DNA from: a virus | Strand: one strand, 5' to 3' | Length of the DNA: 51,494 bases | Virus record (IMG/VR): IMGVR_UViG_3300045988_113183 | Translations under genes and position numbers: made by a program | Notes under the pieces: generated by a model | The model's input: the letters and a program-made list of their open reading frames with translations, nothing else | Database searches by the model: none | Told to the model about the DNA's origin: nothing | Part shown: positions 1 through 51,494 of the stretch, one piece after another | Layout of the letters: the number at the start of each line of letters is the position of its first letter | Numbering within the stretch: the stretch's first letter is position 1

Positions 1-141
1 ATTGCAAAGAGATCGTTGGCACACTCACCCCCATCTTTGGGAAGCTGATGCCCATGATGCAGAAAAAGCAACAGGCCGAGGTGGATACCTTGACCCGCGT
101 TAGAAACCGCCTGGCAGAGCTGCTGGACGAGTAAACCGCCC
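1..141. repeat. Terminal direct repeat, identical to 51354-51494 (circular-assembly overlap). Nt 1-134 duplicate the 3' end of CDS 51260-51487.
   Basis: Base-by-base comparison of both window ends shows 141/141 identity. The repeat cuts through a gene. Confidence 0.95.
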
Positions 142-165
142 GCATGGGCAAAAGTGAGGGAGTAT

Positions 166-702
166 ATGGAACGGATTAGAGCGTGGAGAGCTGACGAGCC
201 TGAAAAGAAGCCGGATTCGGCAGCAGAGGTAAAGGCATGGTTCCGCCGGTGCCGCAGCCTTGCTGAAGCTGTTAACATCCAGAGGAACAAGGTGCAGAGC
301 CAGAGAGATTCCGCCACGAGAGTGACCCAGAATCTCAGCGGGATGCCCATGACCTCAGGCAACGGGGACAAAATCCTTGATGCTGTGTGCCGGGCAGATT
401 CTGAGGCGCGAGAGCTGGGTCGGATGGAAACTGAGCTTGCCAAGTACCGGCTGGAAGCCATCAGCAGGACGTTTTGCATCGTCTATGCCGAAGATGGGCA
501 CAGCCTTCTCACGGCGGATGTTCTGAGGGTCTACTATATCGAGTGCGAGACCAAGGACGTTCACGGGCAGTTCAAGCTCAAGACCTATACCGACGTAGCC
601 TGTGAGCTGGGCGTATCTGCCTCTACCGTATCCAGCTGCCTCAAAACCGGGCTGGAAGCTCTGGCCGAGATTTGGCCTGACATCTCCAAAACCTGTGCAT
701 GA
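166..702 (+). CDS. Putative late-gene transcriptional activator (sigma-70 region-4-like HTH, ArpU/RinA-type position)
   Basis: GAGGGAG RBS upstream of ATG 166. C-terminal YTDVACELGVSASTVSSCLKTGLEAL looks like a region-4 HTH. Sits upstream of the packaging genes. Confidence 0.55.
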   Translation: MERIRAWRADEPEKKPDSAAEVKAWFRRCRSLAEAVNIQRNKVQSQRDSATRVTQNLSGMPMTSGNGDKILDAVCRADSEARELGRMETELAKYRLEAISRTFCIVYAEDGHSLLTADVLRVYYIECETKDVHGQFKLKTYTDVACELGVSASTVSSCLKTGLEALAEIWPDISKTCA

Positions 703-761
703 TGTGCAAAATGCACAATTCAAGGCTCTGCATTTTTACACCAAGCCGGTGTGCGATTGTG

Positions 762-791
762 TTGACGGTGGTGCGAAATATGCGATAGAAT
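762..791 (+). promoter_or_regulatory. Sigma-70-like promoter facing the structured RNA region
   Basis: TTGACG (762-767), 18-nt spacer, TAGAAT (786-791). Confidence 0.45.
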
Positions 792-955
792 GGCATAAGC
801 GCACCTGCGCAATGCGGTACGGCGCTTGAACACGGCAAGAGGATGTTCCGACATCCCTGAGGCTGGCGAAGCCAAAGGGCTGTAACTCCACCTCATCTAC
901 CTGCCTGTTTACTAGGCCACCGAAAGGGCGAAAGCCCCGTAGGTGGCTGTTTTAT

Positions 956-1025
956 GTGGGTGTACGAAATGACGGCTGTACAGCAGGTGCAAGCCGTGGC
1001 GGTTTGATTCCGTCCATCCGCACCA
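956..1025 (+). ncRNA. tRNA-like element lacking a D-arm, with encoded CCA
   Basis: 7-bp acceptor stem GTGGGTG/CATCCGC (two G-U pairs). T-arm GGCGG-TTTGATT-CCGTC. Discriminator A followed by CCA. The middle 35 nt form one long hairpin (ACGGCT..AGCCGT) instead of D and anticodon arms. Confidence 0.4.
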
Positions 1026-1281
1026 GAACCCGCCTCCCCCGAAGGCGGAGTGGACGCATGGCCCCATCAGCCACCGGGAGCTGACCGTGTACCCCATTGC
1101 ACGGTGAATTTCTCCTTTCAGGCTCTCTCGTGTTTTGTACGTTGTATCCTCCCAGAATAACAGCCTTTTGTACCCCGGAGGCCCCGGAACGCTCAGGCGG
1201 CCTGTCAGATTCCGCCGGTGTGTGCGTCCAAAACAAAATCCCCCTGAAGTGCCCGACCAGCACCTCAGAGGGATTATATAA

Positions 1282-1415
1282 GCCGTTGTAGCTCAAGCAG
1301 AGCGGCGGGCATTTAACCCGCGTCACATTGACGATACGCAAGAGCTGATTCTTCCCGAGCCTGTCACCGGGAAGCGGATGCCCTTGTGGTGCTGGTTCAA
1401 GTCCAGCCTTCGGCT
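1282..1415 (+). ncRNA. tRNA-like element with all four arms but a 69-nt insertion at the variable-loop position
   Basis: Acceptor GCCGTTG/CTTCGGC (two U-U mismatches). D-arm GCTC-AAGCA-GAGC. Anticodon arm GCGGG-CATTTAA-CCCGC. Insertion at 1322-1390 containing hairpin 1351-1374. T-arm GCTGG-TTCAAGT-CCAGC. Confidence 0.4.
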
Positions 1416-1423
1416 ATTTATAT

Positions 1424-1492
1424 GCCGCCCTAGCGCAAGCGGAGCGCATTTGCATGTGTAGATGCAAAGGGTTCAATTCCGAAAGGCGGCCA
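1424..1492 (+). ncRNA. Degenerate tRNA-like element
   Basis: Acceptor GCCGCC/GGCGGC. D-arm GCGC-AAGCGGA-GCGC. 7-bp stem TTTGCAT/ATGCAAA with a 6-nt loop (or a 6-bp stem with an 8-nt loop). The GGTTCAATTCC T-loop motif is present but its stem is only about 2 bp. Confidence 0.3.
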
Positions 1493-1496
1493 TTGT

Positions 1497-1572
1497 ACAG
1501 CAGTAGCTCAACTGGTAGAGCAGCGGTCTCCAAAACCGCCGGTTGATAGTTCGATTCTATTCTGCTGCGCCA
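1497..1572 (+). tRNA. tRNA-Trp (anticodon CCA), CCA end encoded
   Basis: Hand-folded cloverleaf. D-arm GCTC-AACTGGTA-GAGC. Anticodon arm GCGGT-CTCCAAA-ACCGC. T-arm GATAG-TTCGATT-CTATT. Discriminator G73 followed by CCA. Positions 1:72 are an A-C mismatch. Confidence 0.8.
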
Positions 1573-1623
1573 AAACAAGTCGGTTAAAAATCACATAGAT
1601 TCGCTTTATTTTCGTAAAATTGC

Positions 1624-1652
1624 TTTACAAAATACTCAAAAAGTAGTATAAT
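1624..1652 (+). promoter_or_regulatory. Near-consensus sigma-70 promoter (P3)
   Basis: TTTACA (1624-1629), 17-nt spacer, TATAAT (1647-1652). Shares AAGTAGTATAAT with the promoters at 31747 and 38800. Confidence 0.6.
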
Positions 1653-1703
1653 AGTAGTGTAGAGAGGAACCGCAAAAGGTTCATTCAGAAAGGAAGCGAG
1701 GAC

Positions 1704-1817
1704 ATGGACTTGAATGTAAGCGAAGCCCTTCTCAGAGCCATATTAGAGCTGATTGAGAAGTGCCAGACCCTTGATGAACTCCGTGAGAGCGTAAAGCGTA
1801 TCATGGGGGATAAGTAA
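1704..1817 (+). CDS. 37-aa helical micro-protein (MDLNVSEALLRAILELIEKCQTLDELRESVKRIMGDK), function unknown
   Basis: ATG preceded by a purine-rich GGAAGCGAGGA element that ends 2 nt upstream. Own promoter, followed by two hairpins (1824-1860 and 1871-1908). Confidence 0.5.
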   Translation: MDLNVSEALLRAILELIEKCQTLDELRESVKRIMGDK

Positions 1818-1870
1818 AAAAATCAGGCTCCCCTGAAAGCCTGCCAGCAGCGGGGAGCCTGAAAAGCGAT

Positions 1871-1908
1871 AAAGCCGCCCGGAAACTCTACTCCGGACGG
1901 CTTTATTG
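1871..1908 (+). terminator. Rho-independent terminator
   Basis: AAAGCCGCCCGGA / TCCGGACGGCTTT stem followed by a T-rich tail. Confidence 0.6.
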
Positions 1909-1986
1909 TATCATATTAGCGCAAAATTATCAATGACCCTGCCCACATCGGCGGGGTTTTATTTTTGCAAAATGGGAGGGCCTTGA

Positions 1987-2604
1987 ATGGACATTGTGAG
2001 TTTACGGCTTGATGAGCTGACCCCTTACGAAAACAACCCTCGACAGAATGATGCTGCCGTGGATGCCGTTGCCGCCTCTATCAAGCAGTTCGGCTTCAAA
2101 GTTCCCATCGTGGTGGATGCCAACAACGTCATCGTGGCCGGGCATACCCGTTTCAAAGCTGCTGCAAAGCTGGGCCTCGATACTGTGCCCTGTGTGGTAG
2201 CTGACGACCTGACCGAAGAGCAGGTCAAGGCATTCAGACTGGCAGATAACAAGGTCGGTGAGCTGGCCGAGTGGGATACCGAAAAGCTGTCTCAGGAGCT
2301 GGCCGGAATCCTCGATATTGACATGGAGCAGTTCGGCTTTAGCTCTGAGCTTGAAGAGCTGGGCGACGAGATGCTGGACAACCCCTATACCATGAAAACA
2401 AACATTCCGCAGTACGAGCCGACTGGAGAGTGTCCAAGCCTTGCAGATCTGTATGATACATCCAAAACGGATGAGTTGTTGGCTGAAATTGAAGAAGCTG
2501 ACCTGAATCCAGAAGAGAAGGGCTTTCTACTGCAAGCAGCCGGGCGACACACTGTTTTCAACTACCGCAAAATCGCAGAGTATTACGCCCATGCCTCCCC
2601 CTGA
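1987..2604 (+). CDS. ParB-like nuclease (ParB/Srx N-terminal) domain protein
   Basis: LDELTPYENNPRQN ... IVAGHTRFKAAAKLG ... FRLADNK is the typical ParBc motif set. The ORF stops at CCC-TGA (2599-2604). Confidence 0.8.
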   Translation: MDIVSLRLDELTPYENNPRQNDAAVDAVAASIKQFGFKVPIVVDANNVIVAGHTRFKAAAKLGLDTVPCVVADDLTEEQVKAFRLADNKVGELAEWDTEKLSQELAGILDIDMEQFGFSSELEELGDEMLDNPYTMKTNIPQYEPTGECPSLADLYDTSKTDELLAEIEEADLNPEEKGFLLQAAGRHTVFNYRKIAEYYAHASP

Positions 2605-2731
2605 GATGCAGGAGCTCATGGAAAAGTCTGCCCTTGTTATTATCGATGAGGGCGACGCTATCCGTAACGGTTTTGTATCTCTCTCCACTGTCGTTTCCGG
2701 CTTGATGGAAGAGGAGCAGAACGATGCGTGA
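2603..2731 (+). CDS. +1-frame continuation of the ParB-like ORF (EMQELMEKSALVIIDEGDAIRNGFVSLSTVVSGLMEEEQNDA), or a separate 42-46 codon ORF
   Basis: The frame is open from 2507. The sequence is protein-like. No RBS precedes its ATGs (2591, 2606). Its stop overlaps the GT start. Confidence 0.45.
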   Translation, partial: EMQELMEKSALVIIDEGDAIRNGFVSLSTVVSGLMEEEQNDA

Positions 2732-3605
2732 CGATTTTGCTGTGTTCATCCTGACCCACGGGAGAGCTGAGAAGGTCGTGACTGCTGAGACGCTCAAGCG
2801 CCAGAAGTATTCCGGCAAGGTCTATTTTATCATCGACAACGAAGATGATACCGCCGACCTGTACCGGGAGAAGTTTGGAGCCGAGAACGTCATCATGTTC
2901 GACAAGGCCGCTGCTGTGGCCCGTGCTGACACGATGGACAACATCTGTGAGCACCGTGCCATCCTGTATGCCCGCAACGAGAGCTTCCGTATCGCCCAAA
3001 AGCTGGGCCTGAAGTATTTTCTCATGCTGGACGATGATTACACAGACATCCTTGTGCGCTGGCCTGAGGGCAAAAAGCTCAAGGGAAAGAGCCTGACCGG
3101 CGAGAGACTGGACGGCCTGTTCGAGGCGATGCTGGATTTTCTCGATGCGTCTGGCGCTGCTATGGTAGCTCTGGCACAGGGCGGAGATATGATCGGCGGA
3201 GTTCACGGCGGCGGATATAAGATGGGCCTGAAGCGGAAGTGCATGAACAGCATGTTCTGCCGGGCTGATACCCCTGTCGAGTTCCGTGGAACTATGAACG
3301 AGGATGTCACGACCTACACCACCCTTGGCAGCCGCGGCGTTCTCTTTTTTACGTTTATGCGCTGTCAGGTGACGCAGATTCAGACGCAGAGCCTTTCCGG
3401 CGGTATGACTGAGGCGTACAAGGAGAGCGGGACTTACACCAAATCCTTCTACTCCGTCATGTCCATGCCCTCCTGCATCAAGGTGGGAGAGATGGGCGGA
3501 AGCCACCGCCGGATTCACCACTCTATCAATTGGGACTGCTGCGTCCCGAAGATTCTGAACGAAAAATACAGAAAGGAGCGAGAAGATGCAGAACATCGCA
3601 AGTGA
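2724..3605 (+). CDS. GT-A-like glycosyltransferase (DxD-type), possibly of the phage DNA-base glycosyltransferase (TET-associated GT-like) kind
   Basis: N-terminal beta-strand followed by HGR (FAVFILTHGR). YFIIDNEDD and FLMLDDDY acidic motifs. Start overlaps the upstream ORF and stop overlaps the radical-SAM start. Confidence 0.5.
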   Translation: MRDDFAVFILTHGRAEKVVTAETLKRQKYSGKVYFIIDNEDDTADLYREKFGAENVIMFDKAAAVARADTMDNICEHRAILYARNESFRIAQKLGLKYFLMLDDDYTDILVRWPEGKKLKGKSLTGERLDGLFEAMLDFLDASGAAMVALAQGGDMIGGVHGGGYKMGLKRKCMNSMFCRADTPVEFRGTMNEDVTTYTTLGSRGVLFFTFMRCQVTQIQTQSLSGGMTEAYKESGTYTKSFYSVMSMPSCIKVGEMGGSHRRIHHSINWDCCVPKILNEKYRKEREDAEHRK

Positions 3606-4545
3606 CAAGATGATGGCCCACATTGACCGCATTGCAGGAAACCGACTGCCTATCACGGCAGATATCTTCCTGAACAACTTCTGCAACAACCGCTGCCCCT
3701 ACTGCACATACGGACGTTGGGAGCTTGACCCTGACGCTCATGCCATGGCGTACGAGGATTTTGTACGCTACGCCATGAAGCTGCTGGAGCTGGGAGTCGA
3801 GGGCTTCATTCTCACCGGCGGCGGAGAGCCTACTATCTCCCCTGATTTTGACCGTATTACCGAGTGGCTGGATAAGAACGAGCTGCACTATGGAATCAAC
3901 ACCAACTTCAACGCTATTCGCTTTCCGAAGCCCGATTACCTGAAAGTCAGCCTTGACGGATGGGATGAGGACAGCTATGAGCAGCGCCGGGGCGTGAGAT
4001 GCTACAACAAGGTTGTGGACAATATCCGTGACTATGCTTTCTGGAAGCGCAAGCACAGCCCCAAAACGTCTTTGGGCATTCAGTGTGTTGTTTCCTCTGC
4101 CGATGATGTAAAGCGATTCTACGGGGCGAATAAGAGCCTCCCCGTGGATTATATCTCGTTCCGGCCCATTGAAAGCACCGCCGGGAAAGCCTATGATACT
4201 GGAACCGCCAAGGCACAGGCTCGTGAAGCTGTGGCTGCCATTAAAGCTCTGGCCGCTGCTGACCACCGTGTCGTCCTCAATTTCAAGTGGGAGATGCTGG
4301 ACTGGCAGGAGCCGACCTGTACCGCCTCGTGGGCACAGATTGCCCTGAACGAAAAGGGCGAGGTCATGTACTGCTGCCACAAGCCGTATCAGATCGTGGG
4401 CCACATCCTCGACCCTGATATTTTGGAGAAGAAAAACCGGGCCACCACCGACATGAGCGGGTGCGATATCCCCTGCCGGATGACTGGCCCAAACGCTGCT
4501 GTCCGTGAGCTGATGACCGAACGGAAAGACGCTTGCTTCATCTGA
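3586..4545 (+). CDS. Radical SAM enzyme with C-terminal Cys-rich (auxiliary-cluster-like) region
   Basis: CNNRCPYC (CX3CX2C) motif, ILTGGGEPT motif, and C-terminal CCHKP and GCDIPC cysteines. AGGAG RBS. Confidence 0.8.
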   Translation: MQNIASDKMMAHIDRIAGNRLPITADIFLNNFCNNRCPYCTYGRWELDPDAHAMAYEDFVRYAMKLLELGVEGFILTGGGEPTISPDFDRITEWLDKNELHYGINTNFNAIRFPKPDYLKVSLDGWDEDSYEQRRGVRCYNKVVDNIRDYAFWKRKHSPKTSLGIQCVVSSADDVKRFYGANKSLPVDYISFRPIESTAGKAYDTGTAKAQAREAVAAIKALAAADHRVVLNFKWEMLDWQEPTCTASWAQIALNEKGEVMYCCHKPYQIVGHILDPDILEKKNRATTDMSGCDIPCRMTGPNAAVRELMTERKDACFI

Positions 4546-4578
4546 GCCTCCCCAAACGAGAAAGAGAGAGGTGGTGAC

Positions 4579-5040
4579 GTGCCGAACGAGAAGAATCTGG
4601 TCTCGCTTGCTGACCGAACAACGAGCGAACAACGAGAGATCGCCCAGAAGGGCGGCGTTGCCTCCGGGGAAGCACGTCGCCGAAAAAGAACCTTGAAAGC
4701 TGCCACCAAAGCCCTACTCGAAACCCCGGTCAAGAGTAAAGAGCTGCAGCAGAAGATGGAGCTTCTCGGCGTGTCTGCTGAGGATGCGGACTACATGACA
4801 GCTGTGGCCGTGGCCATGGTCACACAGGCCATGAAGGGAAATGTCAAAGCTGCTGCCTTTTGCCGTGACCTTATCGGCGAGAATCCTGACAAGAAATATC
4901 GGGATGCCGAACTCAAGCTTGCCCGGGAGAAGTTCGAGCGGGAGAAAGTGGACGACAGCAGCAAATCCTCTCTGGCCGATACCATTCAAGGTGCATACGC
5001 CCGCCGGAAAGAGCAGGAGAAGAACGGAGGCGACGGATGA
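4579..5040 (+). CDS. terS: Terminase small subunit
   Basis: GTG start after a GAGGTGG RBS. KGNVKAAAFCRDLIGE motif is typical of P27-type small terminases. Lies directly upstream of terL. Confidence 0.75.
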   Translation: MPNEKNLVSLADRTTSEQREIAQKGGVASGEARRRKRTLKAATKALLETPVKSKELQQKMELLGVSAEDADYMTAVAVAMVTQAMKGNVKAAAFCRDLIGENPDKKYRDAELKLAREKFEREKVDDSSKSSLADTIQGAYARRKEQEKNGGDG

Positions 5041-6476
5041 TGGCCCTGAGCGACGAAGCGGTTCTGTATTATGCCGAGAACCCTGTGGACTTCACCGAAG
5101 ACATCATCCATGCCAAGCCTGATGCCAACCAGCGGGCCATTATGAACAGCGTCGCCCGGAACCAGATGACCTCTGTTCGCTCTGGACACGGTATCGGAAA
5201 GACCGCCGTGGAGAGCTGGCTCGTCATCTGGTTTTTGGCTACGAGGCCCTTTCCGAAAGTTCCCTGTACTGCCCCGACGCAGCACCAGCTTTGGGACATC
5301 TTGTGGTCTGAGATTGCAAAATGGCTGCGCTCAGACCCGTCCCTCGCCCGTGACCTGATTTGGACACGAGAAAAGGTCTACATGAGAGGCTACCCGGAAG
5401 AGTGGTTCGCTGTTGCCAGAACGGCCAGCAAGCCTGACGCTCTGCAGGGCTTCCATGCAGACCACATTCTTTACGTCATAGATGAGGCTTCTGGTGTCGA
5501 TGATAAAGTCTTCGAGCCTATCTTGGGCGCTATGTCCACCAAGGGCGCACGGCTCTTGATGTGCGGGAACCCGACCCGCATTACTGGATTTTTCTACGAC
5601 AGCCATCATAAGAGCCGCCCTTTGTACAACGCTATGCACGTTGACGGTCGAGACAGCTCCAGAGTTGACCAAGAGTTCATTGACCGCATCATTGATATGT
5701 TCGGGGAGGATTCCGACGTATTCCGGGTGCGTGTTGCCGGCGAGTTCCCGAAAGCTCTGCCTGACAGCTTCATCCCCATGGAGTGGGCAGAGAGGGCCAG
5801 CGAGGGAGAAGCACCTAAAATCGACCGTGTTCTGAGAGTGGACATCGGCACCGACGTGGCCCGGTATGGTGACGACAGCAGCGTGGTCTGTACTGTGCTT
5901 GACAAGCGCAGCCAGATGGAGCCTGAAGTTTACCACCATAACGACACTATGACGCTGTCCGGCAGGATGGTACAGACCATCAAGAGGTGCGCTGCTGCTC
6001 ATCCTTGGGCCTTTATCCGTGTCAAAATCGACTGCGATGGCTTGGGCGTGGGCGTGTTTGACCGTCTGACTGAGCTGAAACAAGAGATCGTGGACGAGGT
6101 AAATGCCCAGCGCGAAGAGCTGTACCGGGATGCCGAGGACGTGCCGCCTCCCCTTGACCTTGAAATCGTGGAGTGCCACTTCGGTGGAGAGGGTGGCAAG
6201 GTCGATGAGAAAGACCCCATCAACTACGCCAATTCCACTGGCCTTATGTGGGGCGCAATCCGGGAGGCCCTGAAAGCTCAGCGCCTCCACCTCTGGTATG
6301 ATGATAAACAAATCAGCCAGATCTCTAACCGTAAGTACAGCGTGAACAGCGCTGGCGAAATCGTCCTTGAGCGCAAGGAAGAAATGAAAAAGCGGGGCCT
6401 GTCCTCGCCTGATATGGCCGACGCTCTGGGCCTTGCCCTGCACGACCCGCTCGTGAGCGACTGGAGCCTTGACTGA
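5037..6476 (+). CDS. terL: Terminase large subunit
   Basis: Walker A-like SGHGIGKT, Walker B YVIDEASGV, and a C-terminal nuclease region. Confidence 0.9.
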   Translation: MMALSDEAVLYYAENPVDFTEDIIHAKPDANQRAIMNSVARNQMTSVRSGHGIGKTAVESWLVIWFLATRPFPKVPCTAPTQHQLWDILWSEIAKWLRSDPSLARDLIWTREKVYMRGYPEEWFAVARTASKPDALQGFHADHILYVIDEASGVDDKVFEPILGAMSTKGARLLMCGNPTRITGFFYDSHHKSRPLYNAMHVDGRDSSRVDQEFIDRIIDMFGEDSDVFRVRVAGEFPKALPDSFIPMEWAERASEGEAPKIDRVLRVDIGTDVARYGDDSSVVCTVLDKRSQMEPEVYHHNDTMTLSGRMVQTIKRCAAAHPWAFIRVKIDCDGLGVGVFDRLTELKQEIVDEVNAQREELYRDAEDVPPPLDLEIVECHFGGEGGKVDEKDPINYANSTGLMWGAIREALKAQRLHLWYDDKQISQISNRKYSVNSAGEIVLERKEEMKKRGLSSPDMADALGLALHDPLVSDWSLD

Positions 6477-6489
6477 GGAGGGACAAATC

Positions 6490-6666
6490 GTGACGAACAC
6501 AAACACCTATCTCGTGTCGGCTGACGGCTGGCCGACCAAGTACATTCGCACCGCTACTACTGCTGCTGAGGCCCGGAAGGTCTATAAAGACAAGACCGGC
6601 TGCCCCTTGACCCCCAAGGTCGAGCAGGTATGCGGTAAGAAGCCGAAAAGCAAGGGGGGCGAGTAA
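6490..6666 (+). CDS. Hypothetical small protein
   Basis: GTG after a GAGGAGGG RBS, between terL and the portal gene. Confidence 0.5.
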   Translation: MTNTNTYLVSADGWPTKYIRTATTAAEARKVYKDKTGCPLTPKVEQVCGKKPKSKGGE

Positions 6667-6668
6667 GA

Positions 6669-8897
6669 ATGCCCCTCTTTTGGAGACGGCACGGAGAACA
6701 GGCCTCTTCCGCGTATATGAATGGCAGCGCTATGCTGCCCCGGTACACGAACCCGCCTGAGCGCAATACCGAAGATTGGATTAAGGCGTATACCACCAAT
6801 CCCCGGATGGCTGTCGTGTCCCGTATCGCGTCTGACCTGTCCTTTGCTGAGGGAAAGCTCTACCGGGTGGATAAAAACGGCGAGGAGCAAGAGCTGACGG
6901 CTCACCCTTTTCTCAATTTTTGGGAGAATCCGAACCCGTTGCACGAGTACACCAACGCTGCCCTGTGGAACCTCTTCGAGATTTACCTGAAGCTCAAGGG
7001 CGAGGGATATTTCGTCATTGAGAAGAACGCTCTCGGTGTCCCTGTTGAGTTGTGGCCTGTCCCTACTCACTGGGTACAGATGACCCCGTACATCGACCAT
7101 CCGTTCTATACCATCCGAACGACCGGCGGCCTCATTCTGGAGGTTTCTGTCGATGATATGTTCGTGATGAAAGACCTGAACCCGCTCGACCCATTCCGAC
7201 GTGGCATGGGCCAGGCAGAGCCTCTGGCTGACGAGATCGAAACAGATGAGTATGCGGCGAAGTTCCAGAAGCGGTTCTTCTTCAACGATGCCACCCCTAA
7301 CATCATCATCGGGATGCCTAAAAGCTCCGATGAGCAGCGCAAGCGGTTCCGGGCTGAGTGGATGGAGAAGTTCAGGGGCGTTTTCAACAGCCACGGCGTA
7401 GCGACTGTGAACGGCGAGGTCACCATCAACAAGGTCGGTGACAGCATGAAGGACATGGACATGGTGAATGGCCGCACCTTCCTGCGTGACGCTGTGCTGG
7501 AGCATTTTGGCGTTCCTCGTGAAATTATGGGCATTACTGAGAGCAGCAACCGGGCAACCTCGGAAGCTGCTCAGTTTATCTACGCTCAGAACGTCTTGAT
7601 GCCCAACCTGAAGCGCCGAGAACAGGCTATCAACCGCCAGCTCATCCCTCTGTTTGGAAACGACATCATCTGGCACTACGAAGATATCATCCCCCGAAAT
7701 CAGGAGTTCGACAAATCCGTGGGCACTGACGGCTGGAACGCTGGCCTGCTGACACGGAACGAAGCTCGTGAAAAACTGGGGATGCCGCCTGTCAAGAACG
7801 GCGATGTCTACAAGACACAGTTCTCTGACATCTACGTTGGAGAGGATGACGACCCCGTTGCTGTCAGTGCTGCCGCTGCTAACCTCCAGTTCGAGGATGA
7901 GGCAGACCCGCTGGAAACGGGCTCAGGCGATGATATTGAAGTCACTGATAAAGGAACACTCCCGGAGGACGAAAACGACGCTGAGAGTGCCGCAGATTCG
8001 TCTGGCGGCTTTGAAATCGTGGTTTCTAAATCTCTGAGCGGCCATGAGCGAAAGAGCGCCCAGCTTCAGGCGGCCCAACGAGCTATTGCTCAGGCTGAAC
8101 GGGAGCAGGGCCAGAAGTTCGAGATTGCTGCCATGAAATACTTCCGGCAGCAGGGCCGCCTTATCGAGAATGCCATGAACGGCACCGAAAAGGCAGAACG
8201 CAGCGCATGGGATATCCTCATGGCCGGTATTCCCGGATATGATGGACTTGCAGGAGATGAGAGCCAGAGCGCCAATGCTTCCGCATGGAATGCCCTCAGT
8301 GACGAGAACCGCACCGCCCTGCTGTCTGGATTCACCACCGGCCTTATCGACTGGCGCAGCGAGGAAACTGCCCTGCTGAACATCTTCGAGCCGCTATGGA
8401 AAGAAAGCTATAACAAGGGAGCTGGCGTGTCTGCCAAGCTCTATGGGCTGGAAAGCCTCAAGCGCCCTGAGCTGATTTCCACGGCCAAGCTCCGTGGCGG
8501 CGCTCGTGTCGTTGGTATTACGCAGACCACCAAAGATGCCATTTCCCGTATCGTCTCTGCTGCTCTGGAGCACGGAGATGGAAGGGAGAGCATCGCCAAG
8601 CAGATTCAGCAGGAGATGCAGACATCCACAACCCGCGCCCGCACCATTGCAAGCCAAGAGTGCAACACCAGCCTCCTCTCCGGCCAGTATGATATGATGC
8701 GTACCGCGGGAGCTGGCTACAAGACGTGGCACGTCACCAACCCTGCTGTTGCCCGGCCCTCGCATAAGGCCCTGAATGGACAGACCGTCCCCATCGATGC
8801 GAAGTTCGCCAATGGCTTGATGCAGCCTTGCGACCCCAACTGCGACGATGCTTCTGAGGTCGTAAATTGCCACTGTTTCCTGACGTTCAGTAAGTAG
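6669..8897 (+). CDS. Portal protein fused to a C-terminal Mu-F/SPP1 gp7-like minor head protein domain
   Basis: N-terminal ~450 aa are portal-like. An acidic linker follows. The C-terminus (TRARTIASQE ... WHVTNPAVARPSHKALNGQ ... VVNCHCFL) matches the Mu F head-morphogenesis motif pattern. Confidence 0.75.
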   Translation: MPLFWRRHGEQASSAYMNGSAMLPRYTNPPERNTEDWIKAYTTNPRMAVVSRIASDLSFAEGKLYRVDKNGEEQELTAHPFLNFWENPNPLHEYTNAALWNLFEIYLKLKGEGYFVIEKNALGVPVELWPVPTHWVQMTPYIDHPFYTIRTTGGLILEVSVDDMFVMKDLNPLDPFRRGMGQAEPLADEIETDEYAAKFQKRFFFNDATPNIIIGMPKSSDEQRKRFRAEWMEKFRGVFNSHGVATVNGEVTINKVGDSMKDMDMVNGRTFLRDAVLEHFGVPREIMGITESSNRATSEAAQFIYAQNVLMPNLKRREQAINRQLIPLFGNDIIWHYEDIIPRNQEFDKSVGTDGWNAGLLTRNEAREKLGMPPVKNGDVYKTQFSDIYVGEDDDPVAVSAAAANLQFEDEADPLETGSGDDIEVTDKGTLPEDENDAESAADSSGGFEIVVSKSLSGHERKSAQLQAAQRAIAQAEREQGQKFEIAAMKYFRQQGRLIENAMNGTEKAERSAWDILMAGIPGYDGLAGDESQSANASAWNALSDENRTALLSGFTTGLIDWRSEETALLNIFEPLWKESYNKGAGVSAKLYGLESLKRPELISTAKLRGGARVVGITQTTKDAISRIVSAALEHGDGRESIAKQIQQEMQTSTTRARTIASQECNTSLLSGQYDMMRTAGAGYKTWHVTNPAVARPSHKALNGQTVPIDAKFANGLMQPCDPNCDDASEVVNCHCFLTFSK

Positions 8898-8908
8898 GAG
8901 GCTCACCA

Positions 8909-9916
8909 ATGAGATACACCAAAGAACAGGCAGCCGCAGCCGCTCAGGCTGCTGGTATTGACCTTGAGATGGAGCGGTTCGATGCCAAAGCTCTGGCAGA
9001 TGCCATGACCGCCGAATCGGAATATTGGGCCGAAAGCTCTGATACCGATATCGCCAAAAATGACACATCCCTGACGGCGAAACTTGCGGTAGCCCACCTT
9101 CGCAAGTCGCCGTTTTATTTTGCCCCTGACCGGGGCCTGAAGGCGTGGGAGAATTCCATCAGGAAGGGGGTGAAACAGAAAAGCGTGAAAACCGAGCATA
9201 AAACCATCCGTTTCAAAGCGGACGACTTTGACGAGGAGCAGGGCATTTTCAGCGGCTATGGAGCCGTGTTCGGAAATGTTGATTCTGGCGGTGATATTAT
9301 CGAACCCGGAGCCTTCACGAAGACAATCGCCGAAGGCTGGGAGCGGGTCAAGATTCTGGCCCTGCATAACGATAGCTGGCTCCCCATCGGTAAACCGATT
9401 GAGTTGAGAGAGGACAGTAACGGCCTCTATATCAAAGCCAAAGTCTCCGACACCTCGATGGGACGTGACATCAAGGTGCTGCTGAAGGATGGCGTTCTGA
9501 ACGAGCTTTCCATTGGATACGACCCCGTGTCTTTCGACTACGACAAAGATACCGGCATCCGGCATCTGCGGGAGATCAAACTGTGGGAGGTGTCCGTCGT
9601 GACGTGGGCCATGAACCCCGAAGCGACCATCTCCGACTACAAATCTGCCAGAGACGTTGCCGACAGTGTGGGGGCTATTGTCCGGGAAGCTGCTGCCGAG
9701 GTCAAAGCTGGACGCAAAATCAGCGCCAGCCGCCTGAAGTCTCTGAAAGAGGCCAGCGCCTCCATGAAGACAGCGACCAAGGCTCTGGACACCATCATCA
9801 AGGAAGCTACGGACGGCAGCAACCAGCCCGCCGGGAAAGCTGCCAAACACGCACCGAAACCGAGGGCCACAAAGTCCACGCACGACGTTGGCCCGCTTAT
9901 CGAAATTGTTCTGTAA
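8909..9916 (+). CDS. Prohead serine protease (HK97 family) with N-terminal extension
   Basis: FSGYGAVFGNVDSGGDIIEPGAF ... LHNDSWLPIGK ... ELSIGY motifs. Lies between the portal and capsid genes. Confidence 0.85.
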   Translation: MRYTKEQAAAAAQAAGIDLEMERFDAKALADAMTAESEYWAESSDTDIAKNDTSLTAKLAVAHLRKSPFYFAPDRGLKAWENSIRKGVKQKSVKTEHKTIRFKADDFDEEQGIFSGYGAVFGNVDSGGDIIEPGAFTKTIAEGWERVKILALHNDSWLPIGKPIELREDSNGLYIKAKVSDTSMGRDIKVLLKDGVLNELSIGYDPVSFDYDKDTGIRHLREIKLWEVSVVTWAMNPEATISDYKSARDVADSVGAIVREAAAEVKAGRKISASRLKSLKEASASMKTATKALDTIIKEATDGSNQPAGKAAKHAPKPRATKSTHDVGPLIEIVL

Positions 9917-9933
9917 TAGGAGGAATTTACCCC

Positions 9934-11511
9934 ATGAGACTGAAGAACAAAAAGTATAGCTCCCAGAAGAAGTCCGTCAAGATGACCAAGGACGACCTGA
10001 CCGAAACCATCAAGGCAGCCGTCAAGGAGGCCCTGTGCGATGATGAGGACAAGGACGATGGCGACGATGACGGCGAGGACAAGGATGACGATGATTCCGG
10101 CTCCGCTTCCGACATCTCTGACCTGATTGAACAGGCCATGGACGTTGTTGCCGAGAAGCGCAAGGCCCGTAAGGATGACGGCGAGGAGCTGGGCGATATC
10201 ACCACCGATGAGATTCTGGAGGCCATCGATGAGATTGCCGACACTGCCACCGGCGATGATGATGAGAGCAAGGATGACGACACCTCTGATTCCGAGGACA
10301 AGGACGATGAGGAGCAGGATGAGGCCAAGCGTAAGAGCCGCAAGTCCTTCTCCCGTGCCCGTCAGACCAAGAGCCGCTCTTCCATCTCTCCTGTCCAGCG
10401 CAAGTACAGTGCCCTGTATATGAGCAACTCCGCTGGCTCTGCTGGCGGCTCCAAGAAGTCTGTCCCCCCTGCCATTCAGCTGGCCCGTGCTGTCAAGTGT
10501 CTGGATGTTTTCGGCAACCGTGACCCCGAGCACGCTGCATACTGGGCGAAGAAGAAATACGGCGATGAGGATATGGCCCGCCAGTTCAAGGCCCTGTCCG
10601 CTACCAACCCCGAGACCGGCGGCTATCTGATTCCTGAGGTCTACCTCGACCAGATCGTTGAGCTGCTGTACTCCAAGACCGTCATCTTCGAGCTGGGTGC
10701 TCAGAAGGTTCCCATGCCCACCGGCAACCTGAACATTCCCAAGATGACCTCCGGCGCTCGTGCTACTTGGGGCGGTGAAGCTCGCAAGATTGCCACCTCT
10801 CAGCCTACCTTCGGCAGCATCAAGCTGTCTGCAAAGCGTCTGGAGGCTATTGTTCCCCAGACCCGTGAACTGCTGATGAGCTCCAGCTACTCCGCGGACC
10901 AGATGTTCGCCAACGACCTGACCCGCCGCATGGAGCTGGGCATTGACTTCGGCGGTATGTTTGGCTCTGGCAACGAGTTCCAGCCCCTCGGCGTGTTCCG
11001 CGATAAGGACATCGCTCATCTGGATGCCAAGGTGCTGAACAACCCCGACCTGGCAGATGCCAACGGCAAGATCACTGCCGACTTCCCCGTGTTCCTGCGT
11101 TCTGAGCTGATGAGCAAGAACGTTGATGACGCAGCTGCAGGCTGGGCCATGAACTCTATGCTCGAAGGCTATTTCATGAACATGAAAACCACCACCGGCG
11201 AGTACCTGTACCGTGATGAGATGTACACCGGCAAGCTGCTGGGCTTCAACTACAAGGTCAGCAACCAGATTCCCACCGACAAGAACGGCCTGACTGAGCT
11301 GTGCTTCGGTAACTGGAGCGACCTGCTGGTTGGCGAGCAGCTGGGTCTGGAGACCTACACTACCCTCGACGGTGTCTGGACTGACGATAATGGTGTGCAG
11401 CACAGCGCATTCGACGAGAACCTCGCCGCTACCCGTGCCCTGATGTACGTCGATATCGCAGCTCGCCACAAAGAGAGCTTCATCCATGTTAAGAACATCA
11501 AGGTGAAGTGA
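9934..11511 (+). CDS. Major capsid protein (HK97 fold) with ~170-aa acidic N-terminal scaffold-like region
   Basis: AGGAGG RBS upstream of ATG 9934. D/E-rich low-complexity region. Then GGYLIPEVYLDQIVELLY ... capsid-family sequence. Confidence 0.85.
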   Translation: MRLKNKKYSSQKKSVKMTKDDLTETIKAAVKEALCDDEDKDDGDDDGEDKDDDDSGSASDISDLIEQAMDVVAEKRKARKDDGEELGDITTDEILEAIDEIADTATGDDDESKDDDTSDSEDKDDEEQDEAKRKSRKSFSRARQTKSRSSISPVQRKYSALYMSNSAGSAGGSKKSVPPAIQLARAVKCLDVFGNRDPEHAAYWAKKKYGDEDMARQFKALSATNPETGGYLIPEVYLDQIVELLYSKTVIFELGAQKVPMPTGNLNIPKMTSGARATWGGEARKIATSQPTFGSIKLSAKRLEAIVPQTRELLMSSSYSADQMFANDLTRRMELGIDFGGMFGSGNEFQPLGVFRDKDIAHLDAKVLNNPDLADANGKITADFPVFLRSELMSKNVDDAAAGWAMNSMLEGYFMNMKTTTGEYLYRDEMYTGKLLGFNYKVSNQIPTDKNGLTELCFGNWSDLLVGEQLGLETYTTLDGVWTDDNGVQHSAFDENLAATRALMYVDIAARHKESFIHVKNIKVK

Positions 11512-11562
11512 GCGTAACCCACTCACCTTTTACCCTGTTTCACAGAATCAAGGAGGAAAACT

Positions 11563-11979
11563 ATGAAGCGTGAACTCATCGAAAATGTGCGTGTCACTCC
11601 CTATACCAGTGGCACTGCATTTGACCGTGAAGGCTTCCTGTCCGGCGTTCTCGGCATTCTGGTCGGCACTCCCACCGGCACTCCCACTGCCATGAAGGCC
11701 AAGGTTGTGCTGACTGAGTGCGACACCGAGGGCGGCACCTATACCGTGTGCAGCGACAAGCTTATCCCCATTGGCAAGGGCCAGCTGGATTCTGCCGGCA
11801 CCGTGGCTGTCGATGTTGATGCTGCTGGCGGCTCCCTCGTCAACTTCGACCTTGACCTGCTGGGCTGCAAGAAGTACGTCAAGGCTACTATCTCCATCGA
11901 ATGCACCGGAGGCACTTCTGCTGCTTGCACCGCCACCGCGGCGCTGGCGCTGGGCGACGCTGCTGAGATGCCCGTTTAA
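11563..11979 (+). CDS. Hypothetical head protein (possible decoration protein)
   Basis: AAGGAGG RBS. Lies directly after the capsid gene. Confidence 0.6.
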   Translation: MKRELIENVRVTPYTSGTAFDREGFLSGVLGILVGTPTGTPTAMKAKVVLTECDTEGGTYTVCSDKLIPIGKGQLDSAGTVAVDVDAAGGSLVNFDLDLLGCKKYVKATISIECTGGTSAACTATAALALGDAAEMPV

Positions 11980-12014
11980 GCGGCAGAAAGGACACACAAG
12001 GAGGTGCTGACATT

Positions 12015-12131
12015 ATGGCAAGGGTCTATAACCCCGACCGTCCGAAGCCCGCCCAGAACAAGCGTGAGGCTGGGCCGAAAGAAAAGAAGGGCGCAGGTAG
12101 CGCCAAGAAGAAAGAGAGCGCAAGTGCATAA
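12015..12131 (+). CDS. 38-aa lysine-rich basic peptide
   Basis: Strong AAGGAGGTG RBS 8 nt upstream. MARVYNPDRPKPAQNKREAGPKEKKGAGSAKKKESASA. Confidence 0.5.
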   Translation: MARVYNPDRPKPAQNKREAGPKEKKGAGSAKKKESASA

Positions 12132-12148
12132 CCTGCGCTTTTTCTGTT
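12117..12148 (+). terminator. Hairpin plus T-run after the head module
   Basis: AGCGCA/TGCGCT stem followed by TTTTTCTGTTT. Confidence 0.4.
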
Positions 12149-12166
12149 TGGAGGGAGGCTGTACCA

Positions 12167-12820
12167 ATGGCAAACGAACCGACTGAGAAGCTGGCCCCGA
12201 ATGCCATGACCACGTTGGAGGACACTCTGGAGCGGCTCGGAATCCCGGATGATGCTGCTGACACCACCGTCAAGAACAATGTCATCCGGCTCATCAATTC
12301 CGCCTCTGCGTGGATTGAGACCGTCACCGGGCGCAGGTTTGGCAAAGCTGTGTATACTGACCGCTATGCCGGTTCTGGTACACAGGAGCTTTTCCTGCGG
12401 CAGTATCCCATCCGAAGTGTGGAGTATGTCAAAGACACCTACACCGGCGCTGTAATTCCCCCGTCTGAGTATGACTACACGATGACTGGGAACATCGGCG
12501 TTCTGTACATGGACACCGGCTGGCCTTTCCGAGGCTATGTCGGTGGCCTTGCCGGTGACTACTATGCCGCACAGAGATATCTGGAGGTCAAGTTCACTGC
12601 TGGTTATGTCCTGCCGAAAGACGGGACCGACGAGGAGCCGTCCGACCTCCCTGCTGATATCATTGCTATTGTGTGGGGCATTGCAGAGCAGGAGTTCGCC
12701 ATCATCCGAAACGGCGCACAGGGCCTGTCTGCATTCTCTATTTCGGACGTTTCGTGGACGTTCGATAAAGAGCCTCGTTCTTCGTGGCTCGATACTCTGT
12801 CCCACTATATGAGCTGGTAA
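12167..12820 (+). CDS. Head-tail connector/adaptor (gp6-like)
   Basis: The N-terminal sequence (LEDTLERLGIPDD ... NNVIRLINSASAWIETVTGRRF) resembles the head-tail connector family. Position fits. Confidence 0.6.
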   Translation: MANEPTEKLAPNAMTTLEDTLERLGIPDDAADTTVKNNVIRLINSASAWIETVTGRRFGKAVYTDRYAGSGTQELFLRQYPIRSVEYVKDTYTGAVIPPSEYDYTMTGNIGVLYMDTGWPFRGYVGGLAGDYYAAQRYLEVKFTAGYVLPKDGTDEEPSDLPADIIAIVWGIAEQEFAIIRNGAQGLSAFSISDVSWTFDKEPRSSWLDTLSHYMSW

Positions 12821-12824
12821 CGCT

Positions 12825-13475
12825 GTGAGCGAAAGAGCTGATACCATCCAGCACCTCAAACAGGTGCGGAAGGAGCTGGCTGACCTGAACCGCCTCCGAA
12901 TCAAGGTTGGCATTCAGGGTGACGCTGACAGCGAGATTTTAACCATTGCCCGTGTCCACGAGTACGGGGCAACCATTACAGCCAAACATGCCAAGAACCT
13001 CTGTATCCCCATCAGCAAGAAAAGCCGCGGCAAAAGCCCCCGGGATTTCCCGGATCTCTTTTTCATTCGGTCTCATGCTGGGTATCTTTTCGGCGTGGTA
13101 GACAAGGGCCTGAAGCGGCGGCGTAAGAACGAAGAGGACAACCTCGACTTCCTGTTCCTGCTGCTGCCCTCCGTCACCATCCCTGAGCGTAGCTTTATTC
13201 GGGCCGGATTCGACCACAACAAGGACGCTCTGGCGCTGCTTGTCCGGCAGCAGATGTATGAGATATACCAAGGCCGGCAGACGGCCAGAGGGGCCGCAGA
13301 GTGGATAGGCGGACAGGCTGTTGGCCTGATTCAGCAGTATATCAACGATGCCAGTCACTTCACCCCGAAAGGGAAAATCCAGCGGGAAGCTGCCCCGTCG
13401 TGGGCGGACAGCCCGCTGGTTGTGACCGGCAGACTTCGCAATTCTATCACGTTCAAAATCGAGGAGGAAAACTGA
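12825..13475 (+). CDS. HK97 gp10-like head-tail joining protein
   Basis: C-terminal VTGRLRNSITFKIEE motif. Position fits. Confidence 0.55.
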   Translation: MSERADTIQHLKQVRKELADLNRLRIKVGIQGDADSEILTIARVHEYGATITAKHAKNLCIPISKKSRGKSPRDFPDLFFIRSHAGYLFGVVDKGLKRRRKNEEDNLDFLFLLLPSVTIPERSFIRAGFDHNKDALALLVRQQMYEIYQGRQTARGAAEWIGGQAVGLIQQYINDASHFTPKGKIQREAAPSWADSPLVVTGRLRNSITFKIEEEN

Positions 13476-13849
13476 TGGCCGGTTCTTTCAAAATGGCACA
13501 GCCGATGATTCCGCCCGGCATGATGCACATCATGTACGAGGTCGTGGCATCTGGCTCCTACGACCAGAGCAAAGGCGGACAGTGGGCCTCGAATCCTGCC
13601 GAGCGTGTGCCCTTTGATGGCGTAGTGCTTCCCGTGAGCGATAAAGACCTTGCCCGTGAAATCACCGGCACGGTCGCAAACGTCAGCGAGAAAATCTATA
13701 CCAACGGCCATGCGCTCAAGGTTGGCGCGAGGGTGTATGACCCTGAAAGCTCCACCACCTATACCGTGACACAAGAGCTGGGGCACAATAGCCTCCATCC
13801 CCTGAAACGGTATCTGGTAGAGGCGAGAGGGGGTGCAGCTCCGAGATGA
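13475..13849 (+). CDS. Neck/head-closure protein (hypothetical)
   Basis: ATG overlaps the upstream stop (ATGA). Lies in the structural operon. Confidence 0.55.
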   Translation: MAGSFKMAQPMIPPGMMHIMYEVVASGSYDQSKGGQWASNPAERVPFDGVVLPVSDKDLAREITGTVANVSEKIYTNGHALKVGARVYDPESSTTYTVTQELGHNSLHPLKRYLVEARGGAAPR

Positions 13850-14391
13850 CCTTCGTAGAGAAGCGGAACAAGCTTATTTATGCCCTCAGCCAAGCTGTTG
13901 GGCGGCCTGTCCTGCTTGAATCGCAGGTTCAGCCGGAAGCTGAGTATCCGTTCATCGTTTACTCCGTCATGGATGACTACCAGAGTACAAGCTGGAGTGG
14001 GAACATCTCTCTCGCCGCCGATGGAGAGGATACCGTGTCGATTCGGGAAGAGCAGCCGACCGCCACGTTTTCTTTTACTGCTTGCAGCATGAACCGTGAA
14101 ATCACAACCGAAGCCGGTGACCTCGTGATGGTCTACGGTGCAGACGAAGCCTCTGAGCTGGCCGCGCTGGCCCAGAGCTTCTTTCTGCATGGTGGACGGT
14201 ATGCCATTGAGGCTGCCGGTTTTGTCGTTGTGGAGGTCACGAACTCGAACAGCCGAGATGCTCTTGAGCTGGACGAGATGGGCCGCCGGTACGGTTTCGA
14301 TGTGAGGCTGAGATACACTCGCACCGACCGTTACGCAGTTGGCTCTATTGCTGTTCCCCCGAACATCATCGACAAATCGAAGAAGGAGTGA
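13846..14391 (+). CDS. Tail completion/terminator-like protein (hypothetical)
   Basis: Overlapping start/stop. Lies immediately upstream of the sheath gene. Confidence 0.5.
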   Translation: MTFVEKRNKLIYALSQAVGRPVLLESQVQPEAEYPFIVYSVMDDYQSTSWSGNISLAADGEDTVSIREEQPTATFSFTACSMNREITTEAGDLVMVYGADEASELAALAQSFFLHGGRYAIEAAGFVVVEVTNSNSRDALELDEMGRRYGFDVRLRYTRTDRYAVGSIAVPPNIIDKSKKE

Positions 14392-15455
14392 TTATTTTGG
14401 CAAAAGACGTTGTTGTCGTCGTGGATATCGACGCAAAGCGGGCTGGCACCGAAAGTCTGGACATCCTGCTCGTGTCTACTGAGGGCGCAAAGGATGTCGC
14501 CACCTACCGTGACCTCGACAAAATCAAAGAGGCTTTCACCGGCAAGAAGGTTGCCGCCATGGCTGACGCTATGTTCACTCAGGGCAAGACGAGCCTTGCT
14601 GATACCCTTATCCGCAAGGTGAAAATCGTCGGCTTTGCCACCCCTGAGAATGCCGCCGGTCTGGTACAGTCCATTGAAGATTTCCGCAAGACCGACGACG
14701 ATTTCTATATCGTCCTGACCGACCAGACCGATGACGAGTATGTCAAGGCTCTGGCCGCGTGGGCCGAAAGCACCGAGCCTACCGAGGCTGAGCTTGGTGC
14801 TGGCGTTGAAGATCACCGCAAGTTCTATTTCGGCGAGACCGAAAACAAGGAGCTGGCCGTTACCAATGCTCGCTGTGCGATTTTCTATACCGACCATTTG
14901 GACGAGCACGCAGATGCCGCCTACGTCGGTAATGTTGGCCCGTTCTACCCCAAATCCGTGACGTGGAAGTTCAAGCGCCCTCAGGGCCTGACTGTTCCCG
15001 TGCTGACGAATGGCGAGCGGGACGCTCTGGAGGAAGCCAACGTGAACTTCCTCACCGTGGAGTACAAGAACGAGTATGTCAAGAACGGTGTCTGCGCCGA
15101 TGGAAACTACATCGACGTTCAGATGGGAGCTGACTACATCGCCAACCTCATGCGTGAGAAGCTGTACGCCATCTTCCTGTCTAACGATAAGGTGAGCTAC
15201 GACGATGCTGGTTTCTCCCTCGTTGGCACTGCCGTGTATGAGACCCTGAACCGGGCCGTTGAGCTGGGCATCATTGCAAAAGACCCTGAAAGCAAGCAGG
15301 GTGTTTTCACTGTTGTGGTTCCTACCCGCAGCGATGCCACCGACGAACAGGCCCGCAACCGCCAGATGCCCGACATCACTTGGGAGGCCCAGCTGGAGGG
15401 CGCTGTCCATGGCGTAAAGACCAAGGGCACCCTGCGGGCCACTCTGAGTGCGTGA
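14388..15455 (+). CDS. Tail sheath protein (short DUF3383-like type)
   Basis: Size and position upstream of the tube gene. Start is GTG 14388 or TTG 14397, after a GAAGGAG RBS. Confidence 0.6.
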   Translation: MIILAKDVVVVVDIDAKRAGTESLDILLVSTEGAKDVATYRDLDKIKEAFTGKKVAAMADAMFTQGKTSLADTLIRKVKIVGFATPENAAGLVQSIEDFRKTDDDFYIVLTDQTDDEYVKALAAWAESTEPTEAELGAGVEDHRKFYFGETENKELAVTNARCAIFYTDHLDEHADAAYVGNVGPFYPKSVTWKFKRPQGLTVPVLTNGERDALEEANVNFLTVEYKNEYVKNGVCADGNYIDVQMGADYIANLMREKLYAIFLSNDKVSYDDAGFSLVGTAVYETLNRAVELGIIAKDPESKQGVFTVVVPTRSDATDEQARNRQMPDITWEAQLEGAVHGVKTKGTLRATLSA

Positions 15456-15474
15456 GAAAGGAGCGTGTAAGTAA

Positions 15475-15891
15475 ATGGCTGCAAGCATTGAAGTTGCTTC
15501 CTACGACCCCAAAAAGGTCAACGTCATCGTGGGTGGCCGCATCATCACCGGCTTTGCTTCTGACGGTGTTGTGACCCTGACCAAGAACGAAGACAGCGTT
15601 ACCCCCAGCGTTGGTGCAAAGGGCGACGTGACCTACTCTGAGAACGCCAACGAGAGCGGTACCGTGGCCGTCACCCTCATGTCTACCTCTTCCAGCCTCT
15701 CTTATCTGCGCGGGCTGGAAGCCCGCCGCCGTGCTGTGAATGTTACCATCAGCGATGTGAACTCCAGCGACGGCTTCGTTATGAGCGAGGGCAATTGCCG
15801 CATTATGAAGATGCCGGACGCTGCCCGCCAGAAAACTGAGGGCAGCGTCACCGTGAACATCTATGTTCCGAGCATGACCGTCCACCAGTAA
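15475..15891 (+). CDS. Tail tube protein (DUF3277-like)
   Basis: 138 aa. YDPKKVNVIVGG ... G ... DG motif. Follows the sheath gene. Confidence 0.65.
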   Translation: MAASIEVASYDPKKVNVIVGGRIITGFASDGVVTLTKNEDSVTPSVGAKGDVTYSENANESGTVAVTLMSTSSSLSYLRGLEARRRAVNVTISDVNSSDGFVMSEGNCRIMKMPDAARQKTEGSVTVNIYVPSMTVHQ

Positions 15892-15960
15892 GCTGCTGTG
15901 CGGTACAATCACTGGCCTGAGAGGCCGAAATCTTTGACGGAAAGAGGTTATAGAAAGTTT

Positions 15961-16230
15961 ATGGCAAAACAGAAGAAAGTGACCGTCGAGGGCGTGGAGT
16001 ACACCCTGCAGAGTGTTTCCCCTTCGTGGTATTTTCAGGTGAACGACGAGTGCGGTATGACCACTGACAACCGCCGTGACACCGCCAAGTATCTGGACAC
16101 TATGTTCAAGAACGTCGTTGTGGCCCCTGTTGAGGTTGGCAAAGACGGCATGACCTACTTCGATGAGAATGAGGACGTGAAGACCCCGGAGAAGCTCATC
16201 AAGGTCATCGAGCGGTTTCTGCGCGAGTGA
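15961..16230 (+). CDS. Tail assembly chaperone
   Basis: Small acidic ORF between the tube and tape-measure genes. Confidence 0.6.
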   Translation: MAKQKKVTVEGVEYTLQSVSPSWYFQVNDECGMTTDNRRDTAKYLDTMFKNVVVAPVEVGKDGMTYFDENEDVKTPEKLIKVIERFLRE

Positions 16231-16231
16231 G

Positions 16232-16405
16232 CTTGACCCACAAAGAGCAAAGCGGGCAGCCCAGAGTCGAAGGGCCATCTGGATGCTCGTTTACTCCGGG
16301 CAGGGCCTGTCCTACTCCGACATCAAGGGCATGGATTTGGCCGAATACCAAGAAGCAATAGAGGCTCGAATCCTCTATAACGAGGAATGGAGCAAAGGGC
16401 GGTAG
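16232..16405 (+). CDS. +1-frame ORF downstream of the chaperone (LDPQRAKRAAQSRRAIWMLVYSGQGLSYSDIKGMDLAEYQEAIEARILYNEEWSKGR): frameshift extension or 41-aa ORF starting at ATG 16283
   Basis: The frame is open from 16181 and the sequence is protein-like. The other alternative (-1) frame reads as Pro/Arg/Cys-rich noise. Confidence 0.4.
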   Translation, partial: LDPQRAKRAAQSRRAIWMLVYSGQGLSYSDIKGMDLAEYQEAIEARILYNEEWSKGR

Positions 16406-16430
16406 GGCGACCTACTGCCCTTGTTTTTTT
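16396..16430 (+). terminator. Strong intrinsic-terminator-like hairpin just upstream of the tape-measure RBS
   Basis: 11-bp stem AGGGCGGTAGG/CCTACTGCCCT with a GCGA tetraloop, followed by TGTTTTTTT. Confidence 0.55.
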
Positions 16431-16451
16431 ACAAGGAGGTGAACGGATTCC

Positions 16452-18941
16452 GTGGCAGATGTCAGAGAGCTTACCTTTGGCCTCGACTATGACCTCGATG
16501 AACCCATCAAGCAGCTCGATGCTGTGGTTGACCGCCTCGAACAGGTCACTTCCAGCGAGGAAGATGCCGCCGATGCTTCCCATGAGGTCGGTGCGCAGCT
16601 TTCTTCTGGTATGGATGCCGCCGAAGCCTCTACCCGAAGGGCCGAAAAGGCCGTTGAGGGAATCGGCACACAGCTTTCCGCTGGGGTGGATGCTGCTGAG
16701 GACTTTGGAAGAGCTGGCGAGAAAATCGGCTCACAGTTCCGAGATATGGGCCGGGAGGCAGACAGCTTCGGCGGCGCTGTAAAAAAATCCATGGGTACAT
16801 CCCTGAAGTCTGGCAAGAGCTTCTGGAGTAGCATCAAGGCTGGGGCGCAGGGCGGTTTCGGATATGCTGAGAAACGGCTTTCCGACTGGCATAAGAAATT
16901 CCAGACAGGGGCCAAATCCATGGTGACGGCCCTATCTCATCCGATTCAGACCATCAAAAACAAGCTGGGCGACGCTTTGTTGTCCAGTGAGAAGAGAACT
17001 GAAGGGCTGGGAAGCCGTGCCGTGGAAGCTGCAAAAAAGCTGCTCGGCATGGGGCGGGATGGAGAAGAGGCCGGTGATAGTATCAAGGAGGCCATGAAAG
17101 GTGCCGTCGGTTCACTCATTGGCTTTGAGGCTATCAAAGGCGTTATCTCCAAACTGAAGGAGCTGGGAGCCGCAGCGCTTGAGGTGGCGAAGGCCGCCGA
17201 GACGACCGAGAAAAAATTCGACGCAGCTTTCTCCGGGACGGATGCTGCTGAGTGGGTAGACAACTTCGCTGATGCCGTCCACCGCAGCAACGCCGAAGTC
17301 CAGAGCTTTATGGTCTCCAACAAGTCTATGTACGGTGAGCTGGGCGTTACTGGACAGGCTGCCGCTGACCTGTCCAAGATTACGACCTCTCTTTCCTACG
17401 ATCTCGGCAACGCCTTCTCTATGGACGATGCTGAGGCGCTGGGAGTGATTCAGGACTACATCAAGGGAAACAATGCCGCTCTGGAAGAGTACGGCGTTCA
17501 CATCGACGATGCCACCCTGAAGGCTTCCGCAATGCAGATGGGCCTCGGCGCTAACGTGGACAGCCTGAACGATGCCGCCAAAGCGCAGGTTCGTCTCAAT
17601 GCCTTGCTGGGCCAGAGTGAAAGCATCCAGAAAGCGGCCATCAACGATACAGACGGCCTGACAAACTCTCAAAAGTCTCTGAATGGCATCATGCAGAACT
17701 TCGCTCTTGAGGCCGGGCAGGAGTTCATGCCGGTGCTGGAGGGCCTGTACGGTACCATCATTGACAACTGGCCCACCATTGAGCCGATGTTGATGGGACT
17801 GGTCGAGACTCTGAGCGATGGCCTGTCCCAAGCCACGCCTGTTCTGCTGGAACTGGGGCAAACTCTAATTCCGATGTTGACGGACGTGGTCGGTACGCTG
17901 CTTCAGGCGGCAACCCCCGTCATCTCGGTTGTGAGTGAGCTAGCAAGCAATTTCCTTCCGCCACTGGTTCTGCTTTTGGGAGATATCGCCGAAACGCTCC
18001 TGCCTCCGGCTGTGCAGCTGTTGGAGAGCATCTCGCCACTGCTCGAATCCCTGAGCCCGGTTCTGTCCTTCATCGGCAATGCCTTGAAGGTGATTTCCGA
18101 GTTCCTCGGTAAGGTCATCGGATGGCTGGCCGACGGCGTTGGCAAGGTGACGAGTTTCTTCAACGGTATCTTTGGTGGAGCCAAGGACAGCAAGAGCGCG
18201 GTCGATGACCTGAGCGGGGCCGTCAACGGGCTGGGAACCGCCACGAGCAAAAAGACCTCCCTCGCTGTGGACACCTCGAAGTACAAGGAGAAGGTTGAGG
18301 GAGCCGCAAGTGCTTCCACCAAGGCGATGAAGAGCAGCAGCAAGCAAGCTCAGACATCCGCTGAGGATAGCTTCAGCGCTATGGGCGCTTCTGCCACCTC
18401 TACCTATTCCAGCATGGAAGCTGCCTCCAAGTCCTCTTGGAAGTCTATGACACTGGAAGCCACGAGCGGGGCGAACAAAATCGTCTCTGAGCTGAACCGT
18501 GTAAAGACGACCGCGGTGTCTGTGTCTGGAGCTGGAACCGTCAGCGCAGCCGGTGCTGCCTCCACTGCCAGGAAAACCGGCACGTCCATCCCGCACCATG
18601 CTGGAGGCACGCCGCACTTCGCCGGCGGCCCGACGTGGATGAATGAGCAGGGCGGTGAGCTGGCCGTCTTGCCAGGCGGTAGTGCCATCATCCCTGCAGA
18701 CCAGACCGAACGGCTCATGCAATCCTATTCCAATTCCATCAGCAACACGAACAACAGCACCAGCAACCGCACCGTTATCACTATGAACCCTGAGTTCAAA
18801 ATCGTGGTTCAGGGCGATGCTGGAAACGAGCAGACGCTTTCCAATCTGGAGGCCCGCCTTCGCTCCATCTTCCGGGAACTGTACCAAGAGGCACAGGAGG
18901 AGGACTACACCAAGCGGGCATTACAGGCTGGATTTGCTTAA
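16452..18941 (+). CDS. Tail tape measure protein
   Basis: 829 aa, Ala/Ser/Gly-rich and helical, with GTG start after an AAGGAGGTG RBS. Position fits. Confidence 0.9.
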   Translation: MADVRELTFGLDYDLDEPIKQLDAVVDRLEQVTSSEEDAADASHEVGAQLSSGMDAAEASTRRAEKAVEGIGTQLSAGVDAAEDFGRAGEKIGSQFRDMGREADSFGGAVKKSMGTSLKSGKSFWSSIKAGAQGGFGYAEKRLSDWHKKFQTGAKSMVTALSHPIQTIKNKLGDALLSSEKRTEGLGSRAVEAAKKLLGMGRDGEEAGDSIKEAMKGAVGSLIGFEAIKGVISKLKELGAAALEVAKAAETTEKKFDAAFSGTDAAEWVDNFADAVHRSNAEVQSFMVSNKSMYGELGVTGQAAADLSKITTSLSYDLGNAFSMDDAEALGVIQDYIKGNNAALEEYGVHIDDATLKASAMQMGLGANVDSLNDAAKAQVRLNALLGQSESIQKAAINDTDGLTNSQKSLNGIMQNFALEAGQEFMPVLEGLYGTIIDNWPTIEPMLMGLVETLSDGLSQATPVLLELGQTLIPMLTDVVGTLLQAATPVISVVSELASNFLPPLVLLLGDIAETLLPPAVQLLESISPLLESLSPVLSFIGNALKVISEFLGKVIGWLADGVGKVTSFFNGIFGGAKDSKSAVDDLSGAVNGLGTATSKKTSLAVDTSKYKEKVEGAASASTKAMKSSSKQAQTSAEDSFSAMGASATSTYSSMEAASKSSWKSMTLEATSGANKIVSELNRVKTTAVSVSGAGTVSAAGAASTARKTGTSIPHHAGGTPHFAGGPTWMNEQGGELAVLPGGSAIIPADQTERLMQSYSNSISNTNNSTSNRTVITMNPEFKIVVQGDAGNEQTLSNLEARLRSIFRELYQEAQEEDYTKRALQAGFA

Positions 18942-18956
18942 AGGAGGCGACCGTAT

Positions 18957-19544
18957 ATGTATACCCTTACAGGACTGAAATGCGGCACCGTCCGCTTTGA
19001 ACCAGCCCTCGGCACTATCGTGAGCGAGAAGGTTATCCGCACCTCCACGGTGACTGACAACCCCATCGAGAACGGAAGCAGCGTGGCAGACCATGTGTTC
19101 CGGCAGCCACGGAACATTCAGCTTCAGGGCGTTGTAGCCGATGGTGAAGCTGCCCTCGACACATTGGACGCTATGTGGAAGAAAGGAGACGTTCTGTCCT
19201 ACACAGGCCGCACCCGTCTGGAAAACCTCGTGATTCAGAACCTTCAGACGAACCACGATGCCAAAAACCGCAACGGCTTTGACTTCACAGCCACCCTCAA
19301 GCAGATCACTTTGGGCAGCTCTGAGGACAGCGGGACGGCAACCACGATGGCCGGGCAGGACGGGGCCAAGACCTCCAAAAGCCACAAAACCGCTGCCACC
19401 AAGGCCGACGGCCTGAAAACCACGGTCAGCACCACCATTTCTTCCAGTGCGTATGCCACCTATGTGAGCTCGTACAACAGAAAACCTGCAAGCAGCTCCG
19501 GGCCGAAGTCCCGGGCAACGCCCAGCAGTTCGGGGAGGCGATGA
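18957..19544 (+). CDS. Baseplate/tail-hub associated protein (XkdP position, no LysM motif seen)
   Basis: DNPIENGSSVADHV ... IQLQGVV resembles the Mu gp43 N-terminal-type motif. Follows the tape-measure gene. Confidence 0.45.
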   Translation: MYTLTGLKCGTVRFEPALGTIVSEKVIRTSTVTDNPIENGSSVADHVFRQPRNIQLQGVVADGEAALDTLDAMWKKGDVLSYTGRTRLENLVIQNLQTNHDAKNRNGFDFTATLKQITLGSSEDSGTATTMAGQDGAKTSKSHKTAATKADGLKTTVSTTISSSAYATYVSSYNRKPASSSGPKSRATPSSSGRR

Positions 19545-19547
19545 TAT

Positions 19548-19901
19548 ATGCAGCTTATCGAGCTTGGAGCTGAGGTTGAGTACATCGACATCGATACCTC
19601 CAAAGTGCCCTATACCTTCTCGGTGAAGCTGACCGACCGCACCTACTCGTTTACCATCCGATATAACGATGTTGGCAAGTTCTTTACTGCTGACCTGAGC
19701 GTTGCATCCACCGGCGAGGTGCTGGCCTATGGCGACCCCATCCGCTATGGACGGCCCCTGTTCAATGCCATCGAAGATGAGCGGTTCCCTCTGCCCGTCA
19801 TCATCCCTCTGTGCCTGAGTGGTGACGACGTGGACGCGGTGACGTGGGACAACTTCGGGAATGAGGTCAAGCTGTACCTGTACGAACGGAGGACGGCATG
19901 A
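19548..19901 (+). CDS. Hypothetical baseplate protein
   Basis: Overlaps the start of the next gene (ATGA). Lies in the baseplate module. Confidence 0.6.
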   Translation: MQLIELGAEVEYIDIDTSKVPYTFSVKLTDRTYSFTIRYNDVGKFFTADLSVASTGEVLAYGDPIRYGRPLFNAIEDERFPLPVIIPLCLSGDDVDAVTWDNFGNEVKLYLYERRTA

Positions 19902-20743
19902 GCTTTTGGCTGAGAGAAGCATCCCTGCAAATCGCCGGTAAAAAGTACAGCATGGATGATTTCTATTTCGAGTTTGAAGTGCCCTTTGAGGACAGTGATA
20001 CCCTGCAGCAAGCCACGTTTTCCATCTACAACCTCGCAGAGAGGACGTGGAAAGCTATCAAGCGGGGCGATGCTGTTATCCTCAATGCCGGTTATGAGGG
20101 CGACGTGGGCGCAATCTTTGTAGGGCAGGTCAGTGCTTGCTCTACCAAGCGGCGGACGGTGGACACCATCACGACGATTTCCGCTACTGCTGCCATGAAA
20201 GAGTGGCTCAACTCCAAGGTCTCCAAGACCTACAAGGAGGGCAGTACAGCGAAGGACATTGTAACAGATCTCTTGAACCTCATGGGGCTGGAGATTGGCG
20301 AGTTCTCTCTGGCCGTTGAGAAGGTCTATGACCGGGGCCTCGTCTGCAATGGCAAGGTGAAGGATATCCTCCAGCGAGTCGTGGTCTCTGACTGCAAGAG
20401 CCGCTTCCTGATTCGCACGGAAAGCGTTGTGATTTCTGACCCGTCCAAGGGCATGTCCAACGGTGTGGAGCTGACCCCGGAAAATGGTCTGTTGCTAAGT
20501 GAGAGCGACTCGGACGAAACGGTTCTGGCTGTCGGTTCTGACACGCAGAAAAGCTCTTCCTCCAAGAGCGAGGACGGCAAGTACGTTACCCGGGAAATGC
20601 TGCTCAACTACCACATCGGCCCTGCCGAACAGGTGCAGGTCAAAGACAAAAAGCTGAACGGCAAGTATATCGTCGTGAAGGGCAAGCACGTTGGCTCCCC
20701 CCGCGGGAACTGGAAAACCACCGTGCAGCTCAAACCACTTTGA
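19898..20743 (+). CDS. Baseplate hub protein (XkdQ / late control D-like)
   Basis: The N-terminal sequence resembles XkdQ/gpD-like proteins. Position fits. Confidence 0.55.
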   Translation: MSFWLREASLQIAGKKYSMDDFYFEFEVPFEDSDTLQQATFSIYNLAERTWKAIKRGDAVILNAGYEGDVGAIFVGQVSACSTKRRTVDTITTISATAAMKEWLNSKVSKTYKEGSTAKDIVTDLLNLMGLEIGEFSLAVEKVYDRGLVCNGKVKDILQRVVVSDCKSRFLIRTESVVISDPSKGMSNGVELTPENGLLLSESDSDETVLAVGSDTQKSSSSKSEDGKYVTREMLLNYHIGPAEQVQVKDKKLNGKYIVVKGKHVGSPRGNWKTTVQLKPL

Positions 20744-20755
20744 GGAGGTGAAAAC

Positions 20756-21424
20756 ATGGGCAGACAAAATGCTCAACAGGCATACCAGCAAGGACAGCAG
20801 CAGGCAGCCGCTGCCGGTATCTGCGTGGCCGATGTTGTTAAGGTGGTATCCTTTGATGCTGACAACATGAAAGTCAACGTACAGCCTCTTACACGGTATC
20901 CTGACGAAGATACATTTCAGGACAAGCCGCAGGTGCTGGGCGTTCCCGTTGCTATGGTCTACGGTGGTGGATTTGTCATTCGGCCTGTCTATAAAGAGGG
21001 CGACGTTGGCGTTGTGGTCTATCTTGACCGCGACAGCGATTCCACCATCTCCGGCGGCGAAGCTGCTGACCCCAACACAGAGCGGCTCCACAGTGGTGAC
21101 GATGCTATTTTTGTTGGCGGAATCTTGACCGGCAAGGGAAAAATCAAGGGCCACCGGGATGGTGCCCTTGACCTTGGGACCGATGACGGCGCTGTGTACG
21201 TGTCCATCGGCAAGGACGATGTAAAAATTAAAGTCGGCAGCTCCGTGAGCATCACGGCCAGCAAGTCCGACATCAAGATCGTTGGAGATGTGAAAATCGA
21301 CGGCAACCTCAGCTTGACAAAGACTGGCACTGCCAACGTCGATTTTGTGGCTGCTGGAAAGAGCCTCAAGGGCCATACTCATACGAGCACATCCCCCGGC
21401 AGCCCGACCACCCCGCCCGTATAA
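20756..21424 (+). CDS. Baseplate spike (gpV/Mu gp45-like)
   Basis: OB-like N-terminus, then a repetitive beta-helix-like C-terminus ending KGHTHTSTSPGSPT. Confidence 0.6.
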   Translation: MGRQNAQQAYQQGQQQAAAAGICVADVVKVVSFDADNMKVNVQPLTRYPDEDTFQDKPQVLGVPVAMVYGGGFVIRPVYKEGDVGVVVYLDRDSDSTISGGEAADPNTERLHSGDDAIFVGGILTGKGKIKGHRDGALDLGTDDGAVYVSIGKDDVKIKVGSSVSITASKSDIKIVGDVKIDGNLSLTKTGTANVDFVAAGKSLKGHTHTSTSPGSPTTPPV

Positions 21425-21434
21425 GGAGGCTGAA

Positions 21435-21809
21435 ATGGAGGACAACTACACCCTTAAAATTGACCCCGACACCCGTGACCTGTGCTTCGACGATGACGGC
21501 ATCATGGAGACGGTGGCTGGGGACACTACGTCGGCCCAAAGCGTCCGCCTGACCCTCTGTGCATGGAAAGGCGAGTTTCCCCTTGTCCCGGCCCACGGCA
21601 CTGACTATTCCCGCATCATGGGCAAGAAGCTGGGCGACCTCGAAGATGACGAAATCCCCGAAGTCATCCGGGAAGCTGTTTTTCAGGAGGGAGCTGTCTC
21701 TGAGGTAAACAGCGTGGAGTACACCATTGATGGCCGCAGCTTGTCCGTAGAGTTCAATGGAAAGTTGACCGACGGAAATAATATCACATCGGAGGTGAGC
21801 ATCGAGTGA
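21435..21809 (+). CDS. Baseplate wedge protein (XkdS/DUF2634, gp25/W-like)
   Basis: 124 aa after a TAAGGAGG RBS. Lies upstream of the baseplate J gene. Confidence 0.6.
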   Translation: MEDNYTLKIDPDTRDLCFDDDGIMETVAGDTTSAQSVRLTLCAWKGEFPLVPAHGTDYSRIMGKKLGDLEDDEIPEVIREAVFQEGAVSEVNSVEYTIDGRSLSVEFNGKLTDGNNITSEVSIE

Positions 21810-22984
21810 ACACCCAAGACTGGGGCGTTACTGAACAGGGCTTTCACTGCCCTACCTACGTCGAGCTGCTGAACGCTCTGGAGTATAAAGCCAGAGAGCT
21901 TTTCGGCTCGAAAGCAAATATGACTGTCAGAAGCCCTCTCGGCTTGTTCCTGCGAATTTTCGCATGGATGCTGAGCATCATCTTCAGCCTCGCTGAAGAT
22001 GTCTACAACAGCCGCTTCATGGACACCGCGGTGGGTGCAAGCCTATATAACCTCGGTAAAGCCATTGGCCTGAGATTGCTTTCTGCACAGAAAGCATCCG
22101 GCTATGTCCAGTTTACTGGAAACCCCGGCACCATTATCCCGACCGGCTTCCTTGTGAAAACTGTTTCCAACCTCCAGTATGCCGTTCTGGAAGGCGGCCA
22201 GATTGGAGATGAGGGCACGGCCCTGCTCCCGGTTCAGGCCGTTTCTGCCGGCCCTGACTACAACGTTTCGGCTGGAGAAATTAAAGAGATTACGAACCCG
22301 CTTGACGGAGTTTCGTCCTGTACGAATCTGGCTGCTGTGGACGGCGGAAGAACCCGCGAGACCGATGAAGAGTATCGAGATCGCTATGAGCAGTCTGTGG
22401 ATTATGCAGGCGGTGTGAATGCTGATGCCATCGCTGGCGAAATCCTGCAGAATGTTGAATCCGTATACTCCGCTATCTGCTACGAGAATTGCGAAGATGT
22501 AACGGACTCGCTCGGACTGCCCCCGCACAGCATTGAGGCCATTGTTTATGGTGGTCTTGACCAAGATGTTGCAAAGGCGGTTTACAGGCGCAAAGGTGCC
22601 GGAATCCAGACCTACGGAAACAAAACTGTTTCTGTGGTCGGGGCCAACGGTCAGACCTTCAACATTAAGTTTTCCCGCCCGACGGCTGTGCCGGTCTATA
22701 TCAAAATCACAGACCTTACAACCTCTTCCGTCTTCCCTGAAGATGGACGAGACCAAATCAAGTCTGCCCTGATTGAGTACATTGGCGGCGATGTCACAGG
22801 CGGCCTGAAGATTGGCACGAATGTCCTGTACATGGCTCTGCCTGGCGTTATTCTTAGCGTTCCCGGCGTGACCGATTTCCACCTGAGTATCAGCCCTGAC
22901 GGCTCTTCTTACAGTCAAGAGAACATCGTCGTCGGTACAAGAGAAAAGGCTGTCACCGATGCCGGAAAGGTGGCGATTTCGTGA
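21806..22984 (+). CDS. Baseplate J-like protein (XkdT)
   Basis: 392 aa. Conserved order and typical J-family sequence features. Confidence 0.7.
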   Translation: MNTQDWGVTEQGFHCPTYVELLNALEYKARELFGSKANMTVRSPLGLFLRIFAWMLSIIFSLAEDVYNSRFMDTAVGASLYNLGKAIGLRLLSAQKASGYVQFTGNPGTIIPTGFLVKTVSNLQYAVLEGGQIGDEGTALLPVQAVSAGPDYNVSAGEIKEITNPLDGVSSCTNLAAVDGGRTRETDEEYRDRYEQSVDYAGGVNADAIAGEILQNVESVYSAICYENCEDVTDSLGLPPHSIEAIVYGGLDQDVAKAVYRRKGAGIQTYGNKTVSVVGANGQTFNIKFSRPTAVPVYIKITDLTTSSVFPEDGRDQIKSALIEYIGGDVTGGLKIGTNVLYMALPGVILSVPGVTDFHLSISPDGSSYSQENIVVGTREKAVTDAGKVAIS

Positions 22985-23664
22985 GCTATGGATATGTCGA
23001 GCAGATGCTGGAGCTGCTGACAAGCGCATACGCCAGAGACGATATCCAGAACGTTCGGCAGGAGCGCCCACCTGTTACCAACATTGGCAAGCTGTTCAGT
23101 GTGCTGGGCTGGGGCCTTGAGCTGACGCATGAAAACCTTGAGCGTATCCGCTCGTGGGATGACCTCGACAACGCTCAGGGGGCTGTGCTTGACCGTTACG
23201 GGAAGAACTTCGGCGTAAAGAGGAACGGCGCAGACGATGCCCTGTACCGCCTTATGATTAAGGTCAAACTCATCTCTATGCTGTCTGGCGGCGATATCGA
23301 CACCGTGATAGAGGCGGCCTCGATGCTGCTGAATGTTGAGCTTTCCGACATCACGCTCAAGGAGAATTTCCCGGCCAAGGTTGTGCTGGAGGTAGACCAG
23401 CGCCTTTTGACGCAGGAGCAGCTCAACCTTATCACCGGCATTACGTCTGCCATCAAGCGTATCTTGACCGGCGGCGTTGGGCTTCGGCTGTACCTGCGGA
23501 CGTACCACCAATACACCGCCGCCCTTCCGATTGCCCACGGCAGCTTTACCGTTTCCCGCCTCTCTGGAACACCGCAGGACAAAACCCGCAGCATTAGGAA
23601 TGCCCATGACAGCACGTCTGGCGTTCTTTTTTATACCCATCTGACGACAAAAAGAATCGAGTAG
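22981..23664 (+). CDS. Tail protein XkdU/gpI-like (DUF2313)
   Basis: N-terminal LLTSAYARDD ... pattern. Follows the baseplate J gene. Confidence 0.6.
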   Translation: MSYGYVEQMLELLTSAYARDDIQNVRQERPPVTNIGKLFSVLGWGLELTHENLERIRSWDDLDNAQGAVLDRYGKNFGVKRNGADDALYRLMIKVKLISMLSGGDIDTVIEAASMLLNVELSDITLKENFPAKVVLEVDQRLLTQEQLNLITGITSAIKRILTGGVGLRLYLRTYHQYTAALPIAHGSFTVSRLSGTPQDKTRSIRNAHDSTSGVLFYTHLTTKRIE

Positions 23665-23675
23665 GAGGTAGCTCA

Positions 23676-24971
23676 ATGTCCAAATACCAAGACGGCAATT
23701 ACGGCACTCTGGCTGGCATTGCCCTTATCGGCAAAGTGCTGGCCGGGCGCTGCACCCTGAAGTACACCAAGGCTACTGTCGGCAAGGGCAGTATCCCTGA
23801 CGGTAAGACACCCAAAACCATGGACGGCTCTGCTGAGTATGTTATGGATGTTCCCATCTCTGGCATTACCAACCCCGTGGACGGTGAATGTCAGGTATCC
23901 GTGCAAATCAGCAGCGCCAGCGTCACCACCGGCTTTTATTGCACCAATGTTGTGCTGTATGCCCAAGACCCTGATTCGGGAGAAATCCCCTTCACTTACC
24001 TTGTGATGGAGAACGAACCTGAATGGATTCATCCTTCGTCCTCTTCTGTCGGCAAACTGGCCGCCATTGACCTTATCTCGGCGGTTGGTGACGTAGACCA
24101 TGTGGAGGCAACCATCGACGAAGATACCATTGCCACTGTGGCCGTGGTAAATCAGGCTGTGAATGACCTGAAGAACAAAACCCTTCCGCTTGCTGGTGGC
24201 ACATTGACTGGCCCTCTGATTCTGGCAGACGGCTACAATGCCTATGGTGTTGCCAGCAATGCTGCTGCGCACAATGCTATGCCGCCCCGCTTTAAGAATC
24301 TCGGCACAGCGGCAACCTCTGACATCCACGCGGCTATCAAGGCTGGCACATTCGACGATATCTTTGTCGGCGATTATTTTATGGTGGGTGACAACCCGAT
24401 TTACATCGGTGCCCTCGACTGGTACCTGAACTGCGGCGACACGAGCTGCACCGAGCATCATGCCCTGCTCGTACCCGGTAACAATCTGTACACCTACCAC
24501 ATGAATGCCACCAATACGACTGAGGGCGGTTACGTTGGCAGTGATATGTATAAGAACGGTCTGACGCAGGCAAAGCAGTTTTTCAGCGACGCGTTCGGGG
24601 CGGCCCATATTTTGTCCCATCGGCAGTATCTGGTGAACGCTGTTTCTGGCGGCAAGCCTACTGGAACGGACTGGTTCGACAGCACGGTGGAGCTGATGAA
24701 TGAAAACATGGTTTATGGCGGGCGGCAATTCTCGCCCATGCCGGACGGCGCAACTGAACCGTGGAGCACCTGCAGGAACTACACCATCGATAAGGGCCAA
24801 ATTCCTTTGTTCCAGTATGCCCCGTGGCTGATTTGCAACCGTAACTGGTACTGGCTGCGAGACGTGGTCTCGGCGGCCAGTTTTGCCAATGTCGGCGACG
24901 GCGGCTATGCGGACTGCGGCGGCGCTTCCGACGTCGCTGGCGTTCGGCCTGTCGCCGGTCTGATCGGTTAA
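23676..24971 (+). CDS. Tail fibre protein; C-terminal lectin-fold-like variable domain is DGR target 1
   Basis: Tail-collar-like N-terminus. The C-terminus (WYWLRDVVSAASFANVGDGGYADCGGASDVAGVRPVAGLIG) contains VR1. Confidence 0.85.
   Translation: MSKYQDGNYGTLAGIALIGKVLAGRCTLKYTKATVGKGSIPDGKTPKTMDGSAEYVMDVPISGITNPVDGECQVSVQISSASVTTGFYCTNVVLYAQDPDSGEIPFTYLVMENEPEWIHPSSSSVGKLAAIDLISAVGDVDHVEATIDEDTIATVAVVNQAVNDLKNKTLPLAGGTLTGPLILADGYNAYGVASNAAAHNAMPPRFKNLGTAATSDIHAAIKAGTFDDIFVGDYFMVGDNPIYIGALDWYLNCGDTSCTEHHALLVPGNNLYTYHMNATNTTEGGYVGSDMYKNGLTQAKQFFSDAFGAAHILSHRQYLVNAVSGGKPTGTDWFDSTVELMNENMVYGGRQFSPMPDGATEPWSTCRNYTIDKGQIPLFQYAPWLICNRNWYWLRDVVSAASFANVGDGGYADCGGASDVAGVRPVAGLIG
24863..24961 (+). repeat. 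DGR variable repeat VR1
   Basis: 99-nt gapless alignment to TR. All 16 differences are at TR adenines. Confidence 0.9.
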
Positions 24972-24977
24972 TCGAAC

Positions 24978-25002
24978 ATCCTGCGGGCCTGTACCGCAGG
25001 AT
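24978..25002 (+). promoter_or_regulatory. Hairpin 17 nt downstream of VR1 (candidate DGR target-recognition element)
   Basis: 9-bp stem ATCCTGCGG/CCGCAGGAT with loop GCCTGTA. Confidence 0.6.
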
Positions 25003-25026
25003 TGAGATAGAAAGAAGGTGAAAGCG

Positions 25027-25575
25027 ATGTCCATCCCGAAGCATGAACGTTCCCCTTCCAGACTGGAAGCGCAGCATCTTGCCCGGAAAATCAGCTTGGA
25101 AATAACGTCCGAGCTTGCGAGGACGTTCGGCTACAGCAAGGCAAAATTTGAGAAGCACGTCGAAACTATGACGAAATACCTACCTCCCGGCCCGGACAGG
25201 GAATCTGCTGCACAGCAGATTCGGGAGCAGGAACAGGGATTCAACTTGTGGCTGATTGAGCAGGAACGCCGGAGAATGCTTGACTTATCACGCGAAATCC
25301 CACTCCATCTTCGTGCGGCAAATTCCATTTGGCCCAGTTGCCAGATGGAGCTTGATGCACGAAGGCTGGAGCTTGACCGCGCCGTTGCTGCCTGCTGGAA
25401 ATTGCAGGACGAACTCCAGTATATTGCTGAAGCTCTTCCGGCTGATTTCAACAAATATACCGGCCTTGCCTTGGAAATTGACAAGCTCGTTTCGTATATT
25501 AAAAATTTACGAAAATCCGACAGCAAGAGATTCAAGGCTGCTTCCGAAAACAAATCCGCAAAAAGTACGAAATAA
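25027..25575 (+). CDS. avd: Avd-like accessory variability determinant (helical bundle protein)
   Basis: Basic, helical ORF between the target gene and TR, which is the canonical Avd position. At 183 aa it is longer than a typical Avd. Confidence 0.6.
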   Translation: MSIPKHERSPSRLEAQHLARKISLEITSELARTFGYSKAKFEKHVETMTKYLPPGPDRESAAQQIREQEQGFNLWLIEQERRRMLDLSREIPLHLRAANSIWPSCQMELDARRLELDRAVAACWKLQDELQYIAEALPADFNKYTGLALEIDKLVSYIKNLRKSDSKRFKAASENKSAKSTK

Positions 25576-25598
25576 TAAACAATTGGGCATCCTTTGTT

Positions 25599-25697
25599 CG
25601 TGGTCTCGACGGCCAATTTTGCCAATGTCAACGACAACGGCAATGCGAACTACAACAACGCTTCCAACGTCAATGGCGTTCGGCCTGTCGCCGGTCT
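25599..25697 (+). repeat. DGR template repeat (TR)
   Basis: Non-coding copy containing 23 adenines, mostly in AAC/AAT triplets. In the VR frame it reads VVSTANFANVNDNGNANYNNASNVNGVRPVAGL. Confidence 0.9.
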
Positions 25698-25860
25698 CTG
25701 ATTTCGCAACTGTACATAAAAGGATTGGTTCCGAGTACAGCTCTGCGAAAGGAAAGGCTGTCCATTCATGGAGATTCCATGATAAACGCCCCTTGAGGGC
25801 ATCAACGGCGATGTTCCCGGTTACGACCGATGGAGCTATCACGCTGTTTTTTCTTTTGCT

Positions 25861-27093
25861 ATGACAAAATTGACCGATGCAAATGTGCTGTATGATGCAG
25901 GATTTAAGGCAATGAAGCCTTCTTACTACAAATACGGCACTCAACTGTATGAAATGAACCATCTTCTCGAAACGGCAAGGCTTCAGAAAGCTTTCCTTGA
26001 GGGGAGCTACGAGCCGCAACCCGGCGTTAAATTTGAGATTAAGGAAAGAGGGCACGAAAGGTATATCACCAGCACTGAGACCGCTGACAAGGCGGTTTCT
26101 CATATCATCTGTGATGAGTATCATACGCCCCTGCTGGGCCGGTATCTCCAGTATGATAACTCGGCCAGCCAGAAAGGCAAAGGCGTTGCTTTTCACCGTC
26201 ACCGATTTAAGGTTCACCTGCGGCAGTATTATGAGCGTGAAGGAACGAACGAGGGCTTTATTTTATTCTCGGACTTCAGCGGGTATTATGCCAACATTCT
26301 GCATGAGGTAACGCTTTCCCGGCTGGAAAAGTATCTCACGAAAGAGATACCCGACCGTGTGGAGCTTGCTCAGGTGTTGGATGTCCTGCGTAAAACCTTC
26401 AAGAGCTATGAGCTGGACGTATCTCGGTTCTCGGATTCTGAAATCGAGCAGATGTACCGAGAAAAAATCAGCTCCACTTTTAATGTCGGCGTACCGTCCT
26501 CCGTCCTGACCGGCGAAAAGATGCTGCGCAAGGGAGTTGATATCGGCAATCAGATCTCTCAGAACGTTGGCATCTTCCTGCCCGTCCCTCTGGATAACTA
26601 TGTCAAAATCGTCTGTGGTATCAAGGGATACGCCCGATATTCAGATGACTTTTATGCCATTGCCCGGACAAAGGAAGAGCTACACGAGGTTATGGATGGG
26701 GTACGCCGGGAAGCCGCTGCACTGGGCCTTATCATCAACGAAAAGAAAACCCGTATCTGCAAACTTGGCAGCCAGTACCGCCACCTGCAGATGCTCTATT
26801 CCCTGAAGCCTGACGGCGAGATTACCTGCAAAATTAACCCAAAGTCTATCACTCGTGAGCGCCGGAAACTGAAAGCATACAAAAGGCTGCTGGATGCTGG
26901 CCGGATGGAGTATGCCGAAATCGAGAACAATTTTAAGTCGTGGATTTGCACCTACTATCGGTTCATGTCCCTGCTGCAAATCCAAAACATGATTGCTCTG
27001 TACAAGGAGCTATTCGGAAAGGATATCACATGGAAAAAGTCACGAGGACATGGTCGGTTACGCTGGCTGATGGCACAGCCATTGAAAACCTGA
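25861..27093 (+). CDS. DGR reverse transcriptase
   Basis: DIGNQISQ (the DGR-type IGxxxSQ motif) and GYARYSDDF (YxDD box). Lies ~160 nt downstream of TR. Confidence 0.9.
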   Translation: MTKLTDANVLYDAGFKAMKPSYYKYGTQLYEMNHLLETARLQKAFLEGSYEPQPGVKFEIKERGHERYITSTETADKAVSHIICDEYHTPLLGRYLQYDNSASQKGKGVAFHRHRFKVHLRQYYEREGTNEGFILFSDFSGYYANILHEVTLSRLEKYLTKEIPDRVELAQVLDVLRKTFKSYELDVSRFSDSEIEQMYREKISSTFNVGVPSSVLTGEKMLRKGVDIGNQISQNVGIFLPVPLDNYVKIVCGIKGYARYSDDFYAIARTKEELHEVMDGVRREAAALGLIINEKKTRICKLGSQYRHLQMLYSLKPDGEITCKINPKSITRERRKLKAYKRLLDAGRMEYAEIENNFKSWICTYYRFMSLLQIQNMIALYKELFGKDITWKKSRGHGRLRWLMAQPLKT

Positions 27094-27392
27094 CCCTGAA
27101 TGCCGGAAGCAACAACTTCCATTCTCCCACTGAAATTACCTCTGAGATGTTCGAGGGGAAGCTTGCCGAGGTTCATATCGCCTCCAGTGATGGTGATATG
27201 AGCAGCTGCGGCTATCCTTCCGTTTTGAGCAATGCAGAGCTTGTACAAATCACCCCCGCATCCGAAACACAGGACGGCCAGTGGCACTTCATTCTGCGGG
27301 AAGTTCCTGAGGATGAGCTTTTCAAGGCCCGCACTCAGGCCCAGCTTGACTTCCTTGCCCTGAGCGCCGATATCAATTTGGAGGATATGTAA
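27030..27392 (+). CDS. Hypothetical protein (XkdW position)
   Basis: ATG 27030 overlaps the last 64 nt of the RT ORF. Precedes the XkdX-like gene. Confidence 0.55.
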   Translation: MEKVTRTWSVTLADGTAIENLTLNAGSNNFHSPTEITSEMFEGKLAEVHIASSDGDMSSCGYPSVLSNAELVQITPASETQDGQWHFILREVPEDELFKARTQAQLDFLALSADINLEDM

Positions 27393-27393
27393 C

Positions 27394-27543
27394 ATGATTG
27401 AGCACAGCCCGAAGTTCGGTGATGTGAAGCAGCACTACGATTTTCACCTGTGGAAGAAATCCACTGTAAAGCTGGCCGTCAAAAGAAAATGGATTACGGC
27501 GGACGAGTACGAGGAGATCACTGGTGAAAAGTATGCAGCCTGA
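27394..27543 (+). CDS. XkdX-family small protein
   Basis: 49 aa ending KRKWITADEYEEITGEKY, which is XkdX-like. Confidence 0.65.
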   Translation: MIEHSPKFGDVKQHYDFHLWKKSTVKLAVKRKWITADEYEEITGEKYAA

Positions 27544-27697
27544 AAGCTGGCCAGATCTGTGCGAAGGTCTGCTGTCCCGGCTTGAAGATGCCGGTGAAGA
27601 TACCTCGGAAGAGCGCAGCAAGTTTGCTGTGCTGTCTGCTGGATGCAGCGTCCGTGGCTGCCCTTTGATGCAGAAAGAACAGGAGATGAGTTTTTGA
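27533..27697 (+). CDS. Hypothetical 54-aa protein
   Basis: ORF not in the provided track. Overlaps its neighbours on both sides. Confidence 0.35.
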   Translation: MQPESWPDLCEGLLSRLEDAGEDTSEERSKFAVLSAGCSVRGCPLMQKEQEMSF

Positions 27698-28353
27698 GTA
27701 TTATCACGTTTCAGCGGGGCGATAAAACCGCCCTCACCAAAAATTTTTCCAGGTACGAGTTCCAGTGTCCCTGCGGCTGCACCTCGCAGATGACCGAGCA
27801 GGAGCTCGCGGACAAGCTCCAGAGCATCCGGGACAAGCTGGGGAAGAAAATCAAAATCACCTCCGGCTACCGCTGCATCAAGCATAACTCCAGCAAGTCT
27901 GTTAGAGGCAGCAAGCAGAGCCGCCATCTGTACGGTATTGCTGCCGACTGGAGAACTGACGACCGCTCTGTAAACCCCGTCGCCCTTGGAATCTTGGCCC
28001 AGAAGGCCGGTTTCGGGGGCGTTGGTGTGTACTGGCACAGCAAGGGTGCTTTCGTCCACACCGACACCCGCAATGGCAAATCCACATGGCTCTGCACCAC
28101 GCCCGGACAGTACCCCAGCACCAGCTACAATGCCTTTATCCTGCCGACCATCAAACAAGGCTGTACTGGAGCTGCACCCCGCAGCGCCACCATCATGCTG
28201 CAGAAGCTGCTGAAGGTGACCGCCGACGGGAACTTCGGCCCGGCCACCACCAAAGCCTTGATGGAGGCCCAACGCAAGCACGGCCTCGTCCCTGATGGCA
28301 TTTGCGGCCCGAAGAGCTGGACGGTCATTTCTGGCGCTGACAAATATCTGTGA
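27694..28353 (+). CDS. Endolysin: M15-type peptidase plus peptidoglycan-binding (PG_binding_1-like) domain
   Basis: SGYRC ... HN ... SRHLYGIAAD ... VHTD metal-site pattern. C-terminal LQKLL ... DGNFGP ... T ... AL repeat. TTG 27694 follows an AGGAG RBS; ATG 27643 is the alternative start. Confidence 0.8.
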   Translation: MSIITFQRGDKTALTKNFSRYEFQCPCGCTSQMTEQELADKLQSIRDKLGKKIKITSGYRCIKHNSSKSVRGSKQSRHLYGIAADWRTDDRSVNPVALGILAQKAGFGGVGVYWHSKGAFVHTDTRNGKSTWLCTTPGQYPSTSYNAFILPTIKQGCTGAAPRSATIMLQKLLKVTADGNFGPATTKALMEAQRKHGLVPDGICGPKSWTVISGADKYL

Positions 28354-28370
28354 GAGGGGAGGTGATACCG

Positions 28371-28655
28371 ATGTGGGATTTCATCATCCAGTATTGGGCT
28401 GAGTGGGCGTTTGGGCTTCTCGGTACTGCTGTCATCGCGGTGGCCATCAAGTACAAAGCTCTGCTCGACGGCGTACTGGCGATTCTGCACGACCGCATTT
28501 ATCATGCCTGCCAGTTTTACCTCGCGCAGGGGTACGTTGACATGGCTGGCTTGAAAAACGTCGAGTATCTTTACCGCAGTTATCACGCCCTCGGGGGCAA
28601 CGGGACAGGCACCGAGCTTTATAACCGTGTCAAGGCCCTGCCTATCCGAGGCTGA
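28371..28655 (+). CDS. Membrane protein in the lysis cassette (holin/antiholin-like)
   Basis: N-terminal hydrophobic segment WAEWAFGLLGTAVIAVAI. GGGGAGGTG RBS. Confidence 0.5.
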   Translation: MWDFIIQYWAEWAFGLLGTAVIAVAIKYKALLDGVLAILHDRIYHACQFYLAQGYVDMAGLKNVEYLYRSYHALGGNGTGTELYNRVKALPIRG

Positions 28656-28734
28656 TTCACATCGTCCGAACCGCCCACAACCCGTAGGCGGTTTATTTAT
28701 AGCCCCGGCGTAGTCCGGGAGAAAGGGCATTTTT

Positions 28735-28986
28735 ATGCTGAACAACAAAATTTCCGCTGGTACCATCGCCCGCACCGCTGTCCTGCTGCTGGCGCTGACC
28801 AATCAGGTGCTGTCTGCACTCGGCAAGTCCCCGCTGCCCATCGAGAGCGCAGAGCTGGAGCAGCTTGTCACCGCTGGCATTACCACGGTGGCCGCCCTCA
28901 TCGCATGGTGGAAGAACAATTCCTTCACTCAGGCCGCGCTTGAGGCCGACAAGACCTATGACCGCATGAAGAAGTCCGGCTATTGA
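28735..28986 (+). CDS. Holin (phi LC3-type)
   Basis: Two hydrophobic segments and the WWKNNSFTQAA motif. Confidence 0.7.
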   Translation: MLNNKISAGTIARTAVLLLALTNQVLSALGKSPLPIESAELEQLVTAGITTVAALIAWWKNNSFTQAALEADKTYDRMKKSGY

Positions 28987-29074
28987 TGTTTTCGTGGAGC
29001 CGCGCAGACATACCTTTTTCGTGAGGTGACGAAAATGGTATGAGGTGCTTACATTTTGTTAGCACCAGCAAAAA

Positions 29075-29156
29075 CAGAAAATCCCCCTGCTGATACCGAA
29101 GCCCAACGTTCAACGCCGGGTCCGCGTAGGTACAGCGGGGGGATTTTTCTGTTTTT
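29075..29156 (+). terminator. Long inverted repeat plus T-run after the lysis module
   Basis: CAGAAAATCCCCCTGCTG pairs with CAGCGGGGGGATTTTTCTG (~17 bp) around a ~40-nt loop, followed by TTTTT. Confidence 0.4.
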
Positions 29157-29172
29157 CTGCCTCAAATCGACC

Positions 29173-29195
29173 ATGTGGGGCCAAAAGTGGGGCCA
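29173..29195 (+). repeat. Direct repeat ATGTGGGGCCAAAAGTGGGGCCA (candidate integrase arm site, left of the attP core)
   Basis: 22 of 23 nt match 29382-29404. Each copy contains a TGGGGCCA doublet. Confidence 0.55.
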
Positions 29196-29205
29196 GAGTA
29201 TAAAT

Positions 29206-29239
29206 AAAGACGCTGGTTCTTTACGAACCAGCGTCTTTT
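29206..29239. terminator. Bidirectional terminator
   Basis: 13-bp perfect stem AAGACGCTGGTTC/GAACCAGCGTCTT, flanked by an A-run and a T-run. Confidence 0.7.
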
Positions 29240-29244
29240 CTGCA

Positions 29245-29267
29245 TGGAGCGGGCAATGGGAATCGAA
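29245..29267 (-). other. attP core: 3' end of a tRNA gene (T-loop to CCA), tRNA-Gly-like
   Basis: The - strand reads TTCGATTCCCATTGCCCGCTCCA. The acceptor 3' strand TGCCCGC, U73 and CCA match bacterial tRNA-Gly. The 5' side of the T-stem is absent, so this is a fragment and not a gene. Confidence 0.6.
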
Positions 29268-29381
29268 CAACTGATTTTATTCATCGCCGTTGCAAGACCT
29301 GAATGCTTTTTCCGAAAGGGAACCGTTTTTTCTGAAACGGCTTGCATCTATTCGCCGGTCGTTTTTATTTTTTACAAAAAT

Positions 29382-29404
29382 ATGTGGGGCCAAAACTGGG
29401 GCCA
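29382..29404 (+). repeat. Direct repeat ATGTGGGGCCAAAACTGGGGCCA (candidate integrase arm site, right of the attP core)
   Basis: Second copy of the repeat at 29173-29195. Confidence 0.55.
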
Positions 29405-29488
29405 ACCGGGTGGCCGTTTGGGTGGAGGTTCCAATCTGCCCACCCAATGCTCTTCCGGCCCGCACGGTCTGGGGCTGGGGCCTGCTGC

Positions 29489-30625
29489 TCACCCGTGGGC
29501 CTTCTTGATGGCCTCTGTGGTAGCATCTGCCAGCTCTGCCCTCTGGCCCTGCATCTCGTGCTGGTATACTCCGAACGTGTCCATGTTCTTGCTGTGGCCC
29601 ACGAGCATCTTCAACTGCCCCTCTGTGAGCTGCCCGGCCTCCATGCTGACAAAAGTGTGCCGCAGCTCATATAGGGTGATTCTGGGTGATATGCCGTTTG
29701 TGTCCTGATACTTTTCCCACCGGCGGGCAAGTGACCTCTGACAGGGTATCTGGAACAACGTCGTGTTATAGTTGAGCTGGACACCCTGAGCCTTCAAGAG
29801 CTGCACCTGCGCCTCGTATGCTTCTCTGGCCTGCTGGCACATATCAAAAGACCTGACGCTGTTCTCGTTCTTGCCTGTTGTCTCCTCGTCCAGTGTGTTG
29901 ATGCTGCGCCGGAGGTTGACCGTATTGCCCTTGATGTCACCGTACCAGAGGCCGACCAGCTCACCGGGCCGGACACCGGTAGACACGGCGAAACGGTAGG
30001 CATAAATGTAGTCATCGAAAATTCGCTTCGTGTGCCAGAGGCGCGTGTCCACCGAAAACAGGATTCTCAGCGCGTTGGGCTGGAGTATCTTCCGCTTGCC
30101 TGTTCTGGCCCCCTTCGGGATGCTCAACTCAGGGTTCAGGGTGGTGTACTTGTTTCGGCGGCACCAGCGCAGAAAGCTGTTGGAGGTGGAGCGAATGGTC
30201 ATAAGTGTTTTCTTGCTGAGGGGCTTGTCGCCGGTTTTCATCACCTTCCGCTTTGCCAGGCACCTCTTTTTGTACGACATATCAATGGCCTTCTGGAGAT
30301 CGCCCTCGGTCAGCTCTTCAATTCTGAGATTTCCGACCACCGGGAGGATATAATAATCGCCGTACTTCCGGCACTGCATCACATAAGATGTCCCGGCTGA
30401 AAGGGCCACATCTTCCACCCACTCATCGTATAGAGCTGATACCTTCTTTCGGCCATCCCTGACGCTATCATCCAACCACGCATCTGCTTTGGCGTTTGCT
30501 TCTCTCTGGCCAGTTCTGCCCGGCGTGTTGCTGTAAAAGCATTTTTGCGTTCCATTCTTCTGGACTTTGATTCGCCAGCGTCCCTCGGCCTCTTTCCACG
30601 TTGCGGTTCCCGTTCTCTTTTTCAC
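29489..30625 (-). CDS. int: Tyrosine integrase
   Basis: Arm-binding-type N-terminus (WKEAEGRWRIKV). C-terminal LRHTFVS ... GHSKNMDTFGVYQH catalytic region. Confidence 0.9.
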   Translation of the reverse strand: MKKRTGTATWKEAEGRWRIKVQKNGTQKCFYSNTPGRTGQREANAKADAWLDDSVRDGRKKVSALYDEWVEDVALSAGTSYVMQCRKYGDYYILPVVGNLRIEELTEGDLQKAIDMSYKKRCLAKRKVMKTGDKPLSKKTLMTIRSTSNSFLRWCRRNKYTTLNPELSIPKGARTGKRKILQPNALRILFSVDTRLWHTKRIFDDYIYAYRFAVSTGVRPGELVGLWYGDIKGNTVNLRRSINTLDEETTGKNENSVRSFDMCQQAREAYEAQVQLLKAQGVQLNYNTTLFQIPCQRSLARRWEKYQDTNGISPRITLYELRHTFVSMEAGQLTEGQLKMLVGHSKNMDTFGVYQHEMQGQRAELADATTEAIKKAHG

Positions 30626-31049
30626 AGCACGGCCAACCTCCTCTCCTATCCTTATAAAAATAGTATGCCTGTCTGACGTACTCCTCCGTGGTGTCCAGCT
30701 CCTCTGCTATCTCCCAAGCGTCAAGGCCCTGCTGGAGCAGTGACATCAGCTTACCCTCTGGTATCGCATGAAGTATATACCAATGGTCGGCCCTGACCTC
30801 ATGCCGTTCCATGAGATCGTAGGGCGTGGCGCGTGTGTAGAACCCTCCATATAGACAATGGCCCAGCTCGTGCCCAAGGCGGGCGGCCTCCTCTGCATGC
30901 GTTAGCTTCCGGCTGCTGTCGATGCCGATATAGCATTTTCCGCCCTGCTCGATGCTGATGCTGCCTGTTTCCGGCAGCGGGAAGCTGAGCACCTCTATTC
31001 CGCTTTTCTCTGCTGTGTCGTAAAGCTCACTTACTCTGTCCATTCGCAT
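30468..31049 (-). CDS. ImmA/IrrE-family zinc metalloprotease (anti-repressor protease)
   Basis: HELGHCLY (HEXXH) motif. Start overlaps the repressor gene. The ORF runs 158 nt into the integrase gene. Confidence 0.8.
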   Translation of the reverse strand: MRMDRVSELYDTAEKSGIEVLSFPLPETGSISIEQGGKCYIGIDSSRKLTHAEEAARLGHELGHCLYGGFYTRATPYDLMERHEVRADHWYILHAIPEGKLMSLLQQGLDAWEIAEELDTTEEYVRQAYYFYKDRRGGWPCCEKENGNRNVERGRGTLANQSPEEWNAKMLLQQHAGQNWPERSKRQSRCVVG

Positions 31050-31686
31050 CCCGCTCCTTTATAAAACGAGCGAAGTTCTTGACCTCCTCGAACTGAGCGT
31101 CTGTCACATCGCCACCCCCGAAGAGCGCGAACTTCAAATCTTCATCCGTAACGCCTCGGCTGCTGTCTGCTGCCGGGGCGTTTTCTTTTTCCTGCTGCTG
31201 TGCTGTCCCTCGCTCCTCTGGAGCTGTTGGGTCATCTGTTTCGCCATTCAGGTATGCCGCACTGGTATGCAACTCTCTAGCCCAGACTTCCAAAATTTCA
31301 GGCTTGACCTTTTTCGTTTTTCGCAAGTTGCTGCCGGCCTTTGGAGACATCCCGACCATCGTATAAAGATGAGCCTGTTTCACTCCTGCTTCTTTGCTCA
31401 GATCATAAAACCTCTGAAACTGAAACTTTCCGTATTCTACCGTTGTCGCTATGTCCATCTTTCCTTTATCTTGGCTTTCTACTCGGCCATTTATGTACTC
31501 TGCTGATGTTCCCAAAATCTTCGCTATTGCAGGGAGGTACTGAGACGGTACATCTGCATTCCGGCCTGAAATCTCTGAGAGGTATCCGCTGCTTTTGCCG
31601 AGCTTCTTGCTGATGAAAGCCAACGTCATTCCTCGTTCGTTCGCTAGTTCGCGGATTTTTGAAATGTTTCCAGACGACTTTTCCAT
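31027..31686 (-). CDS. CI-like repressor with two XRE-type HTH domains
   Basis: Two HTH_3-like segments (MTLAFISKKLGKSSGYLSEI; KQAHLYTMVGMSPKAGSNL). Divergent from the early genes. Confidence 0.8.
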   Translation of the reverse strand: MEKSSGNISKIRELANERGMTLAFISKKLGKSSGYLSEISGRNADVPSQYLPAIAKILGTSAEYINGRVESQDKGKMDIATTVEYGKFQFQRFYDLSKEAGVKQAHLYTMVGMSPKAGSNLRKTKKVKPEILEVWARELHTSAAYLNGETDDPTAPEERGTAQQQEKENAPAADSSRGVTDEDLKFALFGGGDVTDAQFEEVKNFARFIKERDANGQSK

Positions 31687-31713
31687 AGAAAAGATACCTC
31701 CAAATTATAAAAA

Positions 31714-31775
31714 CCAGAAAAATACGAAAAAAGTCCAGAAAAAGTATTTACAACTCTGCGGTAAAGTAGTATAAT
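31714..31775 (+). promoter_or_regulatory. Early rightward promoter P1 with upstream repeat block
   Basis: TTTACA (31747-52), 17-nt spacer, TATAAT (31770-75). CCAGAAAAA is repeated 21 nt apart. The block is duplicated at 38767-38828. Confidence 0.65.
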
Positions 31776-31807
31776 AAGAACAGAAAAAGTAATTAAATAC
31801 CACCTAG

Positions 31808-31836
31808 ATAATACCATCAAGGTAGTAAAAAATCAA
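31808..31836 (-). promoter_or_regulatory. Candidate repressor-gene promoter (leftward)
   Basis: The - strand reads TTGATT, 17-nt spacer, TATTAT. The predicted start is ~115 nt upstream of the repressor ATG and faces P1. Confidence 0.4.
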
Positions 31837-31853
31837 CACTTGGAGGAAATAAA

Positions 31854-32111
31854 ATGAAAAAGATGTACATTGACCAGATTCACACCGGGCTGAACACTCT
31901 GGCCCTCTCTATGGACGCTCAGTGGTTCGGCATGAACCGCAAGGATGCGACCGAAGCCCAGCGGAATGCTTGTGAAGGTCTGTATCAGGGCTACATCGCG
32001 GCCGTCTGCATGATGGGCGGTGACTGGAAGCGTGACCAGAACGGCAAGCACCGCATCTTTCTTGCTGGGCTGTCCAGCCGCGATGTGGATGAGTACAACG
32101 AGGAGGGCTGA
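31854..32111 (+). CDS. Hypothetical early protein
   Basis: GGAGG RBS. First gene downstream of P1. No HTH recognised. Confidence 0.7.
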   Translation: MKKMYIDQIHTGLNTLALSMDAQWFGMNRKDATEAQRNACEGLYQGYIAAVCMMGGDWKRDQNGKHRIFLAGLSSRDVDEYNEEG

Positions 32112-32114
32112 ACC

Positions 32115-32333
32115 ATGAAGAAGCTGAACAATGCAGAGATTAAGGCCATCCAGCAGATGAAAGCAAACAGAACCAGCCGGGCAAGCGTTGGCTCCCTCCG
32201 TTTCATGTTGAGGAATAGCCCGTACCGTGAGAAGGAGTACGAGCTGTTCTCTTTCGACCACGACAACCCGTACAAGACTGAGCGTATAACTTATATCTCT
32301 TGGAAAGAGTTCGATGAAGTGAAACCCGCCTGA
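32115..32333 (+). CDS. Hypothetical protein
   Basis: ORF with good coding appearance in the early operon. Confidence 0.65.
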   Translation: MKKLNNAEIKAIQQMKANRTSRASVGSLRFMLRNSPYREKEYELFSFDHDNPYKTERITYISWKEFDEVKPA

Positions 32334-32433
32334 TGATGGCCCCCGGTAAGGGCCGAAACCATTTTGTTGATACCAACAAGATGGTCGCGGGAACCACCGC
32401 AGAAAATAATGAGTACATGGGAGGTTTATTTTT

Positions 32434-32838
32434 ATGGTTGATAAGAACGGCAGGCAGATTCAGACCGGCGATGTGGTGCTGGTATCTGGAGGCTATTTTA
32501 AGGCCGACAATGGCCTGTTCGCGGTGATTCACGCACCCGGCGACCCCGGCTGGTACGGCGAGAGCTGCTGCCTGAACAAGCTGTGCAGGAGTGGCAAGCT
32601 GAGCGAGGGCAAGTATGCCACGGCCTTTTGGCCCATTGCGGTAAATGCTGGAAGCTGGCGCACCCGTATGGATGCCAAAAGCTGGAACGCCGCCAACGCC
32701 GAGATTCTGGTCGTGGATGATGCGAACCACTCCTACATTGCCGAGAATTTCCGCAGCCGGGCTGAGATGCTCCAGCCGACCATTGACCGTGCCCGGTGGG
32801 ATTCCGGCGAAGACGGAGACGAGTTCAAGCGGCTGTAG
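32434..32838 (+). CDS. Hypothetical protein
   Basis: GGGAGG RBS upstream of the ATG. Confidence 0.7.
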   Translation: MVDKNGRQIQTGDVVLVSGGYFKADNGLFAVIHAPGDPGWYGESCCLNKLCRSGKLSEGKYATAFWPIAVNAGSWRTRMDAKSWNAANAEILVVDDANHSYIAENFRSRAEMLQPTIDRARWDSGEDGDEFKRL

Positions 32839-32914
32839 AATCTGAAGGCTTTCTATATCAGCGTAGCAGACAGGGTTGCTGCTGCGAACTGACTGCAAAA
32901 CGGAGGCGTTTGAG

Positions 32915-33166
32915 ATGGCAAAGAAGATTTACATCGTGCAGGCAGGGTTCCTGCCTGTTGGGGCCTCTGATGTGACAGGGTGGAGCAGCCACTCTTTCTA
33001 CTCCGGTCGCAGGGCCTATGATGGCGCGATGGCCGAATACGAAAAAGAGGTTCGGAAGAATCTCCACCCGCAGCGGCGGTTCCGTGTGGTCTGTGCTGAG
33101 GATTGCAGCCGCAAAGACACCTACACCTACGTCTGTGGGTTCGAGAGTAGTGCAAAGACATTTTGA
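32915..33166 (+). CDS. Hypothetical protein
   Basis: ACGGAGG RBS upstream of ATG 32915. Confidence 0.65.
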   Translation: MAKKIYIVQAGFLPVGASDVTGWSSHSFYSGRRAYDGAMAEYEKEVRKNLHPQRRFRVVCAEDCSRKDTYTYVCGFESSAKTF

Positions 33167-33181
33167 TGGGAGGTCAAGACC

Positions 33182-33577
33182 GTGTTCACTATTACCAATG
33201 ATGAGAAGCTGCGGGACGCGTATGCGCTCCTGATGTTCATGCAGCGTGATGTTCCTGCCTCTTCCGAAAAGAAGGCTGCCGTAAAAAATTTGGCCGCTAC
33301 TGTTAAGAGGGAGATTCGGAGCTATAACAACCGCCCGGCCTCTAATGTGCGTATCATCAGTGGCGATTATAATGGCCATCTGGATTTGGTTCGGCTGCCT
33401 GATGGACTGGACAGGATGCACAAGGAGATCGCCGCTGACTGGTTCCGCGAGCACTGCTATCTGGAGAGCTATATCACCCCCTACGACTGCAGCGGGTGGG
33501 AGTTCACGAGCTGGTATAAGCTGTTCAGGAGGCAGGGCCACTGGTTTGCATACCACAAGGTGTGCCGGGACGTATGA
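33182..33577 (+). CDS. Hypothetical protein
   Basis: GTG start after a GGGAGG RBS. Confidence 0.65.
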   Translation: MFTITNDEKLRDAYALLMFMQRDVPASSEKKAAVKNLAATVKREIRSYNNRPASNVRIISGDYNGHLDLVRLPDGLDRMHKEIAADWFREHCYLESYITPYDCSGWEFTSWYKLFRRQGHWFAYHKVCRDV

Positions 33578-33591
33578 GAGGAGGCGCGGAG

Positions 33592-33834
33592 ATGACGAAA
33601 TACACAGTCGATACCGTTCTGGAAGTCTGGGGCAGTGTTGATGTTGAGGCTAACAACATCGGAGAAGCATATCGGAAGGTGGGAGAGAACCCCGGCAAGT
33701 ATGCCGACCTGAAGGTCTGGAATGATGGAGCAGAAGCGCAGCTCAGGACATACAGCCATATCAACTGCGTCGGCGAATACGGCGTTGACGATGCTGTTGC
33801 TGCTCTCACCGGGAAGGAGGCGAAGAAAGAATGA
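33592..33834 (+). CDS. Hypothetical protein
   Basis: GAGGAGG RBS upstream of ATG 33592. Confidence 0.65.
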   Translation: MTKYTVDTVLEVWGSVDVEANNIGEAYRKVGENPGKYADLKVWNDGAEAQLRTYSHINCVGEYGVDDAVAALTGKEAKKE

Positions 33835-34109
33835 ACGAGCGTGTTCGAGCTGCTGGGAAGCCCCCCGTTGGGAGCTACCGCAATATTCCGTATTTTGCCC
33901 TGAGAGGCATTTTCCATGAGCACGGATACCATGACAGAGAGGTTGCTGAAGCCGTTGGCATCAGCGAAGGTGCATTCTCTATGAAGATGCGGGGCCATTC
34001 CCACTGGCGTGGTGACCAGATCGCTGCAATCTGTGAGCTGATGGACATCCCGCAGAAGGACATCGGGAGGCTGTTCTTCCCGCAAGTAAATGGAGGTCGT
34101 AAACAATGA
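33831..34109 (+). CDS. HTH DNA-binding protein (Cro/XRE-like)
   Basis: REVAEAVGISEGAFSMKMRG looks like an HTH. Confidence 0.55.
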   Translation: MNERVRAAGKPPVGSYRNIPYFALRGIFHEHGYHDREVAEAVGISEGAFSMKMRGHSHWRGDQIAAICELMDIPQKDIGRLFFPQVNGGRKQ

Positions 34110-35029
34110 GCTATGAGATCAATGAAGAGATGGCCCGGCGGGCGCACGAGATGCGCTCTTTCGGGGACTATGTACCCGGCAAGGCCACAGCTGAGTACGA
34201 GCGGCAGGTCGGCCGGGCACGGGAAGTGGCCGAACAGGCCAAGGCCCGGTGCAAGACCACCGCCCAGCGCAACCGGGTGGATGGGATGCTTGACAAGTAC
34301 GAGCGCACCCTTGCTTTTGCTATCAACCGGGAGAACGAAATCGGGACGTGGTGCGAAAGTATGATGATTTCCGGCGGCTCCAATTTCCCTGTCAAGAAAA
34401 AGGAACGGCAGGTTGCCGCATGGGATGCCAACCGAGCTAACTTCTTACAGGCGGATGAGCTACTGGAGAAGATTCGGGGCTACGGTTATACTGCCCCTAT
34501 CAGCAGCAGCGACCCTGAGGCCCTCAAAGCCCTACGGGAGAAGCTGGGGCGAGAGCAGGACTATCACTCCCACATGATTGCCGTCAACAAGTATTTCCGG
34601 GACTATGGAACCGTCGAGGGCTGCGAGGGCGTTGGCGACTATGAGCTTTCTGCGATTCAGGCCCGTATGAAGCAGTGGGGAGACCGCAAGCCTTTTCTGT
34701 CGTGGCAGTTGAGCAATTCCAACCGGCGCATCCGCCAGATTGAGGCTCGTATCAAGGAGATGGAAGCCGCAGCCGAATCTAATGCCCAGCCCGTTGAGCT
34801 GGTGGAGCTTCCCGGCATTACTTACCACGAGAATAGCTCCACCATGCGGGTGCAGCTCATCTTTGAGGGAAAGCCTGAGCCTGACATCCGGGCCATTCTG
34901 AAGTCTCACGCCTTCAAGTGGTGCCCTTCTCAGGGTGCATGGCAGCGGCAGCTCACGGCGAATGGCAAGCGGGCCGCGCGTGAGGTTCTGGCCCAGATTC
35001 GGATGCTCCAGAATGGAGGTACTGCTTGA
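34106..35029 (+). CDS. DUF3560-like protein
   Basis: The C-terminus (FEGKPEPDIRAILKSHAFKWCPSQGAWQRQLTANG) is the typical DUF3560 signature as I recall it. Confidence 0.55.
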   Translation: MSYEINEEMARRAHEMRSFGDYVPGKATAEYERQVGRAREVAEQAKARCKTTAQRNRVDGMLDKYERTLAFAINRENEIGTWCESMMISGGSNFPVKKKERQVAAWDANRANFLQADELLEKIRGYGYTAPISSSDPEALKALREKLGREQDYHSHMIAVNKYFRDYGTVEGCEGVGDYELSAIQARMKQWGDRKPFLSWQLSNSNRRIRQIEARIKEMEAAAESNAQPVELVELPGITYHENSSTMRVQLIFEGKPEPDIRAILKSHAFKWCPSQGAWQRQLTANGKRAAREVLAQIRMLQNGGTA

Positions 35030-35232
35030 TGGATATTCTGGATATTTTGATAGCTGGGATGCCGAAGGCCCCATCTGATGCCTGCGATTTCTGGCAGGAT
35101 GGCGAAGAAGTTTTCTGCCGTACTGAAGAGCAGGCAAATGCCATAGCGGAGCTTTTCGTAAAGCTGCTGCCTGACAGCACGGTAGTTGTCACCCTGCTTG
35201 AAGAAATCGGCTGGTATTGCGTCAACGTCTAA
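35026..35232 (+). CDS. Hypothetical acidic 68-aa protein
   Basis: ATGATGG overlap with the upstream gene. Lies upstream of the MazF-like gene. Confidence 0.6.
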   Translation: MMDILDILIAGMPKAPSDACDFWQDGEEVFCRTEEQANAIAELFVKLLPDSTVVVTLLEEIGWYCVNV

Positions 35233-35285
35233 AAATAAGCGTCCCTGCGTTAGGGACCACTTGAATTTTGAAGGGAGATTTTTAC

Positions 35286-35894
35286 ATGAACGGTATGTTT
35301 TTTCGCGGTGAGGTTTATTATGTTCTGCCTACTGGCAAGGAGGCTGGATGCGAGCAGCACGGTGGCCGCCCGGCTGTCATCGTGAGCAATAACCAGAACA
35401 ACAAGAACTCCTCCACTCTGGAGATCGTTTACCTGACAACTCAGGAAAAGAAGCCTCTTCCCACTCATGTTCATATCAATGCTGCTGGGAAGCTGAAAGA
35501 ATCCACGGCCATCTGCGAGCAGGTGCTCACTGTGGACAAAACCCGGATGGATGAGTATATTGGGGTGCTGTGTGACAAGGAGATGCGGGACATCGAGTTT
35601 GGCCTGATGGTCAGTCTTGGTCTCGACAACTACCTCTCCAAGCCGAAAGAAGTTCCCGGAAGCGACATCACTATTGGCTCTGTGGCCGTTTCCATTCCAT
35701 CGCCGGTTCCCTCTGCCAATAGTTTTGCTGAAGTTGCTGCATCGAAAGTGGCCGAGAATACCCCCGTTCAGGCTCCAGCCTCTGCACCTTCTGTTCCCGG
35801 CAGAAGCTTTGAAAAAGAGTTCATCTCAGCTTGCGCACAGCGTGATGTTTACCGGGAGCTGTGCATGAAGATGATCGAGCAGCGGAGGGCGTGA
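35286..35894 (+). CDS. MazF/PemK-like toxin domain with ~95-aa C-terminal extension
   Basis: GEVYYV ... EQHGGRPAVIVSNN ... LTTQEKKPLPTHV ... EQVLTVDKTR is the PemK-type motif pattern. The extension is P/S/A-rich and ends in a helical tail. Confidence 0.7.
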   Translation: MNGMFFRGEVYYVLPTGKEAGCEQHGGRPAVIVSNNQNNKNSSTLEIVYLTTQEKKPLPTHVHINAAGKLKESTAICEQVLTVDKTRMDEYIGVLCDKEMRDIEFGLMVSLGLDNYLSKPKEVPGSDITIGSVAVSIPSPVPSANSFAEVAASKVAENTPVQAPASAPSVPGRSFEKEFISACAQRDVYRELCMKMIEQRRA

Positions 35895-35895
35895 G

Positions 35896-36090
35896 ATGAT
35901 TATGGAAACCCTGAAAAAGGCTCTCGCCGCTGCCGGCGCGTACCTGTGTATGCTTGGCCTGCTGAAGGCTGCAATGCATACCAACTATGCAATCCAGAAG
36001 AAAGACGGCAGACGCATGGCCGTATCCATGTCGGCAATGGCCCTGCTGTTTTTCCTGCTGTTTCTGCTGGTTCCTGTTGTGGGAGGTTGA
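35896..36090 (+). CDS. Small membrane protein (2 TM)
   Basis: Two hydrophobic stretches. Confidence 0.6.
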   Translation: MIMETLKKALAAAGAYLCMLGLLKAAMHTNYAIQKKDGRRMAVSMSAMALLFFLLFLLVPVVGG

Positions 36091-36093
36091 ACG

Positions 36094-36291
36094 ATGGCAA
36101 AGTCCGAATTGAAACCCTGTCCGTTCTGCGGAGGCTCTGCCAGAATCCTGAGGCTCAAAGGTGGCAGCTATTGCGCTGCCTGTTCTGGATGTGGTGCAAG
36201 AAGCCGCTCATTCTATGTTCAGCCATGGCACGATAACAAGTCCGTTGCTCAGTGTCAGGCTGCCAAGCTCTGGAACACAAGAACCGATTGA
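36094..36291 (+). CDS. lar: Lar-family restriction alleviation protein
   Basis: CPFCGG ... CxxC zinc-ribbon pattern and ~65 aa, typical of the Lar family. Confidence 0.6.
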   Translation: MAKSELKPCPFCGGSARILRLKGGSYCAACSGCGARSRSFYVQPWHDNKSVAQCQAAKLWNTRTD

Positions 36292-36335
36292 GCTTTGCAG
36301 CTGTATATACATCTCAAGACAGAAAGGATATAAGT

Positions 36336-36974
36336 ATGAAAGTAAGAAGAACTGAAAAAATCAAGACCAACACCTTCCGTGAGGGCGACATCATCAAGTT
36401 TAAGCTGGCCGATGGCGAGAAGGTCAAAATGCTGGCTGTCAAGAGTGAGCTGGACGGTATGGTTTTCTGCTCTGTGGACTGTCTGAAAGCCGAGTACTGC
36501 ATGAACCCTACCGGCACGAACGCCGGAGGCTGGGCTGATTCTGAGCTTCGGAAGAAGCTGAACAGTGAGATTCTGGAGCGCTTCCCGAAGAAAATCAAAA
36601 AGCTGCTGGTTCCGTTCGAGAACGGCGACCTGCTCCGCATCCCTACTGAGAAGGAAATCTTCGACAGGAATCCCTACGGCGAGGACGAGCCTGAAGCTGT
36701 GGAGCAGTGGAGGGCGATGAAGCAGCGCAAGAACCGCATCGCCTCGCAGGGGCTGAACGGAGGCTGGGAGTGGTATTGGCTCCAGAATCCGGCTGGCAAC
36801 TCGCCGGCCTTTTTCGCCCTTGTCAACGCCCTCGGCTGTGCGGGCTACGGCGACGCTTCCGACGTCTGTGGCGTTCGGCCTGTCGCCAAAATCAAAAATC
36901 AGACATCTGCACCTGCCTGTCAGGTGCAGGAAGATGACAGCCCTTTCGGGGAAATCGAGGATGCTGAACAGTGA
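36336..36974 (+). CDS. Second DGR target protein (lectin-fold-like variable C-terminal region, DUF6273-like), non-structural
   Basis: GGWADSELRKKLN ... WEWYWLQNPAG ... FFALVNALGCAGYGDASDVCGVRPVA contains VR2. No signal peptide seen. Confidence 0.8.
   Translation: MKVRRTEKIKTNTFREGDIIKFKLADGEKVKMLAVKSELDGMVFCSVDCLKAEYCMNPTGTNAGGWADSELRKKLNSEILERFPKKIKKLLVPFENGDLLRIPTEKEIFDRNPYGEDEPEAVEQWRAMKQRKNRIASQGLNGGWEWYWLQNPAGNSPAFFALVNALGCAGYGDASDVCGVRPVAKIKNQTSAPACQVQEDDSPFGEIEDAEQ
36800..36887 (+). repeat. DGR variable repeat VR2 (remote)
   Basis: 88-nt gapless alignment to TR 25605-25692. 18 of the 19 differences are at TR adenines. Confidence 0.85.
36907..36929 (+). promoter_or_regulatory. Hairpin 20 nt downstream of VR2 (candidate DGR target-recognition element)
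   Basis: 8-bp stem CTGCACCT/AGGTGCAG with loop GCCTGTC, nearly the same loop as the VR1 hairpin. Confidence 0.6.
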
Positions 36975-37348
36975 GAAGTCTGGAGGAGATTGACCGCGAC
37001 ATTGCTGCCCTGAGGAAAGACGAGCAGGCATACGCCCACACCAAGGGCCACCGATTTTCTCCCATCGTAGACGATGAACTCGATGACCTGTACGCTGAGC
37101 GGATGGCCACGCTGAAGGCTCTGGGAGATGCTGGCCTGAAAAAGTACAAGGCTCTTATCCTGCCGAAGCCTGAGAACAAAAACAGCGTCTGTGCTGCCTG
37201 CTATGTGTTTTATGCAAAGGATAGCACTCAGGCTTATGAGCGCGGCAAAGAAGTATTTATATCCGAATTTGCCCGGTATGGTGTGACTGCTGAGGACTTC
37301 GATGCAGAGTACGACATCGCTATTACCAGCGGCGAGAATGTGAAGTGA
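36971..37348 (+). CDS. Hypothetical protein
   Basis: GTG start overlapping the upstream stop. Confidence 0.6.
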   Translation: MRSLEEIDRDIAALRKDEQAYAHTKGHRFSPIVDDELDDLYAERMATLKALGDAGLKKYKALILPKPENKNSVCAACYVFYAKDSTQAYERGKEVFISEFARYGVTAEDFDAEYDIAITSGENVK

Positions 37349-37363
37349 TGGAGGTTCTGACCG

Positions 37364-37693
37364 ATGAAAAAGAGATTCTCTTGTTTTGCTGTGGCCGTTA
37401 TGCTGCTGACCCTGACAACGCTCTGGGTTACGGCCTGTGGTTCCACCTCTGCTGAGGCTGGAACTGCTGACCACCCCTGTTACCACGTCACCGTCTATTC
37501 TCCTGCCATTGAAGATGGAACATACGCAGCCCGGCGATATCCGAAGTATACCATCACCGTGGATGACTTCGGTGAGCTGCTGCCTGAACCGAAGCTATCT
37601 GCTGAGCGTGAGTATCGGCTGCTCCGTATCCCTCTGGAAGATGGCCGCTTTGAGCTGGTGTCCACCTCTCTGGTGGAAATCGAGTATTACTGA
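37364..37693 (+). CDS. Lipoprotein (possible superinfection-exclusion factor)
   Basis: Signal peptide MKKRFSCFAVAVMLLTLTTLWVTAC with a lipobox-like VTAC. Confidence 0.65.
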   Translation: MKKRFSCFAVAVMLLTLTTLWVTACGSTSAEAGTADHPCYHVTVYSPAIEDGTYAARRYPKYTITVDDFGELLPEPKLSAEREYRLLRIPLEDGRFELVSTSLVEIEYY

Positions 37694-37705
37694 GTTATAG
37701 CAAAA

Positions 37706-37738
37706 GCCCTCTGCTCTACCTGAGCAGGGGGCATTTTG
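37706..37738 (+). terminator. Rho-independent terminator
   Basis: 11-bp stem GCCCTCTGCTC/GAGCAGGGGGC followed by ATTTTG. Confidence 0.7.
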
Positions 37739-37792
37739 CTGTCTATTGTAATTTGGATTTCGAGAAAAATAATATTTTATTTCAAAGCGATA

Positions 37793-37821
37793 TTGACAAA
37801 AATATTATTTTAGTCTATAAT
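37793..37821 (+). promoter_or_regulatory. Perfect consensus sigma-70 promoter
   Basis: TTGACA, 17-nt spacer, TATAAT, in an AT-rich context. Confidence 0.7.
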
Positions 37822-37881
37822 AGAGCCGTGGAAATGGGCATCAAAAAATGATGCTTCGATAAAAAACAGGAGGCTGCATTT

Positions 37882-38160
37882 ATGGTTATCACTTTCATTT
37901 ACGAGTACAAGAATGAGCAGGGCGAAAGCTTCTGGTCTGCCAATGGCCGTGGCGGCATTGCTGGCTACCCTATCAGTGGGACGCACATGATTGTGAGGCA
38001 CCGACGCATGGAGCCGAGCACCCGCCTTAAGGCGATGCAGGATGAAAAGTGGCGCACTATCCATGAGTACAACGAACATCTGGAAGAGTACGTTCACCCT
38101 GAGTACGCCGATATCATTGAGCAGGAAAAGGCCGACGAGAAAATTCACCCGTTCATCTGA
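37882..38160 (+). CDS. Hypothetical 92-aa protein
   Basis: CAGGAGG RBS. First gene of the insulated cassette. Confidence 0.65.
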   Translation: MVITFIYEYKNEQGESFWSANGRGGIAGYPISGTHMIVRHRRMEPSTRLKAMQDEKWRTIHEYNEHLEEYVHPEYADIIEQEKADEKIHPFI

Positions 38161-38180
38161 GAGACTGGAGGACGTTCACA

Positions 38181-38615
38181 ATGAAAAAGATTATCGATGG
38201 CAAGCTGTATAACACCGAGACCGCCAAGCTTCTTGGCAGTTGGGAATCCGAGATCAATGTCAGGAGCCTCAACCGCGAGGTTGAAGAGCTCTACCGTACC
38301 AAGTCCGGCAACTTCTTTATTTGGGGTCAGGGAGGTCCGGGCAGCCGGTACAGACAGCTGACCGACGAAAATTCTTGGACGGGTGGTGAGCTGATTCGCC
38401 CGGTAAGTGAAGCTGAGGCCCGCAAGTGGGCCGAAGAGAAGCTTGATGTGGATACCTATGAATCCATCTTTGGCGAGGTCTCCGAGGGCGATACCACCCC
38501 TGTTTCCGTTCTCGTTCCTCCTGATATCATTGCCAAGCTGGAAGCTGAAAAAACTGCCAGTGGCAGGAACCGCACCGATATCATCCTTGCCGCCCTGAGA
38601 GAGTACCTGAAGTAA
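38181..38615 (+). CDS. Protein with C-terminal ribbon-helix-helix (CopG-like) domain
   Basis: The C-terminus (VSVLVPPDIIAKLEAEKTASGRNRTDIILAALREYL) has an RHH pattern. Confidence 0.6.
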   Translation: MKKIIDGKLYNTETAKLLGSWESEINVRSLNREVEELYRTKSGNFFIWGQGGPGSRYRQLTDENSWTGGELIRPVSEAEARKWAEEKLDVDTYESIFGEVSEGDTTPVSVLVPPDIIAKLEAEKTASGRNRTDIILAALREYLK

Positions 38616-38628
38616 ATACCGCATATCT

Positions 38629-38664
38629 GCCCGTAGGCTAACCGCCTACGGGCTTTTCTTTTTG
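38629..38664 (+). terminator. Rho-independent terminator
   Basis: 10-bp stem GCCCGTAGGC/GCCTACGGGC followed by TTTTCTTTTT. Confidence 0.8.
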
Positions 38665-38669
38665 CCCTG

Positions 38670-38700
38670 AGAGCACCGGCTGCGGCTGGTGCTCTTTTTT
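38670..38700 (+). terminator. Second tandem terminator
   Basis: AGAGCACCGG/CTGGTGCTCT stem followed by TTTTTT. Confidence 0.7.
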
Positions 38701-38766
38701 GCTGCTGGATGATACTGGAATGAGCGTTGAGAACATCAGAAAAAGCACATCCAGCTTCAAAAAATA

Positions 38767-38828
38767 CAGAAAAAATACGAAAAAAGTCCAGAAAAAGTAT
38801 TTACATCTCTGTCGTAAAGTAGTATAAT
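38767..38828 (+). promoter_or_regulatory. Promoter P2, a duplicate of the P1 block
   Basis: TTTACA (38800-05), 17-nt spacer, TATAAT (38823-28). A 31-nt core is identical to 31722-31752. Confidence 0.65.
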
Positions 38829-38871
38829 GGCACTGTCAAAAGTAGTACGAAAGCAGTTGGAGGTACATAAG

Positions 38872-39135
38872 ATGTTCAAAGTTAATGATAAGGTGAGCAG
38901 CTACACCAGCCAGTGCATTGGCTGCATCATTGAGAGCGCAACCTATACGGGCCGCATCATCAAGGCCAACAAAAAGAGCTTCAAGGCTGAGTTTGACCAC
39001 TATGTGCGGAAATCTGACAGTCGTGTGGTTGCTGAAGGCTCCTGCAAGTCCGTTGAAACTTTCCGTTTCTGGAAGGTCTGCTCTGATGGCCGTGCCGTCT
39101 TCAAGAACGACCTTGGTGCGATCATTACTCTGTGA
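38872..39135 (+). CDS. Hypothetical protein
   Basis: GGAGG RBS upstream of ATG 38872. Confidence 0.65.
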   Translation: MFKVNDKVSSYTSQCIGCIIESATYTGRIIKANKKSFKAEFDHYVRKSDSRVVAEGSCKSVETFRFWKVCSDGRAVFKNDLGAIITL

Positions 39136-39145
39136 GGTACATGCC

Positions 39146-39397
39146 ATGAACGCTGCATCTATCAATATCCCTTCCAACTTCATTGCTGGCTGCCAGAGCA
39201 CACTCAAGCGGTACAGTGCAGCCAAGTCTGACGCTGAGCGCAGGGCGGTTCTTGACCGCCAGACTGTGCAGGGCCTCTGGTGGGCGATTGGCTTTGTAAG
39301 CCGCCTCTCAACTCCCTGTATGAGCGAGAAGGAGCTGAAACACGCAATCCGGCTCACACACTTCCGTGGGGCTGAGTGCCCTGCCTTCCCCGCCTGA
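39146..39397 (+). CDS. Hypothetical protein
   Basis: ATG 39146 within a longer open frame. Confidence 0.55.
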   Translation: MNAASINIPSNFIAGCQSTLKRYSAAKSDAERRAVLDRQTVQGLWWAIGFVSRLSTPCMSEKELKHAIRLTHFRGAECPAFPA

Positions 39398-39463
39398 TGA
39401 TGGCTGCGTGGCAGCAGCCGAAACACCCGAAAGGGTGTCGCGGGAGCCAACCGCAGAAAGGAG

Positions 39464-39712
39464 GTGGGAAATGTGCCCGAATCTGGATACTACAATACCG
39501 ACCAAGCTGCTGAGGTTCTGGGCGTTCACCGTTCTAGGGTGCTTCAGCTCCGTAGGGAGGGCAAGCTCACTGCCTACACTCGTGGTGAGAAGGGAAGCAA
39601 GAGCAGACTGTATTTCAGGGCCGAGGATTTGGAGTATTACAAGCTCCATAAGGATGACCCCAAGCCGTTAGAACCTCTGCACCCGGTGGGTGTGGATAAG
39701 AACACCGCTTGA
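39464..39712 (+). CDS. MerR/excisionase-type HTH protein (possible Xis or regulator)
   Basis: YNTDQAAEVLGVHRSRVLQLRREGKL is HTH_17-like. The likely start is GTG 39473, after an AGGAGGTG RBS. Confidence 0.6.
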   Translation: MGNVPESGYYNTDQAAEVLGVHRSRVLQLRREGKLTAYTRGEKGSKSRLYFRAEDLEYYKLHKDDPKPLEPLHPVGVDKNTA

Positions 39713-39738
39713 TGTTTGAAAAGTAGGAGGAAACGAAA

Positions 39739-40038
39739 ATGCGTAGGTTTATGCGGAAGATCGAATGTCTGGCTGTGGCCTCTCTGGCTCTGGTCGGAGC
39801 CGGTCAGGTCGTGGTCTGGATGTCCCAAGGAGTTACAAAAGCTCTGGTTGCGTGGGGCAACTGGGAAGCCGCCGAGGCTTCCAGTGCTGCACCGTGGATT
39901 CTGTTTGCGGTTGCAAGTGGTCTGGCCCTTTCCCTGCATGGCCTGTATGAGGACAACAAGCGGCATACAAAGGGCAGCCCCTATGGGCGTATTGAGAACA
40001 GCCGTTCTCGCCGCGATGAGAGCCGGAAGGTGGGCTGA
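39739..40038 (+). CDS. Membrane protein
   Basis: Two hydrophobic segments. AGGAGG RBS. Confidence 0.6.
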   Translation: MRRFMRKIECLAVASLALVGAGQVVVWMSQGVTKALVAWGNWEAAEASSAAPWILFAVASGLALSLHGLYEDNKRHTKGSPYGRIENSRSRRDESRKVG

Positions 40039-40041
40039 ACC

Positions 40042-40188
40042 ATGAACGAGATGTACAGTGTGGCTCTTGATGGCTTCGGGCCGTCTCTTGAGCCGCCGGA
40101 GGGCTATTACTTTATGACTGATGCTCAGATGGCCGAAGAGGCCGAGCATGAAGCCATGGAAAACGAGGAGGATTACGATGACGAATGA
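40042..40188 (+). CDS. 48-aa acidic peptide
   Basis: ORF not in the provided track. Overlaps the start of the next gene. Confidence 0.4.
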   Translation: MNEMYSVALDGFGPSLEPPEGYYFMTDAQMAEEAEHEAMENEEDYDDE

Positions 40189-41113
40189 ACTGACCGTCCG
40201 GGTGCAAAGCCCGGTCATTCCGGCTATGAGCTGGAACGAAGAGGAGGTCCAGAAGAACCTCGACGAAATGCTGGAGGCCTACACTGGCCGGATCTATACC
40301 CCTGAAACCATCAAGGGAGCCAAAGAAGATCGTGCCAAGGTCAATGCGTGGAACAAACAGCTGGGCGCATCTCTGACCGCCGCAAAGAAGCTGTACATGA
40401 AGCCTCTGGAGGACTTTCAGGGCAGCATCAAGAAGATGCAGGCCCAGTGTGCACAGGTGTCCGGGGCCATTGATACACAGGTGAAAGCTGTGGAGCAGGC
40501 TGAGAGGGAGGAAAAAGCCTCCAGCCTGCGTTTGGTCTACCGTGACAGCATCGGTGAGCTGGAGCCGCTCATTCCGTTCGAGCGGTTGCTGGTTCCGCAG
40601 TGGCTCAACAAGACCTATGACCTGAGCAAGGCCACAAAAGACCTGCGGCAGGCCATTGAGAATTTCAGGAGTGACATTGAAACCATTCGGTATACCTGTG
40701 GGGAGGATGTGGAAGCCTGCACCACAGAATACCTGAAAGACCTGAATCTCAATGAAGCTATGAATGAGCATAAATCACGCCAGAAGTCTCGCGCAGCTCA
40801 GCGCGAAGCTGAGGCGGCCAGAATTGCCGCAGAACGTGCCCGTGCTGCTGCTCCTGTCTTTGTGCAGCCCACCGATGAGGAACGCGAAATGAAGGCTCGC
40901 GCGGCTGCTGCAACGCAAGCCAAGATGTTTGTTACTTCCGAAGGCCGACTGGATTTTGGAGCCATGCAGGAGGCCGCCGCTGAGCAGCTTGAGCCTGCTG
41001 CAGAACCTGAGCGCAACCGTTACCGCTTCTGGGTTGAGTTTACCCAGCAGGACATTGAATGGTTCAAAAAGGGAGCCGCTGAGCGCGGTTTCCGTTTTGG
41101 CCCCATCAAATAA
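40178..41113 (+). CDS. DUF1351-like protein (RecT-associated)
   Basis: N-terminal MTNELTV ... P ... NEEEVQKNLDEMLEAYTG pattern. Lies upstream of recT. Confidence 0.6.
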   Translation: MTNELTVRVQSPVIPAMSWNEEEVQKNLDEMLEAYTGRIYTPETIKGAKEDRAKVNAWNKQLGASLTAAKKLYMKPLEDFQGSIKKMQAQCAQVSGAIDTQVKAVEQAEREEKASSLRLVYRDSIGELEPLIPFERLLVPQWLNKTYDLSKATKDLRQAIENFRSDIETIRYTCGEDVEACTTEYLKDLNLNEAMNEHKSRQKSRAAQREAEAARIAAERARAAAPVFVQPTDEEREMKARAAAATQAKMFVTSEGRLDFGAMQEAAAEQLEPAAEPERNRYRFWVEFTQQDIEWFKKGAAERGFRFGPIK

Positions 41114-41140
41114 TTTTCATTTTATGGGAGGATAAAAACA

Positions 41141-41971
41141 ATGGGATTTACTTCAAGAACTGGGGCCGCTGCCCCTACCACCGCCACCACGCAGGGCCGC
41201 TCCTTTGTCACTCAGGCAAAGCAGAGCGAAGCTTTGCAGCCTGTCGATTCGTCTGTGCCCGTGGAAATTGATGCCATGGACGGCCAGCACCTCACCGTCA
41301 CCTTTGATGATGTGCGAAACTTCATCTGCAAGGAAGCTACCATCGCCGAGTGCCGTATCTTCCTTGAGACGTGCAAGCAGTACCACCTAAACCCCTTCAC
41401 CAAGGAAGCCTACCTCATCCACTACGACAACAAGAACGGCGATACCGCCAGCACCATTGTTCTGGGCAAGACTTGCTACATGAAGATGGCAGAGGCGCAC
41501 CCGCAGTATGATGGCTTTGAGGCCGGCATCATTGTTGTCGATGAAGCTGCTGGAGAGCTGATTCATCGTGAAGGCTCTATCGTCTATCAGGGCGAAACTC
41601 TGGTTGGAGGCTGGGCCAAAACCTACCGCAAAGACCGCTCCCGCCCGTTCTATGAGGAGGTAAACTTCAGCGAGTATGACACCAAAAAATCCCTGTGGGT
41701 GACCAAGCCTGCGACTATGATTCGCAAGGTCGCTCTGGTCCATACCCTGCGTGAAGCCTTCCCCGCTACCTTTGGCGGCCTGATTGACGAGAGCGAGGTT
41801 CCCGTGGATGCAGAGGCAGATTTCCGGGAAATCTCCCCCGATGAGGCCTCTGCACCTACCCGTCGCCGCATCCAGAAGCCCAAGAAGGAAGAGCCTGCCC
41901 CGTTGGCCGTTGAGGGTGAAGAAGTCGAGGGCGACCCGTTCGCCGTCCCGGTTGGAGGTGATGAGAAGTGA
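41141..41971 (+). CDS. recT: RecT/Bet-family single-strand annealing recombinase
   Basis: CRIFLETCKQYHLNPFTKEAYLI ... GKTCYMKMAEAHPQYDG ... motifs. Confidence 0.85.
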   Translation: MGFTSRTGAAAPTTATTQGRSFVTQAKQSEALQPVDSSVPVEIDAMDGQHLTVTFDDVRNFICKEATIAECRIFLETCKQYHLNPFTKEAYLIHYDNKNGDTASTIVLGKTCYMKMAEAHPQYDGFEAGIIVVDEAAGELIHREGSIVYQGETLVGGWAKTYRKDRSRPFYEEVNFSEYDTKKSLWVTKPATMIRKVALVHTLREAFPATFGGLIDESEVPVDAEADFREISPDEASAPTRRRIQKPKKEEPAPLAVEGEEVEGDPFAVPVGGDEK

Positions 41972-42510
41972 TCGCCAGAAAGACGACCGGCACTCTGGTC
42001 TCCGGCACTCTCTCCCGTGACCCTGAGTTGAAGGAAACCCGGAACGGCAATTCTTTCCTGAGCCTGAGCGTCAAGGCCCACAGCGTCAAGGATGAATCCG
42101 GCAAGTGGAACAGCATCTTCGTGGAGTGCTGCCTCTGGAGGGATTTGGACAAGTGGGACGGGCTGCTGCAGAAGGGCGACTTCGTAGAGGTTTTTGGCCG
42201 GGAGCTGAAAACCCATGAATCCAACGGCAAGACCTACTACAACCTCGATGCCGACGGCATCATCGTGGATGGTCTCGTTACTGCCCGGTGGGTGCAGATT
42301 GCCATTGACCTGATGCAGCCGCCTGTTTCTGAACCTTCGGCAGACCGTTCCACCGATGATAGCGGGCAGATTCCCACAGAGAACGAATTGCAGCCGTCCA
42401 CAAACGATTTTCAGAACGAAGCAGTAAACTTACCCTCTTATCCTGAAAGACCGTTCACAGAGGATGAATGCCGCATCATTGAAAGCGACGAGAATGATGT
42501 TCCGTTCTGA
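41968..42510 (+). CDS. ssb: Single-stranded DNA-binding protein
   Basis: OB-fold-like N-terminus. Acidic tail ending DENDVPF. Confidence 0.8.
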   Translation: MIARKTTGTLVSGTLSRDPELKETRNGNSFLSLSVKAHSVKDESGKWNSIFVECCLWRDLDKWDGLLQKGDFVEVFGRELKTHESNGKTYYNLDADGIIVDGLVTARWVQIAIDLMQPPVSEPSADRSTDDSGQIPTENELQPSTNDFQNEAVNLPSYPERPFTEDECRIIESDENDVPF

Positions 42511-42539
42511 TTCTCCAGTCGCAGAAAGGAGGTGGGCCG

Positions 42540-43355
42540 ATGGCGGGCGAAATTGAGAATGACCGCCCAAAGGGATTGCTGATTCTGTTTACCTCATTCA
42601 AGTTGCTGAACATTCTGGACGATAAAGCATTTCGCCACGTCATAACGGCAATGGCCGCCTATGTTGAGAAGGGCGAGGAACCTGAAGGGCTGGAGCCCAT
42701 TGAGCAACTTGCCTTTGAATCTCAGAGGGAAGCTCTTGATGGAAACATCCAGACCTACCGCAAGACTGCTGCTGCAAACCGTGAAAATGGGCGCAAGGGT
42801 GGAAGGCCAAGAAAACCCAAAGAAACCGATGGGTTTTCAAAAGAAGCCGAAAAAACCGATTGGTTTTCTGAAAAACCCATGGAAACCCAAACAAAACCCA
42901 ACGAAACCCGTGAAAACCAAAAATTAAGAATTAAGAATTACTCTGATACTAACGTATCAGATAATGTTGTAGTAGTTAAGGGGAATTCGGTTGACGAAGA
43001 CCTTGCAAGGATAGTCCAGCACTATCAGGAGGTCGTTGGGGATTTTCCGAGGTCGGCGCTGGAGAAGCTGCAAAGCTGGAGACAAACGTTCACCACTGAG
43101 ATGATTCTATTAGCGATTGACAGGGCTGCTGAGGCAAACAGGCGGTCGTGGGCGTACATCAATGGCATCTTGATGAACTGGCACCGGGATAATGTTCACA
43201 CTCCCGGCGGCGTGGCTGCCCTTGATGAACGGCACCAGAGCCGCCAGCAACAAGGCAACCGGGCTGGAAACGCCCGGAAGCCTGCTGAGGATGTAGGAAG
43301 CCAGCTCGACCGCGTACTGTCAAAGATGGACAAGGAAAGAGGGTTTGAACCGTGA
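42540..43355 (+). CDS. Replisome organiser (N-terminal domain plus DnaD/DnaB_2-like C-terminal domain)
   Basis: MILLAIDRAAEANRRSWAYINGILMNWH is the DnaD-domain signature. Iterons lie in the linker. Confidence 0.75.
   Translation: MAGEIENDRPKGLLILFTSFKLLNILDDKAFRHVITAMAAYVEKGEEPEGLEPIEQLAFESQREALDGNIQTYRKTAAANRENGRKGGRPRKPKETDGFSKEAEKTDWFSEKPMETQTKPNETRENQKLRIKNYSDTNVSDNVVVVKGNSVDEDLARIVQHYQEVVGDFPRSALEKLQSWRQTFTTEMILLAIDRAAEANRRSWAYINGILMNWHRDNVHTPGGVAALDERHQSRQQQGNRAGNARKPAEDVGSQLDRVLSKMDKERGFEP
42811..42980 (+). repeat. Candidate origin of replication: at least 8 iterons (G)AAAACC(C/G) plus an AT-rich TTAAGAA repeat and a small palindrome
   Basis: Iterons start at 42811, 42822, 42850, 42870, 42881, 42893, 42903 and 42912. 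TTAAGAATTAAGAATTA follows. GATACTAACGTATC palindrome. Confidence 0.6.
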
Positions 43356-43930
43356 CAAAAGAAGATGCCGCAAAGTTGATTCAGATGAACTTCGCTCTGT
43401 ATAAGCTCGGCTCAAAGCCCCTGACCGATGCCGAGATGGAGATCATGTTGGATGTCTGGACGTACCAGCTCCGGGACTATCCCGGCGAGGTGGTCAAAAG
43501 GGCTTTTCTGGCCGCGAACAGGGTGTGTAAGTTCCCCATCACCGTGGCTGACATCTTCGACCAGCTAACGCAGACCATCAACCCGGACGCTGAGTGGTCC
43601 GTTCTGGCAGATGCCGCCCATAAGGCGCAGAAGTACATCAGCTGGCGCAACTGGCCGATGGTAGTAGGGATGGACGAGCACGGCGGCCTGATACGGAGCG
43701 ATGGCACAGAAGAGCTGAAGCAGACGTTCGAGAATCTGCCCCCGGCAGCCAAAAAGTATGTAGGCAGCGTTGGAGGGCTGGAAGAGCTGGCCCGAACGCC
43801 TGACCTTACATACAGGCGGCTGGAATTCCTGAAGCAGGCGCAGGGTGATATTTCTACTACGCCGAGGGAGGCTGCCCGCCTGAGAGCCGGGGCCACCCCG
43901 GCCAGACTGGAGGTAGCCAATGGGCAGTAA
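43352..43930 (+). CDS. Replication-associated protein (possible helicase loader, G39P-like)
   Basis: Position after the organiser gene. Weak recollection of similarity at the N-terminus. Confidence 0.35.
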   Translation: MTKEDAAKLIQMNFALYKLGSKPLTDAEMEIMLDVWTYQLRDYPGEVVKRAFLAANRVCKFPITVADIFDQLTQTINPDAEWSVLADAAHKAQKYISWRNWPMVVGMDEHGGLIRSDGTEELKQTFENLPPAAKKYVGSVGGLEELARTPDLTYRRLEFLKQAQGDISTTPREAARLRAGATPARLEVANGQ

Positions 43931-44108
43931 ATTCAGGGTTTTGGTGGAGTGCCGCAACGAAGGCGGCACAGACCTCCACTGCTGGGATAATGTGCGGGCA
44001 GACAACGAGAAGGCCGCTGAGCACAAGGCTGTGGAGATGGCCAGAAGGTATTACCCGGAATTTGATGAGTTCGAGCCTGTGCGGGTCGAACCATCCCGGT
44101 GGAGGTGA
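43920..44108 (+). CDS. Hypothetical protein
   Basis: ORF overlapping the upstream stop. Confidence 0.6.
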   Translation: MGSKFRVLVECRNEGGTDLHCWDNVRADNEKAAEHKAVEMARRYYPEFDEFEPVRVEPSRWR

Positions 44109-44114
44109 TGGGCG

Positions 44115-44393
44115 ATGGAAATTGAGCAGCTTTCATTCTTCTCCCTTCCCGCGCATCCCGCCGTGGCGGTCTACTGTATGGATGGCCGCAGCTTTCCTGC
44201 TGAGCCTGCGGAAGGCTGGATGCAGAGACTCGTGAGCGGCGCAGAGTATTTCGTTCTGGTCGGAGGGCACCAAATGGCGCTCAGACCAACTCAGAGGCCC
44301 GCGGGAGGCATTCCAGCCGGTCACGAGTATTATCACTACTCCGTAGGCAAAAAGCTCTACGCAGGCACTTTTGTGGGGAGGGACAGCGCGTGA
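44115..44393 (+). CDS. Hypothetical protein
   Basis: ORF in the operon. Confidence 0.6.
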   Translation: MEIEQLSFFSLPAHPAVAVYCMDGRSFPAEPAEGWMQRLVSGAEYFVLVGGHQMALRPTQRPAGGIPAGHEYYHYSVGKKLYAGTFVGRDSA

Positions 44394-44395
44394 CC

Positions 44396-44557
44396 ATGAC
44401 GTACAAAATCACCTTTGCCGACCTCGGCTGGTATGAGGTGCAAGCTGAGAGCCGGGGAGATGCTGCTGCCAAGGCGCTTTACGCAGCTCAGAGATTTCAC
44501 CCTGAGCTGCTAGGCGGAGGACTGAGAATCGAGAGAGTGGAGGTTTTAGAAAAATGA
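44396..44557 (+). CDS. Hypothetical 53-aa protein
   Basis: ORF not in the provided track. ATGA overlap with the next gene. Confidence 0.45.
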   Translation: MTYKITFADLGWYEVQAESRGDAAAKALYAAQRFHPELLGGGLRIERVEVLEK

Positions 44558-44886
44558 GTTTCGCACTTATTCCCGATGGGGAGGGCGGCTTTGAAGCCTA
44601 CGACGAGGCCTATAACGTCGTTATCTTCTGCCGGAACGAGCAGGAGCAGCGGCGGGCCGAGAAACGGCTGGAGACCGCAAACCGTATGCGCTGGCGTGAT
44701 GCTGAATCCGACCCGCCGGACGACAACCGGGAGGTTATCGTGTACCGGCCCGGTGTTGGTTCCACGATGGGAATTTTTGACCACGAAATCCACAAAAGAT
44801 GGCTTGATGCCAACACGTTCATGTTTTTGGAGGGCGTAACGCACTGGATGGAGCAGCCTGAACCGCCGGAAGGAGTTGCTGAGTGA
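44554..44886 (+). CDS. DUF551-like protein
   Basis: W ... SDPPDDNREVIV ... VTHWMEQPEPP pattern. Confidence 0.6.
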   Translation: MSFALIPDGEGGFEAYDEAYNVVIFCRNEQEQRRAEKRLETANRMRWRDAESDPPDDNREVIVYRPGVGSTMGIFDHEIHKRWLDANTFMFLEGVTHWMEQPEPPEGVAE

Positions 44887-45534
44887 AAGTTCTGATAGCT
44901 TGCGAGGAGAGTCAAGAGGTTTGCAAGGCTTTCCGAGCACGAGGACACGAGGCGTACTCCTGCGATATTCAGGAGCCGTCCGGCGGACACCCTGAATGGC
45001 ACATCCTCGGCGATGCTTTGTTGCCCCTGAGGGGGGGGGCAAGTCGAGACGATGGATGATAAAGGGCATTATATCGATGCTTGGGACTTGCTCATTGCAC
45101 ACCCGCCTTGCACATACCTGAGCAATGCCGGAGCACGGCATCTCTGGAAAGGGCACCAGCTTCAAGCTGACCGCGTGATGTTGGGCATTCAGGGCCGCGA
45201 CCTGTTTATGCGGTTCTGGTGGGCAGATGTTCCGAGAATCTGCGTGGAAAATCCCGTGCCGAGTAAGGTTTTCTGCCTACCGCCGTATACGCAAGCTGTG
45301 CAACCGTATGAGTATGGACACCCATACAGCAAGAAAACTTGCCTTTGGCTGAAGGCTCTGCCACCACTATTCCCAACCGACATTGTGGAGCCTGTGGCTA
45401 CATGGTGCCCGTCCGGCTCTTACGCACATAAGCATGATGAGCGCAACAAGGGTATGTTTACCACCGACCGCGCTAAAAATCGAGCAAAAACATTCCCCGG
45501 AATTGCGAAAGCTATGTCTGAGCAGTGGGGATAA
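44883..45534 (+). pseudogene. C5-cytosine-methyltransferase-like gene split by a G9 homopolymer frameshift (ORFs 44883-45059 and 45052-45534)
   Basis: The N-terminal part (VKVLIACEESQEVCKAFRARGHEAYSCD ... GDALLPLRGG) ends in the G-run. The downstream frame has WDLLIAHPPCTYLS and ICVENP. A G8 tract would fuse them in frame. Confidence 0.6.
45031..45039 (+). repeat. Poly-G tract (G9)
   Basis: Counted directly: positions 45031-45039 are all G. Confidence 0.95.
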
Positions 45535-45550
45535 CAGGGGGAAAAGAACA

Positions 45551-45874
45551 ATGGGTAAATTCGGGAGCCGCCCGCCGCACGGGAAAGCGGCGATGACCAC
45601 CAATATGAGAAAGATCATGCGTCAGAATCAGCTCTGCGGCTTCATCATGGCTCTGGATGGTATTGCCGGGACATGGGGTGCGCTGATTCAGAACCTGCGG
45701 TGTGAGCTTGGCCTGACCGATGAGCAGGTGCAGAAGCTTATCCGCATTGGCGACCGTTATTGGGAGATGGTCGGAGAGTTCAAGAACGAGGGCATGGCCC
45801 CTGAAGAATTTGCCGAATATATCGTCGGCAAGTCTGAGCAGGTCGAAAAGGACTTACGGGAGATGTGGAAATGA
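45551..45874 (+). CDS. Hypothetical protein
   Basis: ATG 45551 within a longer open frame. Confidence 0.6.
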   Translation: MGKFGSRPPHGKAAMTTNMRKIMRQNQLCGFIMALDGIAGTWGALIQNLRCELGLTDEQVQKLIRIGDRYWEMVGEFKNEGMAPEEFAEYIVGKSEQVEKDLREMWK

Positions 45875-46107
45875 TGGACTGCTCAACGTGTAAGGCGCGG
45901 TCAAAGTGTCCCGGAGATGTAGCCCCCGGATCGAACCTCTGCTTTTTGTACGGGTTTCTCCACGGCGGGGAGCCTGAAGCTCAACCCCCGGAGGCTATCA
46001 AGGTACGGCCCTACTACTGCCCCTACTGCGGCCACGTCCTGAAGATTATCGGCACTCAGCGGTTTTGTAACAACGTCAGGTGTCTCAACCGCTACCAGCC
46101 TATGTAG
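45865..46107 (+). CDS. Zinc-ribbon protein
   Basis: CSTC ... and CPYCG ... C ... C cysteine pairs. Confidence 0.55.
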   Translation: MEMMDCSTCKARSKCPGDVAPGSNLCFLYGFLHGGEPEAQPPEAIKVRPYYCPYCGHVLKIIGTQRFCNNVRCLNRYQPM

Positions 46108-46136
46108 GTCAAAGTTTACGAGAGGATGAAAACACG

Positions 46137-46442
46137 ATGGACAGAATTTTTTGTACAAGGCTCAAGGCTGCCCGCACTGCTGCTGGCCTGAGCCAGAGAG
46201 AGCTTGCGTACAGGGTGGGAACCGACCAGAATGTCGTGGCCCTGTACGAGAGCGGCGGGACAACGCCGGGGATTGAGGGCATCCGGCGCTTTGCTGAGGC
46301 GCTGAATGTACCGGCCTCTTACCTTGTTGACCGCACCCCGCCCAACTTTGTGGCGGTTTGCCCCTGCTGCGGGGTACAGCTTAAAATTGACGGAGGGAGG
46401 GTTTACCATGGATTACAGGGAGTTTCTGGAGCGGAAAATTGA
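46137..46442 (+). CDS. XRE-family HTH regulator with C-terminal CxxC
   Basis: LKAARTAAGLSQRELAYRVGTDQNVVALYESG is HTH_3-like. Confidence 0.7.
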   Translation: MDRIFCTRLKAARTAAGLSQRELAYRVGTDQNVVALYESGGTTPGIEGIRRFAEALNVPASYLVDRTPPNFVAVCPCCGVQLKIDGGRVYHGLQGVSGAEN

Positions 46443-48909
46443 CATCGCACCCATGTCTGGCATCGAGGTTGACCCTTCCGAGGTCAATCCTGTGCTGAAA
46501 GACCACCAGCGCGTCAGCGTCCTGTGGGCACTGAGAGGCGGCCGCCGTGGTATCTTTGCCCGGTTTGGTCTGGGAAAGACCGTCATGCAGCTCGAATGGT
46601 GCCGCCTCCTGCAGAAGCATGAAGGCGGCCAAACCCTGATCGTTATGCCCCTGAACGTCATGCCGGAATTTCGGGCAGACGCAGTAAACTTGCTGGGGAT
46701 GCAGGAGCCGCCCTATTGCCGCACCATGGCCGAGGTCAAGGCCAGCGACGCGCCGATCATCCTCACCAACTACGAAAGAGTAAGAGACGGCGATATCGAC
46801 CCGCACTACTTCACGGCCGTCAGCTTGGACGAAGCGGCCACCCTGCGAAGCTTCGGGAGCAAGACGTACCAGAGCTTTATGCTCAAGTTCAAGGGCATTC
46901 CCTACAAGCTGACGAACACCGCCACCCCGTCCCCGAACAGGTACAAAGAGCTGATTCACTATGCCGGTTTTCTGGAGGTTATGGACACCGGCCAGGCGCT
47001 GACCCGATTTTTCAAACGGGATTCCACCAAGGCCAACAACCTGACCTTGTACCCGGGCCGGGAGCGTGAATTTTGGATTTGGTGCGCCAGCTGGGGCTTG
47101 TTCCTCCAGAAGCCTTCTGACCTTGGCTTTTCGGATGAGGGGTACGCCCTGCCCCCGATGGACATCCGATACCACAAGCTCAATAGCCTTGACCGCCCTG
47201 CGGAGTTTGAGGCTGACGGCCAGATGAAGCTTGGTCATGATGCAGCGATGGGGCTGTCTGATGCCGCCAAAGAGAAGCGAGACAGTATTGACATCCGTGC
47301 TGCTGAGGTGGCCCGCATCATTGCCGAAGCTCCCACCGATGAGCACTTCGTGGTCTGGCACGACCTCGAAGATGAGCGCAAGGCCCTCAAAAAGGCTGTG
47401 CCTGAGCTGGTGGACATCTACGGCAGCATGGAGCTGGAGGCCCGTGAACAGCGTGTCATGGACTTCGCTCAGGGCCGAACCCGAATCTTTGGGACAAAAA
47501 AGAGCCTGTCCGGCTCTGGATGTAATTTTCAACGATTCTGCCACCGAGCCATCTTCATGGGCGTTGACTATGAGTTTAACGATTTCATTCAGGCCATCCA
47601 CAGAATCTACCGCTTCCTGCAGAAGTCCCCGGTTGTCATCGATATCCTGTACATGGACACCGAAACCGAGGTGCTTCTGGCTCTCAAGAGAAAGTGGCGG
47701 CAGTACGATGAGCTGAGCGAGAAGATGGAAGAGATCATCAAGGAATACGGCCTCGGCAGCCTTGCTCTGGAGGCCCTGAAACGAACGATAGGATGTGAGC
47801 GTGTGGAAGTCAAGGGAAATAATTATGTGGCCATCAACAACGACTGCGTGGAGGAGGTGCGGAGCTGGCCGACAGACAGCATCGACCTGTATGTGACCTC
47901 TATTCCGTTCGGCAATCACTATGAGTACAGCCCCAGCTACAACGACTTCGGGCACAACCCGAATGACAATGAGTTTTTCAAGCAGATGGATTTCCTCACC
48001 CCTGAGCTGCTGCGGACTCTGAAGCCGGGACGGGTGGCTGCAATCCACGTCAAAGACCGGGTCGAGTTCGCCAATGTCACCGGGTTGGCCGCTCCCACCA
48101 TCGAACCGTTCCATGCTGACTGCATCGCCCACTTCCGCAAGCATGGCTTTGCCTATTTCGGAATGATTACGGTGGTCACTGACGTTGTTCGGGAGAACAA
48201 CCAGACGTATAGGTTGGGATGGACAGAGCAGTGCAAGGACGGCACAAAGATGGGCGTTGGATGCCCTGAGTACATCTTGCTGTTCCGCAAGCTGCCCACC
48301 GACTGCAGCCGCGGCTATGCTGATGTGCCGGTGAAAAAGTCCAAAGAGGACTACACCCGGGCGCAGTGGCAGATTGATGCCCATGCTTTCTGGCGCTCTA
48401 GCGGCGACCGGCCTTTTACCCGGGAAGAACTGGAGAAGATACCCACCTCGAAGTTGCAGGCGGTCTACCGCAAATTCAGCCGTGATACCGTCTATTCTTA
48501 CGCCGAGCACGTTAAGCTGGCCGAAAGTCTGGATAAAGACGGGCGGCTGCCTTCCACCTTCATGGTTGTCGCCCCGGGAAGCTGGGACATGACGGTCTGG
48601 GATGACATCGTGCGGATGCGCACCCTGAATACCTCCCAGAGCCAGCGGCGGCAGAACCTTCATGTCTGTCCCCTTCAGCTGGATATTGTCCAGCGCCTGA
48701 TTGAGCGGTATAGCAACGAGGGCGAGCTGGTAGCTGACCCCTTTGCAGGGCTGTTCACTGTGCCCTATGAGGCCGTGAAGCTGGGCCGCCGCGGCAAGGG
48801 CGTGGAACTGAACCCCGACTATTTCCGGGACGGCGTGGGATATCTGGAAACTGCCGACGCTGAACGGGATGCCCCGACGCTGTTTGACCTGCTGGAGACT
48901 GGAGCGTGA
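46408..48909 (+). CDS. Fusion of an SF2 (SNF2/DEAD-like) helicase and an N6/N4 DNA methyltransferase
   Basis: Walker A FGLGKT and SLDEA box. Methylase half: DLYVTSIPF (a variant of the S/D-PP-Y/F motif) and VADPFAGLFTV ... GVELNPDYF (SAM-binding motif region). Confidence 0.75.
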   Translation: MDYREFLERKIDIAPMSGIEVDPSEVNPVLKDHQRVSVLWALRGGRRGIFARFGLGKTVMQLEWCRLLQKHEGGQTLIVMPLNVMPEFRADAVNLLGMQEPPYCRTMAEVKASDAPIILTNYERVRDGDIDPHYFTAVSLDEAATLRSFGSKTYQSFMLKFKGIPYKLTNTATPSPNRYKELIHYAGFLEVMDTGQALTRFFKRDSTKANNLTLYPGREREFWIWCASWGLFLQKPSDLGFSDEGYALPPMDIRYHKLNSLDRPAEFEADGQMKLGHDAAMGLSDAAKEKRDSIDIRAAEVARIIAEAPTDEHFVVWHDLEDERKALKKAVPELVDIYGSMELEAREQRVMDFAQGRTRIFGTKKSLSGSGCNFQRFCHRAIFMGVDYEFNDFIQAIHRIYRFLQKSPVVIDILYMDTETEVLLALKRKWRQYDELSEKMEEIIKEYGLGSLALEALKRTIGCERVEVKGNNYVAINNDCVEEVRSWPTDSIDLYVTSIPFGNHYEYSPSYNDFGHNPNDNEFFKQMDFLTPELLRTLKPGRVAAIHVKDRVEFANVTGLAAPTIEPFHADCIAHFRKHGFAYFGMITVVTDVVRENNQTYRLGWTEQCKDGTKMGVGCPEYILLFRKLPTDCSRGYADVPVKKSKEDYTRAQWQIDAHAFWRSSGDRPFTREELEKIPTSKLQAVYRKFSRDTVYSYAEHVKLAESLDKDGRLPSTFMVVAPGSWDMTVWDDIVRMRTLNTSQSQRRQNLHVCPLQLDIVQRLIERYSNEGELVADPFAGLFTVPYEAVKLGRRGKGVELNPDYFRDGVGYLETADAERDAPTLFDLLETGA

Positions 48910-48913
48910 ACCG

Positions 48914-49141
48914 ATGAACCACGAAAACAACTTGGGCCGGAATGCTGAACATTATGCAGATCCGACCCCCTGCGCAGCTTTCCGCAGCATCCAGAAGGAT
49001 GAGCGACAGAAGGAAGCTGCCAAACTGCTGCAAATCAGCCTCCTCGTGCCCCTGCTTCGGCAGGTGGCCGAGTGGGCAGGTTTTGAGATCATTGGCCGAA
49101 TCCCCTTGCGGGACAAGGTGACTGGAAAGGAGTATCGCTAA
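48914..49141 (+). CDS. Hypothetical protein
   Basis: ATG 48914 directly after the helicase-MTase stop. Confidence 0.6.
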   Translation: MNHENNLGRNAEHYADPTPCAAFRSIQKDERQKEAAKLLQISLLVPLLRQVAEWAGFEIIGRIPLRDKVTGKEYR

Positions 49142-49142
49142 A

Positions 49143-49376
49143 ATGACACAGAGAGAGATTCAGGAAAACCTCATTCGCACCGTTCGTGATATGCTGCTCA
49201 CCTCCTGCGAGAAGATGGGTGCTCAGAGCATCGAACATTGCTGGACGCGGCACGATGGCACGGAGGTAAAGCTGACCCTTACCATCCACCCGGCTGGTGA
49301 GAAGGAAGAAAAGCCGGAGGACGAGCTGTACACCTATGCGAGAGCTGCTGTCCAGAAATTTGGCATGAACAAGTAG
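49143..49376 (+). CDS. Hypothetical protein
   Basis: ORF in the operon. Confidence 0.6.
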   Translation: MTQREIQENLIRTVRDMLLTSCEKMGAQSIEHCWTRHDGTEVKLTLTIHPAGEKEEKPEDELYTYARAAVQKFGMNK

Positions 49377-49382
49377 GTCGAT

Positions 49383-49616
49383 ATGGCTATCGAAGAGATG
49401 TCTGAGCTTACCAAAGCGCTGCTCAAGTACCGCCGGGCGGCGGATTGTGCGACCACTGTAAAGAGCGGTGACAACATCCGCGAAGAGATGGAAGATGTCA
49501 GAATCATGCTGGCCCAGCTCGACTGCATCTATGGCCGTAGTCCTCAGTGGGCCGAAAAGAAGCTGGCCCACCTCAAGGAGCTGGTAAAGGGCGAGGAAGG
49601 TGACGGAGATGTCTGA
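49383..49616 (+). CDS. Small MazG-like (NTP pyrophosphohydrolase-like) protein
   Basis: EEMSEL ... A ... and EEMEDV ... ML helix pattern resembles MazG. Weak call. Confidence 0.4.
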   Translation: MAIEEMSELTKALLKYRRAADCATTVKSGDNIREEMEDVRIMLAQLDCIYGRSPQWAEKKLAHLKELVKGEEGDGDV

Positions 49617-49788
49617 GCATTTCAAAATTGACTGCAACCTCGTGGATGACCGCCGCACCCTGACCGCGATTCTGGCCCAGAATGGCTACGCTGTTAGCTG
49701 GGGCAAGGAGAAGCGCACCGGCAAGGCTGGGTACGTCTATTTCGTGGAGTATTGGAGGTTGGAAGATGAGCGAGAAAATGAGCGCTGA
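49609..49788 (+). CDS. Hypothetical protein
   Basis: GAGGAAGG RBS upstream of ATG 49609. Confidence 0.55.
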   Translation: MSEHFKIDCNLVDDRRTLTAILAQNGYAVSWGKEKRTGKAGYVYFVEYWRLEDERENER

Positions 49789-50035
49789 ACGTGCAGCGGA
49801 GATTCTTGACCCGGAGCGGGCTGAGAGGTTCACCAGCATGGAGCCGGTCACCGAGGCTTGCCGGATGGGCCGCGATGCCCTGCTGCTGAGGATTCCGCGC
49901 AGCCCCTTCCCGGACGGCGACAAGAGTATTCTGGCTTGCCCCAACTGCGGCTCTGGTGAATATCTGCACAATCAGGATGAAGCTGAAAACACGTTCTGTG
50001 GGCAGTGTGGACAGGCTATTTTGTGGGAGGACTAA
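49766..50035 (+). CDS. Zinc-ribbon protein
   Basis: CPNCG ... CGQCG cysteine pairs. Confidence 0.55.
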   Translation: MSEKMSAERAAEILDPERAERFTSMEPVTEACRMGRDALLLRIPRSPFPDGDKSILACPNCGSGEYLHNQDEAENTFCGQCGQAILWED

Positions 50036-50040
50036 AACAC

Positions 50041-50373
50041 ATGACTGAAAAACCGAAGATTCCGTACAATTCGCAGATGGCCTTTGCCATCGCCGCCGGG
50101 CGGGATGCTGATGCCGGCCGCATCATGGCAGAGGCCATGGGGGAGATCGTGGGCAAGGCTTGCGGCTTTGCTCAGCTGTTTGACTTCTCTGACCTTCCCT
50201 TCGTGGTGGCCGGTATGAGGGCTGCCGCAAACATCCTCGAAAACTCGATGGACGAAAAAAGCAAGGTGCTGGCAGATAACATCTTCAGTCACACCCGGTA
50301 CGTTACTGTGGATGCTGCTGAGCTGAAGCGGCAGATGGAAGCTGAGGAGGGCGACGACAATGGCAATGCGTAA
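50041..50373 (+). CDS. Hypothetical protein
   Basis: ATG 50041. Confidence 0.6.
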   Translation: MTEKPKIPYNSQMAFAIAAGRDADAGRIMAEAMGEIVGKACGFAQLFDFSDLPFVVAGMRAAANILENSMDEKSKVLADNIFSHTRYVTVDAAELKRQMEAEEGDDNGNA

Positions 50374-50911
50374 ACCCATTACATCCGCTACCATGCGCCG
50401 GAGCATGACCGGGGCACGGAGCCGCGCCGAAGGTGCTGGCTTTGAGAACCTCATCAACGACGCCTGCCTGTACTACCTGAACCATGGAGAAGCTGACATC
50501 GAGAAAACCCCTGAACCTATGAAACCGCTGGGCGGCGCTGACCGCTCAGGCAGGTTTCTGGCCTGTTATACCAAACAGGCCCAGCCGGACTATAAAGGCA
50601 TCCTTCGTGGCGGCAGGGCCGTGACCTTTGAGGCCAAGCATACAGACAGTGGGAAGATGACCCAAGACCGGGTGTCTTACGCTCAGAGCCTCCGTCTAGC
50701 CTCCACAGAGCGCTTTGGAGGTGTGGCCTTTGTCCTTTGCTCTTTCAGCGGAAAGCGCTTCTACCGGGTTCCGTGGGCGGTCTGGTTCAACATGAAAGAG
50801 CATTTCGGCAGGAAGTACATCACCCCGGCGGATGTCGAAGCCTACCGTCTGAAGTTCGGCTGGCCGGGAGTGCTGCTGTTTTTGGAGGGCGTGAGCTATG
50901 CGAACGATTGA
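50360..50911 (+). CDS. recU: RecU-like Holliday junction resolvase
   Basis: GAGFENLINDACLYY ... ADIEKTPEP ... PDYKGIL ... G ... FEAKHT pattern. Confidence 0.7.
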   Translation: MAMRKPITSATMRRSMTGARSRAEGAGFENLINDACLYYLNHGEADIEKTPEPMKPLGGADRSGRFLACYTKQAQPDYKGILRGGRAVTFEAKHTDSGKMTQDRVSYAQSLRLASTERFGGVAFVLCSFSGKRFYRVPWAVWFNMKEHFGRKYITPADVEAYRLKFGWPGVLLFLEGVSYAND

Positions 50912-51242
50912 AGATATCAAGAGCAATCCCAGGCTGAAGATTATTCGGGAAGGGTTTGACGGGCTGGCAGCTTATCTCGTCCACCCGAAGTATAAGTTCG
51001 GCGCTGTGGGCATCATCGCCTCATGGGGCGGCGGCTGGGAACACGTCAGCGTGAGCCTGAAAAACCGCTGTCCCACATGGGACGAGATGTGCATGGTGAA
51101 GGACATCTTTTGGGGAGATGAGGAGTGCGTTGTGGAGTTTCACCCGCCCAAGAGCGAGTATGTGAACACGTATCCGCACTGTCTCCACCTCTGGAAGAAA
51201 ATCGGAGAGACCTATGAAACCCCGCCGAAAGAGTTTGTTTGA
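50898..51242 (+). CDS. Conserved phage protein of unknown function
   Basis: ASWGGGWEHVSVS ... PTWDEMCMVKDIFW ... CLHLW is a recurrent phage family. Confidence 0.6.
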   Translation: MRTIEDIKSNPRLKIIREGFDGLAAYLVHPKYKFGAVGIIASWGGGWEHVSVSLKNRCPTWDEMCMVKDIFWGDEECVVEFHPPKSEYVNTYPHCLHLWKKIGETYETPPKEFV

Positions 51243-51259
51243 CGAAAGGAGCTTATACC

Positions 51260-51487
51260 ATGAGCAACAAAATCAATCTGACCGATGCGAAGCTTCTGGC
51301 CGACCTGCAGAAGCTCATCGAGGAGAAAAAGAAAGCCGCCAACCCTTCCGAGGATTGCAAAGAGATCGTTGGCACACTCACCCCCATCTTTGGGAAGCTG
51401 ATGCCCATGATGCAGAAAAAGCAACAGGCCGAGGTGGATACCTTGACCCGCGTTAGAAACCGCCTGGCAGAGCTGCTGGACGAGTAA
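51260..51487 (+). CDS. Hypothetical coiled-coil protein (3' end duplicated at 1-134)
   Basis: AGGAG RBS upstream of ATG 51260. Confidence 0.6.
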   Translation: MSNKINLTDAKLLADLQKLIEEKKKAANPSEDCKEIVGTLTPIFGKLMPMMQKKQQAEVDTLTRVRNRLAELLDE

Positions 51488-51494
51488 ACCGCCC
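51354..51494. repeat. Terminal direct repeat, identical to 1-141
   Basis: 141/141 identity with the window start. Confidence 0.95.

Follow-up and report, generated by a model that had tools for sequence, protein, structure and literature searches.

ROOL and GOLLD are highly structured non-coding RNAs that are encoded by phages, adjoin tRNA genes and have no assigned function. The ROOL model describes a conserved multi-pseudoknot fold of about 580 nt, and the GOLLD model contains a universally conserved 3' domain. The tRNA region of phage T4 encodes small stable RNAs (species 1 and 2, RNA C and D) that are co-transcribed with tRNAs. The tRNA-like MALAT1 mascRNA defines RNA ends through RNase P and RNase Z, and in RsaE/RoxS and the UCCC-motif sRNAs of S. 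aureus a C-rich motif is conserved and unpaired. In GOLLD the 5' region varies and the 3' region is conserved, and the linker sometimes holds tRNAs (PMC12286853). Plant mitochondrial t-elements are tRNA-like signals that define RNA ends via RNase P/RNase Z (PMC1920247), and YrlA is a tRNA-mimicking bacterial Y RNA, bound by Ro60/Rsr and also present in phages (PMC4201824).

Phage tRNAs have recently been recognized as weapons against tRNA-cleaving immunity. The PARIS nuclease AriB cuts the Lys(UUU), Thr(UGU) and Asn(GUU) tRNAs as well as tRNA-Thr(CGU), and phage T5 escapes AriB by variant tRNAs; non-productive decoys are an idea raised by the authors (PMC12409363). Phage tRNAs also counter retron effectors (PMC11555353). 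The locus described here links this theme with that of the ROOL and GOLLD RNAs.

We analyzed a 51,494-nt stretch of viral DNA (IMG/VR record IMGVR_UViG_3300045988_113183), hereafter called the window. Between a sigma-like regulator gene upstream and ParB, terminase and packaging genes, it contains a gene-free stretch adjoining a tRNA-Trp gene, and this stretch is a genuine non-coding RNA locus, conserved in uncultured phages of the human gut. Its homologs all lie on contigs of viral or gut-metagenome origin, with the regulator gene on one side and packaging genes on the other; because most come from one metagenome study, their diversity is limited. DNA matches in GenBank phages covered the tRNA-Trp part only, with none for the core RNA, and two motif scans of 185,579 reference genomes were both without match. 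Comparison across related phages, proposed as a check in an earlier reading of the sequence alone, showed helices kept by compensatory base changes in dozens of gut-phage contigs. Folding energy (z = −2.6 for the plus strand and −5.0 for the minus strand, 20 shuffles) is by itself weak evidence, and the real support is covariation. The RNA was assigned to the plus strand, because many conserved G-U pairs would be C-A mismatches on the opposite strand. MAFFT alignments of modules B, G and the core across distant types were partly out of register, and helix variants were therefore tabulated per sequence by script. The features of the array are:

762..791 (+), promoter-like site TTGACG-18-TAGAAT, 10/12 match to consensus in a scan, transcript start predicted at ~795–798
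797..827 (+), 5'-terminal hairpin in the consensus fold, outer helix AAGCGC/GCGCUU, inner helix of 4 bp
828..955 (+), variable spacer ("module A"), holding hairpins 841–856 and 915–948
956..1025 (+), module B, tRNA-like, no D arm, ending in ACCA (discriminator A and encoded CCA, 1022–1025)
956–962 with 1015–1021 (+), module B acceptor stem of 7 bp, then a 9-nt linker
998–1014 (+), module B T arm, which accompanies a single stem-loop with CAGCAGG in its loop
1030..1047 (+), hairpin Pa, just 5' of the core, CCCCG in the loop; absent from the short (L088) type
1051..1230 (+), core four-way-junction RNA, from the consensus fold; ~200 nt when counted from Pa (1030–1230)
1051–1059 with 1222–1230 (+), core P1
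1060–1072 (+), core P2 hairpin
1074–1082 with 1180–1187 (+), core P3, enclosing P3a and a pyrimidine-rich linker
1083–1105 (+), core hairpin P3a, inside P3
1148–1152 (+), CCUCC in the pyrimidine-rich linker of core P3
1189–1193 with 1217–1221 (+), core P5, enclosing hairpin 1196–1216
1237..1275 (+), hairpin P6, 17 pairs, loop YYGACCA, then the AU-rich spacer UAUAUAA
1282..1415 (+), module E, tRNA-like cloverleaf, 35.7 bits with the Rfam tRNA model
1282–1288 with 1408–1414 (+), module E acceptor stem, two U-U mismatches in the window
1291–1303 (+), module E D arm
1305–1321 (+), module E anticodon arm, loop CAUUUAA
1322–1390 (+), module E variable region of ~65 nt, two hairpins, one at 1351–1374
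1391–1407 (+), module E T arm
1424..1490 (+), module G, tRNA-like, acceptor stem GCCGCC/GGCGGC (1424–1429 with 1485–1490)
1433–1448 (+), module G D arm
1450–1456 with 1463–1469 (+), module G 7-bp stem, closing the 6-nt loop GUGUAG (1457–1462)
1473–1479 (+), module G T loop UUCAAUU, on a stem of only 2–3 bp
1497..1572 (+), canonical tRNA-Trp(CCA), last gene of the array, called by ARAGORN, 61.6 bits with Rfam

Positions 795–1572 of the window probably form one non-coding transcription unit, with a predicted promoter and predicted transcript ends. The sigma-70-like promoter proposed earlier at 762–791 was recovered as TTGACG-18-TAGAAT, and across 13 aligned loci (the window and 12 relatives) its −35 and −10 bases vary little or not at all; the scan overall was at chance level, with 3 sites found versus 1.9 expected. 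All locus types, the short L001 and the distant L088 types among them, have the 5' hairpin (797–827), which is likely a 5' stabilizer of the transcript.

The same region could be read as a long regulatory leader of the late/packaging operon, under the upstream sigma-like regulator, in which hairpin and U-tract elements would serve for attenuation, or RNA polymerase would be modified by the RNA (put/EAR-type processive antitermination). Its place, with the regulator gene directly on one side and the ParB, terminase and packaging genes directly on the other, agrees with this, as do the U/A-rich tracts that follow hairpins 915–948 and 1237–1275, and the strong intrinsic terminator that ends the array just before the next gene in the L074, L088 and L070 groups. 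However, a second promoter-like site, better than that at 762–791, lies downstream of tRNA-Trp (1624–1652, 11/12), only short U tracts follow the internal hairpins, tRNA and tRNA-like genes would be unexpected inside a leader, and there is no resemblance to known antitermination RNAs in Rfam. We consider a leader improbable.

Within the predicted transcription unit, the module order in the window is hp5-A-B-core-P6-E-G-tRNA. The L001, L025, L033 and L088 types have the order core-(G)-tRNA-X-E, L068 and L041 carry tRNA-Thr(UGU) where relatives have E, and in a second phage group E stands alone, with a different junction RNA before it and a terminator after it. The well-supported helices are all local to one module, and each module closes on its own terminal helix. 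Since relatives reorder, drop or swap modules, a single monolithic fold is doubtful, and the locus is likely an operon of small RNAs, each folding separately, and not one giant RNA.

The sequence-only reading had proposed a ~700-nt ornate RNA of the ROOL/GOLLD type. Its structured non-coding phage RNA next to a tRNA was confirmed, and its single large RNA is doubtful given the permuted modules. The locus belongs to neither family: neither ROOL (RF03087) nor GOLLD (RF01998) matched at gathering score on the whole window or in 10 related loci, or at E ≤ 10 on 600–1700. As one large RNA, the ~700 nt would fold, and perhaps oligomerize, as a unit, and the tRNA-like parts would be T-loop building blocks or tethered tRNAs. 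Size, phage origin, position next to a tRNA and dense structure all fit this alternative, all module types co-occur in most relatives, and GOLLD itself joins variable 5' and conserved 3' regions, sometimes with tRNAs in the linker (PMC12286853). Against it stand the lack of a match to ROOL, GOLLD or another large RNA at any threshold, the permuted order, the loss of modules or their replacement by ordinary tRNAs between close relatives, and the closure of each module by its own helix. Furthermore, the consensus fold of the whole region contains only two inter-module helices, neither with a compensatory change, and a candidate loop contact is not general: the pairing of the P6 loop (ACCA) with UGGU before the T stem of E, predicted by RNAalifold, was rejected because other E copies have unrelated upstream hairpins. 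What the locus shares with ROOL and GOLLD is being phage-encoded, non-coding, highly structured and adjacent to tRNA genes; a fixed architecture of the whole RNA was not found, and whereas ROOL and GOLLD are each one conserved multi-pseudoknot fold, this array is a string of self-contained modules in varying order. We regard one large RNA as quite improbable.

For an operon of small RNAs, Rfam offered no family other than tRNA, even at E ≤ 10; weak matches to His-leader, tRNA-Sec and WT1-AS were counted as chance. The array appears to belong to no described RNA family, and this conserved structured locus, absent from Rfam 15, fits the fallback of the sequence-only reading, namely something of similar nature that is not yet described.

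Hairpins named in that reading at 916–947, 1030–1048, 1084–1105, 1196–1216 and 1351–1374 were all confirmed and persist in relatives, in most cases with compensatory changes. Hairpin 841–856 is present as claimed but specific to the window, the surrounding stretch of ~831–915 being poorly conserved, with a low-identity alignment in L004 only. The GC-rich hairpin 915–948, which is followed by UGUUUUAU, is kept in L003–L012, and its inner helix switches from GGGC/GCCC to CGGC/GCUG between relatives. Hairpin Pa shows compensatory changes at one pair (UA in 15 copies, GC in 8, CG in 5).

The three tRNA-like modules that had been proposed were all recovered. Module B showed the expected acceptor stem, T arm and ACCA end (956–1025), and its acceptor stems occur in four sequences, all of which pair (GUGGGUG/CAUCCGC, GCGGAUG/CAUCUGC, GCAGACG/CGUUUGC and GCGAUAC/GUAUCGC). 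A weak Rfam match to tRNA-Sec at 955–1022 (E ≤ 10) was counted as chance. A G3:U70 alanine identity was discarded, as it is present in some copies only, unconserved, and absent in the window. We also rejected a tmRNA: ARAGORN found none, standard or permuted, Rfam gave no tmRNA match, and module B has only 70 nt and no mRNA-like domain.

Module G (1424–1490) has an acceptor stem, D arm and T loop. The stem under its 6-nt loop has 5 pairs changed on both sides, 0 of 500 shuffles attained the covariation score, and the loop itself is conserved (28 distinct copies aligned). The figure of 84% paired for module G is an underestimate, because the MAFFT alignment is partly out of register. The adjoining tRNA-Trp was confirmed by ARAGORN and Rfam at 1497–1572; most relatives have tRNA-Trp at the same place, and some have tRNA-Lys(UUU) or tRNA-Thr(UGU) there instead.

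Module E (1282–1415) scored 35.7 bits with the Rfam tRNA model (RF00005), above the gathering threshold of 29, and its relatives scored 39–50 bits. In 45 distinct copies, 96.8% of cells in the four arms are paired, with 10 pairs changed on both sides, a covariation level reached by 0 of 500 shuffles. Its 7-nt loop is CAUUUAA in 38 copies, UAGCUAA in 3 and CAGUUAA in 2. We take CAUUUAA, CAGUUAA and UAGCUAA to be A33 versions of the tRNA-Lys, tRNA-Asn and tRNA-Ser(GCU) loops, respectively; in the window, the loop is that of tRNA-Lys(UUU) with U33 replaced by A. Position 33 is A in 43 of the 45 distinct copies, and U33 was seen only in the second E-like copy of L131 (2453–2598). One relative has an E with the canonical loop CUGGUAC and an ACCA end; an encoded CCA is otherwise usually absent. 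The variable region of tRNAs has 4–5 nt in class I and up to about 20 nt in class II (PMC7609411), a range exceeded by the ~65-nt insertion of E between the anticodon and T arms. This long region carries a conserved CAYUG..GAUAC motif. ARAGORN called no module E in the window or relatives. Module E has the cloverleaf, but departs from decoding tRNAs in U33, in the size of the variable region and in the gene-finder call. The copy in the window could be weakened, because its acceptor stem has two U-U mismatches and its D loop lacks GG.

Such features might be expected if the array were in decay, a functionless set of tRNA pseudogenes and junk spacer. In the window, ARAGORN called tRNA-Trp only, passing over B, E and G; E has two acceptor mismatches and A33; and the T stem of G has 2–3 bp. 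Decay is nevertheless very unlikely, since compensatory changes maintain the helices across 22–45 distinct copies from at least 3 phage lineages, A33, the long variable region with CAYUG..GAUAC and the 6-nt loop of G are themselves conserved, and the core sequence is not tRNA-derived.

A protein-coding region can be dismissed as having next to no probability: minus-strand open frames of 120–160 codons do occur in the window and some relatives, but neither frame nor length is conserved, alignment gaps of varied length run throughout the region, and the substitutions are of a base-pair-compensating type. In agreement with the sequence-only reading, 703–1496 is without a convincing ORF; the longest in this stretch, an antisense frame of 129 aa (952–1341), had no match in Pfam, and in 20 relatives, including close ones, the longest open frame ranges from 70 to 207 codons, with frames and strands varying between loci.

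With an RNA operon as the preferred reading, its modules suggest how it may be processed. In modules B and E the acceptor stem has 7 bp and the T arm 5 bp; G has an acceptor stem of 6–7 bp and a T loop. The three border the core and each other, and in front of each stand a hairpin and an AU-rich spacer of the UUAUAU type. We lean slightly towards the view that these acceptor/T-arm minihelices serve as signals for RNase P and for 3'-end processing. Cleavage at the minihelices would free individual RNAs, each protected by a terminal hairpin.

Like t-elements and mascRNA, the modules are acceptor/T-arm mimics at the borders of other RNAs; those elements belong to organelles and eukaryotic nuclei, whereas the present ones are from a phage, with processing as a prediction only. 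The T4 small RNAs are likewise phage non-coding RNAs within a tRNA operon, with tRNA-like ends, freed by tRNA-processing enzymes, but they come from an unrelated phage lineage with unrelated sequences, and we know of no T4 small RNA with an anticodon-loop mimic or a CCUCC-bearing junction RNA. YrlA is similar in being a modular non-coding RNA with a tRNA-like domain (T arm, D arm, acceptor-like stem); the array had no match to a Y RNA model in Rfam, and no Ro-binding helix was recognized in it.

The anticodons of module E across relatives are UUU, GUU, GCU and GGU, and as canonical tRNAs these phages carry Trp, Lys(UUU), Thr(UGU), Thr(CGU), Asn(GUU) and Met. The E loops (Lys(UUU), Asn(GUU), Ser(GCU)) and the accompanying Lys, Thr and Asn tRNAs overlap the AriB target set. 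By analogy, module E, possibly with B and G, may be a tRNA mimic directed against tRNA-targeting defenses of the host. We tentatively propose that E, and possibly B and G, could serve as a decoy or uncleavable surrogate for tRNAs that read A-starting codons and are attacked by host anticodon nucleases. PARIS and PrrC are brought in by analogy with E. coli. Modules B and G imitate no anticodon loop, which counts against a mimic, as does tRNA-Trp, the commonest partner, which to our knowledge is not a known PARIS target. The array shares with the T5-type anti-PARIS tRNAs (Lys, Thr and Asn) the anticodon classes, as its canonical tRNAs include Lys(UUU), Asn(GUU) and Thr and module E has the anticodons given above, and it also shares changes located in the anticodon stem-loop. 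The T5-type tRNAs are ordinary decoding tRNAs with few substitutions, whereas in module E the universal U33 is replaced by A, the variable region is branched and ~65 nt long, and CCA is usually not encoded. Doubtful, yet conceivable, is a new class of gut-phage tRNA mimics, A33 cloverleaves with the branched ~65-nt variable region and anticodon loops copied from the Lys, Asn, Ser and Thr tRNAs of A-starting codons, that would trap or outcompete host anticodon nucleases, in a late RNA operon that would also deliver a new four-way-junction RNA acting on translation initiation by an anti-Shine-Dalgarno CCUCC.

In the core RNA, both strands of helices P1, P3 and P5 are completely rewritten from one locus type to another, P3 occurring as CCGGG.GCU/GGCCCCGG, CAAAGCU/AGCUUUG and CAAGGCC/GGCCUUG. 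CCUCC is present in 44 of 45 distinct cores, versus 11.4 expected from shuffles; it lies in a hairpin loop in the short type and other groups, and in a linker in the type of the window. If exposed, this anti-Shine-Dalgarno-like motif could let the core act on ribosome-binding sites of mRNAs or on the ribosome. We consider action through CCUCC rather unlikely, and the possible pairing of CCUCC with the conserved GGAGG at 1177–1181 in the type of the window counts against it. RsaE/RoxS and the UCCC-motif sRNAs of S. aureus share a conserved C-rich motif complementary to the Shine-Dalgarno sequence, but the C-rich-loop sRNAs of Firmicutes are short and two-hairpin, whereas here the motif sits within a four-way junction of 110–210 nt with no Rfam match. 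RNase P RNA, SRP RNA, a GEMM-like riboswitch, a hammerhead and tmRNA were rejected by eye for the core and the E insertion, as their motifs and model matches are absent.

Downstream of the core, the P6 stem varies with compensation and its loop motif is kept. On the minus strand of the window, P6 resembles a terminator (1275–1237); this was rejected, as the minus-strand U tract is absent in relatives of the L001 type and the G-U pairs favor the plus strand.

The array joins in one covariation-rich unit ordinary tRNAs, tRNA look-alikes of three kinds and a new junction RNA. Were module E a decoy, no inhibitor of an anticodon nuclease made of RNA alone would precede it. In either case, Rfam would gain new families from the core RNA and from the tRNA-like RNAs whose variable region is long. 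Current tRNA and non-coding RNA annotation pipelines would miss all of the modules except E, which is caught by the Rfam tRNA model.

An exact 38-mer of module E had no match in IMG/VR. CRISPR arrays with the repeat ATTTCTATCCACGCCCTCCGCGAGGAGGGCGAC carry a spacer against module E.

We class the locus as a phage tRNA/tRNA-like RNA operon; two or more of its RNA families, among them the core and module E, are absent from Rfam 15. It resembles phage tRNA operons carrying extra stable RNAs, as well as tRNA-like processing elements. In the window, a 5' hairpin, the variable spacer A, module B, the core, hairpin P6, module E, module G and a tRNA follow one another.

Features of the locus
154-702, gene of a sigma-r4-like regulator (weak sigma-70 region-4 signature), with which the window starts
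762-791, promoter-like site, between the regulator-gene palindrome and the array
956-1025, module B: 7-bp acceptor stem, T arm and A-CCA tail
1051-1230, core: four-way junction of helices P1, P2, P3 and P5
1282-1415, module E: cloverleaf of four arms with a mini-hairpin
1424-1490, module G: acceptor stem, D arm, 7-bp stem with 6-nt loop, and T loop
1497-1572, tRNA-Trp(CCA), at the 3' end of the array
1987-2604, + strand, ParB N-terminal-domain protein, just downstream of the array
2724-3605, + strand, TET-associated glycosyltransferase (E = 6e-44)
3586-4545, + strand, radical SAM protein, upstream of terminase-like genes

No credible reading frame was found between the promoter-like site and tRNA-Trp. 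The longest ORF of the stretch lies on the antisense strand (952-1341, 129 aa), and Pfam gave no match for it; the longest open frame in 20 relatives ranges from 70 to 207 codons, with varying strand and frame. All locus types retain the promoter bases and the 797-827 hairpin. The sequence-only reading, which had described 798-1496 as a hairpin-dense region without a convincing coding frame behind a promoter, is confirmed in its observations, and all of its listed hairpins were found. Folding energy by itself is unimpressive as support (z = -2.6 on the + strand and -5.0 on the - strand, 20 shuffles). Selection acts on the + strand RNA, as frequent conserved G-U pairs show. The stretch is very probably a structured, non-coding, modular array.

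For comparison, 12 IMG/VR loci were retrieved via the neighbouring regulator protein, many further viral contigs with three DNA motifs, and human-gut contigs by one metagenome motif scan, and two human-faecal phage fragments were added from GenBank, giving 45 distinct sequences of the core, 45 of module E, 28 of G and 22 of B. No DNA match for the core was found among GenBank phages. Neither of two motif searches across 185,579 reference genomes gave a match; the element is so far known from uncultured phages only.

Compensatory changes among the related phages were found in helices of B, the core, E and G. Together with the absence of the core and E from Rfam 15, this covariation supports the broader proposal of an undescribed structured phage RNA. 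The narrower proposal, a ROOL- or GOLLD-like RNA, is not supported: the locus is likewise phage-encoded, adjoins tRNAs and lies in a late region, but neither family's model matched the whole window or ten related loci at gathering score, or positions 600-1700 in a permissive search at E<=10. At gathering score, Rfam 15 returned just tRNA-Trp and an unrelated DUF3800-VIII RNA for the whole window. The latter (29081-29144, + strand, 60.1 bits against a threshold of 40.2) is a second structured RNA of the same phage. The permissive scan added a tRNA match at 1282-1415 (35.7 bits, gathering threshold 29), and its remaining extra matches were at chance level. The tRNA-model alignment of 1282-1415 has a ~65-nt insertion within the variable region; a review of non-canonical tRNAs contains nothing like it (PMC7609411).

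The four cloverleaf arms and mini-hairpin of module E are 96.8% paired over the 45 distinct copies, with ten pairs changed on both sides, a number matched by 0 of 500 shuffles; sliding the structure by 1-3 columns lowered pairing to 22-52%. The stem under the 7-nt loop alternates between GCGGG/CCCGC and CCGCC/GGCGG. In module B, one stem-loop stands where the D and anticodon arms would be, and the acceptor stem occurs in four very different sequences, every one of which pairs. The 7-bp stem of module G has five doubly changed pairs and closes the loop GWGUAG, and the T loop sits on a very short stem; the 84% pairing of G is lowered by one-column register slips of the MAFFT alignment. In the relatives L003, L004 and L008-L012, E is separated from G by a ~60-nt insert (columns 816-876 of alignment A1) that is not in the window: a half copy of G (acceptor strand and D arm) and, behind it, the perfect hairpin CUGGUGAC-AAAU-GUCACCAG.

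Between the long core type of the window and the short type (L088/L089), P1, P3 and P5 are re-coded on both strands. Variants of P3 are CCGGG.GCU/GGCCCCGG, CAAAGCU/AGCUUUG and CAAGGCC/GGCCUUG, and those of P5 are ACGCC/GGUGU, AUCCC/GGGAU and AUCCU/AGGAU. CCUCC occurs in 44 of 45 cores (11.4 expected), and in the short type it lies in the loop of hairpin P3a, which P3 encloses. We give a low probability to the proposal that the core acts via CCUCC. In further phage groups found via module E (L101, L103, L137), the upstream RNAs differ in sequence; CCUCC again precedes E, at a distance of ~40-70 nt and in pyrimidine-rich surroundings, and is within a predicted hairpin loop in L103 and L137.

An nhmmer module map of all loci bears on whether the array is one RNA or several. 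The L001, L025, L033 and L088 types have the order core-(G)-tRNA-Trp-X-E. Module B is missing from some relatives, and P3a inside the core from some. In the close relatives L068 (10104-10178) and L041 (5406-5480), a normal tRNA-Thr(UGU) stands where others have E or tRNA-Trp, and these cassettes appear interchangeable. In a second phage group, the junction RNA right before E is a different one of similar build, and E is followed directly by an intrinsic terminator and then by an HNH gene. A whole-region consensus fold recovers the local modules and proposes just two inter-module helices, neither with compensatory changes; a suggested loop contact between modules was dropped as not general across copies. 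Each tRNA-like module lies behind a stable hairpin and a spacer of the UUAUAU type, the layout expected if RNase P were to cut the 5' side of every tRNA-like element and the upstream RNA were trimmed back to the protective hairpin. On balance we favour such processing into separate RNAs.

The loop of E is CAUUUAA (38 distinct copies), CAGUUAA (2) or UAGCUAA (3), which we take to be the loops of bacterial tRNA-Lys(UUU), tRNA-Asn(GUU) and tRNA-Ser(GCU), except that A stands in place of the universal U33. The metagenomic contig L131 has two E-type genes (2453-2598 and 2714-2855), the first with the canonical loop CUGGUAC (Thr GGU, U33 present), an encoded ACCA and the long variable region; the adjoining tRNA-Trp is truncated. 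Most of these phages have an ordinary tRNA for Trp(CCA); the other ordinary tRNAs among them are Lys(UUU), Thr(UGU), Thr(CGU), Asn(GUU) and Met(CAU). All of these except Trp, and all E anticodons, read codons starting with A. The targets that the cited account gives for the PARIS effector AriB are exactly Lys(UUU), Thr(UGU), Asn(GUU) and Thr(CGU) (PMC12409363). Because of this codon pattern and target set, a tRNA-mimic or anti-defence role would, by analogy, be the most likely function of E, tentative as counter-defence by mimicry is; Trp falls outside the pattern, and the acceptor stem of the window's E has two U-U mismatches, both of which count against it. An inverted partial E copy in L077 (1673-1848), fused to pieces of the downstream HNH-endonuclease gene beside the terminator, is a local rearrangement.

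Upstream of the array, the palindrome TGTGCAAAATGCACA (703-717) and an extra TGTGCA half-site (694-699) span the stop codon of the regulator gene. Similar TGCACA-type repeats are retained among relatives, and the second phage group has tandem GCACTGTTTT boxes in their place; both are probably regulator binding sites. Downstream, a second, stronger promoter-like site (1624-1652, + strand, TTTACA-17-TATAAT, 11/12) is followed by a 37-aa ORF (1704-1817), a terminator-like hairpin (1935-1958) and the ParB-like gene. The three-gene set at 1987-4545 suggests a DNA hypermodification module.

CRISPR arrays were found on human-gut metagenome contigs (L106 (2016-3614), L112, L114, L125, L130, L133, L135 and L136), with the 33-nt repeat ATTTCTATCCACGCCCTCCGCGAGGAGGGCGAC; L106 has at least 24 copies of it. 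One of the spacers exactly matches a segment of module E from the L088-type phages, which provides a handle for host identification.

Follow-up and report, generated by a model that had tools for sequence, protein, structure and literature searches.

TET-associated glycosyltransferases (TAGTs) were reportedly first described by Iyer et al. in 2013. Among their members are DNA glucosyltransferases of T-even phages, such as the T6-type second glucosyltransferase, which acts on DNA (PMC13390438), and phage glycosyltransferases (GTs) of the GT-A type glycosylate 5hmC in DNA (bioRxiv 10.1101/2023.12.21.572611). The characterized 5mYOX-associated phage GTs need a hydroxymethyl pyrimidine, while the T6-type TAGT acts instead on sugar already attached to hydroxymethylcytosine. 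Phage ParB-like proteins have been tied experimentally to base hypermodification; in one study, a ParB-like protein that has nucleotide-binding and C-terminal domains but lacks one for binding DNA was the activator of a phage DNA-base enzyme on double-stranded DNA, and the commonest neighbors there were GT, ParB and terminase genes (PMC13229309).

Research on the post-replicative hypermodification of phage DNA with sugars is still young. Every route described needs either 5mYOX enzymes, which require oxygen, or hydroxymethylases that act before replication. In none of the routes in the literature that we found does a radical-SAM enzyme act with a glycosyltransferase, nor is such a pairing reported there for known TAGT or GT-A members; a literature search returned no paper joining 'TET-associated glycosyltransferase' with 'radical SAM'. 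Such a pair, preceded by a ParB-like gene, occurs in the virus record IMGVR_UViG_3300045988_113183, whose whole 51,494-nucleotide stretch was analyzed (the window). Our best reading of the trio, a tentative one, is ParB-assisted DNA glycosylation combined with radical tailoring of the sugar.

Layout of the locus

The initial annotation had proposed the trio, immediately upstream of the packaging genes, as a candidate modification module with overlapping genes and a promoter/terminator unit in front. The ORF list and consensus scans bear out this layout, and the three module genes are real:

1624-1652, + strand: promoter-like site (consensus scan)
1704-1817, + strand: 37-codon ORF, part of the upstream unit 1624..1958 (ORF list)
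1935-1958, + strand: terminator-like hairpin (consensus scan)
1987-2604, + strand: ParB-like protein, N-terminal 205 codons (ParB_N, phrog_620)
2591-2731, + strand: 46-codon ORF, the displaced ParB C-terminal segment (tblastn, alignment to relatives)
2597-2601, + strand: C5 run with a 1-nt insertion relative to intact relatives, frameshifting ParB
2724-3605, + strand: GT-A glycosyltransferase of the TAGT family, 293 aa (PF20691, phrog_842)
3586-4545, + strand: twitch-type radical-SAM enzyme, 319 aa (PF04055, motifs)
4579-5040, + strand: terS, packaging gene directly 3′ of the module
5037-6476, + strand: terL, packaging gene after terS
6669-8897: portal (ORF list)

The upstream unit directly precedes the ParB ATG at 1987 and forms the context of the module. 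The GT start is overlapped by the 46-codon ORF over 8 nt (2724-2731), and the radical-SAM start by the GT over 20 nt (3586-3605), both as first annotated. PHROG matches are phrog_2412 for terS, and phrog_5902/phrog_2 for terL.

The ParB-like protein and its frameshift

The first gene matches ParB_N (PF02195) at 3.3e-9, with 37.1 bits against the Pfam cut-off of 26.3, and phrog_620 at 1.6e-58. It combines the N-terminal ParB/Srx fold with a GHTR motif, of the GxxR nucleotide-binding type, that is invariant in the alignment; these are the marks of the ParB-CTPase fold. ParB_N was the only domain detected by Pfam, with no match to an HTH domain. The AF2 model of an intact homolog, P0223, is confident for residues 1 to about 95 and of low confidence in the C-terminal half (pLDDT <60 in many blocks), and it matches the nucleotide-binding domains of KorB, ParB and Noc (Foldseek, E about 2e-6). 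The family is very acidic, with a median pI of 4.5.

ParB is split in this window because of one extra C in the run 2597-2601, where the window reads GCCTCCCCCTGAG and the P0224 protein reads AHASPEMQELM. Intact ParB has 249 aa in L088; P0223, 99% identical, also has 249 aa. The 46-codon ORF aligns to the C-termini of P0223-P0340, and in those related loci where tblastn matched the two segments side by side, it continues the ParB reading frame. The 'ParB extension' of the initial annotation does overlap the GT start, as described, but is ParB proper, cut off by the insertion. The same ORF had been offered as a small modified peptide; being the displaced ParB C-terminus, it was rejected as a RiPP or other peptide precursor. 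The frameshift in ParB may have inactivated the module here; alternatively, the change in the C run could be a homopolymer sequencing error.

The glycosyltransferase

Compared with TET-associated GTs, the second protein is a clear member of that family: PF20691 is matched at 5.6e-44 (151 bits against the Pfam cut-off of 27.5), with residues 5-222 on profile positions 1-201 of 205, and phrog_842 at 3.6e-68. The motifs IIDNEDD and LMLDDDY, noted at the outset as DxD-type, are both read in the translation, and D103-D104-D105 and N192-E193-D194 are invariant in an alignment of 10 diverse homologs, as the acidic DxD-type metal/nucleotide-sugar motif of GT-A enzymes. Strong Pfam and PHROG membership and DxD-type motifs are likewise found in the T6-type beta-glucosyl-HMC-alpha-glucosyltransferase and in 5mYOX-associated GTs. 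Tandem GT paralogs in relatives suggest di- or oligosaccharides, like known DNA glycans. The TAGTs that adjoin a radical-SAM gene fall mostly in one clade (54 of 58). Known TAGT/GT-A DNA glycosyltransferases use hydroxymethyl-pyrimidines from ThyA-like or TET-like enzymes, whereas this clade has neither nearby.

A Pfam scan of the whole genome, including every remaining window ORF, found no TET/JBP (PF12851, 5mYOX), no ThyA-like hydroxymethylase and no nucleotide-sugar gene; the first two had gone unrecognized in the initial annotation as well. Neither the TET/JBP or hydroxymethylase gene with which TAGTs are associated, nor the cognate 5mYOX gene of a 5mYOX-associated activator ParB, was thus found in the genome. 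TET_JBP (PF12851) was also absent from the 36 neighbor families that recur at more than one locus (Pfam scan), and the sole thymidylate-synthase-related match was a ThyX-type flavin-dependent domain (Pfam Thy1) in one family, at two radical-SAM loci (L080, L081).

The radical-SAM enzyme

Pfam assigns the third protein to Radical_SAM (PF04055, 3.2e-12; 47.4 bits against a cut-off of 29.5). The superfamily signatures CX3CX2C and GGE are present, at C33/C37/C40 (CNNRCPYC) and in GGGEP at 78-82, and C33/C37/C40 and G78-G79-G80-E81 are invariant in an alignment of 32 sequences. The extra C-terminal Cys cluster that had been listed with these motifs was confirmed in the translation (Cys 245, 263, 264, 293 and 297). 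It is arranged as C245-x12-G258-x4-C263, C264 and C293-x3-C297, all invariant in the alignment; the pattern is also kept in relatives of 33-35% identity and in the outgroup P0404, and agrees with the twitch/SPASM motif (CX9-15GX4C plus further Cys). The sugar dehydrogenase BtrN has its Cys arranged in this way, as CX12GX4C with CX3C. By motif the auxiliary cluster is twitch-type; no NCBIfam family cut-off is reached, the curated twitch/SPASM model NF033640 scoring 39.4 bits against a cut-off of 170.

The AF2 model of the enzyme (pLDDT 88.5) has as its best Foldseek matches DesII, SuiB, SkfB, anSME, BlsE and viperins, so that sugar-acting enzymes (DesII, BlsE, viperin) are among the closest solved folds, together with the peptide- or protein-modifying SPASM/twitch enzymes SuiB, SkfB and anSME. 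A fold search of the same model against BFVD gave best matches of at most 17% identity. The twitch/SPASM sugar enzymes (BtrN, DesII, BlsE and the NeoN/HygY-type epimerases) share the CX3CX2C and CX9-15GX4C motifs with further Cys; DesII and BlsE also rank high in the structural comparison, and sugar-handling genes are coupled in both cases. Sequence identity to them, however, is only about 15%, with no curated subfamily reached, and the substrate of BtrN/DesII/BlsE-type enzymes is an antibiotic precursor, whereas here it is proposed to be a DNA- or nucleotide-linked sugar in a phage.

Two side observations concern this protein. Its fold similarity is generic, with TM-scores of about 0.6 and peptide-modifying SPASM enzymes scoring equal to sugar enzymes. 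Its family counts 45 representatives at E<=1e-30, and the median pI of 5.9 is on the acidic side, though too mildly so to speak for either sugar or DNA.

Conservation and variants of the module

The radical-SAM gene adjoins a TAGT gene in 58 of 60 informative non-redundant IMG/VR loci, a recurrence beyond chance, and the arrangement persists at 33-35% radical-SAM identity. The survey of gene neighborhoods thus upholds the candidate module, and we conclude that the trio is a conserved mobile module. It is found on different terminase and portal backbones, keeping its position before the packaging genes in such relatives; the gene order is not fixed, since ParB-GT-rSAM and ParB-rSAM-GT both exist, as do loci with additional GTs. 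In L006 (543 aa) and L117 (522 aa), ParB and TAGT are fused into a single ORF (ParB::TAGT). The hosts that were identified are all strict anaerobes, for example Blautia and other Clostridia, consistent with the initial premise of an anaerobe-infecting phage.

Relatives lacking the radical-SAM gene carry other tailoring genes behind the GT: further TAGTs (a second to fifth copy), an SDR-type epimerase, or a P-loop domain joined to TAGT. In some relatives the P-loop protein is encoded between ParB and the GT, and in L020-22 and L140 it forms a fusion with TAGT; it has no Pfam, PHROG or PDB match. One apparent TAGT-radical-SAM fusion, P0359, was rejected as evidence: the CX3CX2C motif is lost at its junction (..SLSGG joined to GGEPT..), which marks it as a deletion chimera or assembly artifact.

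Glycosyltransferase partners of the radical-SAM gene

Coupling between the radical-SAM gene and a GT extends to several unrelated contexts. In L007 the gene is paired with a 15%-identical TAGT-like GT. In L176 and L185, cellular loci without ParB, homologs of 47-62% identity are paired with GT8, and the L176 pair adjoins GDP-heptose and NTP-transferase genes. The nearest outgroups have 28-31% identity, and all three inspected lie among sugar-modifying genes: P0404 among GT2/GT9 genes, P0412 in a polysaccharide cluster that also encodes a Wzx-type flippase, a deacetylase and GTs, and P0406 next to a gene for a TylF-type sugar O-methyltransferase, no GT being visible there. In MW202801, a radical-SAM gene of 26% identity accompanies GTs and NodB, in a cluster among structural genes. 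The radical-SAM gene appears to have co-evolved with the GT, and the enzyme appears to follow the GT rather than DNA: its constant partner is a TAGT or a divergent enzyme resembling TAGTs, and GT8 where the locus is cellular.

Proposed function

The trio may be a late-expressed, post-replicative DNA-glycosylation module. Its ParB-like NTP-binding protein, which has no recognizable DNA-binding domain, is translationally coupled to the GT and fused to it in some relatives, and would help the TAGT-family GT on double-stranded phage DNA before packaging. The GT would attach a sugar to DNA, with a host nucleotide-sugar as the donor. The radical-SAM enzyme would abstract hydrogen from the sugar, on either the nucleotide-sugar donor or the DNA-linked sugar, its auxiliary [4Fe-4S] cluster supporting an oxygen-independent tailoring step (dehydrogenation, epimerization, dehydration or decarboxylation). 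The product may be an unusual DNA glycan that would escape host nucleases and sugar-recognizing restriction systems. Because no acceptor-generating enzyme is present, it is TAGT membership and the ParB linkage, and only these, that point to DNA as the target.

The closest described counterparts are the ParB-dependent 5mYOX (T-dioxygenase) pathways (O'Toole et al., PNAS 2026, PMC13229309). The ParB-like protein may share their architecture of nucleotide-binding domain and C-terminal region, again with no recognizable DNA-binding domain, and the neighboring GT, the terminase-side position and the post-replicative logic are common to both. Unlike those pathways, the genome and its recurrent neighbors have no 5mYOX or TET/JBP gene and have a twitch radical-SAM gene instead, and ParB is coupled or fused to the GT rather than to the oxidase. 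By pathway description, the phage M6/ViI-type thymidine hypermodifications also use a radical-SAM enzyme in post-replication DNA hypermodification (PMC8989533). They start, however, from 5-hmdU made before replication and rely on enzymes absent here, a 5-HMUDK kinase and amino-acid:DNA transferases, and they lack the GT that is present in the trio.

The module makes a good test case, being compact (three genes), present on hundreds of contigs in human and animal gut anaerobe phages, and devoid of a known acceptor-making enzyme. Through it one could test the targets of 'orphan' phage DNA-type GTs (about 65% without a partner pathway), the role of ParB, and whether radical chemistry diversifies DNA glycans, or even replaces TET, without oxygen. 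Under either answer the DNA modification would be new, with bearing on restriction and CRISPR evasion, gut-virome sequencing artifacts and enzyme tools.

Alternative explanations

It is unlikely, though worth weighing, that no DNA is modified and that the GT and radical-SAM enzyme glycosylate and tailor something else, be it a protein (of the virion, the terminase or ParB), a polymer of the cell envelope or a small molecule linked to a nucleotide, with ParB serving as an NTP-binding regulator. Such targets would suit a genome with no acceptor-making enzyme, radical-SAM relatives that work in cellular glycan loci, and the distant MW202801 cluster among structural genes; moreover, the approximately 65% of phage GT-containing contigs without a base-modification partner have been judged less likely to be DNA-acting (bioRxiv 10.1101/2023.12.21.572611), and proteins of the ParB fold bind a variety of NTPs and also play roles unrelated to DNA (PMC12704722). 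The GT, however, scores far above the cut-off of a family whose characterized members act on DNA, the module's fixed position between replication genes and terS and its ParB::TAGT fusions are as in DNA-modifying enzymes, for example ParB-methyltransferase fusions, and neither the GT nor the radical-SAM protein matches a membrane or secretion family in Pfam.

The idea that the radical-SAM enzyme creates the acceptor for glycosylation, as first suggested, would make it an oxygen-independent replacement of TET/JBP-type 5-methylpyrimidine dioxygenases. Hydrogen would be abstracted at the C5-methyl of thymine (or 5mC), the auxiliary cluster would oxidize the radical, and water would yield 5hmU/5hmC, which the TAGT would then glycosylate with ParB assisting as for ParB-dependent T-dioxygenases. 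Spore photoproduct lyase makes clear that radical-SAM chemistry is possible at the thymine methyl group in DNA, and the auxiliary cluster fits a two-electron oxidation. The genome has no 5mYOX or hydroxymethylase, no recurrent oxidase family lies near the radical-SAM loci, and the hosts are strict anaerobes, in which Fe/2OG dioxygenases are inoperable. Known modules consist of ParB, 5mYOX and GT beside the terminase (PMC13229309), and the radical-SAM enzyme is the sole unexplained enzyme here. Against this, at least about 290 of 584 IMG/VR contigs have the ParB-TAGT core but neither a radical-SAM gene nor a recurrent oxidase; some of these come from the same gut dataset and others from phages of aerobes, so that lack of an acceptor is not peculiar to phages with the radical-SAM gene. 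In some of the loci, the ParB-GT core is fixed and extra GTs and the radical-SAM gene act like additions to it. The GT8-paired cellular homologs have no ParB nearby, and the inspected outgroups lie among sugar-modifying genes, two of the three in glycosyltransferase or polysaccharide clusters. Given the radical-SAM-free cores, the constant GT partner, the polysaccharide-cluster outgroups and the DesII, BlsE and viperin folds, this mechanism is not the best fit, and we consider it rather improbable; the fuller outcome, in which the ParB-assisted enzyme hydroxylates the C5-methyl of thymine (or 5mC) in double-stranded DNA and the TAGT completes a 'base J-like' glycosylated thymine, must be placed slightly lower again.

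Very improbable is a viperin-like nucleotide-modifying enzyme independent of the GT, making for example a chain-terminating or signaling nucleotide for counter-defense: weak pVip matches over the core (PADLOC, 3e-6) and viperins among the Foldseek neighbors are outweighed by the NCBIfam viperin model NF038283 (20.8 bits against a cut-off of 180), by a gene that overlaps and appears to co-evolve with the GT, and by the twitch auxiliary-cluster motif, invariant here and not known from viperins. 'Annotated viperins' have been reported near phage GTs (bioRxiv 10.1101/2023.12.21.572611), a point in favor of that explanation.

The methyltransferase gene

A C5-MTase-like gene, noted initially, does exist in the window:

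44883-45534, + strand: C5-MTase-like gene with PPCTYLS and ENP motifs, frameshifted at the G9 tract 45031-45039

Frameshifted here and accompanying the trio in only 3 of 88 loci, it was rejected as a conserved component of the pathway. The tract is G9 here and G8 in L088, whose intact copy matches phrog_757 at 1.6e-55.

Organization of the module

The genes preceding terS encode a ParB-like protein, a glycosyltransferase (GT) of the Pfam TAGT family (PF20691) and a radical-SAM protein; PHROGs are in accord with the Pfam assignments.

1624-1958, promoter-like site, 37-codon ORF and terminator-like hairpin, upstream of the ParB ATG
1987-2604, + strand, ParB-like ORF from the ORF list (Pfam ParB_N, 3.3e-9)
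2591-2731, + strand, 46-codon ORF from the ORF list
2724-3605, + strand, GT, 293 aa (Pfam TAGT, 5.6e-44; 151 bits against a cut-off of 27.5)
3586-4545, + strand, radical-SAM protein, 319 aa (Pfam Radical_SAM, 3.2e-12)

The terS, terL and portal genes follow 3′ of the radical-SAM gene on the + strand. The gene overlaps (8 nt and 20 nt) and protein motifs described in the initial annotation were all found in the window ORFs and translations, and the promoter/terminator unit that it placed ahead of the trio is recognizable at 1624-1958. The 46-codon ORF had also been considered as a peptide gene in its own right, but it is not one: its counterpart in relatives continues the ParB reading frame. 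The gene is one 249-aa ORF in the 96%-identical relative L088, the 99%-identical homologue P0223 is an intact ParB of 249 aa, and homologue P0224 reads AHASPEMQELM across the junction. The window has one C more than its relatives in the run at 2597-2601 (C5), and its ParB is thus split by frameshift.

Farther upstream is a tRNA-like Rfam match at 1282-1415 (35.7 bits; gathering score 29), the second besides the tRNA-Trp at 1497-1572 that it precedes. It is 134 nt long and covers the whole 71-position model with an insertion of ~60 nt; ARAGORN made no tRNA call for it.

Distribution of the trio

In a large protein collection, 669 cluster representatives match the radical-SAM protein at E ≤ 1e-5, and relatives lie on 293 IMG/VR contigs. 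The survey of homologue neighborhoods that the initial annotation had proposed showed wide co-occurrence of the radical-SAM and GT genes across 64 non-redundant IMG/VR loci.

Gene architectures at 64 non-redundant IMG/VR loci (rSAM, radical-SAM gene)
ParB-GT-rSAM, 39
ParB-GT-GT-rSAM, 13
Other architectures with additional GTs, 2
ParB-rSAM-GT, 4
Flank too short for judgement, 4
No GT in view, 2

The module is thus conserved, and it is mobile as a unit: terminase and portal families vary from locus to locus, members only 33-35% identical keep the association (in the order ParB-rSAM-TAGT-terS-terL), and 54 of the 58 TAGTs adjoining a radical-SAM gene fall in one clade; the four outside it are from loci with alternative gene order. 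Genome contigs identify the hosts as Blautia, other Clostridia, Lachnospiraceae, Muriventricola and Phascolarctobacterium, all strict anaerobes; Blautia sp. MSJ-19, Muriventricola aceti H5_61 and Clostridium sp. OF09-36 are examples of strains with a trio-bearing prophage.

A ParB-TAGT core with add-ons

ParB-TAGT forms the core of the module, with the radical-SAM gene as an add-on. Searching for TAGT gave at least 584 IMG/VR contigs; those with a GT 48-56% identical to that of the window have ParB directly 5′, terminase directly 3′ and no radical-SAM gene. Cultured phages of E. coli, Lactobacillus, Nocardia and Haloarcula have the pair as well. In the E. coli phages it adjoins trkG, as in Rac-like prophages; these are prophage-derived phages with the order trkG, ParB-TAGT, terS (Escherichia phage vB_EcoS-683R6, L089 4604-7933). 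We take this layout to resemble the trkG-ynaK-ydaY region of the Rac prophage, whose ydaY pseudogene would then presumably be a TAGT remnant.

ParB and TAGT are fused in single ORFs at loci L006 (6382-8013) and L117 (a 522-aa ORF). At L020-22 (L020 8583-10004) and L140 (7443-8834) the TAGT N-terminus is instead fused to a P-loop (GxxxxGKT) domain, which found no match in Pfam, PHROG or PDB. An SDR-type epimerase is another add-on in ParB-TAGT neighborhoods, as are tandem TAGT paralogues, two to five in number. Loci with such arrays and no radical-SAM gene have ParB followed by five TAGT genes (L132 3428-8852), ParB-GT-ParB-GT (L151 6412-8852) or ParB followed by two GTs (L146 6731-8849), suggesting either that the GTs build oligosaccharides or that there are several specificities, for sequence or for acceptor.

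A few radical-SAM loci carry other possible DNA-modification genes upstream of the module:

L031 1367-2182, DUF5131 (Gp37/Gp68-like, CxxxCxxC motif), neighbor family fam116
L077 4094-5044, PAPS-reductase-like protein, fam275
L081 3804-4475, ThyX-like fragment, fam281

The radical-SAM enzyme and its partners

The radical-SAM protein has a CX3CX2C cluster and GGGEP. To these it adds a textbook twitch motif, C245-x12-G258-x4-C263, together with C264 and C293-x3-C297; every one of these elements is invariant in the alignment. Among the Cys at 245, 263, 264, 293 and 297 there may be a hydrogen donor, which an epimerase requires, besides the cluster ligands. It reached no curated subfamily in NCBIfam. 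Judged by search scores, the family is small and well bounded, with 45 representatives at E ≤ 1e-30 and the next scores falling to ~90 bits. The structure model is confident (pLDDT 88.5); with TM-scores of ~0.6, the solved structures that it matches best are those of DesII, SuiB, SkfB, anSME, BlsE and viperins. A BFVD fold search gave no close match.

The constant partner of the enzyme is a glycosyltransferase. In most loci this is a TAGT, and at L007 a TAGT-like GT only 15% identical. On the cellular contigs L176 (9025-10954) and L185 (877-2717) a GT8 gene overlaps or adjoins a 47%-identical radical-SAM homologue; the L176 pair adjoins GDP-heptose pathway and NTP-transferase genes and has no ParB. 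The three nearest outgroups inspected (28-31% identity) lie among GT2/GT9 genes (P0404), in a polysaccharide cluster with Wzx-type flippase, deacetylase and GTs (P0412), and next to a TylF-type sugar O-methyltransferase (P0406). A 26%-identical phage gene (MW202801) is beside two GTs and NodB.

Proposed function

Post-replicative DNA glycosylation with ParB is an already known kind of phage modification. GT-A enzymes of phages, of the TAGT family and others, glycosylate DNA bases (bioRxiv 10.1101/2023.12.21.572611; PMC13390438). Activity of a base-modifying phage enzyme on dsDNA can require a ParB-like protein that has no DNA-binding domain; the commonest neighbors of that enzyme, in the same study, were GT, ParB and terminase (PMC13229309). 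By analogy with this protein, and because of the ParB::TAGT fusions, ParB would assist TAGT on DNA, late in infection. The radical-SAM gene tracks GTs and not DNA-specific partners, and its relatives lie in glycan loci. The simplest inference is therefore that the enzyme tailors the transferred sugar, or the nucleotide-sugar donor, without oxygen; its auxiliary cluster may play the same part as in twitch sugar enzymes. Literature searches found no description of a ParB-TAGT module with a radical-SAM partner. What is new here is this dedicated twitch partner, in strictly anaerobic hosts and with no oxidase.

Two rivals are serious. One, which we consider doubtful, is that the module has a target other than DNA. 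The other, from the initial annotation, is that the radical-SAM enzyme is an anaerobic replacement of TET/JBP that creates the acceptor for the GT. All window ORFs of useful size were compared with Pfam, and TET/JBP and the thymidylate-synthase-like hydroxymethylase are indeed missing, as had been stated; no nucleotide-sugar gene was found among these ORFs either. Nor is there a TET/JBP oxidase among the 36 recurrent neighbor families. The oxidase-free genome, the anaerobic hosts and a layout similar to known ParB-5mYOX-GT modules favor such a replacement, yet it is improbable, because phages without the radical-SAM gene face the identical acceptor problem and the same enzyme family partners GT8 in cellular glycan loci. 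The slight possibility that the enzyme is an analogue of TET that works without oxygen adds to the significance of the module, as does the acceptor question. A viperin-like role is unlikely. The PADLOC matches to pVip are weak, and may be what lies behind the "annotated viperins" that were reported in the vicinity of phage GTs (bioRxiv 10.1101/2023.12.21.572611).

Other genes of the window

By its gene content the window (51.5 kb) seems to be an entire temperate phage, one with a baseplate of the contractile-tail type. The Pfam scan identified RecT, SSB and RecU, and portal, protease, capsid, baseplate J, holin and endolysin. Further genes are:

29489-30625, - strand, integrase
35268-35894, MazF/PemK-like toxin domain protein, 208 aa
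44883-45534, C5-MTase-like gene (PPCTYLS and ENP motifs; phrog_757)
46306-48909, helicase-N6/N4 DNA methyltransferase fusion, 867 aa

Both methyltransferases of the initial annotation are thus present, the N6/N4 enzyme as a helicase fusion and the C5-MTase-like gene in frameshifted form. The frameshift lies at a G9 tract (45031-45039); the gene is intact, at 216 aa, in the close relatives L088 and L011, and in the alignment with L088 the tract there is G8. The frameshift could be due to slipped-strand mispairing, as phase variation, or to a homopolymer sequencing error. Both homopolymer frameshifts of the window (2597-2601 and 45031-45039) hit DNA-modification genes, and each may be real, through phase variation or decay, or an error of sequencing.

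The window also carries a diversity-generating retroelement (23676-27093), in which all mismatches between the repeats are at template adenines:

24863-24961, variable repeat, at the 3′ end of a tail-fibre-like ORF (23676-24971)
25599-25697, template repeat, 84% identical to the variable repeat
25861-27093, reverse transcriptase gene

Follow-up and report, generated by a model that had tools for sequence, protein, structure and literature searches.

A DGR with one template repeat and two variable repeats in a contractile-tailed phage that most likely infects Faecalibacterium

In this work we analysed a 51,494-nucleotide stretch of viral DNA (IMG/VR record IMGVR_UViG_3300045988_113183, hereafter the window), whose source contig is a circular assembly of ~51.4 kb, and we mapped in it the parts of a DGR. 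The DGR genes, repeats and hairpins described below are all on the + strand. Downstream of a baseplate J gene (21806-22984) and a further baseplate protein lies the first target gene, a tail-fibre ORF of 431 amino acids (AA) (23676..24971), which is assigned to phrog_7037 (tail fiber) through its N-terminal part (3e-33, residues 11–163). Its 3' end carries the variable repeat VR1 (24863..24961), and it is followed by a hairpin (24978..25002), an accessory gene (25027..25575), the template repeat TR (25599..25697), a TR–RT spacer of 163 nt (25698..25860) and a reverse transcriptase gene (25861..27093; 410 AA). The order target–accessory–TR–RT was called canonical in the sequence-only reading, and it is indeed that of the prototype, BPP-1 (mtd-avd-TR-brt), which also lies in the same genome slot, between tail fibre and lysis genes. 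That the DGR sits between tail-fibre and lysis genes holds as far as this slot is concerned, but small genes come before the endolysin gene of the lysis region (27643-28353): a gene without a name (27030-27392), an XkdX-like gene (27394-27543) and a 57-AA ORF (27524-27697) lie between RT and endolysin. As to whether the DGR was 'inserted' there, the same slot is filled in phages with related baseplates by another DGR lineage (RT 28% identical) and no DGR-free relative was seen, which points to module exchange rather than simple insertion.

TR and VR1 form the top direct repeat of the region in an automated alignment (99 nt, no gaps, 84% identity), at exactly the coordinates first read by eye, and their homology breaks sharply at both ends. 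Each of the 16 differences is at an adenine of TR (14 A>G, 1 A>T and 1 A>C) and the 76 non-A positions are all identical, as the sequence-only reading had it; given 23 adenines in 99 positions, the chance of such a distribution is 2.2e-13. This adenine-specific pattern, which had been set beforehand as a test on which the interpretation could fail, thus survives automated alignment. In the VR frame TR reads VVSTANFANVNDNGNANYNNASNVNGVRPVAGL and VR1 reads VVSAASFANVGDGGYADCGGASDVAGVRPVAGL, which are letter for letter the translations given earlier. The adenines of TR are spread over 13 codons, 10 AAY plus ACG, GAC and TAC, from which adenine changes can reach no stop codon, so that the variant space amounts to ~3.7e13 proteins without stops; the 3' end of TR is free of adenines and GC-rich. 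VR1 is in frame and 3'-terminal in the tail-fibre gene, but it is not quite the last 99 nt of the tail-fibre region, as was first thought, since it ends 7 nt before the stop codon (TAA, 24969-24971) and the ORF runs 10 nt beyond it.

The DGR had been delimited to 24863-27093. The parts located there were confirmed, but a second target, remote from the cassette, extends the element. VR2 (36800..36887), 11.1 kb downstream of TR, aligns without gaps over 88 nt with TR positions 7–94, a homology shorter than that of VR1 at both ends, and differs from TR at 19 positions, of which 18 are adenines and one is not. It lies near the end of target gene 2 (36336..36974), an early-region gene that follows a MazF/PemK-like one and encodes a small DUF6273 protein of 212 AA, its start being chosen from homologues that begin with MKVRRTEK. 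The match to PF19789 (DUF6273) is above the family cut-off (7e-7), and among the 928 homologues of this protein PF19789 is found in nearly all of the 120 listed. The C-terminal ~160 AA of the tail fibre are homologous to the small target (BLASTP of residues 274–429 against small-target residues 54–186, E 1e-7). DUF6273 is a C-lectin domain (C-type-lectin fold) according to PMC10743442; the AF2 model of the target domain has a pLDDT of 41.6, and sequence searches found no similarity of this domain to PDB entries or to Mtd of BPP-1, a phage which, unlike this one, does not have two targets. The tip of the tail fibre is presumably diversified for receptor binding. No signal peptide is evident by eye in the small target.

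Each VR is followed by a hairpin: ATCCTGCGG-GCCTGTA-CCGCAGGAT (24978..25002) lies 16 nt downstream of VR1 and CTGCACCTG-CCTGT-CAGGTGCAG (36907..36929) 19 nt downstream of VR2, with predicted DNA folds of -11.3 kcal/mol (z -4.2) and -10.5 kcal/mol (z -3.6) respectively. Both have 9-bp GC-rich stems and a C(C/T)TGT loop; the loop is common to the two, and the stems are unrelated. In relatives, where the hairpin set was picked by searching for stems and the share of paired positions is in part a product of that choice, the VR1 stem shows compensatory changes (e.g. CCCACGG/CCGTGGG), as does the VR2 stem (CCG..CGG), and hairpins whose stems are unrelated and whose pentaloop is conserved recur at a fixed offset after VRs at ~100 loci. 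The VR2 hairpin is within coding sequence, where it encodes APACQV, a conserved peptide. In BPP-1, homing requires a VR-proximal hairpin with a consensus 4-nt GRNA loop and is sensitive to loop size and sequence (PMC3240598). By analogy, the VR1 hairpin would be the hairpin or cruciform by which the DGR recognizes its target, although its loop, 5 nt long and pyrimidine-rich, departs from the GRNA consensus.

The reverse transcriptase matches RVT_1 (4e-9) and phrog_1423 (6e-45). The motifs IGNQISQ and YSDD, noticed at the outset, were located at residues 228–234 (26542-26562) and 260–263 (26638-26649), and all of 25 homologues keep Q234 of the SQ motif. One gene caller started the protein at 25912, but homologues share the N-terminal residues encoded from 25861 onward. 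In a PDB profile search the top match is 8ub7, BPP-1 Brt (3e-10), with group II and retron RTs behind, and the RT family profile aligns with Brt over 269 columns (hhalign probability 97.7%, E 2e-12). In these profile searches Brt comes ahead of the group II intron and retron enzymes with which, according to the sequence-only reading, the RT would have had to cluster for the interpretation to fail. The RT is 82 AA longer than Brt, with an insertion of ~50 AA between palm motifs and a longer C-terminus. The spacer ahead of it is a conserved structured RNA: RNAalifold on eight lineages gives 41 pairs, 13 of them with compensatory changes, and no Rfam family matches it at the gathering threshold. 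By analogy with the Sp region of BPP-1, it would be the stretch of DGR RNA on which the priming of cDNA depends.

The accessory protein, encoded between the target gene and TR, was initially described as an Avd-like ORF of 183 AA, unusually long. It has 182 AA from ATG 25027 (185 from GTG 25018) and a pI of 9.3, and its length is not unusual, as ~180 AA is the norm in its family, which is large (832 representative clusters, 50% identity), unannotated and found beside DGR RTs. Even a 24%-identical member of the family is encoded just upstream of an RVT_1 gene. The AF2 model of the protein is helical (pLDDT 84.7).

Related contigs inform on the activity of the element. In six other contigs that encode an identical accessory protein TR is 100% identical and its flanks ~96% identical, and VR1, present in four of them, differs in three from that of the window; between strains otherwise 96% identical, VR1 shows 16–19 A-site differences. 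Over 17 related viral loci, VR and TR differ at 196 adenines and at 3 positions elsewhere. In a sister clade TR is near-identical and the VRs are different from locus to locus, and VR2 there tracks the TR of the same clade and has hypervariable A sites in 23 loci (233 A-site vs 15 non-A differences). Because TR is invariant and VR1 and VR2 differ at adenine sites in related contigs, the DGR family appears, on sequence grounds, to be active, the copy in the window being judged by the contigs of its relatives.

Several other explanations of these features were considered. That the RT comes from a group II intron, a retron or a defence system, and that the repeat pair is an ordinary duplication, has a negligible chance of being true. 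NCBIfam gives sub-threshold matches to group II maturase (45 bits), Drt2 (29 bits) and retron RT (18 bits), and the C-terminal third of the protein aligns to group II thumb regions, but these scores are far under the cut-offs (45 vs 300 bits for TIGR04416, 18 vs 235 bits for retron RT), PDB retron RTs match with E 0.006 or worse, and Rfam at the gathering threshold finds neither a group II intron RNA nor a retron RNA in the window. Brt is the best match of the RT in both structure and profile, over fingers and palm, and the RT has the SQ motif. An ordinary duplication cannot produce differences at adenines only, and the adenine-specific pattern refutes this explanation. It is possible, although we consider it doubtful, that the accessory protein and Avd are not homologous, an unrelated helical protein filling the Avd role, or another one, in this DGR lineage. 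The protein has no Pfam, NCBIfam or PDB sequence match, Avd included; PF05635 (the 23S rRNA IVS family) is absent from the window protein and reaches only 1 of 46 diverse members of the family, at E 0.015; hhalign to BPP-1 Avd gives a probability of 0.1% even with a diverse profile; and the protein is ~50 AA longer than Avd (182 vs 128 AA), with one extra helix. On the other hand, it is encoded where Avd is, after the target and before TR, and shares its basic charge (pI 9.55 for Avd), and in two independent structure libraries Foldseek reports a probability of 1.0 only to the PF05635-type four-helix bundles 2rld and 2gsc and to a viral 'Avd-like protein' of a phage, with target TM-scores of 0.74–0.83 but non-significant E-values (0.025–0.5). 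The name 'Avd-like' has position, charge and fold in its favour, every sequence test against Avd or PF05635 being negative, and the comparison with Avd four-helix-bundle structures that had been recommended gives, in these Foldseek searches, high probabilities with non-significant E-values. We regard the accessory protein as a positional and, as modelled, probable structural analogue of Avd.

The VR1 hairpin lies 6 nt past the tail-fibre stop codon and ahead of the accessory gene, where a plain transcription terminator of the tail-fibre gene, devoid of any role in homing, might be expected. Such an identity is very unlikely: no T-run follows the hairpin and a terminator scan made no call, a like hairpin with the same loop is inside the coding sequence of the VR2 gene, such hairpins, with a conserved loop and unrelated stems, recur at a fixed offset after VRs at ~100 loci, and homing of BPP-1 needs a hairpin of this kind (PMC3240598). 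We also regard as unlikely that the element is a fossil, once active, whose copy in the window no longer homes and whose VR differences are historical. A fossil would fit a contig from another sample that is 100% identical over 5.4 kb, VR1 included, the lack of read-level variation in culture of the Faecalibacterium phages Lelie and CP11 (PMC11792537) and the non-A mismatch in VR2. It would not account for an intact RT ORF with its catalytic motifs kept, a TR perfectly conserved while its flanks diverged by ~4%, two hairpins and a spacer structure that are intact, or the 16–19 A sites at which VR1 differs between 96%-identical strains.

The hallmarks of a complete DGR are present, as first claimed, and we conclude that this is very probably a functional DGR of a temperate, contractile-tailed phage, in which one TR serves both VR1 and VR2. 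The host is most likely Faecalibacterium. By analogy with BPP-1, the region from the accessory gene through TR and spacer to the RT gene would be transcribed, and the RT would copy TR RNA into cDNA, aided by the accessory protein, which is basic and helical, and by the structured spacer RNA, with misincorporation opposite template adenines. The cDNA would then replace the 3' ends of both targets, VR1 in the tail-fibre gene and VR2 in the small DUF6273 gene. Two features would mark a VR as recipient, the 3' end of the repeat, GC-rich and free of adenines, and the 9-bp GC-rich hairpin with its C(C/T)TGT loop, 16–19 nt beyond it. The region downstream of TR has no fold above background; TR lacks the hairpin, an absence that we propose to account for the directionality of homing.

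The resemblance to BPP-1 extends to a VR at the 3' end of a receptor-binding protein gene, a TR with an A-free GC-rich 3' end and a GC-rich hairpin after the VR (PMC3240598). Differences are the accessory protein, which has no sequence similarity to Avd, and the loop, 5-nt C(C/T)TGT instead of 4-nt GRNA (PMC3240598). DGRs with two VRs, one in a large and one in a small DUF6273 target, were described in Faecalibacterium phage Lelie and the candidate prophage CP11 (PMC11792537), which share with the phage studied here the likely host genus, one TR for two C-terminal VRs and population-level adenine-site variation at both VRs; for CP11 the likeness is drawn from its published description (PMC11792537). 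The Lelie RT is 26% identical to the RT of the window, and the ORF upstream of it is unlike the accessory family found here. Gut phages nd4 and nd12 (tentaclins; PMC10743442) and Roseburia phage Shimadzu have RTs 25–30% identical to this one. In target 1 of nd4/nd12 the VR is near the 5' end and there are Ig domains (PMC10743442), whereas the two VRs of the present phage are C-terminal and its second target lies in the early region, 11 kb from the cassette.

DGRs that diversify two DUF6273 proteins, one large and one small, being already published for Faecalibacterium phages (PMC11792537), no new principle emerges here. The interest of the locus is rather that a clean, complete and apparently active DGR is present in a phage genome that assembled as a circle and belongs with a gut commensal genus of importance, with its cis and trans parts (two VRs, two hairpins, TR, spacer RNA, RT and accessory protein) mapped to the base. 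The location of the second target, remote from the cassette and in the early region, is a point of interest to DGR specialists, and the conserved pentaloop, unlike the BPP-1 consensus, gives a natural way of testing what reads the loop. A bolder proposal, which we hold to be improbable, is that this lineage is a distinct DGR subtype, defined by the pairing of accessory protein and loop and by an intracellular small target. The ~180-AA accessory family, which sequence comparison does not reveal as Avd and which numbers at least 832 clusters (50% identity), and a different target-recognition signal may have evolved together, the signal being a C(C/T)TGT / TTTAT hairpin loop, pyrimidine-rich and 5 nt long, in place of the 4-nt GRNA, and the small DUF6273 target could be an intracellular DGR-diversified binding protein, acting for example in counter-defence or superinfection exclusion, and not a virion receptor-binding protein.

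Avd HMMs miss the accessory protein of this abundant gut-phage lineage, so annotation pipelines will label such DGRs "Avd-less". Among deposited phage genomes none is close at the DNA level; for the cassette, the closest isolated phage is Acutalibacter phage Fontainebleau (ON453893), which differs in host genus and in the rest of the phage. Its RT is 54% identical, the ORF upstream of it (184 AA) is a member of the same accessory family (hhalign E 2e-84, 52% identity), the cassette again runs target–accessory–TR–RT, followed by holin and lysin, and the VR-proximal hairpin is similar, with a CTTGC loop. In the Fontainebleau record the accessory protein bears no annotation beyond 'hypothetical protein'.

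The window carries a diversity-generating retroelement (DGR). The repeat on which the sequence-only reading based this claim was placed exactly: the template repeat (TR, 25599–25697) and the variable repeat VR1 (24863–24961) form the longest direct repeat of the region, 99 nt long, ungapped and 84% identical, and similarity is lost abruptly at both borders. Each of the 16 differences falls on a TR adenine (14 A>G, 1 A>T and 1 A>C), as had been claimed, and the 76 non-adenine positions all agree; with 23 adenines among 99 positions, the probability of such a distribution arising by chance is 2.2e-13. The 23 adenines are contained in 10 AAY codons and in the codons ACG, GAC and TAC; the TR can encode 3.7e13 protein variants, with no stop codon reachable. 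The translations of TR and VR1 proposed in that reading, and the reverse transcriptase (RT) motifs IGNQISQ and YSDD, are correct. The coordinates of VR1 also stand, but VR1 is not literally the end of the tail-fibre gene, as the TAA codon lies 7 nt beyond it.

The proposed extent of the DGR, 24863–27093, holds for the cassette but not for the system as a whole, since a second target lies about 11 kb downstream. A scan of the whole window, restricted to the TR's non-adenine positions, detected VR2 (36800–36887), which aligns to TR positions 7–94 with 18 adenine differences and 1 other; covering both strands, it recovered only VR1, the TR and VR2, and no third VR. VR2 closes target gene 2 (36336–36974), an early-region gene 11.1 kb downstream of the TR, the 212-aa product of which matches Pfam DUF6273. 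Its substitutions at TR adenines are 8 G, 6 T and 4 C, and sister VR1s associated with an identical TR are rich in C and T substitutions. The A>G excess of this VR1 (14/16) is therefore not a property of the system, and we reject the idea that it reflects a peculiarity of the RT. The C-terminal ~160 residues of the 431-aa tail fibre are homologous to the small target well beyond the VR (E 1e-7), so the variable segment is carried by the same domain in both targets. The AlphaFold2 model of the small target has a pLDDT of 41.6, and the protein gave no match in a PDB profile search or in an hhalign comparison with Mtd, the target protein of the prototype DGR of Bordetella phage BPP-1. No signal peptide was evident in it by eye. 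The preceding gene, ~440 nt upstream, encodes a PemK/MazF-like toxin domain (35268–35894, Pfam 1e-20) that is extended C-terminally by ~95 aa, and no antitoxin was identified for it.

Related loci show the same pattern of variation, which is evidence that the system is active in this family. Among 22 viral contigs encoding related RTs, the scan recovered the layout VR–accessory gene–TR–RT in 17, over which 196 VR/TR differences fall at adenines and 3 elsewhere. In a clade with an RT 70% identical to that of the window, the TR is essentially constant and the VRs vary between loci. Six further contigs encode an identical accessory protein; their TRs are 100% identical and their flanks about 96%, and VR1 differs from that of the window at 16–19 positions in three of them. 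The small target was found at 80 viral loci, and the VR2s of the sister clade match the TR of that clade itself, with 233 differences at adenine sites versus 15 others and constant flanks. Two contigs were retrieved both in the RT search and in the small-target search, which indicates that the two-target design is conserved. One sister-clade DGR (RT 70% identical) is on an 8.9-kb contig from a Barnesiella intestinihominis metagenome-assembled genome (MAG) filed under Bacteroidota, a host label that is probably a binning error.

The RT (25861–27093, 410 aa) matches RVT_1 and the PHROG reverse transcriptase family, and the alternatives to the DGR type claimed for it are a group II intron or a retron enzyme. 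In a PDB profile search built on 25 RT homologues, the best match was 8ub7 (E 3e-10), the sequence of which is that of Brt, the BPP-1 RT, as seen from the profile-search and hhalign alignments (a literature search on this PDB code gave no match). In the same search, group II maturases appeared at 9e-8 over the C-terminal third only, and retron RTs at 0.006 or worse. Direct comparison with Brt (from NC_005357) by hhalign gave a probability of 97.7% and an E-value of 2e-12 over 269 columns, with an insertion of ~50 residues ahead of the IGNQISQ motif. A PDB search with the single RT sequence gave no matches, and NCBIfam, which has no model for DGR RTs, returned group II, Drt and retron matches that were all far below the cut-offs. 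Brt thus outranks both alternatives, and Rfam detected neither intron nor retron RNA in the window, which upholds the assignment of the RT to the DGR type. The public gene call starts this gene at the second ATG (25912, 393 aa) rather than at 25861; homologues conserve the 17 N-terminal residues that the start at 25861 adds. At its 3′ end the gene overlaps the next one (start 27030) by 64 nt (27030–27093).

The gene between the tail fibre and the TR, described in the sequence-only reading as an unusually long Avd-like ORF of 183 aa, encodes 182 aa from the ATG at 25027, and its length is not unusual, as nearly all full-length homologues have about 170–185 aa. It occupies the position of avd in BPP-1, and the pI of its product is 9.3 (9.55 for BPP-1 Avd). 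An exhaustive profile search collected 832 representative clusters of this family, which adjoins DGR-type RT genes at 52% identity in Acutalibacter phage Fontainebleau, where the member is annotated only as hypothetical, and at 24% identity. Sequence comparisons detected no relationship of the family to Avd/PF05635, either in Pfam (37, then 46 members) and PDB profile searches or by hhalign against BPP-1 Avd with a shallow and with a diverse profile; the single sequence had no matches in the PDB, and orf29 of phage Lelie showed no similarity to the family. This is what would be expected if the protein were an analogue that is not homologous to Avd. The confident AlphaFold2 model (pLDDT 84.7; helices 14–31, 38–48, 56–99, 106–136 and 141–181) points the other way: in searches of the PDB and of a library of viral structures, a probability of 1.0 together with a target TM-score of 0.74–0.83 was reached only by the PF05635-type four-helix bundles 2rld and 2gsc and a phage "Avd-like protein", with weak E-values of 0.025–0.5. 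The accessory protein is therefore probably a very divergent Avd with an extra helix, and we regard a non-homologous analogue as the less likely alternative.

Both VRs are followed by a GC-rich 9-bp hairpin, at 24978–25002, 16 nt past VR1 (ATCCTGCGG-GCCTGTA-CCGCAGGAT, DNA fold z -4.2), and at 36907–36929, 19 nt past VR2 (CTGCACCTG-CCTGT-CAGGTGCAG, z -3.6); folding of the region following the TR is not above background. The two stems are unrelated, and CCTGT is common to both loops. In ~100 related loci a hairpin occurs at a constant offset past each VR, with entirely different stems and a loop consensus of C(C/T)TGT or TTTAT; all of the pairs (9/9) show compensatory changes, in a set picked by stem search, which in part predetermines the pairing percentage. 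These hairpins correspond to the hairpin/cruciform needed for target recognition in BPP-1, in which the loop is GRNA, 4 nt long, with length and sequence both important (PMC3240598), whereas the loop here is C(C/T)TGT. Reading them as mere terminators is disfavoured, because the VR2 hairpin lies within coding sequence, where it encodes the conserved peptide APACQV, and because no T-run follows the VR1 hairpin. The 163-nt TR–RT spacer is strongly conserved, with a consensus fold of 41 pairs, 13 of which have compensatory support, and is as expected for a spacer segment in the RNA of a DGR. On the BPP-1 model, TR–spacer RNA would be copied by the RT and the accessory protein with misincorporation opposite adenines, and the cDNA would then replace VR1 and VR2. 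Within the accessory gene, at its 3′ end and ~90 nt upstream of the TR, there is a sigma-70-like promoter match (TTGACA-17-AAAAAT, 25478–25506, plus strand); this consensus match could provide a separate TR–RT transcript.

The view that the DGR was inserted between the tail-fibre gene and the lysis genes was not borne out. The GC content falls from about 55% to 48–50% across the cassette. No DGR-free relative was found among phages with related baseplate modules, and in viral contigs with a baseplate J protein 57–67% identical, a related baseplate protein and a related tail-fibre N-terminus (L117–L126), the same slot is occupied by another DGR lineage (RT 28% identical), together with another fibre C-terminus. 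These observations suggest that the fibre tip and the DGR are exchanged as a module rather than by simple insertion.

Two-target DUF6273 DGRs are already known, and an abundance of DGRs is a known trait of Faecalibacterium phages. In phage Lelie and prophage CP11, one TR serves two VRs, one of them in a large DUF6273 protein and the other in a small one, and both vary at the population level (PMC11792537); in nd4 and nd12, which are also two-target phages, DUF6273 is reported to be C-type-lectin-like (PMC10743442). The window RT shares 26% identity with the Lelie RT and 54% with the Fontainebleau RT. Published descriptions are exceeded, and only slightly, by three features: the accessory family, which is unannotated, the hairpin with its pentaloop and the early-region location of the second target. 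The most likely host is Faecalibacterium, judging from sequence similarity: the RT is 83% identical to one on a 208-kb Faecalibacterium MAG contig and, in megablast searches with all three thirds of the window, which found no close relative among deposited phage genomes, the only DNA patches were short ones to Faecalibacterium phages Roos and Pioen, together with tRNA matches.

The window is the entire contig k141_133543 of ENA assembly ERZ27272187, and positions 1–141 repeat exactly at 51354–51494; this 141-nt terminal overlap, equal to the assembler k-mer, indicates a circular assembly of about 51.35–51.4 kb. The public record, which has the same length, appears to begin at a different coordinate. 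The window encodes terminase, portal, protease, major head protein, tail sheath, tape measure and baseplate proteins, then the tail fibre, the DGR cassette, an unnamed gene, an XkdX-like gene, an M15 endolysin and an SPP1-type holin, and, downstream of the lysis genes, a minus-strand tyrosine integrase, a repressor module and early/replication genes. A DUF3800-VIII RNA (Rfam, 60 bits versus a gathering threshold of 40) lies between the holin and integrase genes at 29081–29144 (plus strand), and a tRNA-Trp gene at 1497–1572. Adjacent genes at 1987–4545 encode a ParB-like protein, a TET-associated glycosyltransferase (PF20691, 6e-44) and a radical SAM protein, and this trio may be a phage DNA hypermodification cluster.

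Follow-up and report, generated by a model that had tools for sequence, protein, structure and literature searches.

A small DUF6273 protein encoded in the early operon as a probable second, remote target of a phage diversity-generating retroelement

Apart from diversity-generating retroelements (DGRs), no natural system is known in prokaryotes that hypermutates proteins in a targeted manner, and phage DGRs are usually explained by receptor switching. The phage DNA analysed here (IMG/VR record IMGVR_UViG_3300045988_113183, 51,494 nucleotides, referred to as the window) raises the question whether a single template repeat (TR) serves, besides the variable region of a tail fibre (VR1), a second variable region (VR2) in a small gene remote from the DGR, and what the diversified product of this gene might do. 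The window is organized into structural genes, a DGR cassette composed of the VR1-carrying tail fibre, an Avd-like protein, the TR and the reverse transcriptase (RT), endolysin and holin genes, an integrase and a repressor gene on the minus strand and, finally, an early operon. The features from which the question arises are:

23676–24971, + strand: tail-fibre gene with VR1, 431 aa (phrog_7037 tail fibre, N-terminal part)
24862–24962, + strand: VR1, 16 changes, each at a TR adenine
25027–25575, + strand: Avd-like accessory gene, 182 aa (assigned by position and by similarity to ORFs of the phages Fontainebleau and Shimadzu)
25598–25698, + strand: TR, non-coding, flanked by the accessory gene and the RT gene
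25861–27093, + strand: DGR RT gene, 410 aa (RVT_1, phrog_1423; motifs IGNQISQ and YSDD)
36336–36974, + strand: VR2 host gene, 212 aa, single-domain DUF6273 (PF19789, phrog_21980, AF2, Foldseek)
36800–36887, + strand: VR2, 19 differences from the TR, 18 of them at TR adenines

The TR and the RT gene are intact in the window and separated by 163 nt from the TR end to the RT start. The two motifs of the RT conform to [I/L]GxxxSQ and YxDD of DGR RTs, the former being the DGR signature. The Avd-like ORF shares 56% identity with its counterpart in Fontainebleau and is weakly related to the annotated Avd of Shimadzu (29% over 91 aa, pairwise E 8e-6); sequence searches against Pfam, PHROG and the PDB gave no family match for it.

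A scripted alignment reproduced in full the originally proposed ungapped pairing between VR2 (36800–36887) and the TR (25605–25692). Over 88 nt the two stretches differ at 19 positions, 18 of which coincide with one of the 23 adenines of the TR stretch, while five adenines (25630, 25631, 25652, 25658 and 25667) are kept. The mismatches are thus concentrated on TR adenines upon re-alignment as well: with 23 adenines among 88 positions, 18 or more of 19 mismatches would hit an adenine with a hypergeometric probability of 2.5e-13. At the non-adenine positions VR2 is identical to the TR in 64 of 65 cases, and the sole exception (T25620>C36815) affects a third codon position and is synonymous (TTT>TTC). 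The adenine changes comprise eight A>G, six A>T and four A>C in VR2; in VR1 (24862–24962) every one of the 16 differences is likewise located at a TR adenine and 14 are A>G. The differing patterns indicate that the two repeats were rewritten independently from one TR, as had been suggested. Scanning of the whole window on the same strand and of the TR region on both strands revealed VR1 and VR2 and no third VR, so that VR2 stands as the second, remote target of the TR that also serves VR1. It codes for residues ~155–184 of the 212-aa protein, corresponding to a β-hairpin (strands 159–163 and 169–173). Altogether, we regard it as very probable that nt 36800–36887 constitute a functional second VR of the single DGR of this phage.

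Both variable regions are followed by elements known from DGR targets:

36870–36887, + strand: GC-rich 3′ block GGCGTTCGGCCTGTCGCC, IMH-like, exact match across TR, VR1 and VR2
36907–36929, + strand: VR2 hairpin CTGCACCTG-CCTGT-CAGGTGCAG, 9-bp stem (DNA fold z = −3.0)
24978–25002, + strand: VR1 hairpin, 9-bp stem, loop GCCTGTA (DNA fold z = −3.1)

TR, VR1 and VR2 are identical over the 18-nt block and diverge past it. The hairpins begin 19 nt (VR2) and 21 nt (VR1) past the respective GC-rich block, that of VR2 being located within the ORF. Among 13 diverse relatives, compensatory changes occur in five of the nine stem pairs of the VR2 hairpin, 95.7% of the stem cells are paired compared to about 40% with the partner slid, and the loop is constant as C[CT]TGT. 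VR2 therefore shows the arrangement of a DGR target, i.e. a VR at the 3′ end of the gene, a GC-rich IMH-like block and then a hairpin with kept stem and loop. The same succession of a GC-rich IMH and a hairpin with specific loop sequence is established for phage BPP-1, where the stem matters through its structure and not its sequence, in contrast to the loop (Guo et al. 2011, PMC3240598); by analogy, the VR2 hairpin appears to match this rule. The ORF runs through the hairpin, which codes for ..SAPACQV.. in the low-confidence C-terminal tail of the protein. In several relatives the hairpin is placed 3′ of the stop codon, which identifies it as a DNA element rather than a requirement of the protein, and its constraint at the DNA level is the best explanation for the apparent conservation of SAPACQV in a disordered tail.

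Whether VR2 varies in nature was judged from its relatives. A homologue search with the VR2 protein yielded 928 relatives, the full set comprising 957 representatives at 50% identity. When the window protein is aligned with 120 homologues, the 13 TR-adenine codons reach an entropy of 2.72 bits, compared to 0.56 for the remaining TR codons and 0.44 for the rest of the alignment. The seven closest sequences (87–100% identity) contain on average 4.5 distinct residues per TR-adenine codon versus about 1.2–1.26 elsewhere, and in one of the relatives, P0001, 11 of the 18 residue differences to the window protein lie within these 13 codons. At the DNA level, a TR was sought in 77 homologous loci, and both TR and VR2 were found only in L060, L065 and L015/L034. 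As most TRs are situated outside the 10-kb flank, the TR-based DNA statistics were drawn from a related lineage of 72% identity, of which 24 unique sequences were scored against their own TR (that of L015). The resulting entropies are 1.51 bits at TR adenines as opposed to 0.13 at the other TR positions; third codon positions reach 0.25, and the sequence outside the VR 0.12. This pattern is exemplary for DGR diversification on a scaffold kept by purifying selection, and diversification of VR2 in populations is found for the lineage as well as for the family. The original prediction had named fixation of VR2 in populations as the mark of a relic; no such fixation is seen across the lineage, its TR-adenine codons are hypervariable, and VR2 is no relic at the lineage level. 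By extension, the DGR of this particular genome is probably active at present. The small gene is not universal, since it is missing at the syntenic position (10-kb flank) in the close RT relatives L004 and L017.

The VR2 ORF starts with an ATG at 36336, preceded on its 5′ side by the ribosome-binding site AAAGGA. Its product matches PF19789 (DUF6273) with 29.6 bits at a gathering cut-off of 23.5, the aligned part being restricted to residues 59–95, and phrog_21980 with an E-value of 3.5e-21; a precomputed PF19789 match is present on nearly all of its homologues. The AF2 model, built from an alignment of 81 sequences, depicts a single globular domain with a mean pLDDT of 92.2, which drops to ~50 past residue 190 in the C-terminal tail. 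The diversified residues (about 11–13 within 157–178) sit on a β-hairpin of the model. In Foldseek, the Thomasclavelia IgA peptidase 9qa6, which has an N-terminal DUF6273 domain (PMC12402451), ranks first among PDB structures (E 9e-5), followed by the C-terminal domain of Legionella Lcl. Matches in BFVD are DUF6273 phage proteins with E-values down to 1e-12 and TM-scores up to 0.7, among them tail-collar fibres and receptor-binding proteins. On the basis of the model, the VR2 protein is predicted to share the fold of known DUF6273 domains. Canonical C-type lectins are weak Foldseek matches, and for this reason a C-type-lectin fold is not claimed from the present data. The originally proposed lectin-type fold accordingly holds insofar as the protein belongs to DUF6273, reported in the literature to be a C-type-lectin variant, while its direct structural match to C-type lectins is weak.

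Homology to the tail fibre is evident from a BLASTP alignment of fibre residues 274–429 with the VR2 protein (29% identity over 158 aa, E 1e-7), which reaches well outside the VR. The C-terminal ~160 aa of the fibre thus form a DUF6273-like domain paralogous to the VR2 protein, which represents a free-standing version of the fibre tip and lacks the N-terminal shaft of the fibre. It resembles Mtd of BPP-1 in adenine mutagenesis from one TR and in the VR at the 3′ end of the gene of a C-lectin-type binder (PMC3240598). However, BPP-1 has a single target adjoining the DGR, and Mtd contains an N-terminal β-prism and β-sandwich for fibre attachment in contrast to the single domain of the VR2 protein; no Mtd chain was detected among the top 50 PDB matches of Foldseek, and its N-terminal β-prism/β-sandwich is not encountered in the model. 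As predicted, a signal peptide is lacking in the VR2 protein: no hydrophobic N-terminus was found (maximum of 1.1 in a 19-residue Kyte-Doolittle window), nor any membrane segment. Likewise, none of 37 N-terminally extended relatives carries an export signal; their extensions are hydrophilic, and some are similar to CxxC zinc ribbons and not to fibres.

The genomic surroundings of the VR2 gene are defined by the following features:

31027–31686, − strand: repressor gene, divergent from the early operon
31747–31775, + strand: promoter-like site, 11/12, at the head of the rightward early operon (consensus scan only)
35268–35894, + strand: MazF/PemK-like gene, same operon, upstream of the VR2 gene (PF02452, E 1e-20; phrog_1936)
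35896–36090: membrane protein, 64 aa
36094–36291, + strand: Lar restriction-alleviation-like gene, immediately upstream of the VR2 gene (PF14354, E 1.3e-11)
37364–37693, + strand: predicted lipoprotein, at the end of the operon (by inspection: signal peptide, lipobox ..VTAC)
37706–37732, + strand: terminator-like stem-loop closing the operon of the VR2 gene (consensus scan only)
37793–37821: promoter match, 12/12, past the terminator-like site (consensus scan only)

The rightward early operon consists of a primase-like gene, the MazF-like gene, the small membrane protein gene, Lar, the VR2 gene, a 125-aa ORF, whose start overlaps the stop of the VR2 gene, and the lipoprotein gene; RecT, SSB and a DnaD-like loader come after its terminator-like site. 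The neighbours agree with those listed in the original prediction, and the VR2 gene is indeed located outside the structural module, in an early operon together with replication and accessory genes. Gene order and the consensus promoter and terminator matches point to an early expression of the gene. In the relatives, the small gene is flanked by methyltransferases and Erf/SSB/Rep in Shimadzu and by PolA and a helicase in Fontainebleau, and it lies behind a methylase and a 3D-domain protein in prophage L001. At 11 further diverse loci, the commonest neighbours are primase, methyltransferases, regulators, Rep, polymerase, HD phosphohydrolase and peptidase, and head or tail families are absent from the top 25 neighbour families. 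The small gene is therefore found in a replication/DNA-modification module at every locus examined, which is in keeping with a non-structural function without establishing it. Among the loci compared, none of the genes next to it is conserved as a neighbour or partner: Lar is the upstream gene in the window, whereas L001/L034 have a 3D-domain hydrolase, Shimadzu has a methyltransferase and Fontainebleau has PolA at this place.

Alternative explanations concern the repeat itself and the role of the protein. As the fibre tip and the VR2 protein are paralogues, the likeness between VR2 and the TR might mirror shared ancestry by gene duplication with no DGR targeting. Ordinary divergence, however, would not direct 18 of 19 differences to TR adenines (p = 2.5e-13) and would not leave the synonymous sites at non-adenine positions untouched; moreover, the two proteins are merely 29% identical outside the VR, whereas the VR DNA is retained at all but one of the non-adenine positions. 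Adenine bias and DNA entropy pattern refute duplication as the only cause, and its probability is considered negligible. It is also very improbable that VR2 is a relic, i.e. a past target which is not diversified any longer in this genome. Frozen VR copies do exist, as illustrated by the L070–L104 homologues on large contigs, whose VRs are nearly fixed in nearly clonal sets and whose hairpin is missing; a connection between the absent hairpin and the frozen VR is only suggestive. In VR2, however, the GC-rich block and the hairpin are intact, as are RT and TR, and relatives of 87–92% identity differ chiefly at TR-adenine codons.

More delicate is the assignment of a role. The protein might serve the virion as a further receptor-binding or adhesion protein, Mtd-like or a decoration, encoded early and made in the cytoplasm yet attached to tail or baseplate. 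This is a possibility to be taken seriously, although we incline against it. Receptor binding is the default reading of small DUF6273 targets in the literature and was proposed for them in two studies (PMC10743442, 10.1101/2024.10.15.618418), the fibre tip of the phage itself is made of the same domain, tail-collar fibre and receptor-binding proteins are among the BFVD structural neighbours, and virion proteins are normally devoid of a signal peptide. On the other hand, the protein is a single compact domain without the N-terminal shaft or anchor present in the fibre, its gene resides in replication/DNA-modification surroundings in Shimadzu, Fontainebleau, L001 and the 11 further loci and never beside head or tail genes, and the N-terminal extensions of relatives, with their partial resemblance to CxxC zinc ribbons, are hydrophilic. 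A cytoplasmic, early-expressed hypervariable binder of a host factor or of an anti-phage defence protein, as considered in the original prediction, would be compatible with the early operon shared with Lar, the MazF-like gene and other accessory genes, with the conserved replication-module context and with the missing export signal in the window protein and the 37 extended relatives. However, the ligands of known DUF6273 and C-lectin DGR targets are extracellular, and localisation does not follow from gene position alone; a binder of this type appears unlikely, and its share is counted inside that of a soluble binder not anchored to the virion. In general terms, DUF6273 domains in fibres, tentaclins and bacterial surface proteins and the general logic of phage DGRs speak for a virion or extracellular role, whereas the early/replication position in unrelated backbones, the lack of an anchoring domain and the hydrophilic N-terminal extensions speak for a non-virion role. 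On balance, and at a probability a little short of even, we tentatively consider the VR2 protein as a soluble binding module which is not virion-anchored and has a ligand different from that of the fibre, the latter point being derived from the independent diversification of VR1 and VR2. The label “intracellular” or “non-structural”, deduced from gene position only, is plausible. A receptor-masking or decoy role copying the specificity of the fibre was also considered; the independent diversification of VR1 and VR2 and their different sequences make it unlikely.

Based on these data we propose the following scenario. The TR RNA would be reverse-transcribed with adenine-specific errors, and the resulting cDNA would replace, in separate events, either VR1 in the fibre tip or VR2. 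Target recognition might be accomplished by the common GC-rich 3′ block in combination with the downstream DNA hairpin individual to each target, whose stem would be free to change around a constant loop C[CT]TGT. The host of VR2 would be the 212-aa single-domain DUF6273 (C-type-lectin-like) binding protein, its gene presumably being transcribed together with the early replication and accessory genes.

The novelty implied by the original prediction was overstated, as Roseburia phage Shimadzu harbours a homologue at the same genomic position that is already published as a diversified second target; both its VR1 and its VR2 (orf43) diversify in culture and in mice (Cornuault et al., 10.1101/575076). 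The Shimadzu genome (LR596903) follows the gene order of the window, with tail fibre (431 aa, VR1), Avd, TR, RT, lysis genes, integrase, repressor and early genes; its ~209-aa hypothetical protein contains a 3′-terminal VR2 at 13.9 kb from the TR, and a hairpin is present behind each VR. The VR2 gene is in both phages accommodated among accessory and replication genes, in Shimadzu specifically methyltransferase and recombination/replication genes, and orf43 is homologous to the VR2 protein (34.7% identity, E 2e-15). By homology, 3′-terminal VR, early/replication module and a fibre VR1 upstream of Avd-TR-RT, the window gene represents a target of the Shimadzu orf43 type. Differences are the RT, which is only 29% identical, the other host (Roseburia) and GC content, and the position of the hairpin within the ORF, which is a feature of the window. 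The closest isolate is Acutalibacter phage Fontainebleau (ON453893), with identities of 54% for the RT, 42.5% for the small protein and 56% for the Avd-like protein. Its TR (35099–35196) and VR1 in a tail gene correspond to the window, its VR2 (9798–9891) is part of a 189-aa gene between DNA polymerase I and helicase, and comparable hairpins are found behind both VRs, as in Shimadzu. Unlike the window, Fontainebleau possesses a siphovirus-type genome with a PolA replication module; the paper describing it does not mention a DGR or a second VR. The two-target layout also recurs in L015.

More distant counterparts are the small DUF6273 second targets of the Faecalibacterium phages Lelie and CP11 (PMC11792537) and of Toutatisvirus (10.1101/2024.10.15.618418), which share with the window one TR, two DUF6273 targets and a VR at the C-terminus of the domain. 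In Toutatisvirus the small target is 17.5 kb distant from the TR and a member of the core genome (10.1101/2024.10.15.618418). As their large target, the Faecalibacterium phages diversify a Hoc-like/tentaclin head-decoration protein encoded downstream of the RT, in contrast to the tail fibre upstream of Avd in the window; their RT is about 26% identical to that of the window, and their small targets gave no tblastn match at E 1e-5. The tgt2 proteins of nd4 and nd12, second targets of one TR, are globular and composed of DUF6273 only (234–294 aa), the 3′-end VR forming a surface β-hairpin on the C-lectin-like domain (PMC10743442). They differ from the VR2 protein by low sequence similarity and by the partner target, which is a tentaclin with an N-terminal VR. 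In the survey of Roux et al., viral DGR targets are split into “structural” and “unknown” (PMC8144416).

In the light of these published homologous cases, the novelty of the second target is limited: the existence of small remote DGR targets is already on record. The window contributes another clear case, in which one TR serves a tail fibre and a small lectin-fold protein of the replication/accessory module, and metagenomic evidence indicates that diversification is as vigorous in the small target as in targets on tail fibres. If the protein were a cytoplasmic binder, the phage would own a DGR-generated repertoire aimed at a host or defence factor, which would explain both its location among replication, DNA-modification and anti-restriction genes (Lar in the window) in unrelated backbones and the zinc-ribbon-like N-termini of some relatives. 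Since Shimadzu and Fontainebleau are cultured, inducible and of the same layout, the role of an unanchored, apparently early-expressed hypervariable binding domain is directly testable.

A megablast search with the VR2 region and the DGR cassette gave zero matches among 50,697 phage records, which characterizes the phage as one without a close sequenced isolate. The relatives found on genome contigs are only 49–56% identical and stem from Moryella, Dorea, a Faecalibacterium MAG and a Clostridiales MAG; the host of the phage is probably a gut bacterium of the Clostridia.

The second DGR target of the window, the DUF6273 gene carrying VR2, is gained or lost between close relatives. This follows from a comparison with two loci of related DGRs, L004 and L017, whose RTs share 84% and 70% identity, respectively, with that of the window and which, at the syntenic position, carry no small DUF6273 gene (10 kb downstream of the RT covered), and with the related lineage L015, in which the gene is found at a spacing exactly equal to that in the window. 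Two VRs are likewise served by the DGR of the cultured Acutalibacter phage Fontainebleau (ON453893). Neither DGR nor RT appears in the text of the paper describing this phage.

DGR elements of phage Fontainebleau
35099-35196, TR
34384-34454, VR in the tail gene
9798-9891, VR in a 189-aa DUF6273 gene, located at a distance of 25 kb from the TR and flanked by DNA polymerase I and a helicase

The two VRs of the window differ in their substitution patterns. In VR1 (24862-24962), 14 of the 16 adenine substitutions are A>G, an excess which may be due to selection on the fibre or to few homing events, whereas the substitutions in VR2 are mixed (8 G, 6 T and 4 C). In P0001, the closest relative of the VR2 protein, residues 154-157 read VVST and are identical to the TR translation, while the window encodes GNSP at 36795-36806. 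This difference, based on a comparison of protein sequences only, suggests a longer cDNA tract in the P0001 lineage and hence a variable 5' junction of retrohoming.

Beyond VR2, the window ORF extends for 29 further codons (36888-36974) and reads through the target hairpin, unlike the ORFs of relatives, in which the stop codon precedes the hairpin. The near-invariant peptide SAPACQV is located in this poorly predicted tail of the VR2 protein (pLDDT ~50). Because of the low pLDDT and the earlier termination of the related ORFs, its seeming conservation as protein probably reflects a constraint of DNA structure.

The gene surroundings of VR2 in the early region comprise the following products.

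35268-35894, MazF/PemK-like protein with a toxin domain (residues 13-115) followed by a ~90-aa Pro/Ala/Ser-rich C-terminal extension
35896-36090, 64-aa membrane protein
36094-36291, Lar-like restriction-alleviation protein
37364-37693, lipoprotein (lipobox VTAC)
39739-40038, second small membrane protein

No obvious antitoxin gene was found next to the MazF/PemK-like gene. The other four look like a moron/accessory cluster surrounding the VR2 gene. Among homologues of the VR2 protein, none of the 37 N-terminally extended small relatives carries a signal-peptide-like N-terminus; the extensions of four family representatives (P0147, P0196, P0257 and P0270) contain paired CxxC motifs and look like zinc ribbons.

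Large viral contigs (L070-L088, 40-270 kb) harbour 2-3 small DUF6273 paralogues within ~7 kb, as exemplified by L070.

8665-9234, small DUF6273 paralogue
10001-10573, small DUF6273 paralogue
15497-16066, small DUF6273 paralogue

Their VR-like regions are nearly fixed from contig to contig, and the downstream hairpin was not found at these paralogues. One reading, only suggestive since the contig sets are near-clonal, would be that these genes are frozen copies lacking a DGR.

At 25702-25750 of the window, in the stretch separating the TR from the start of the RT, there is a stem-loop (CGCAACTGTAC...GTACAGCTCTGCG; z = -2.1) which might be part of the 3' structure of the TR RNA.
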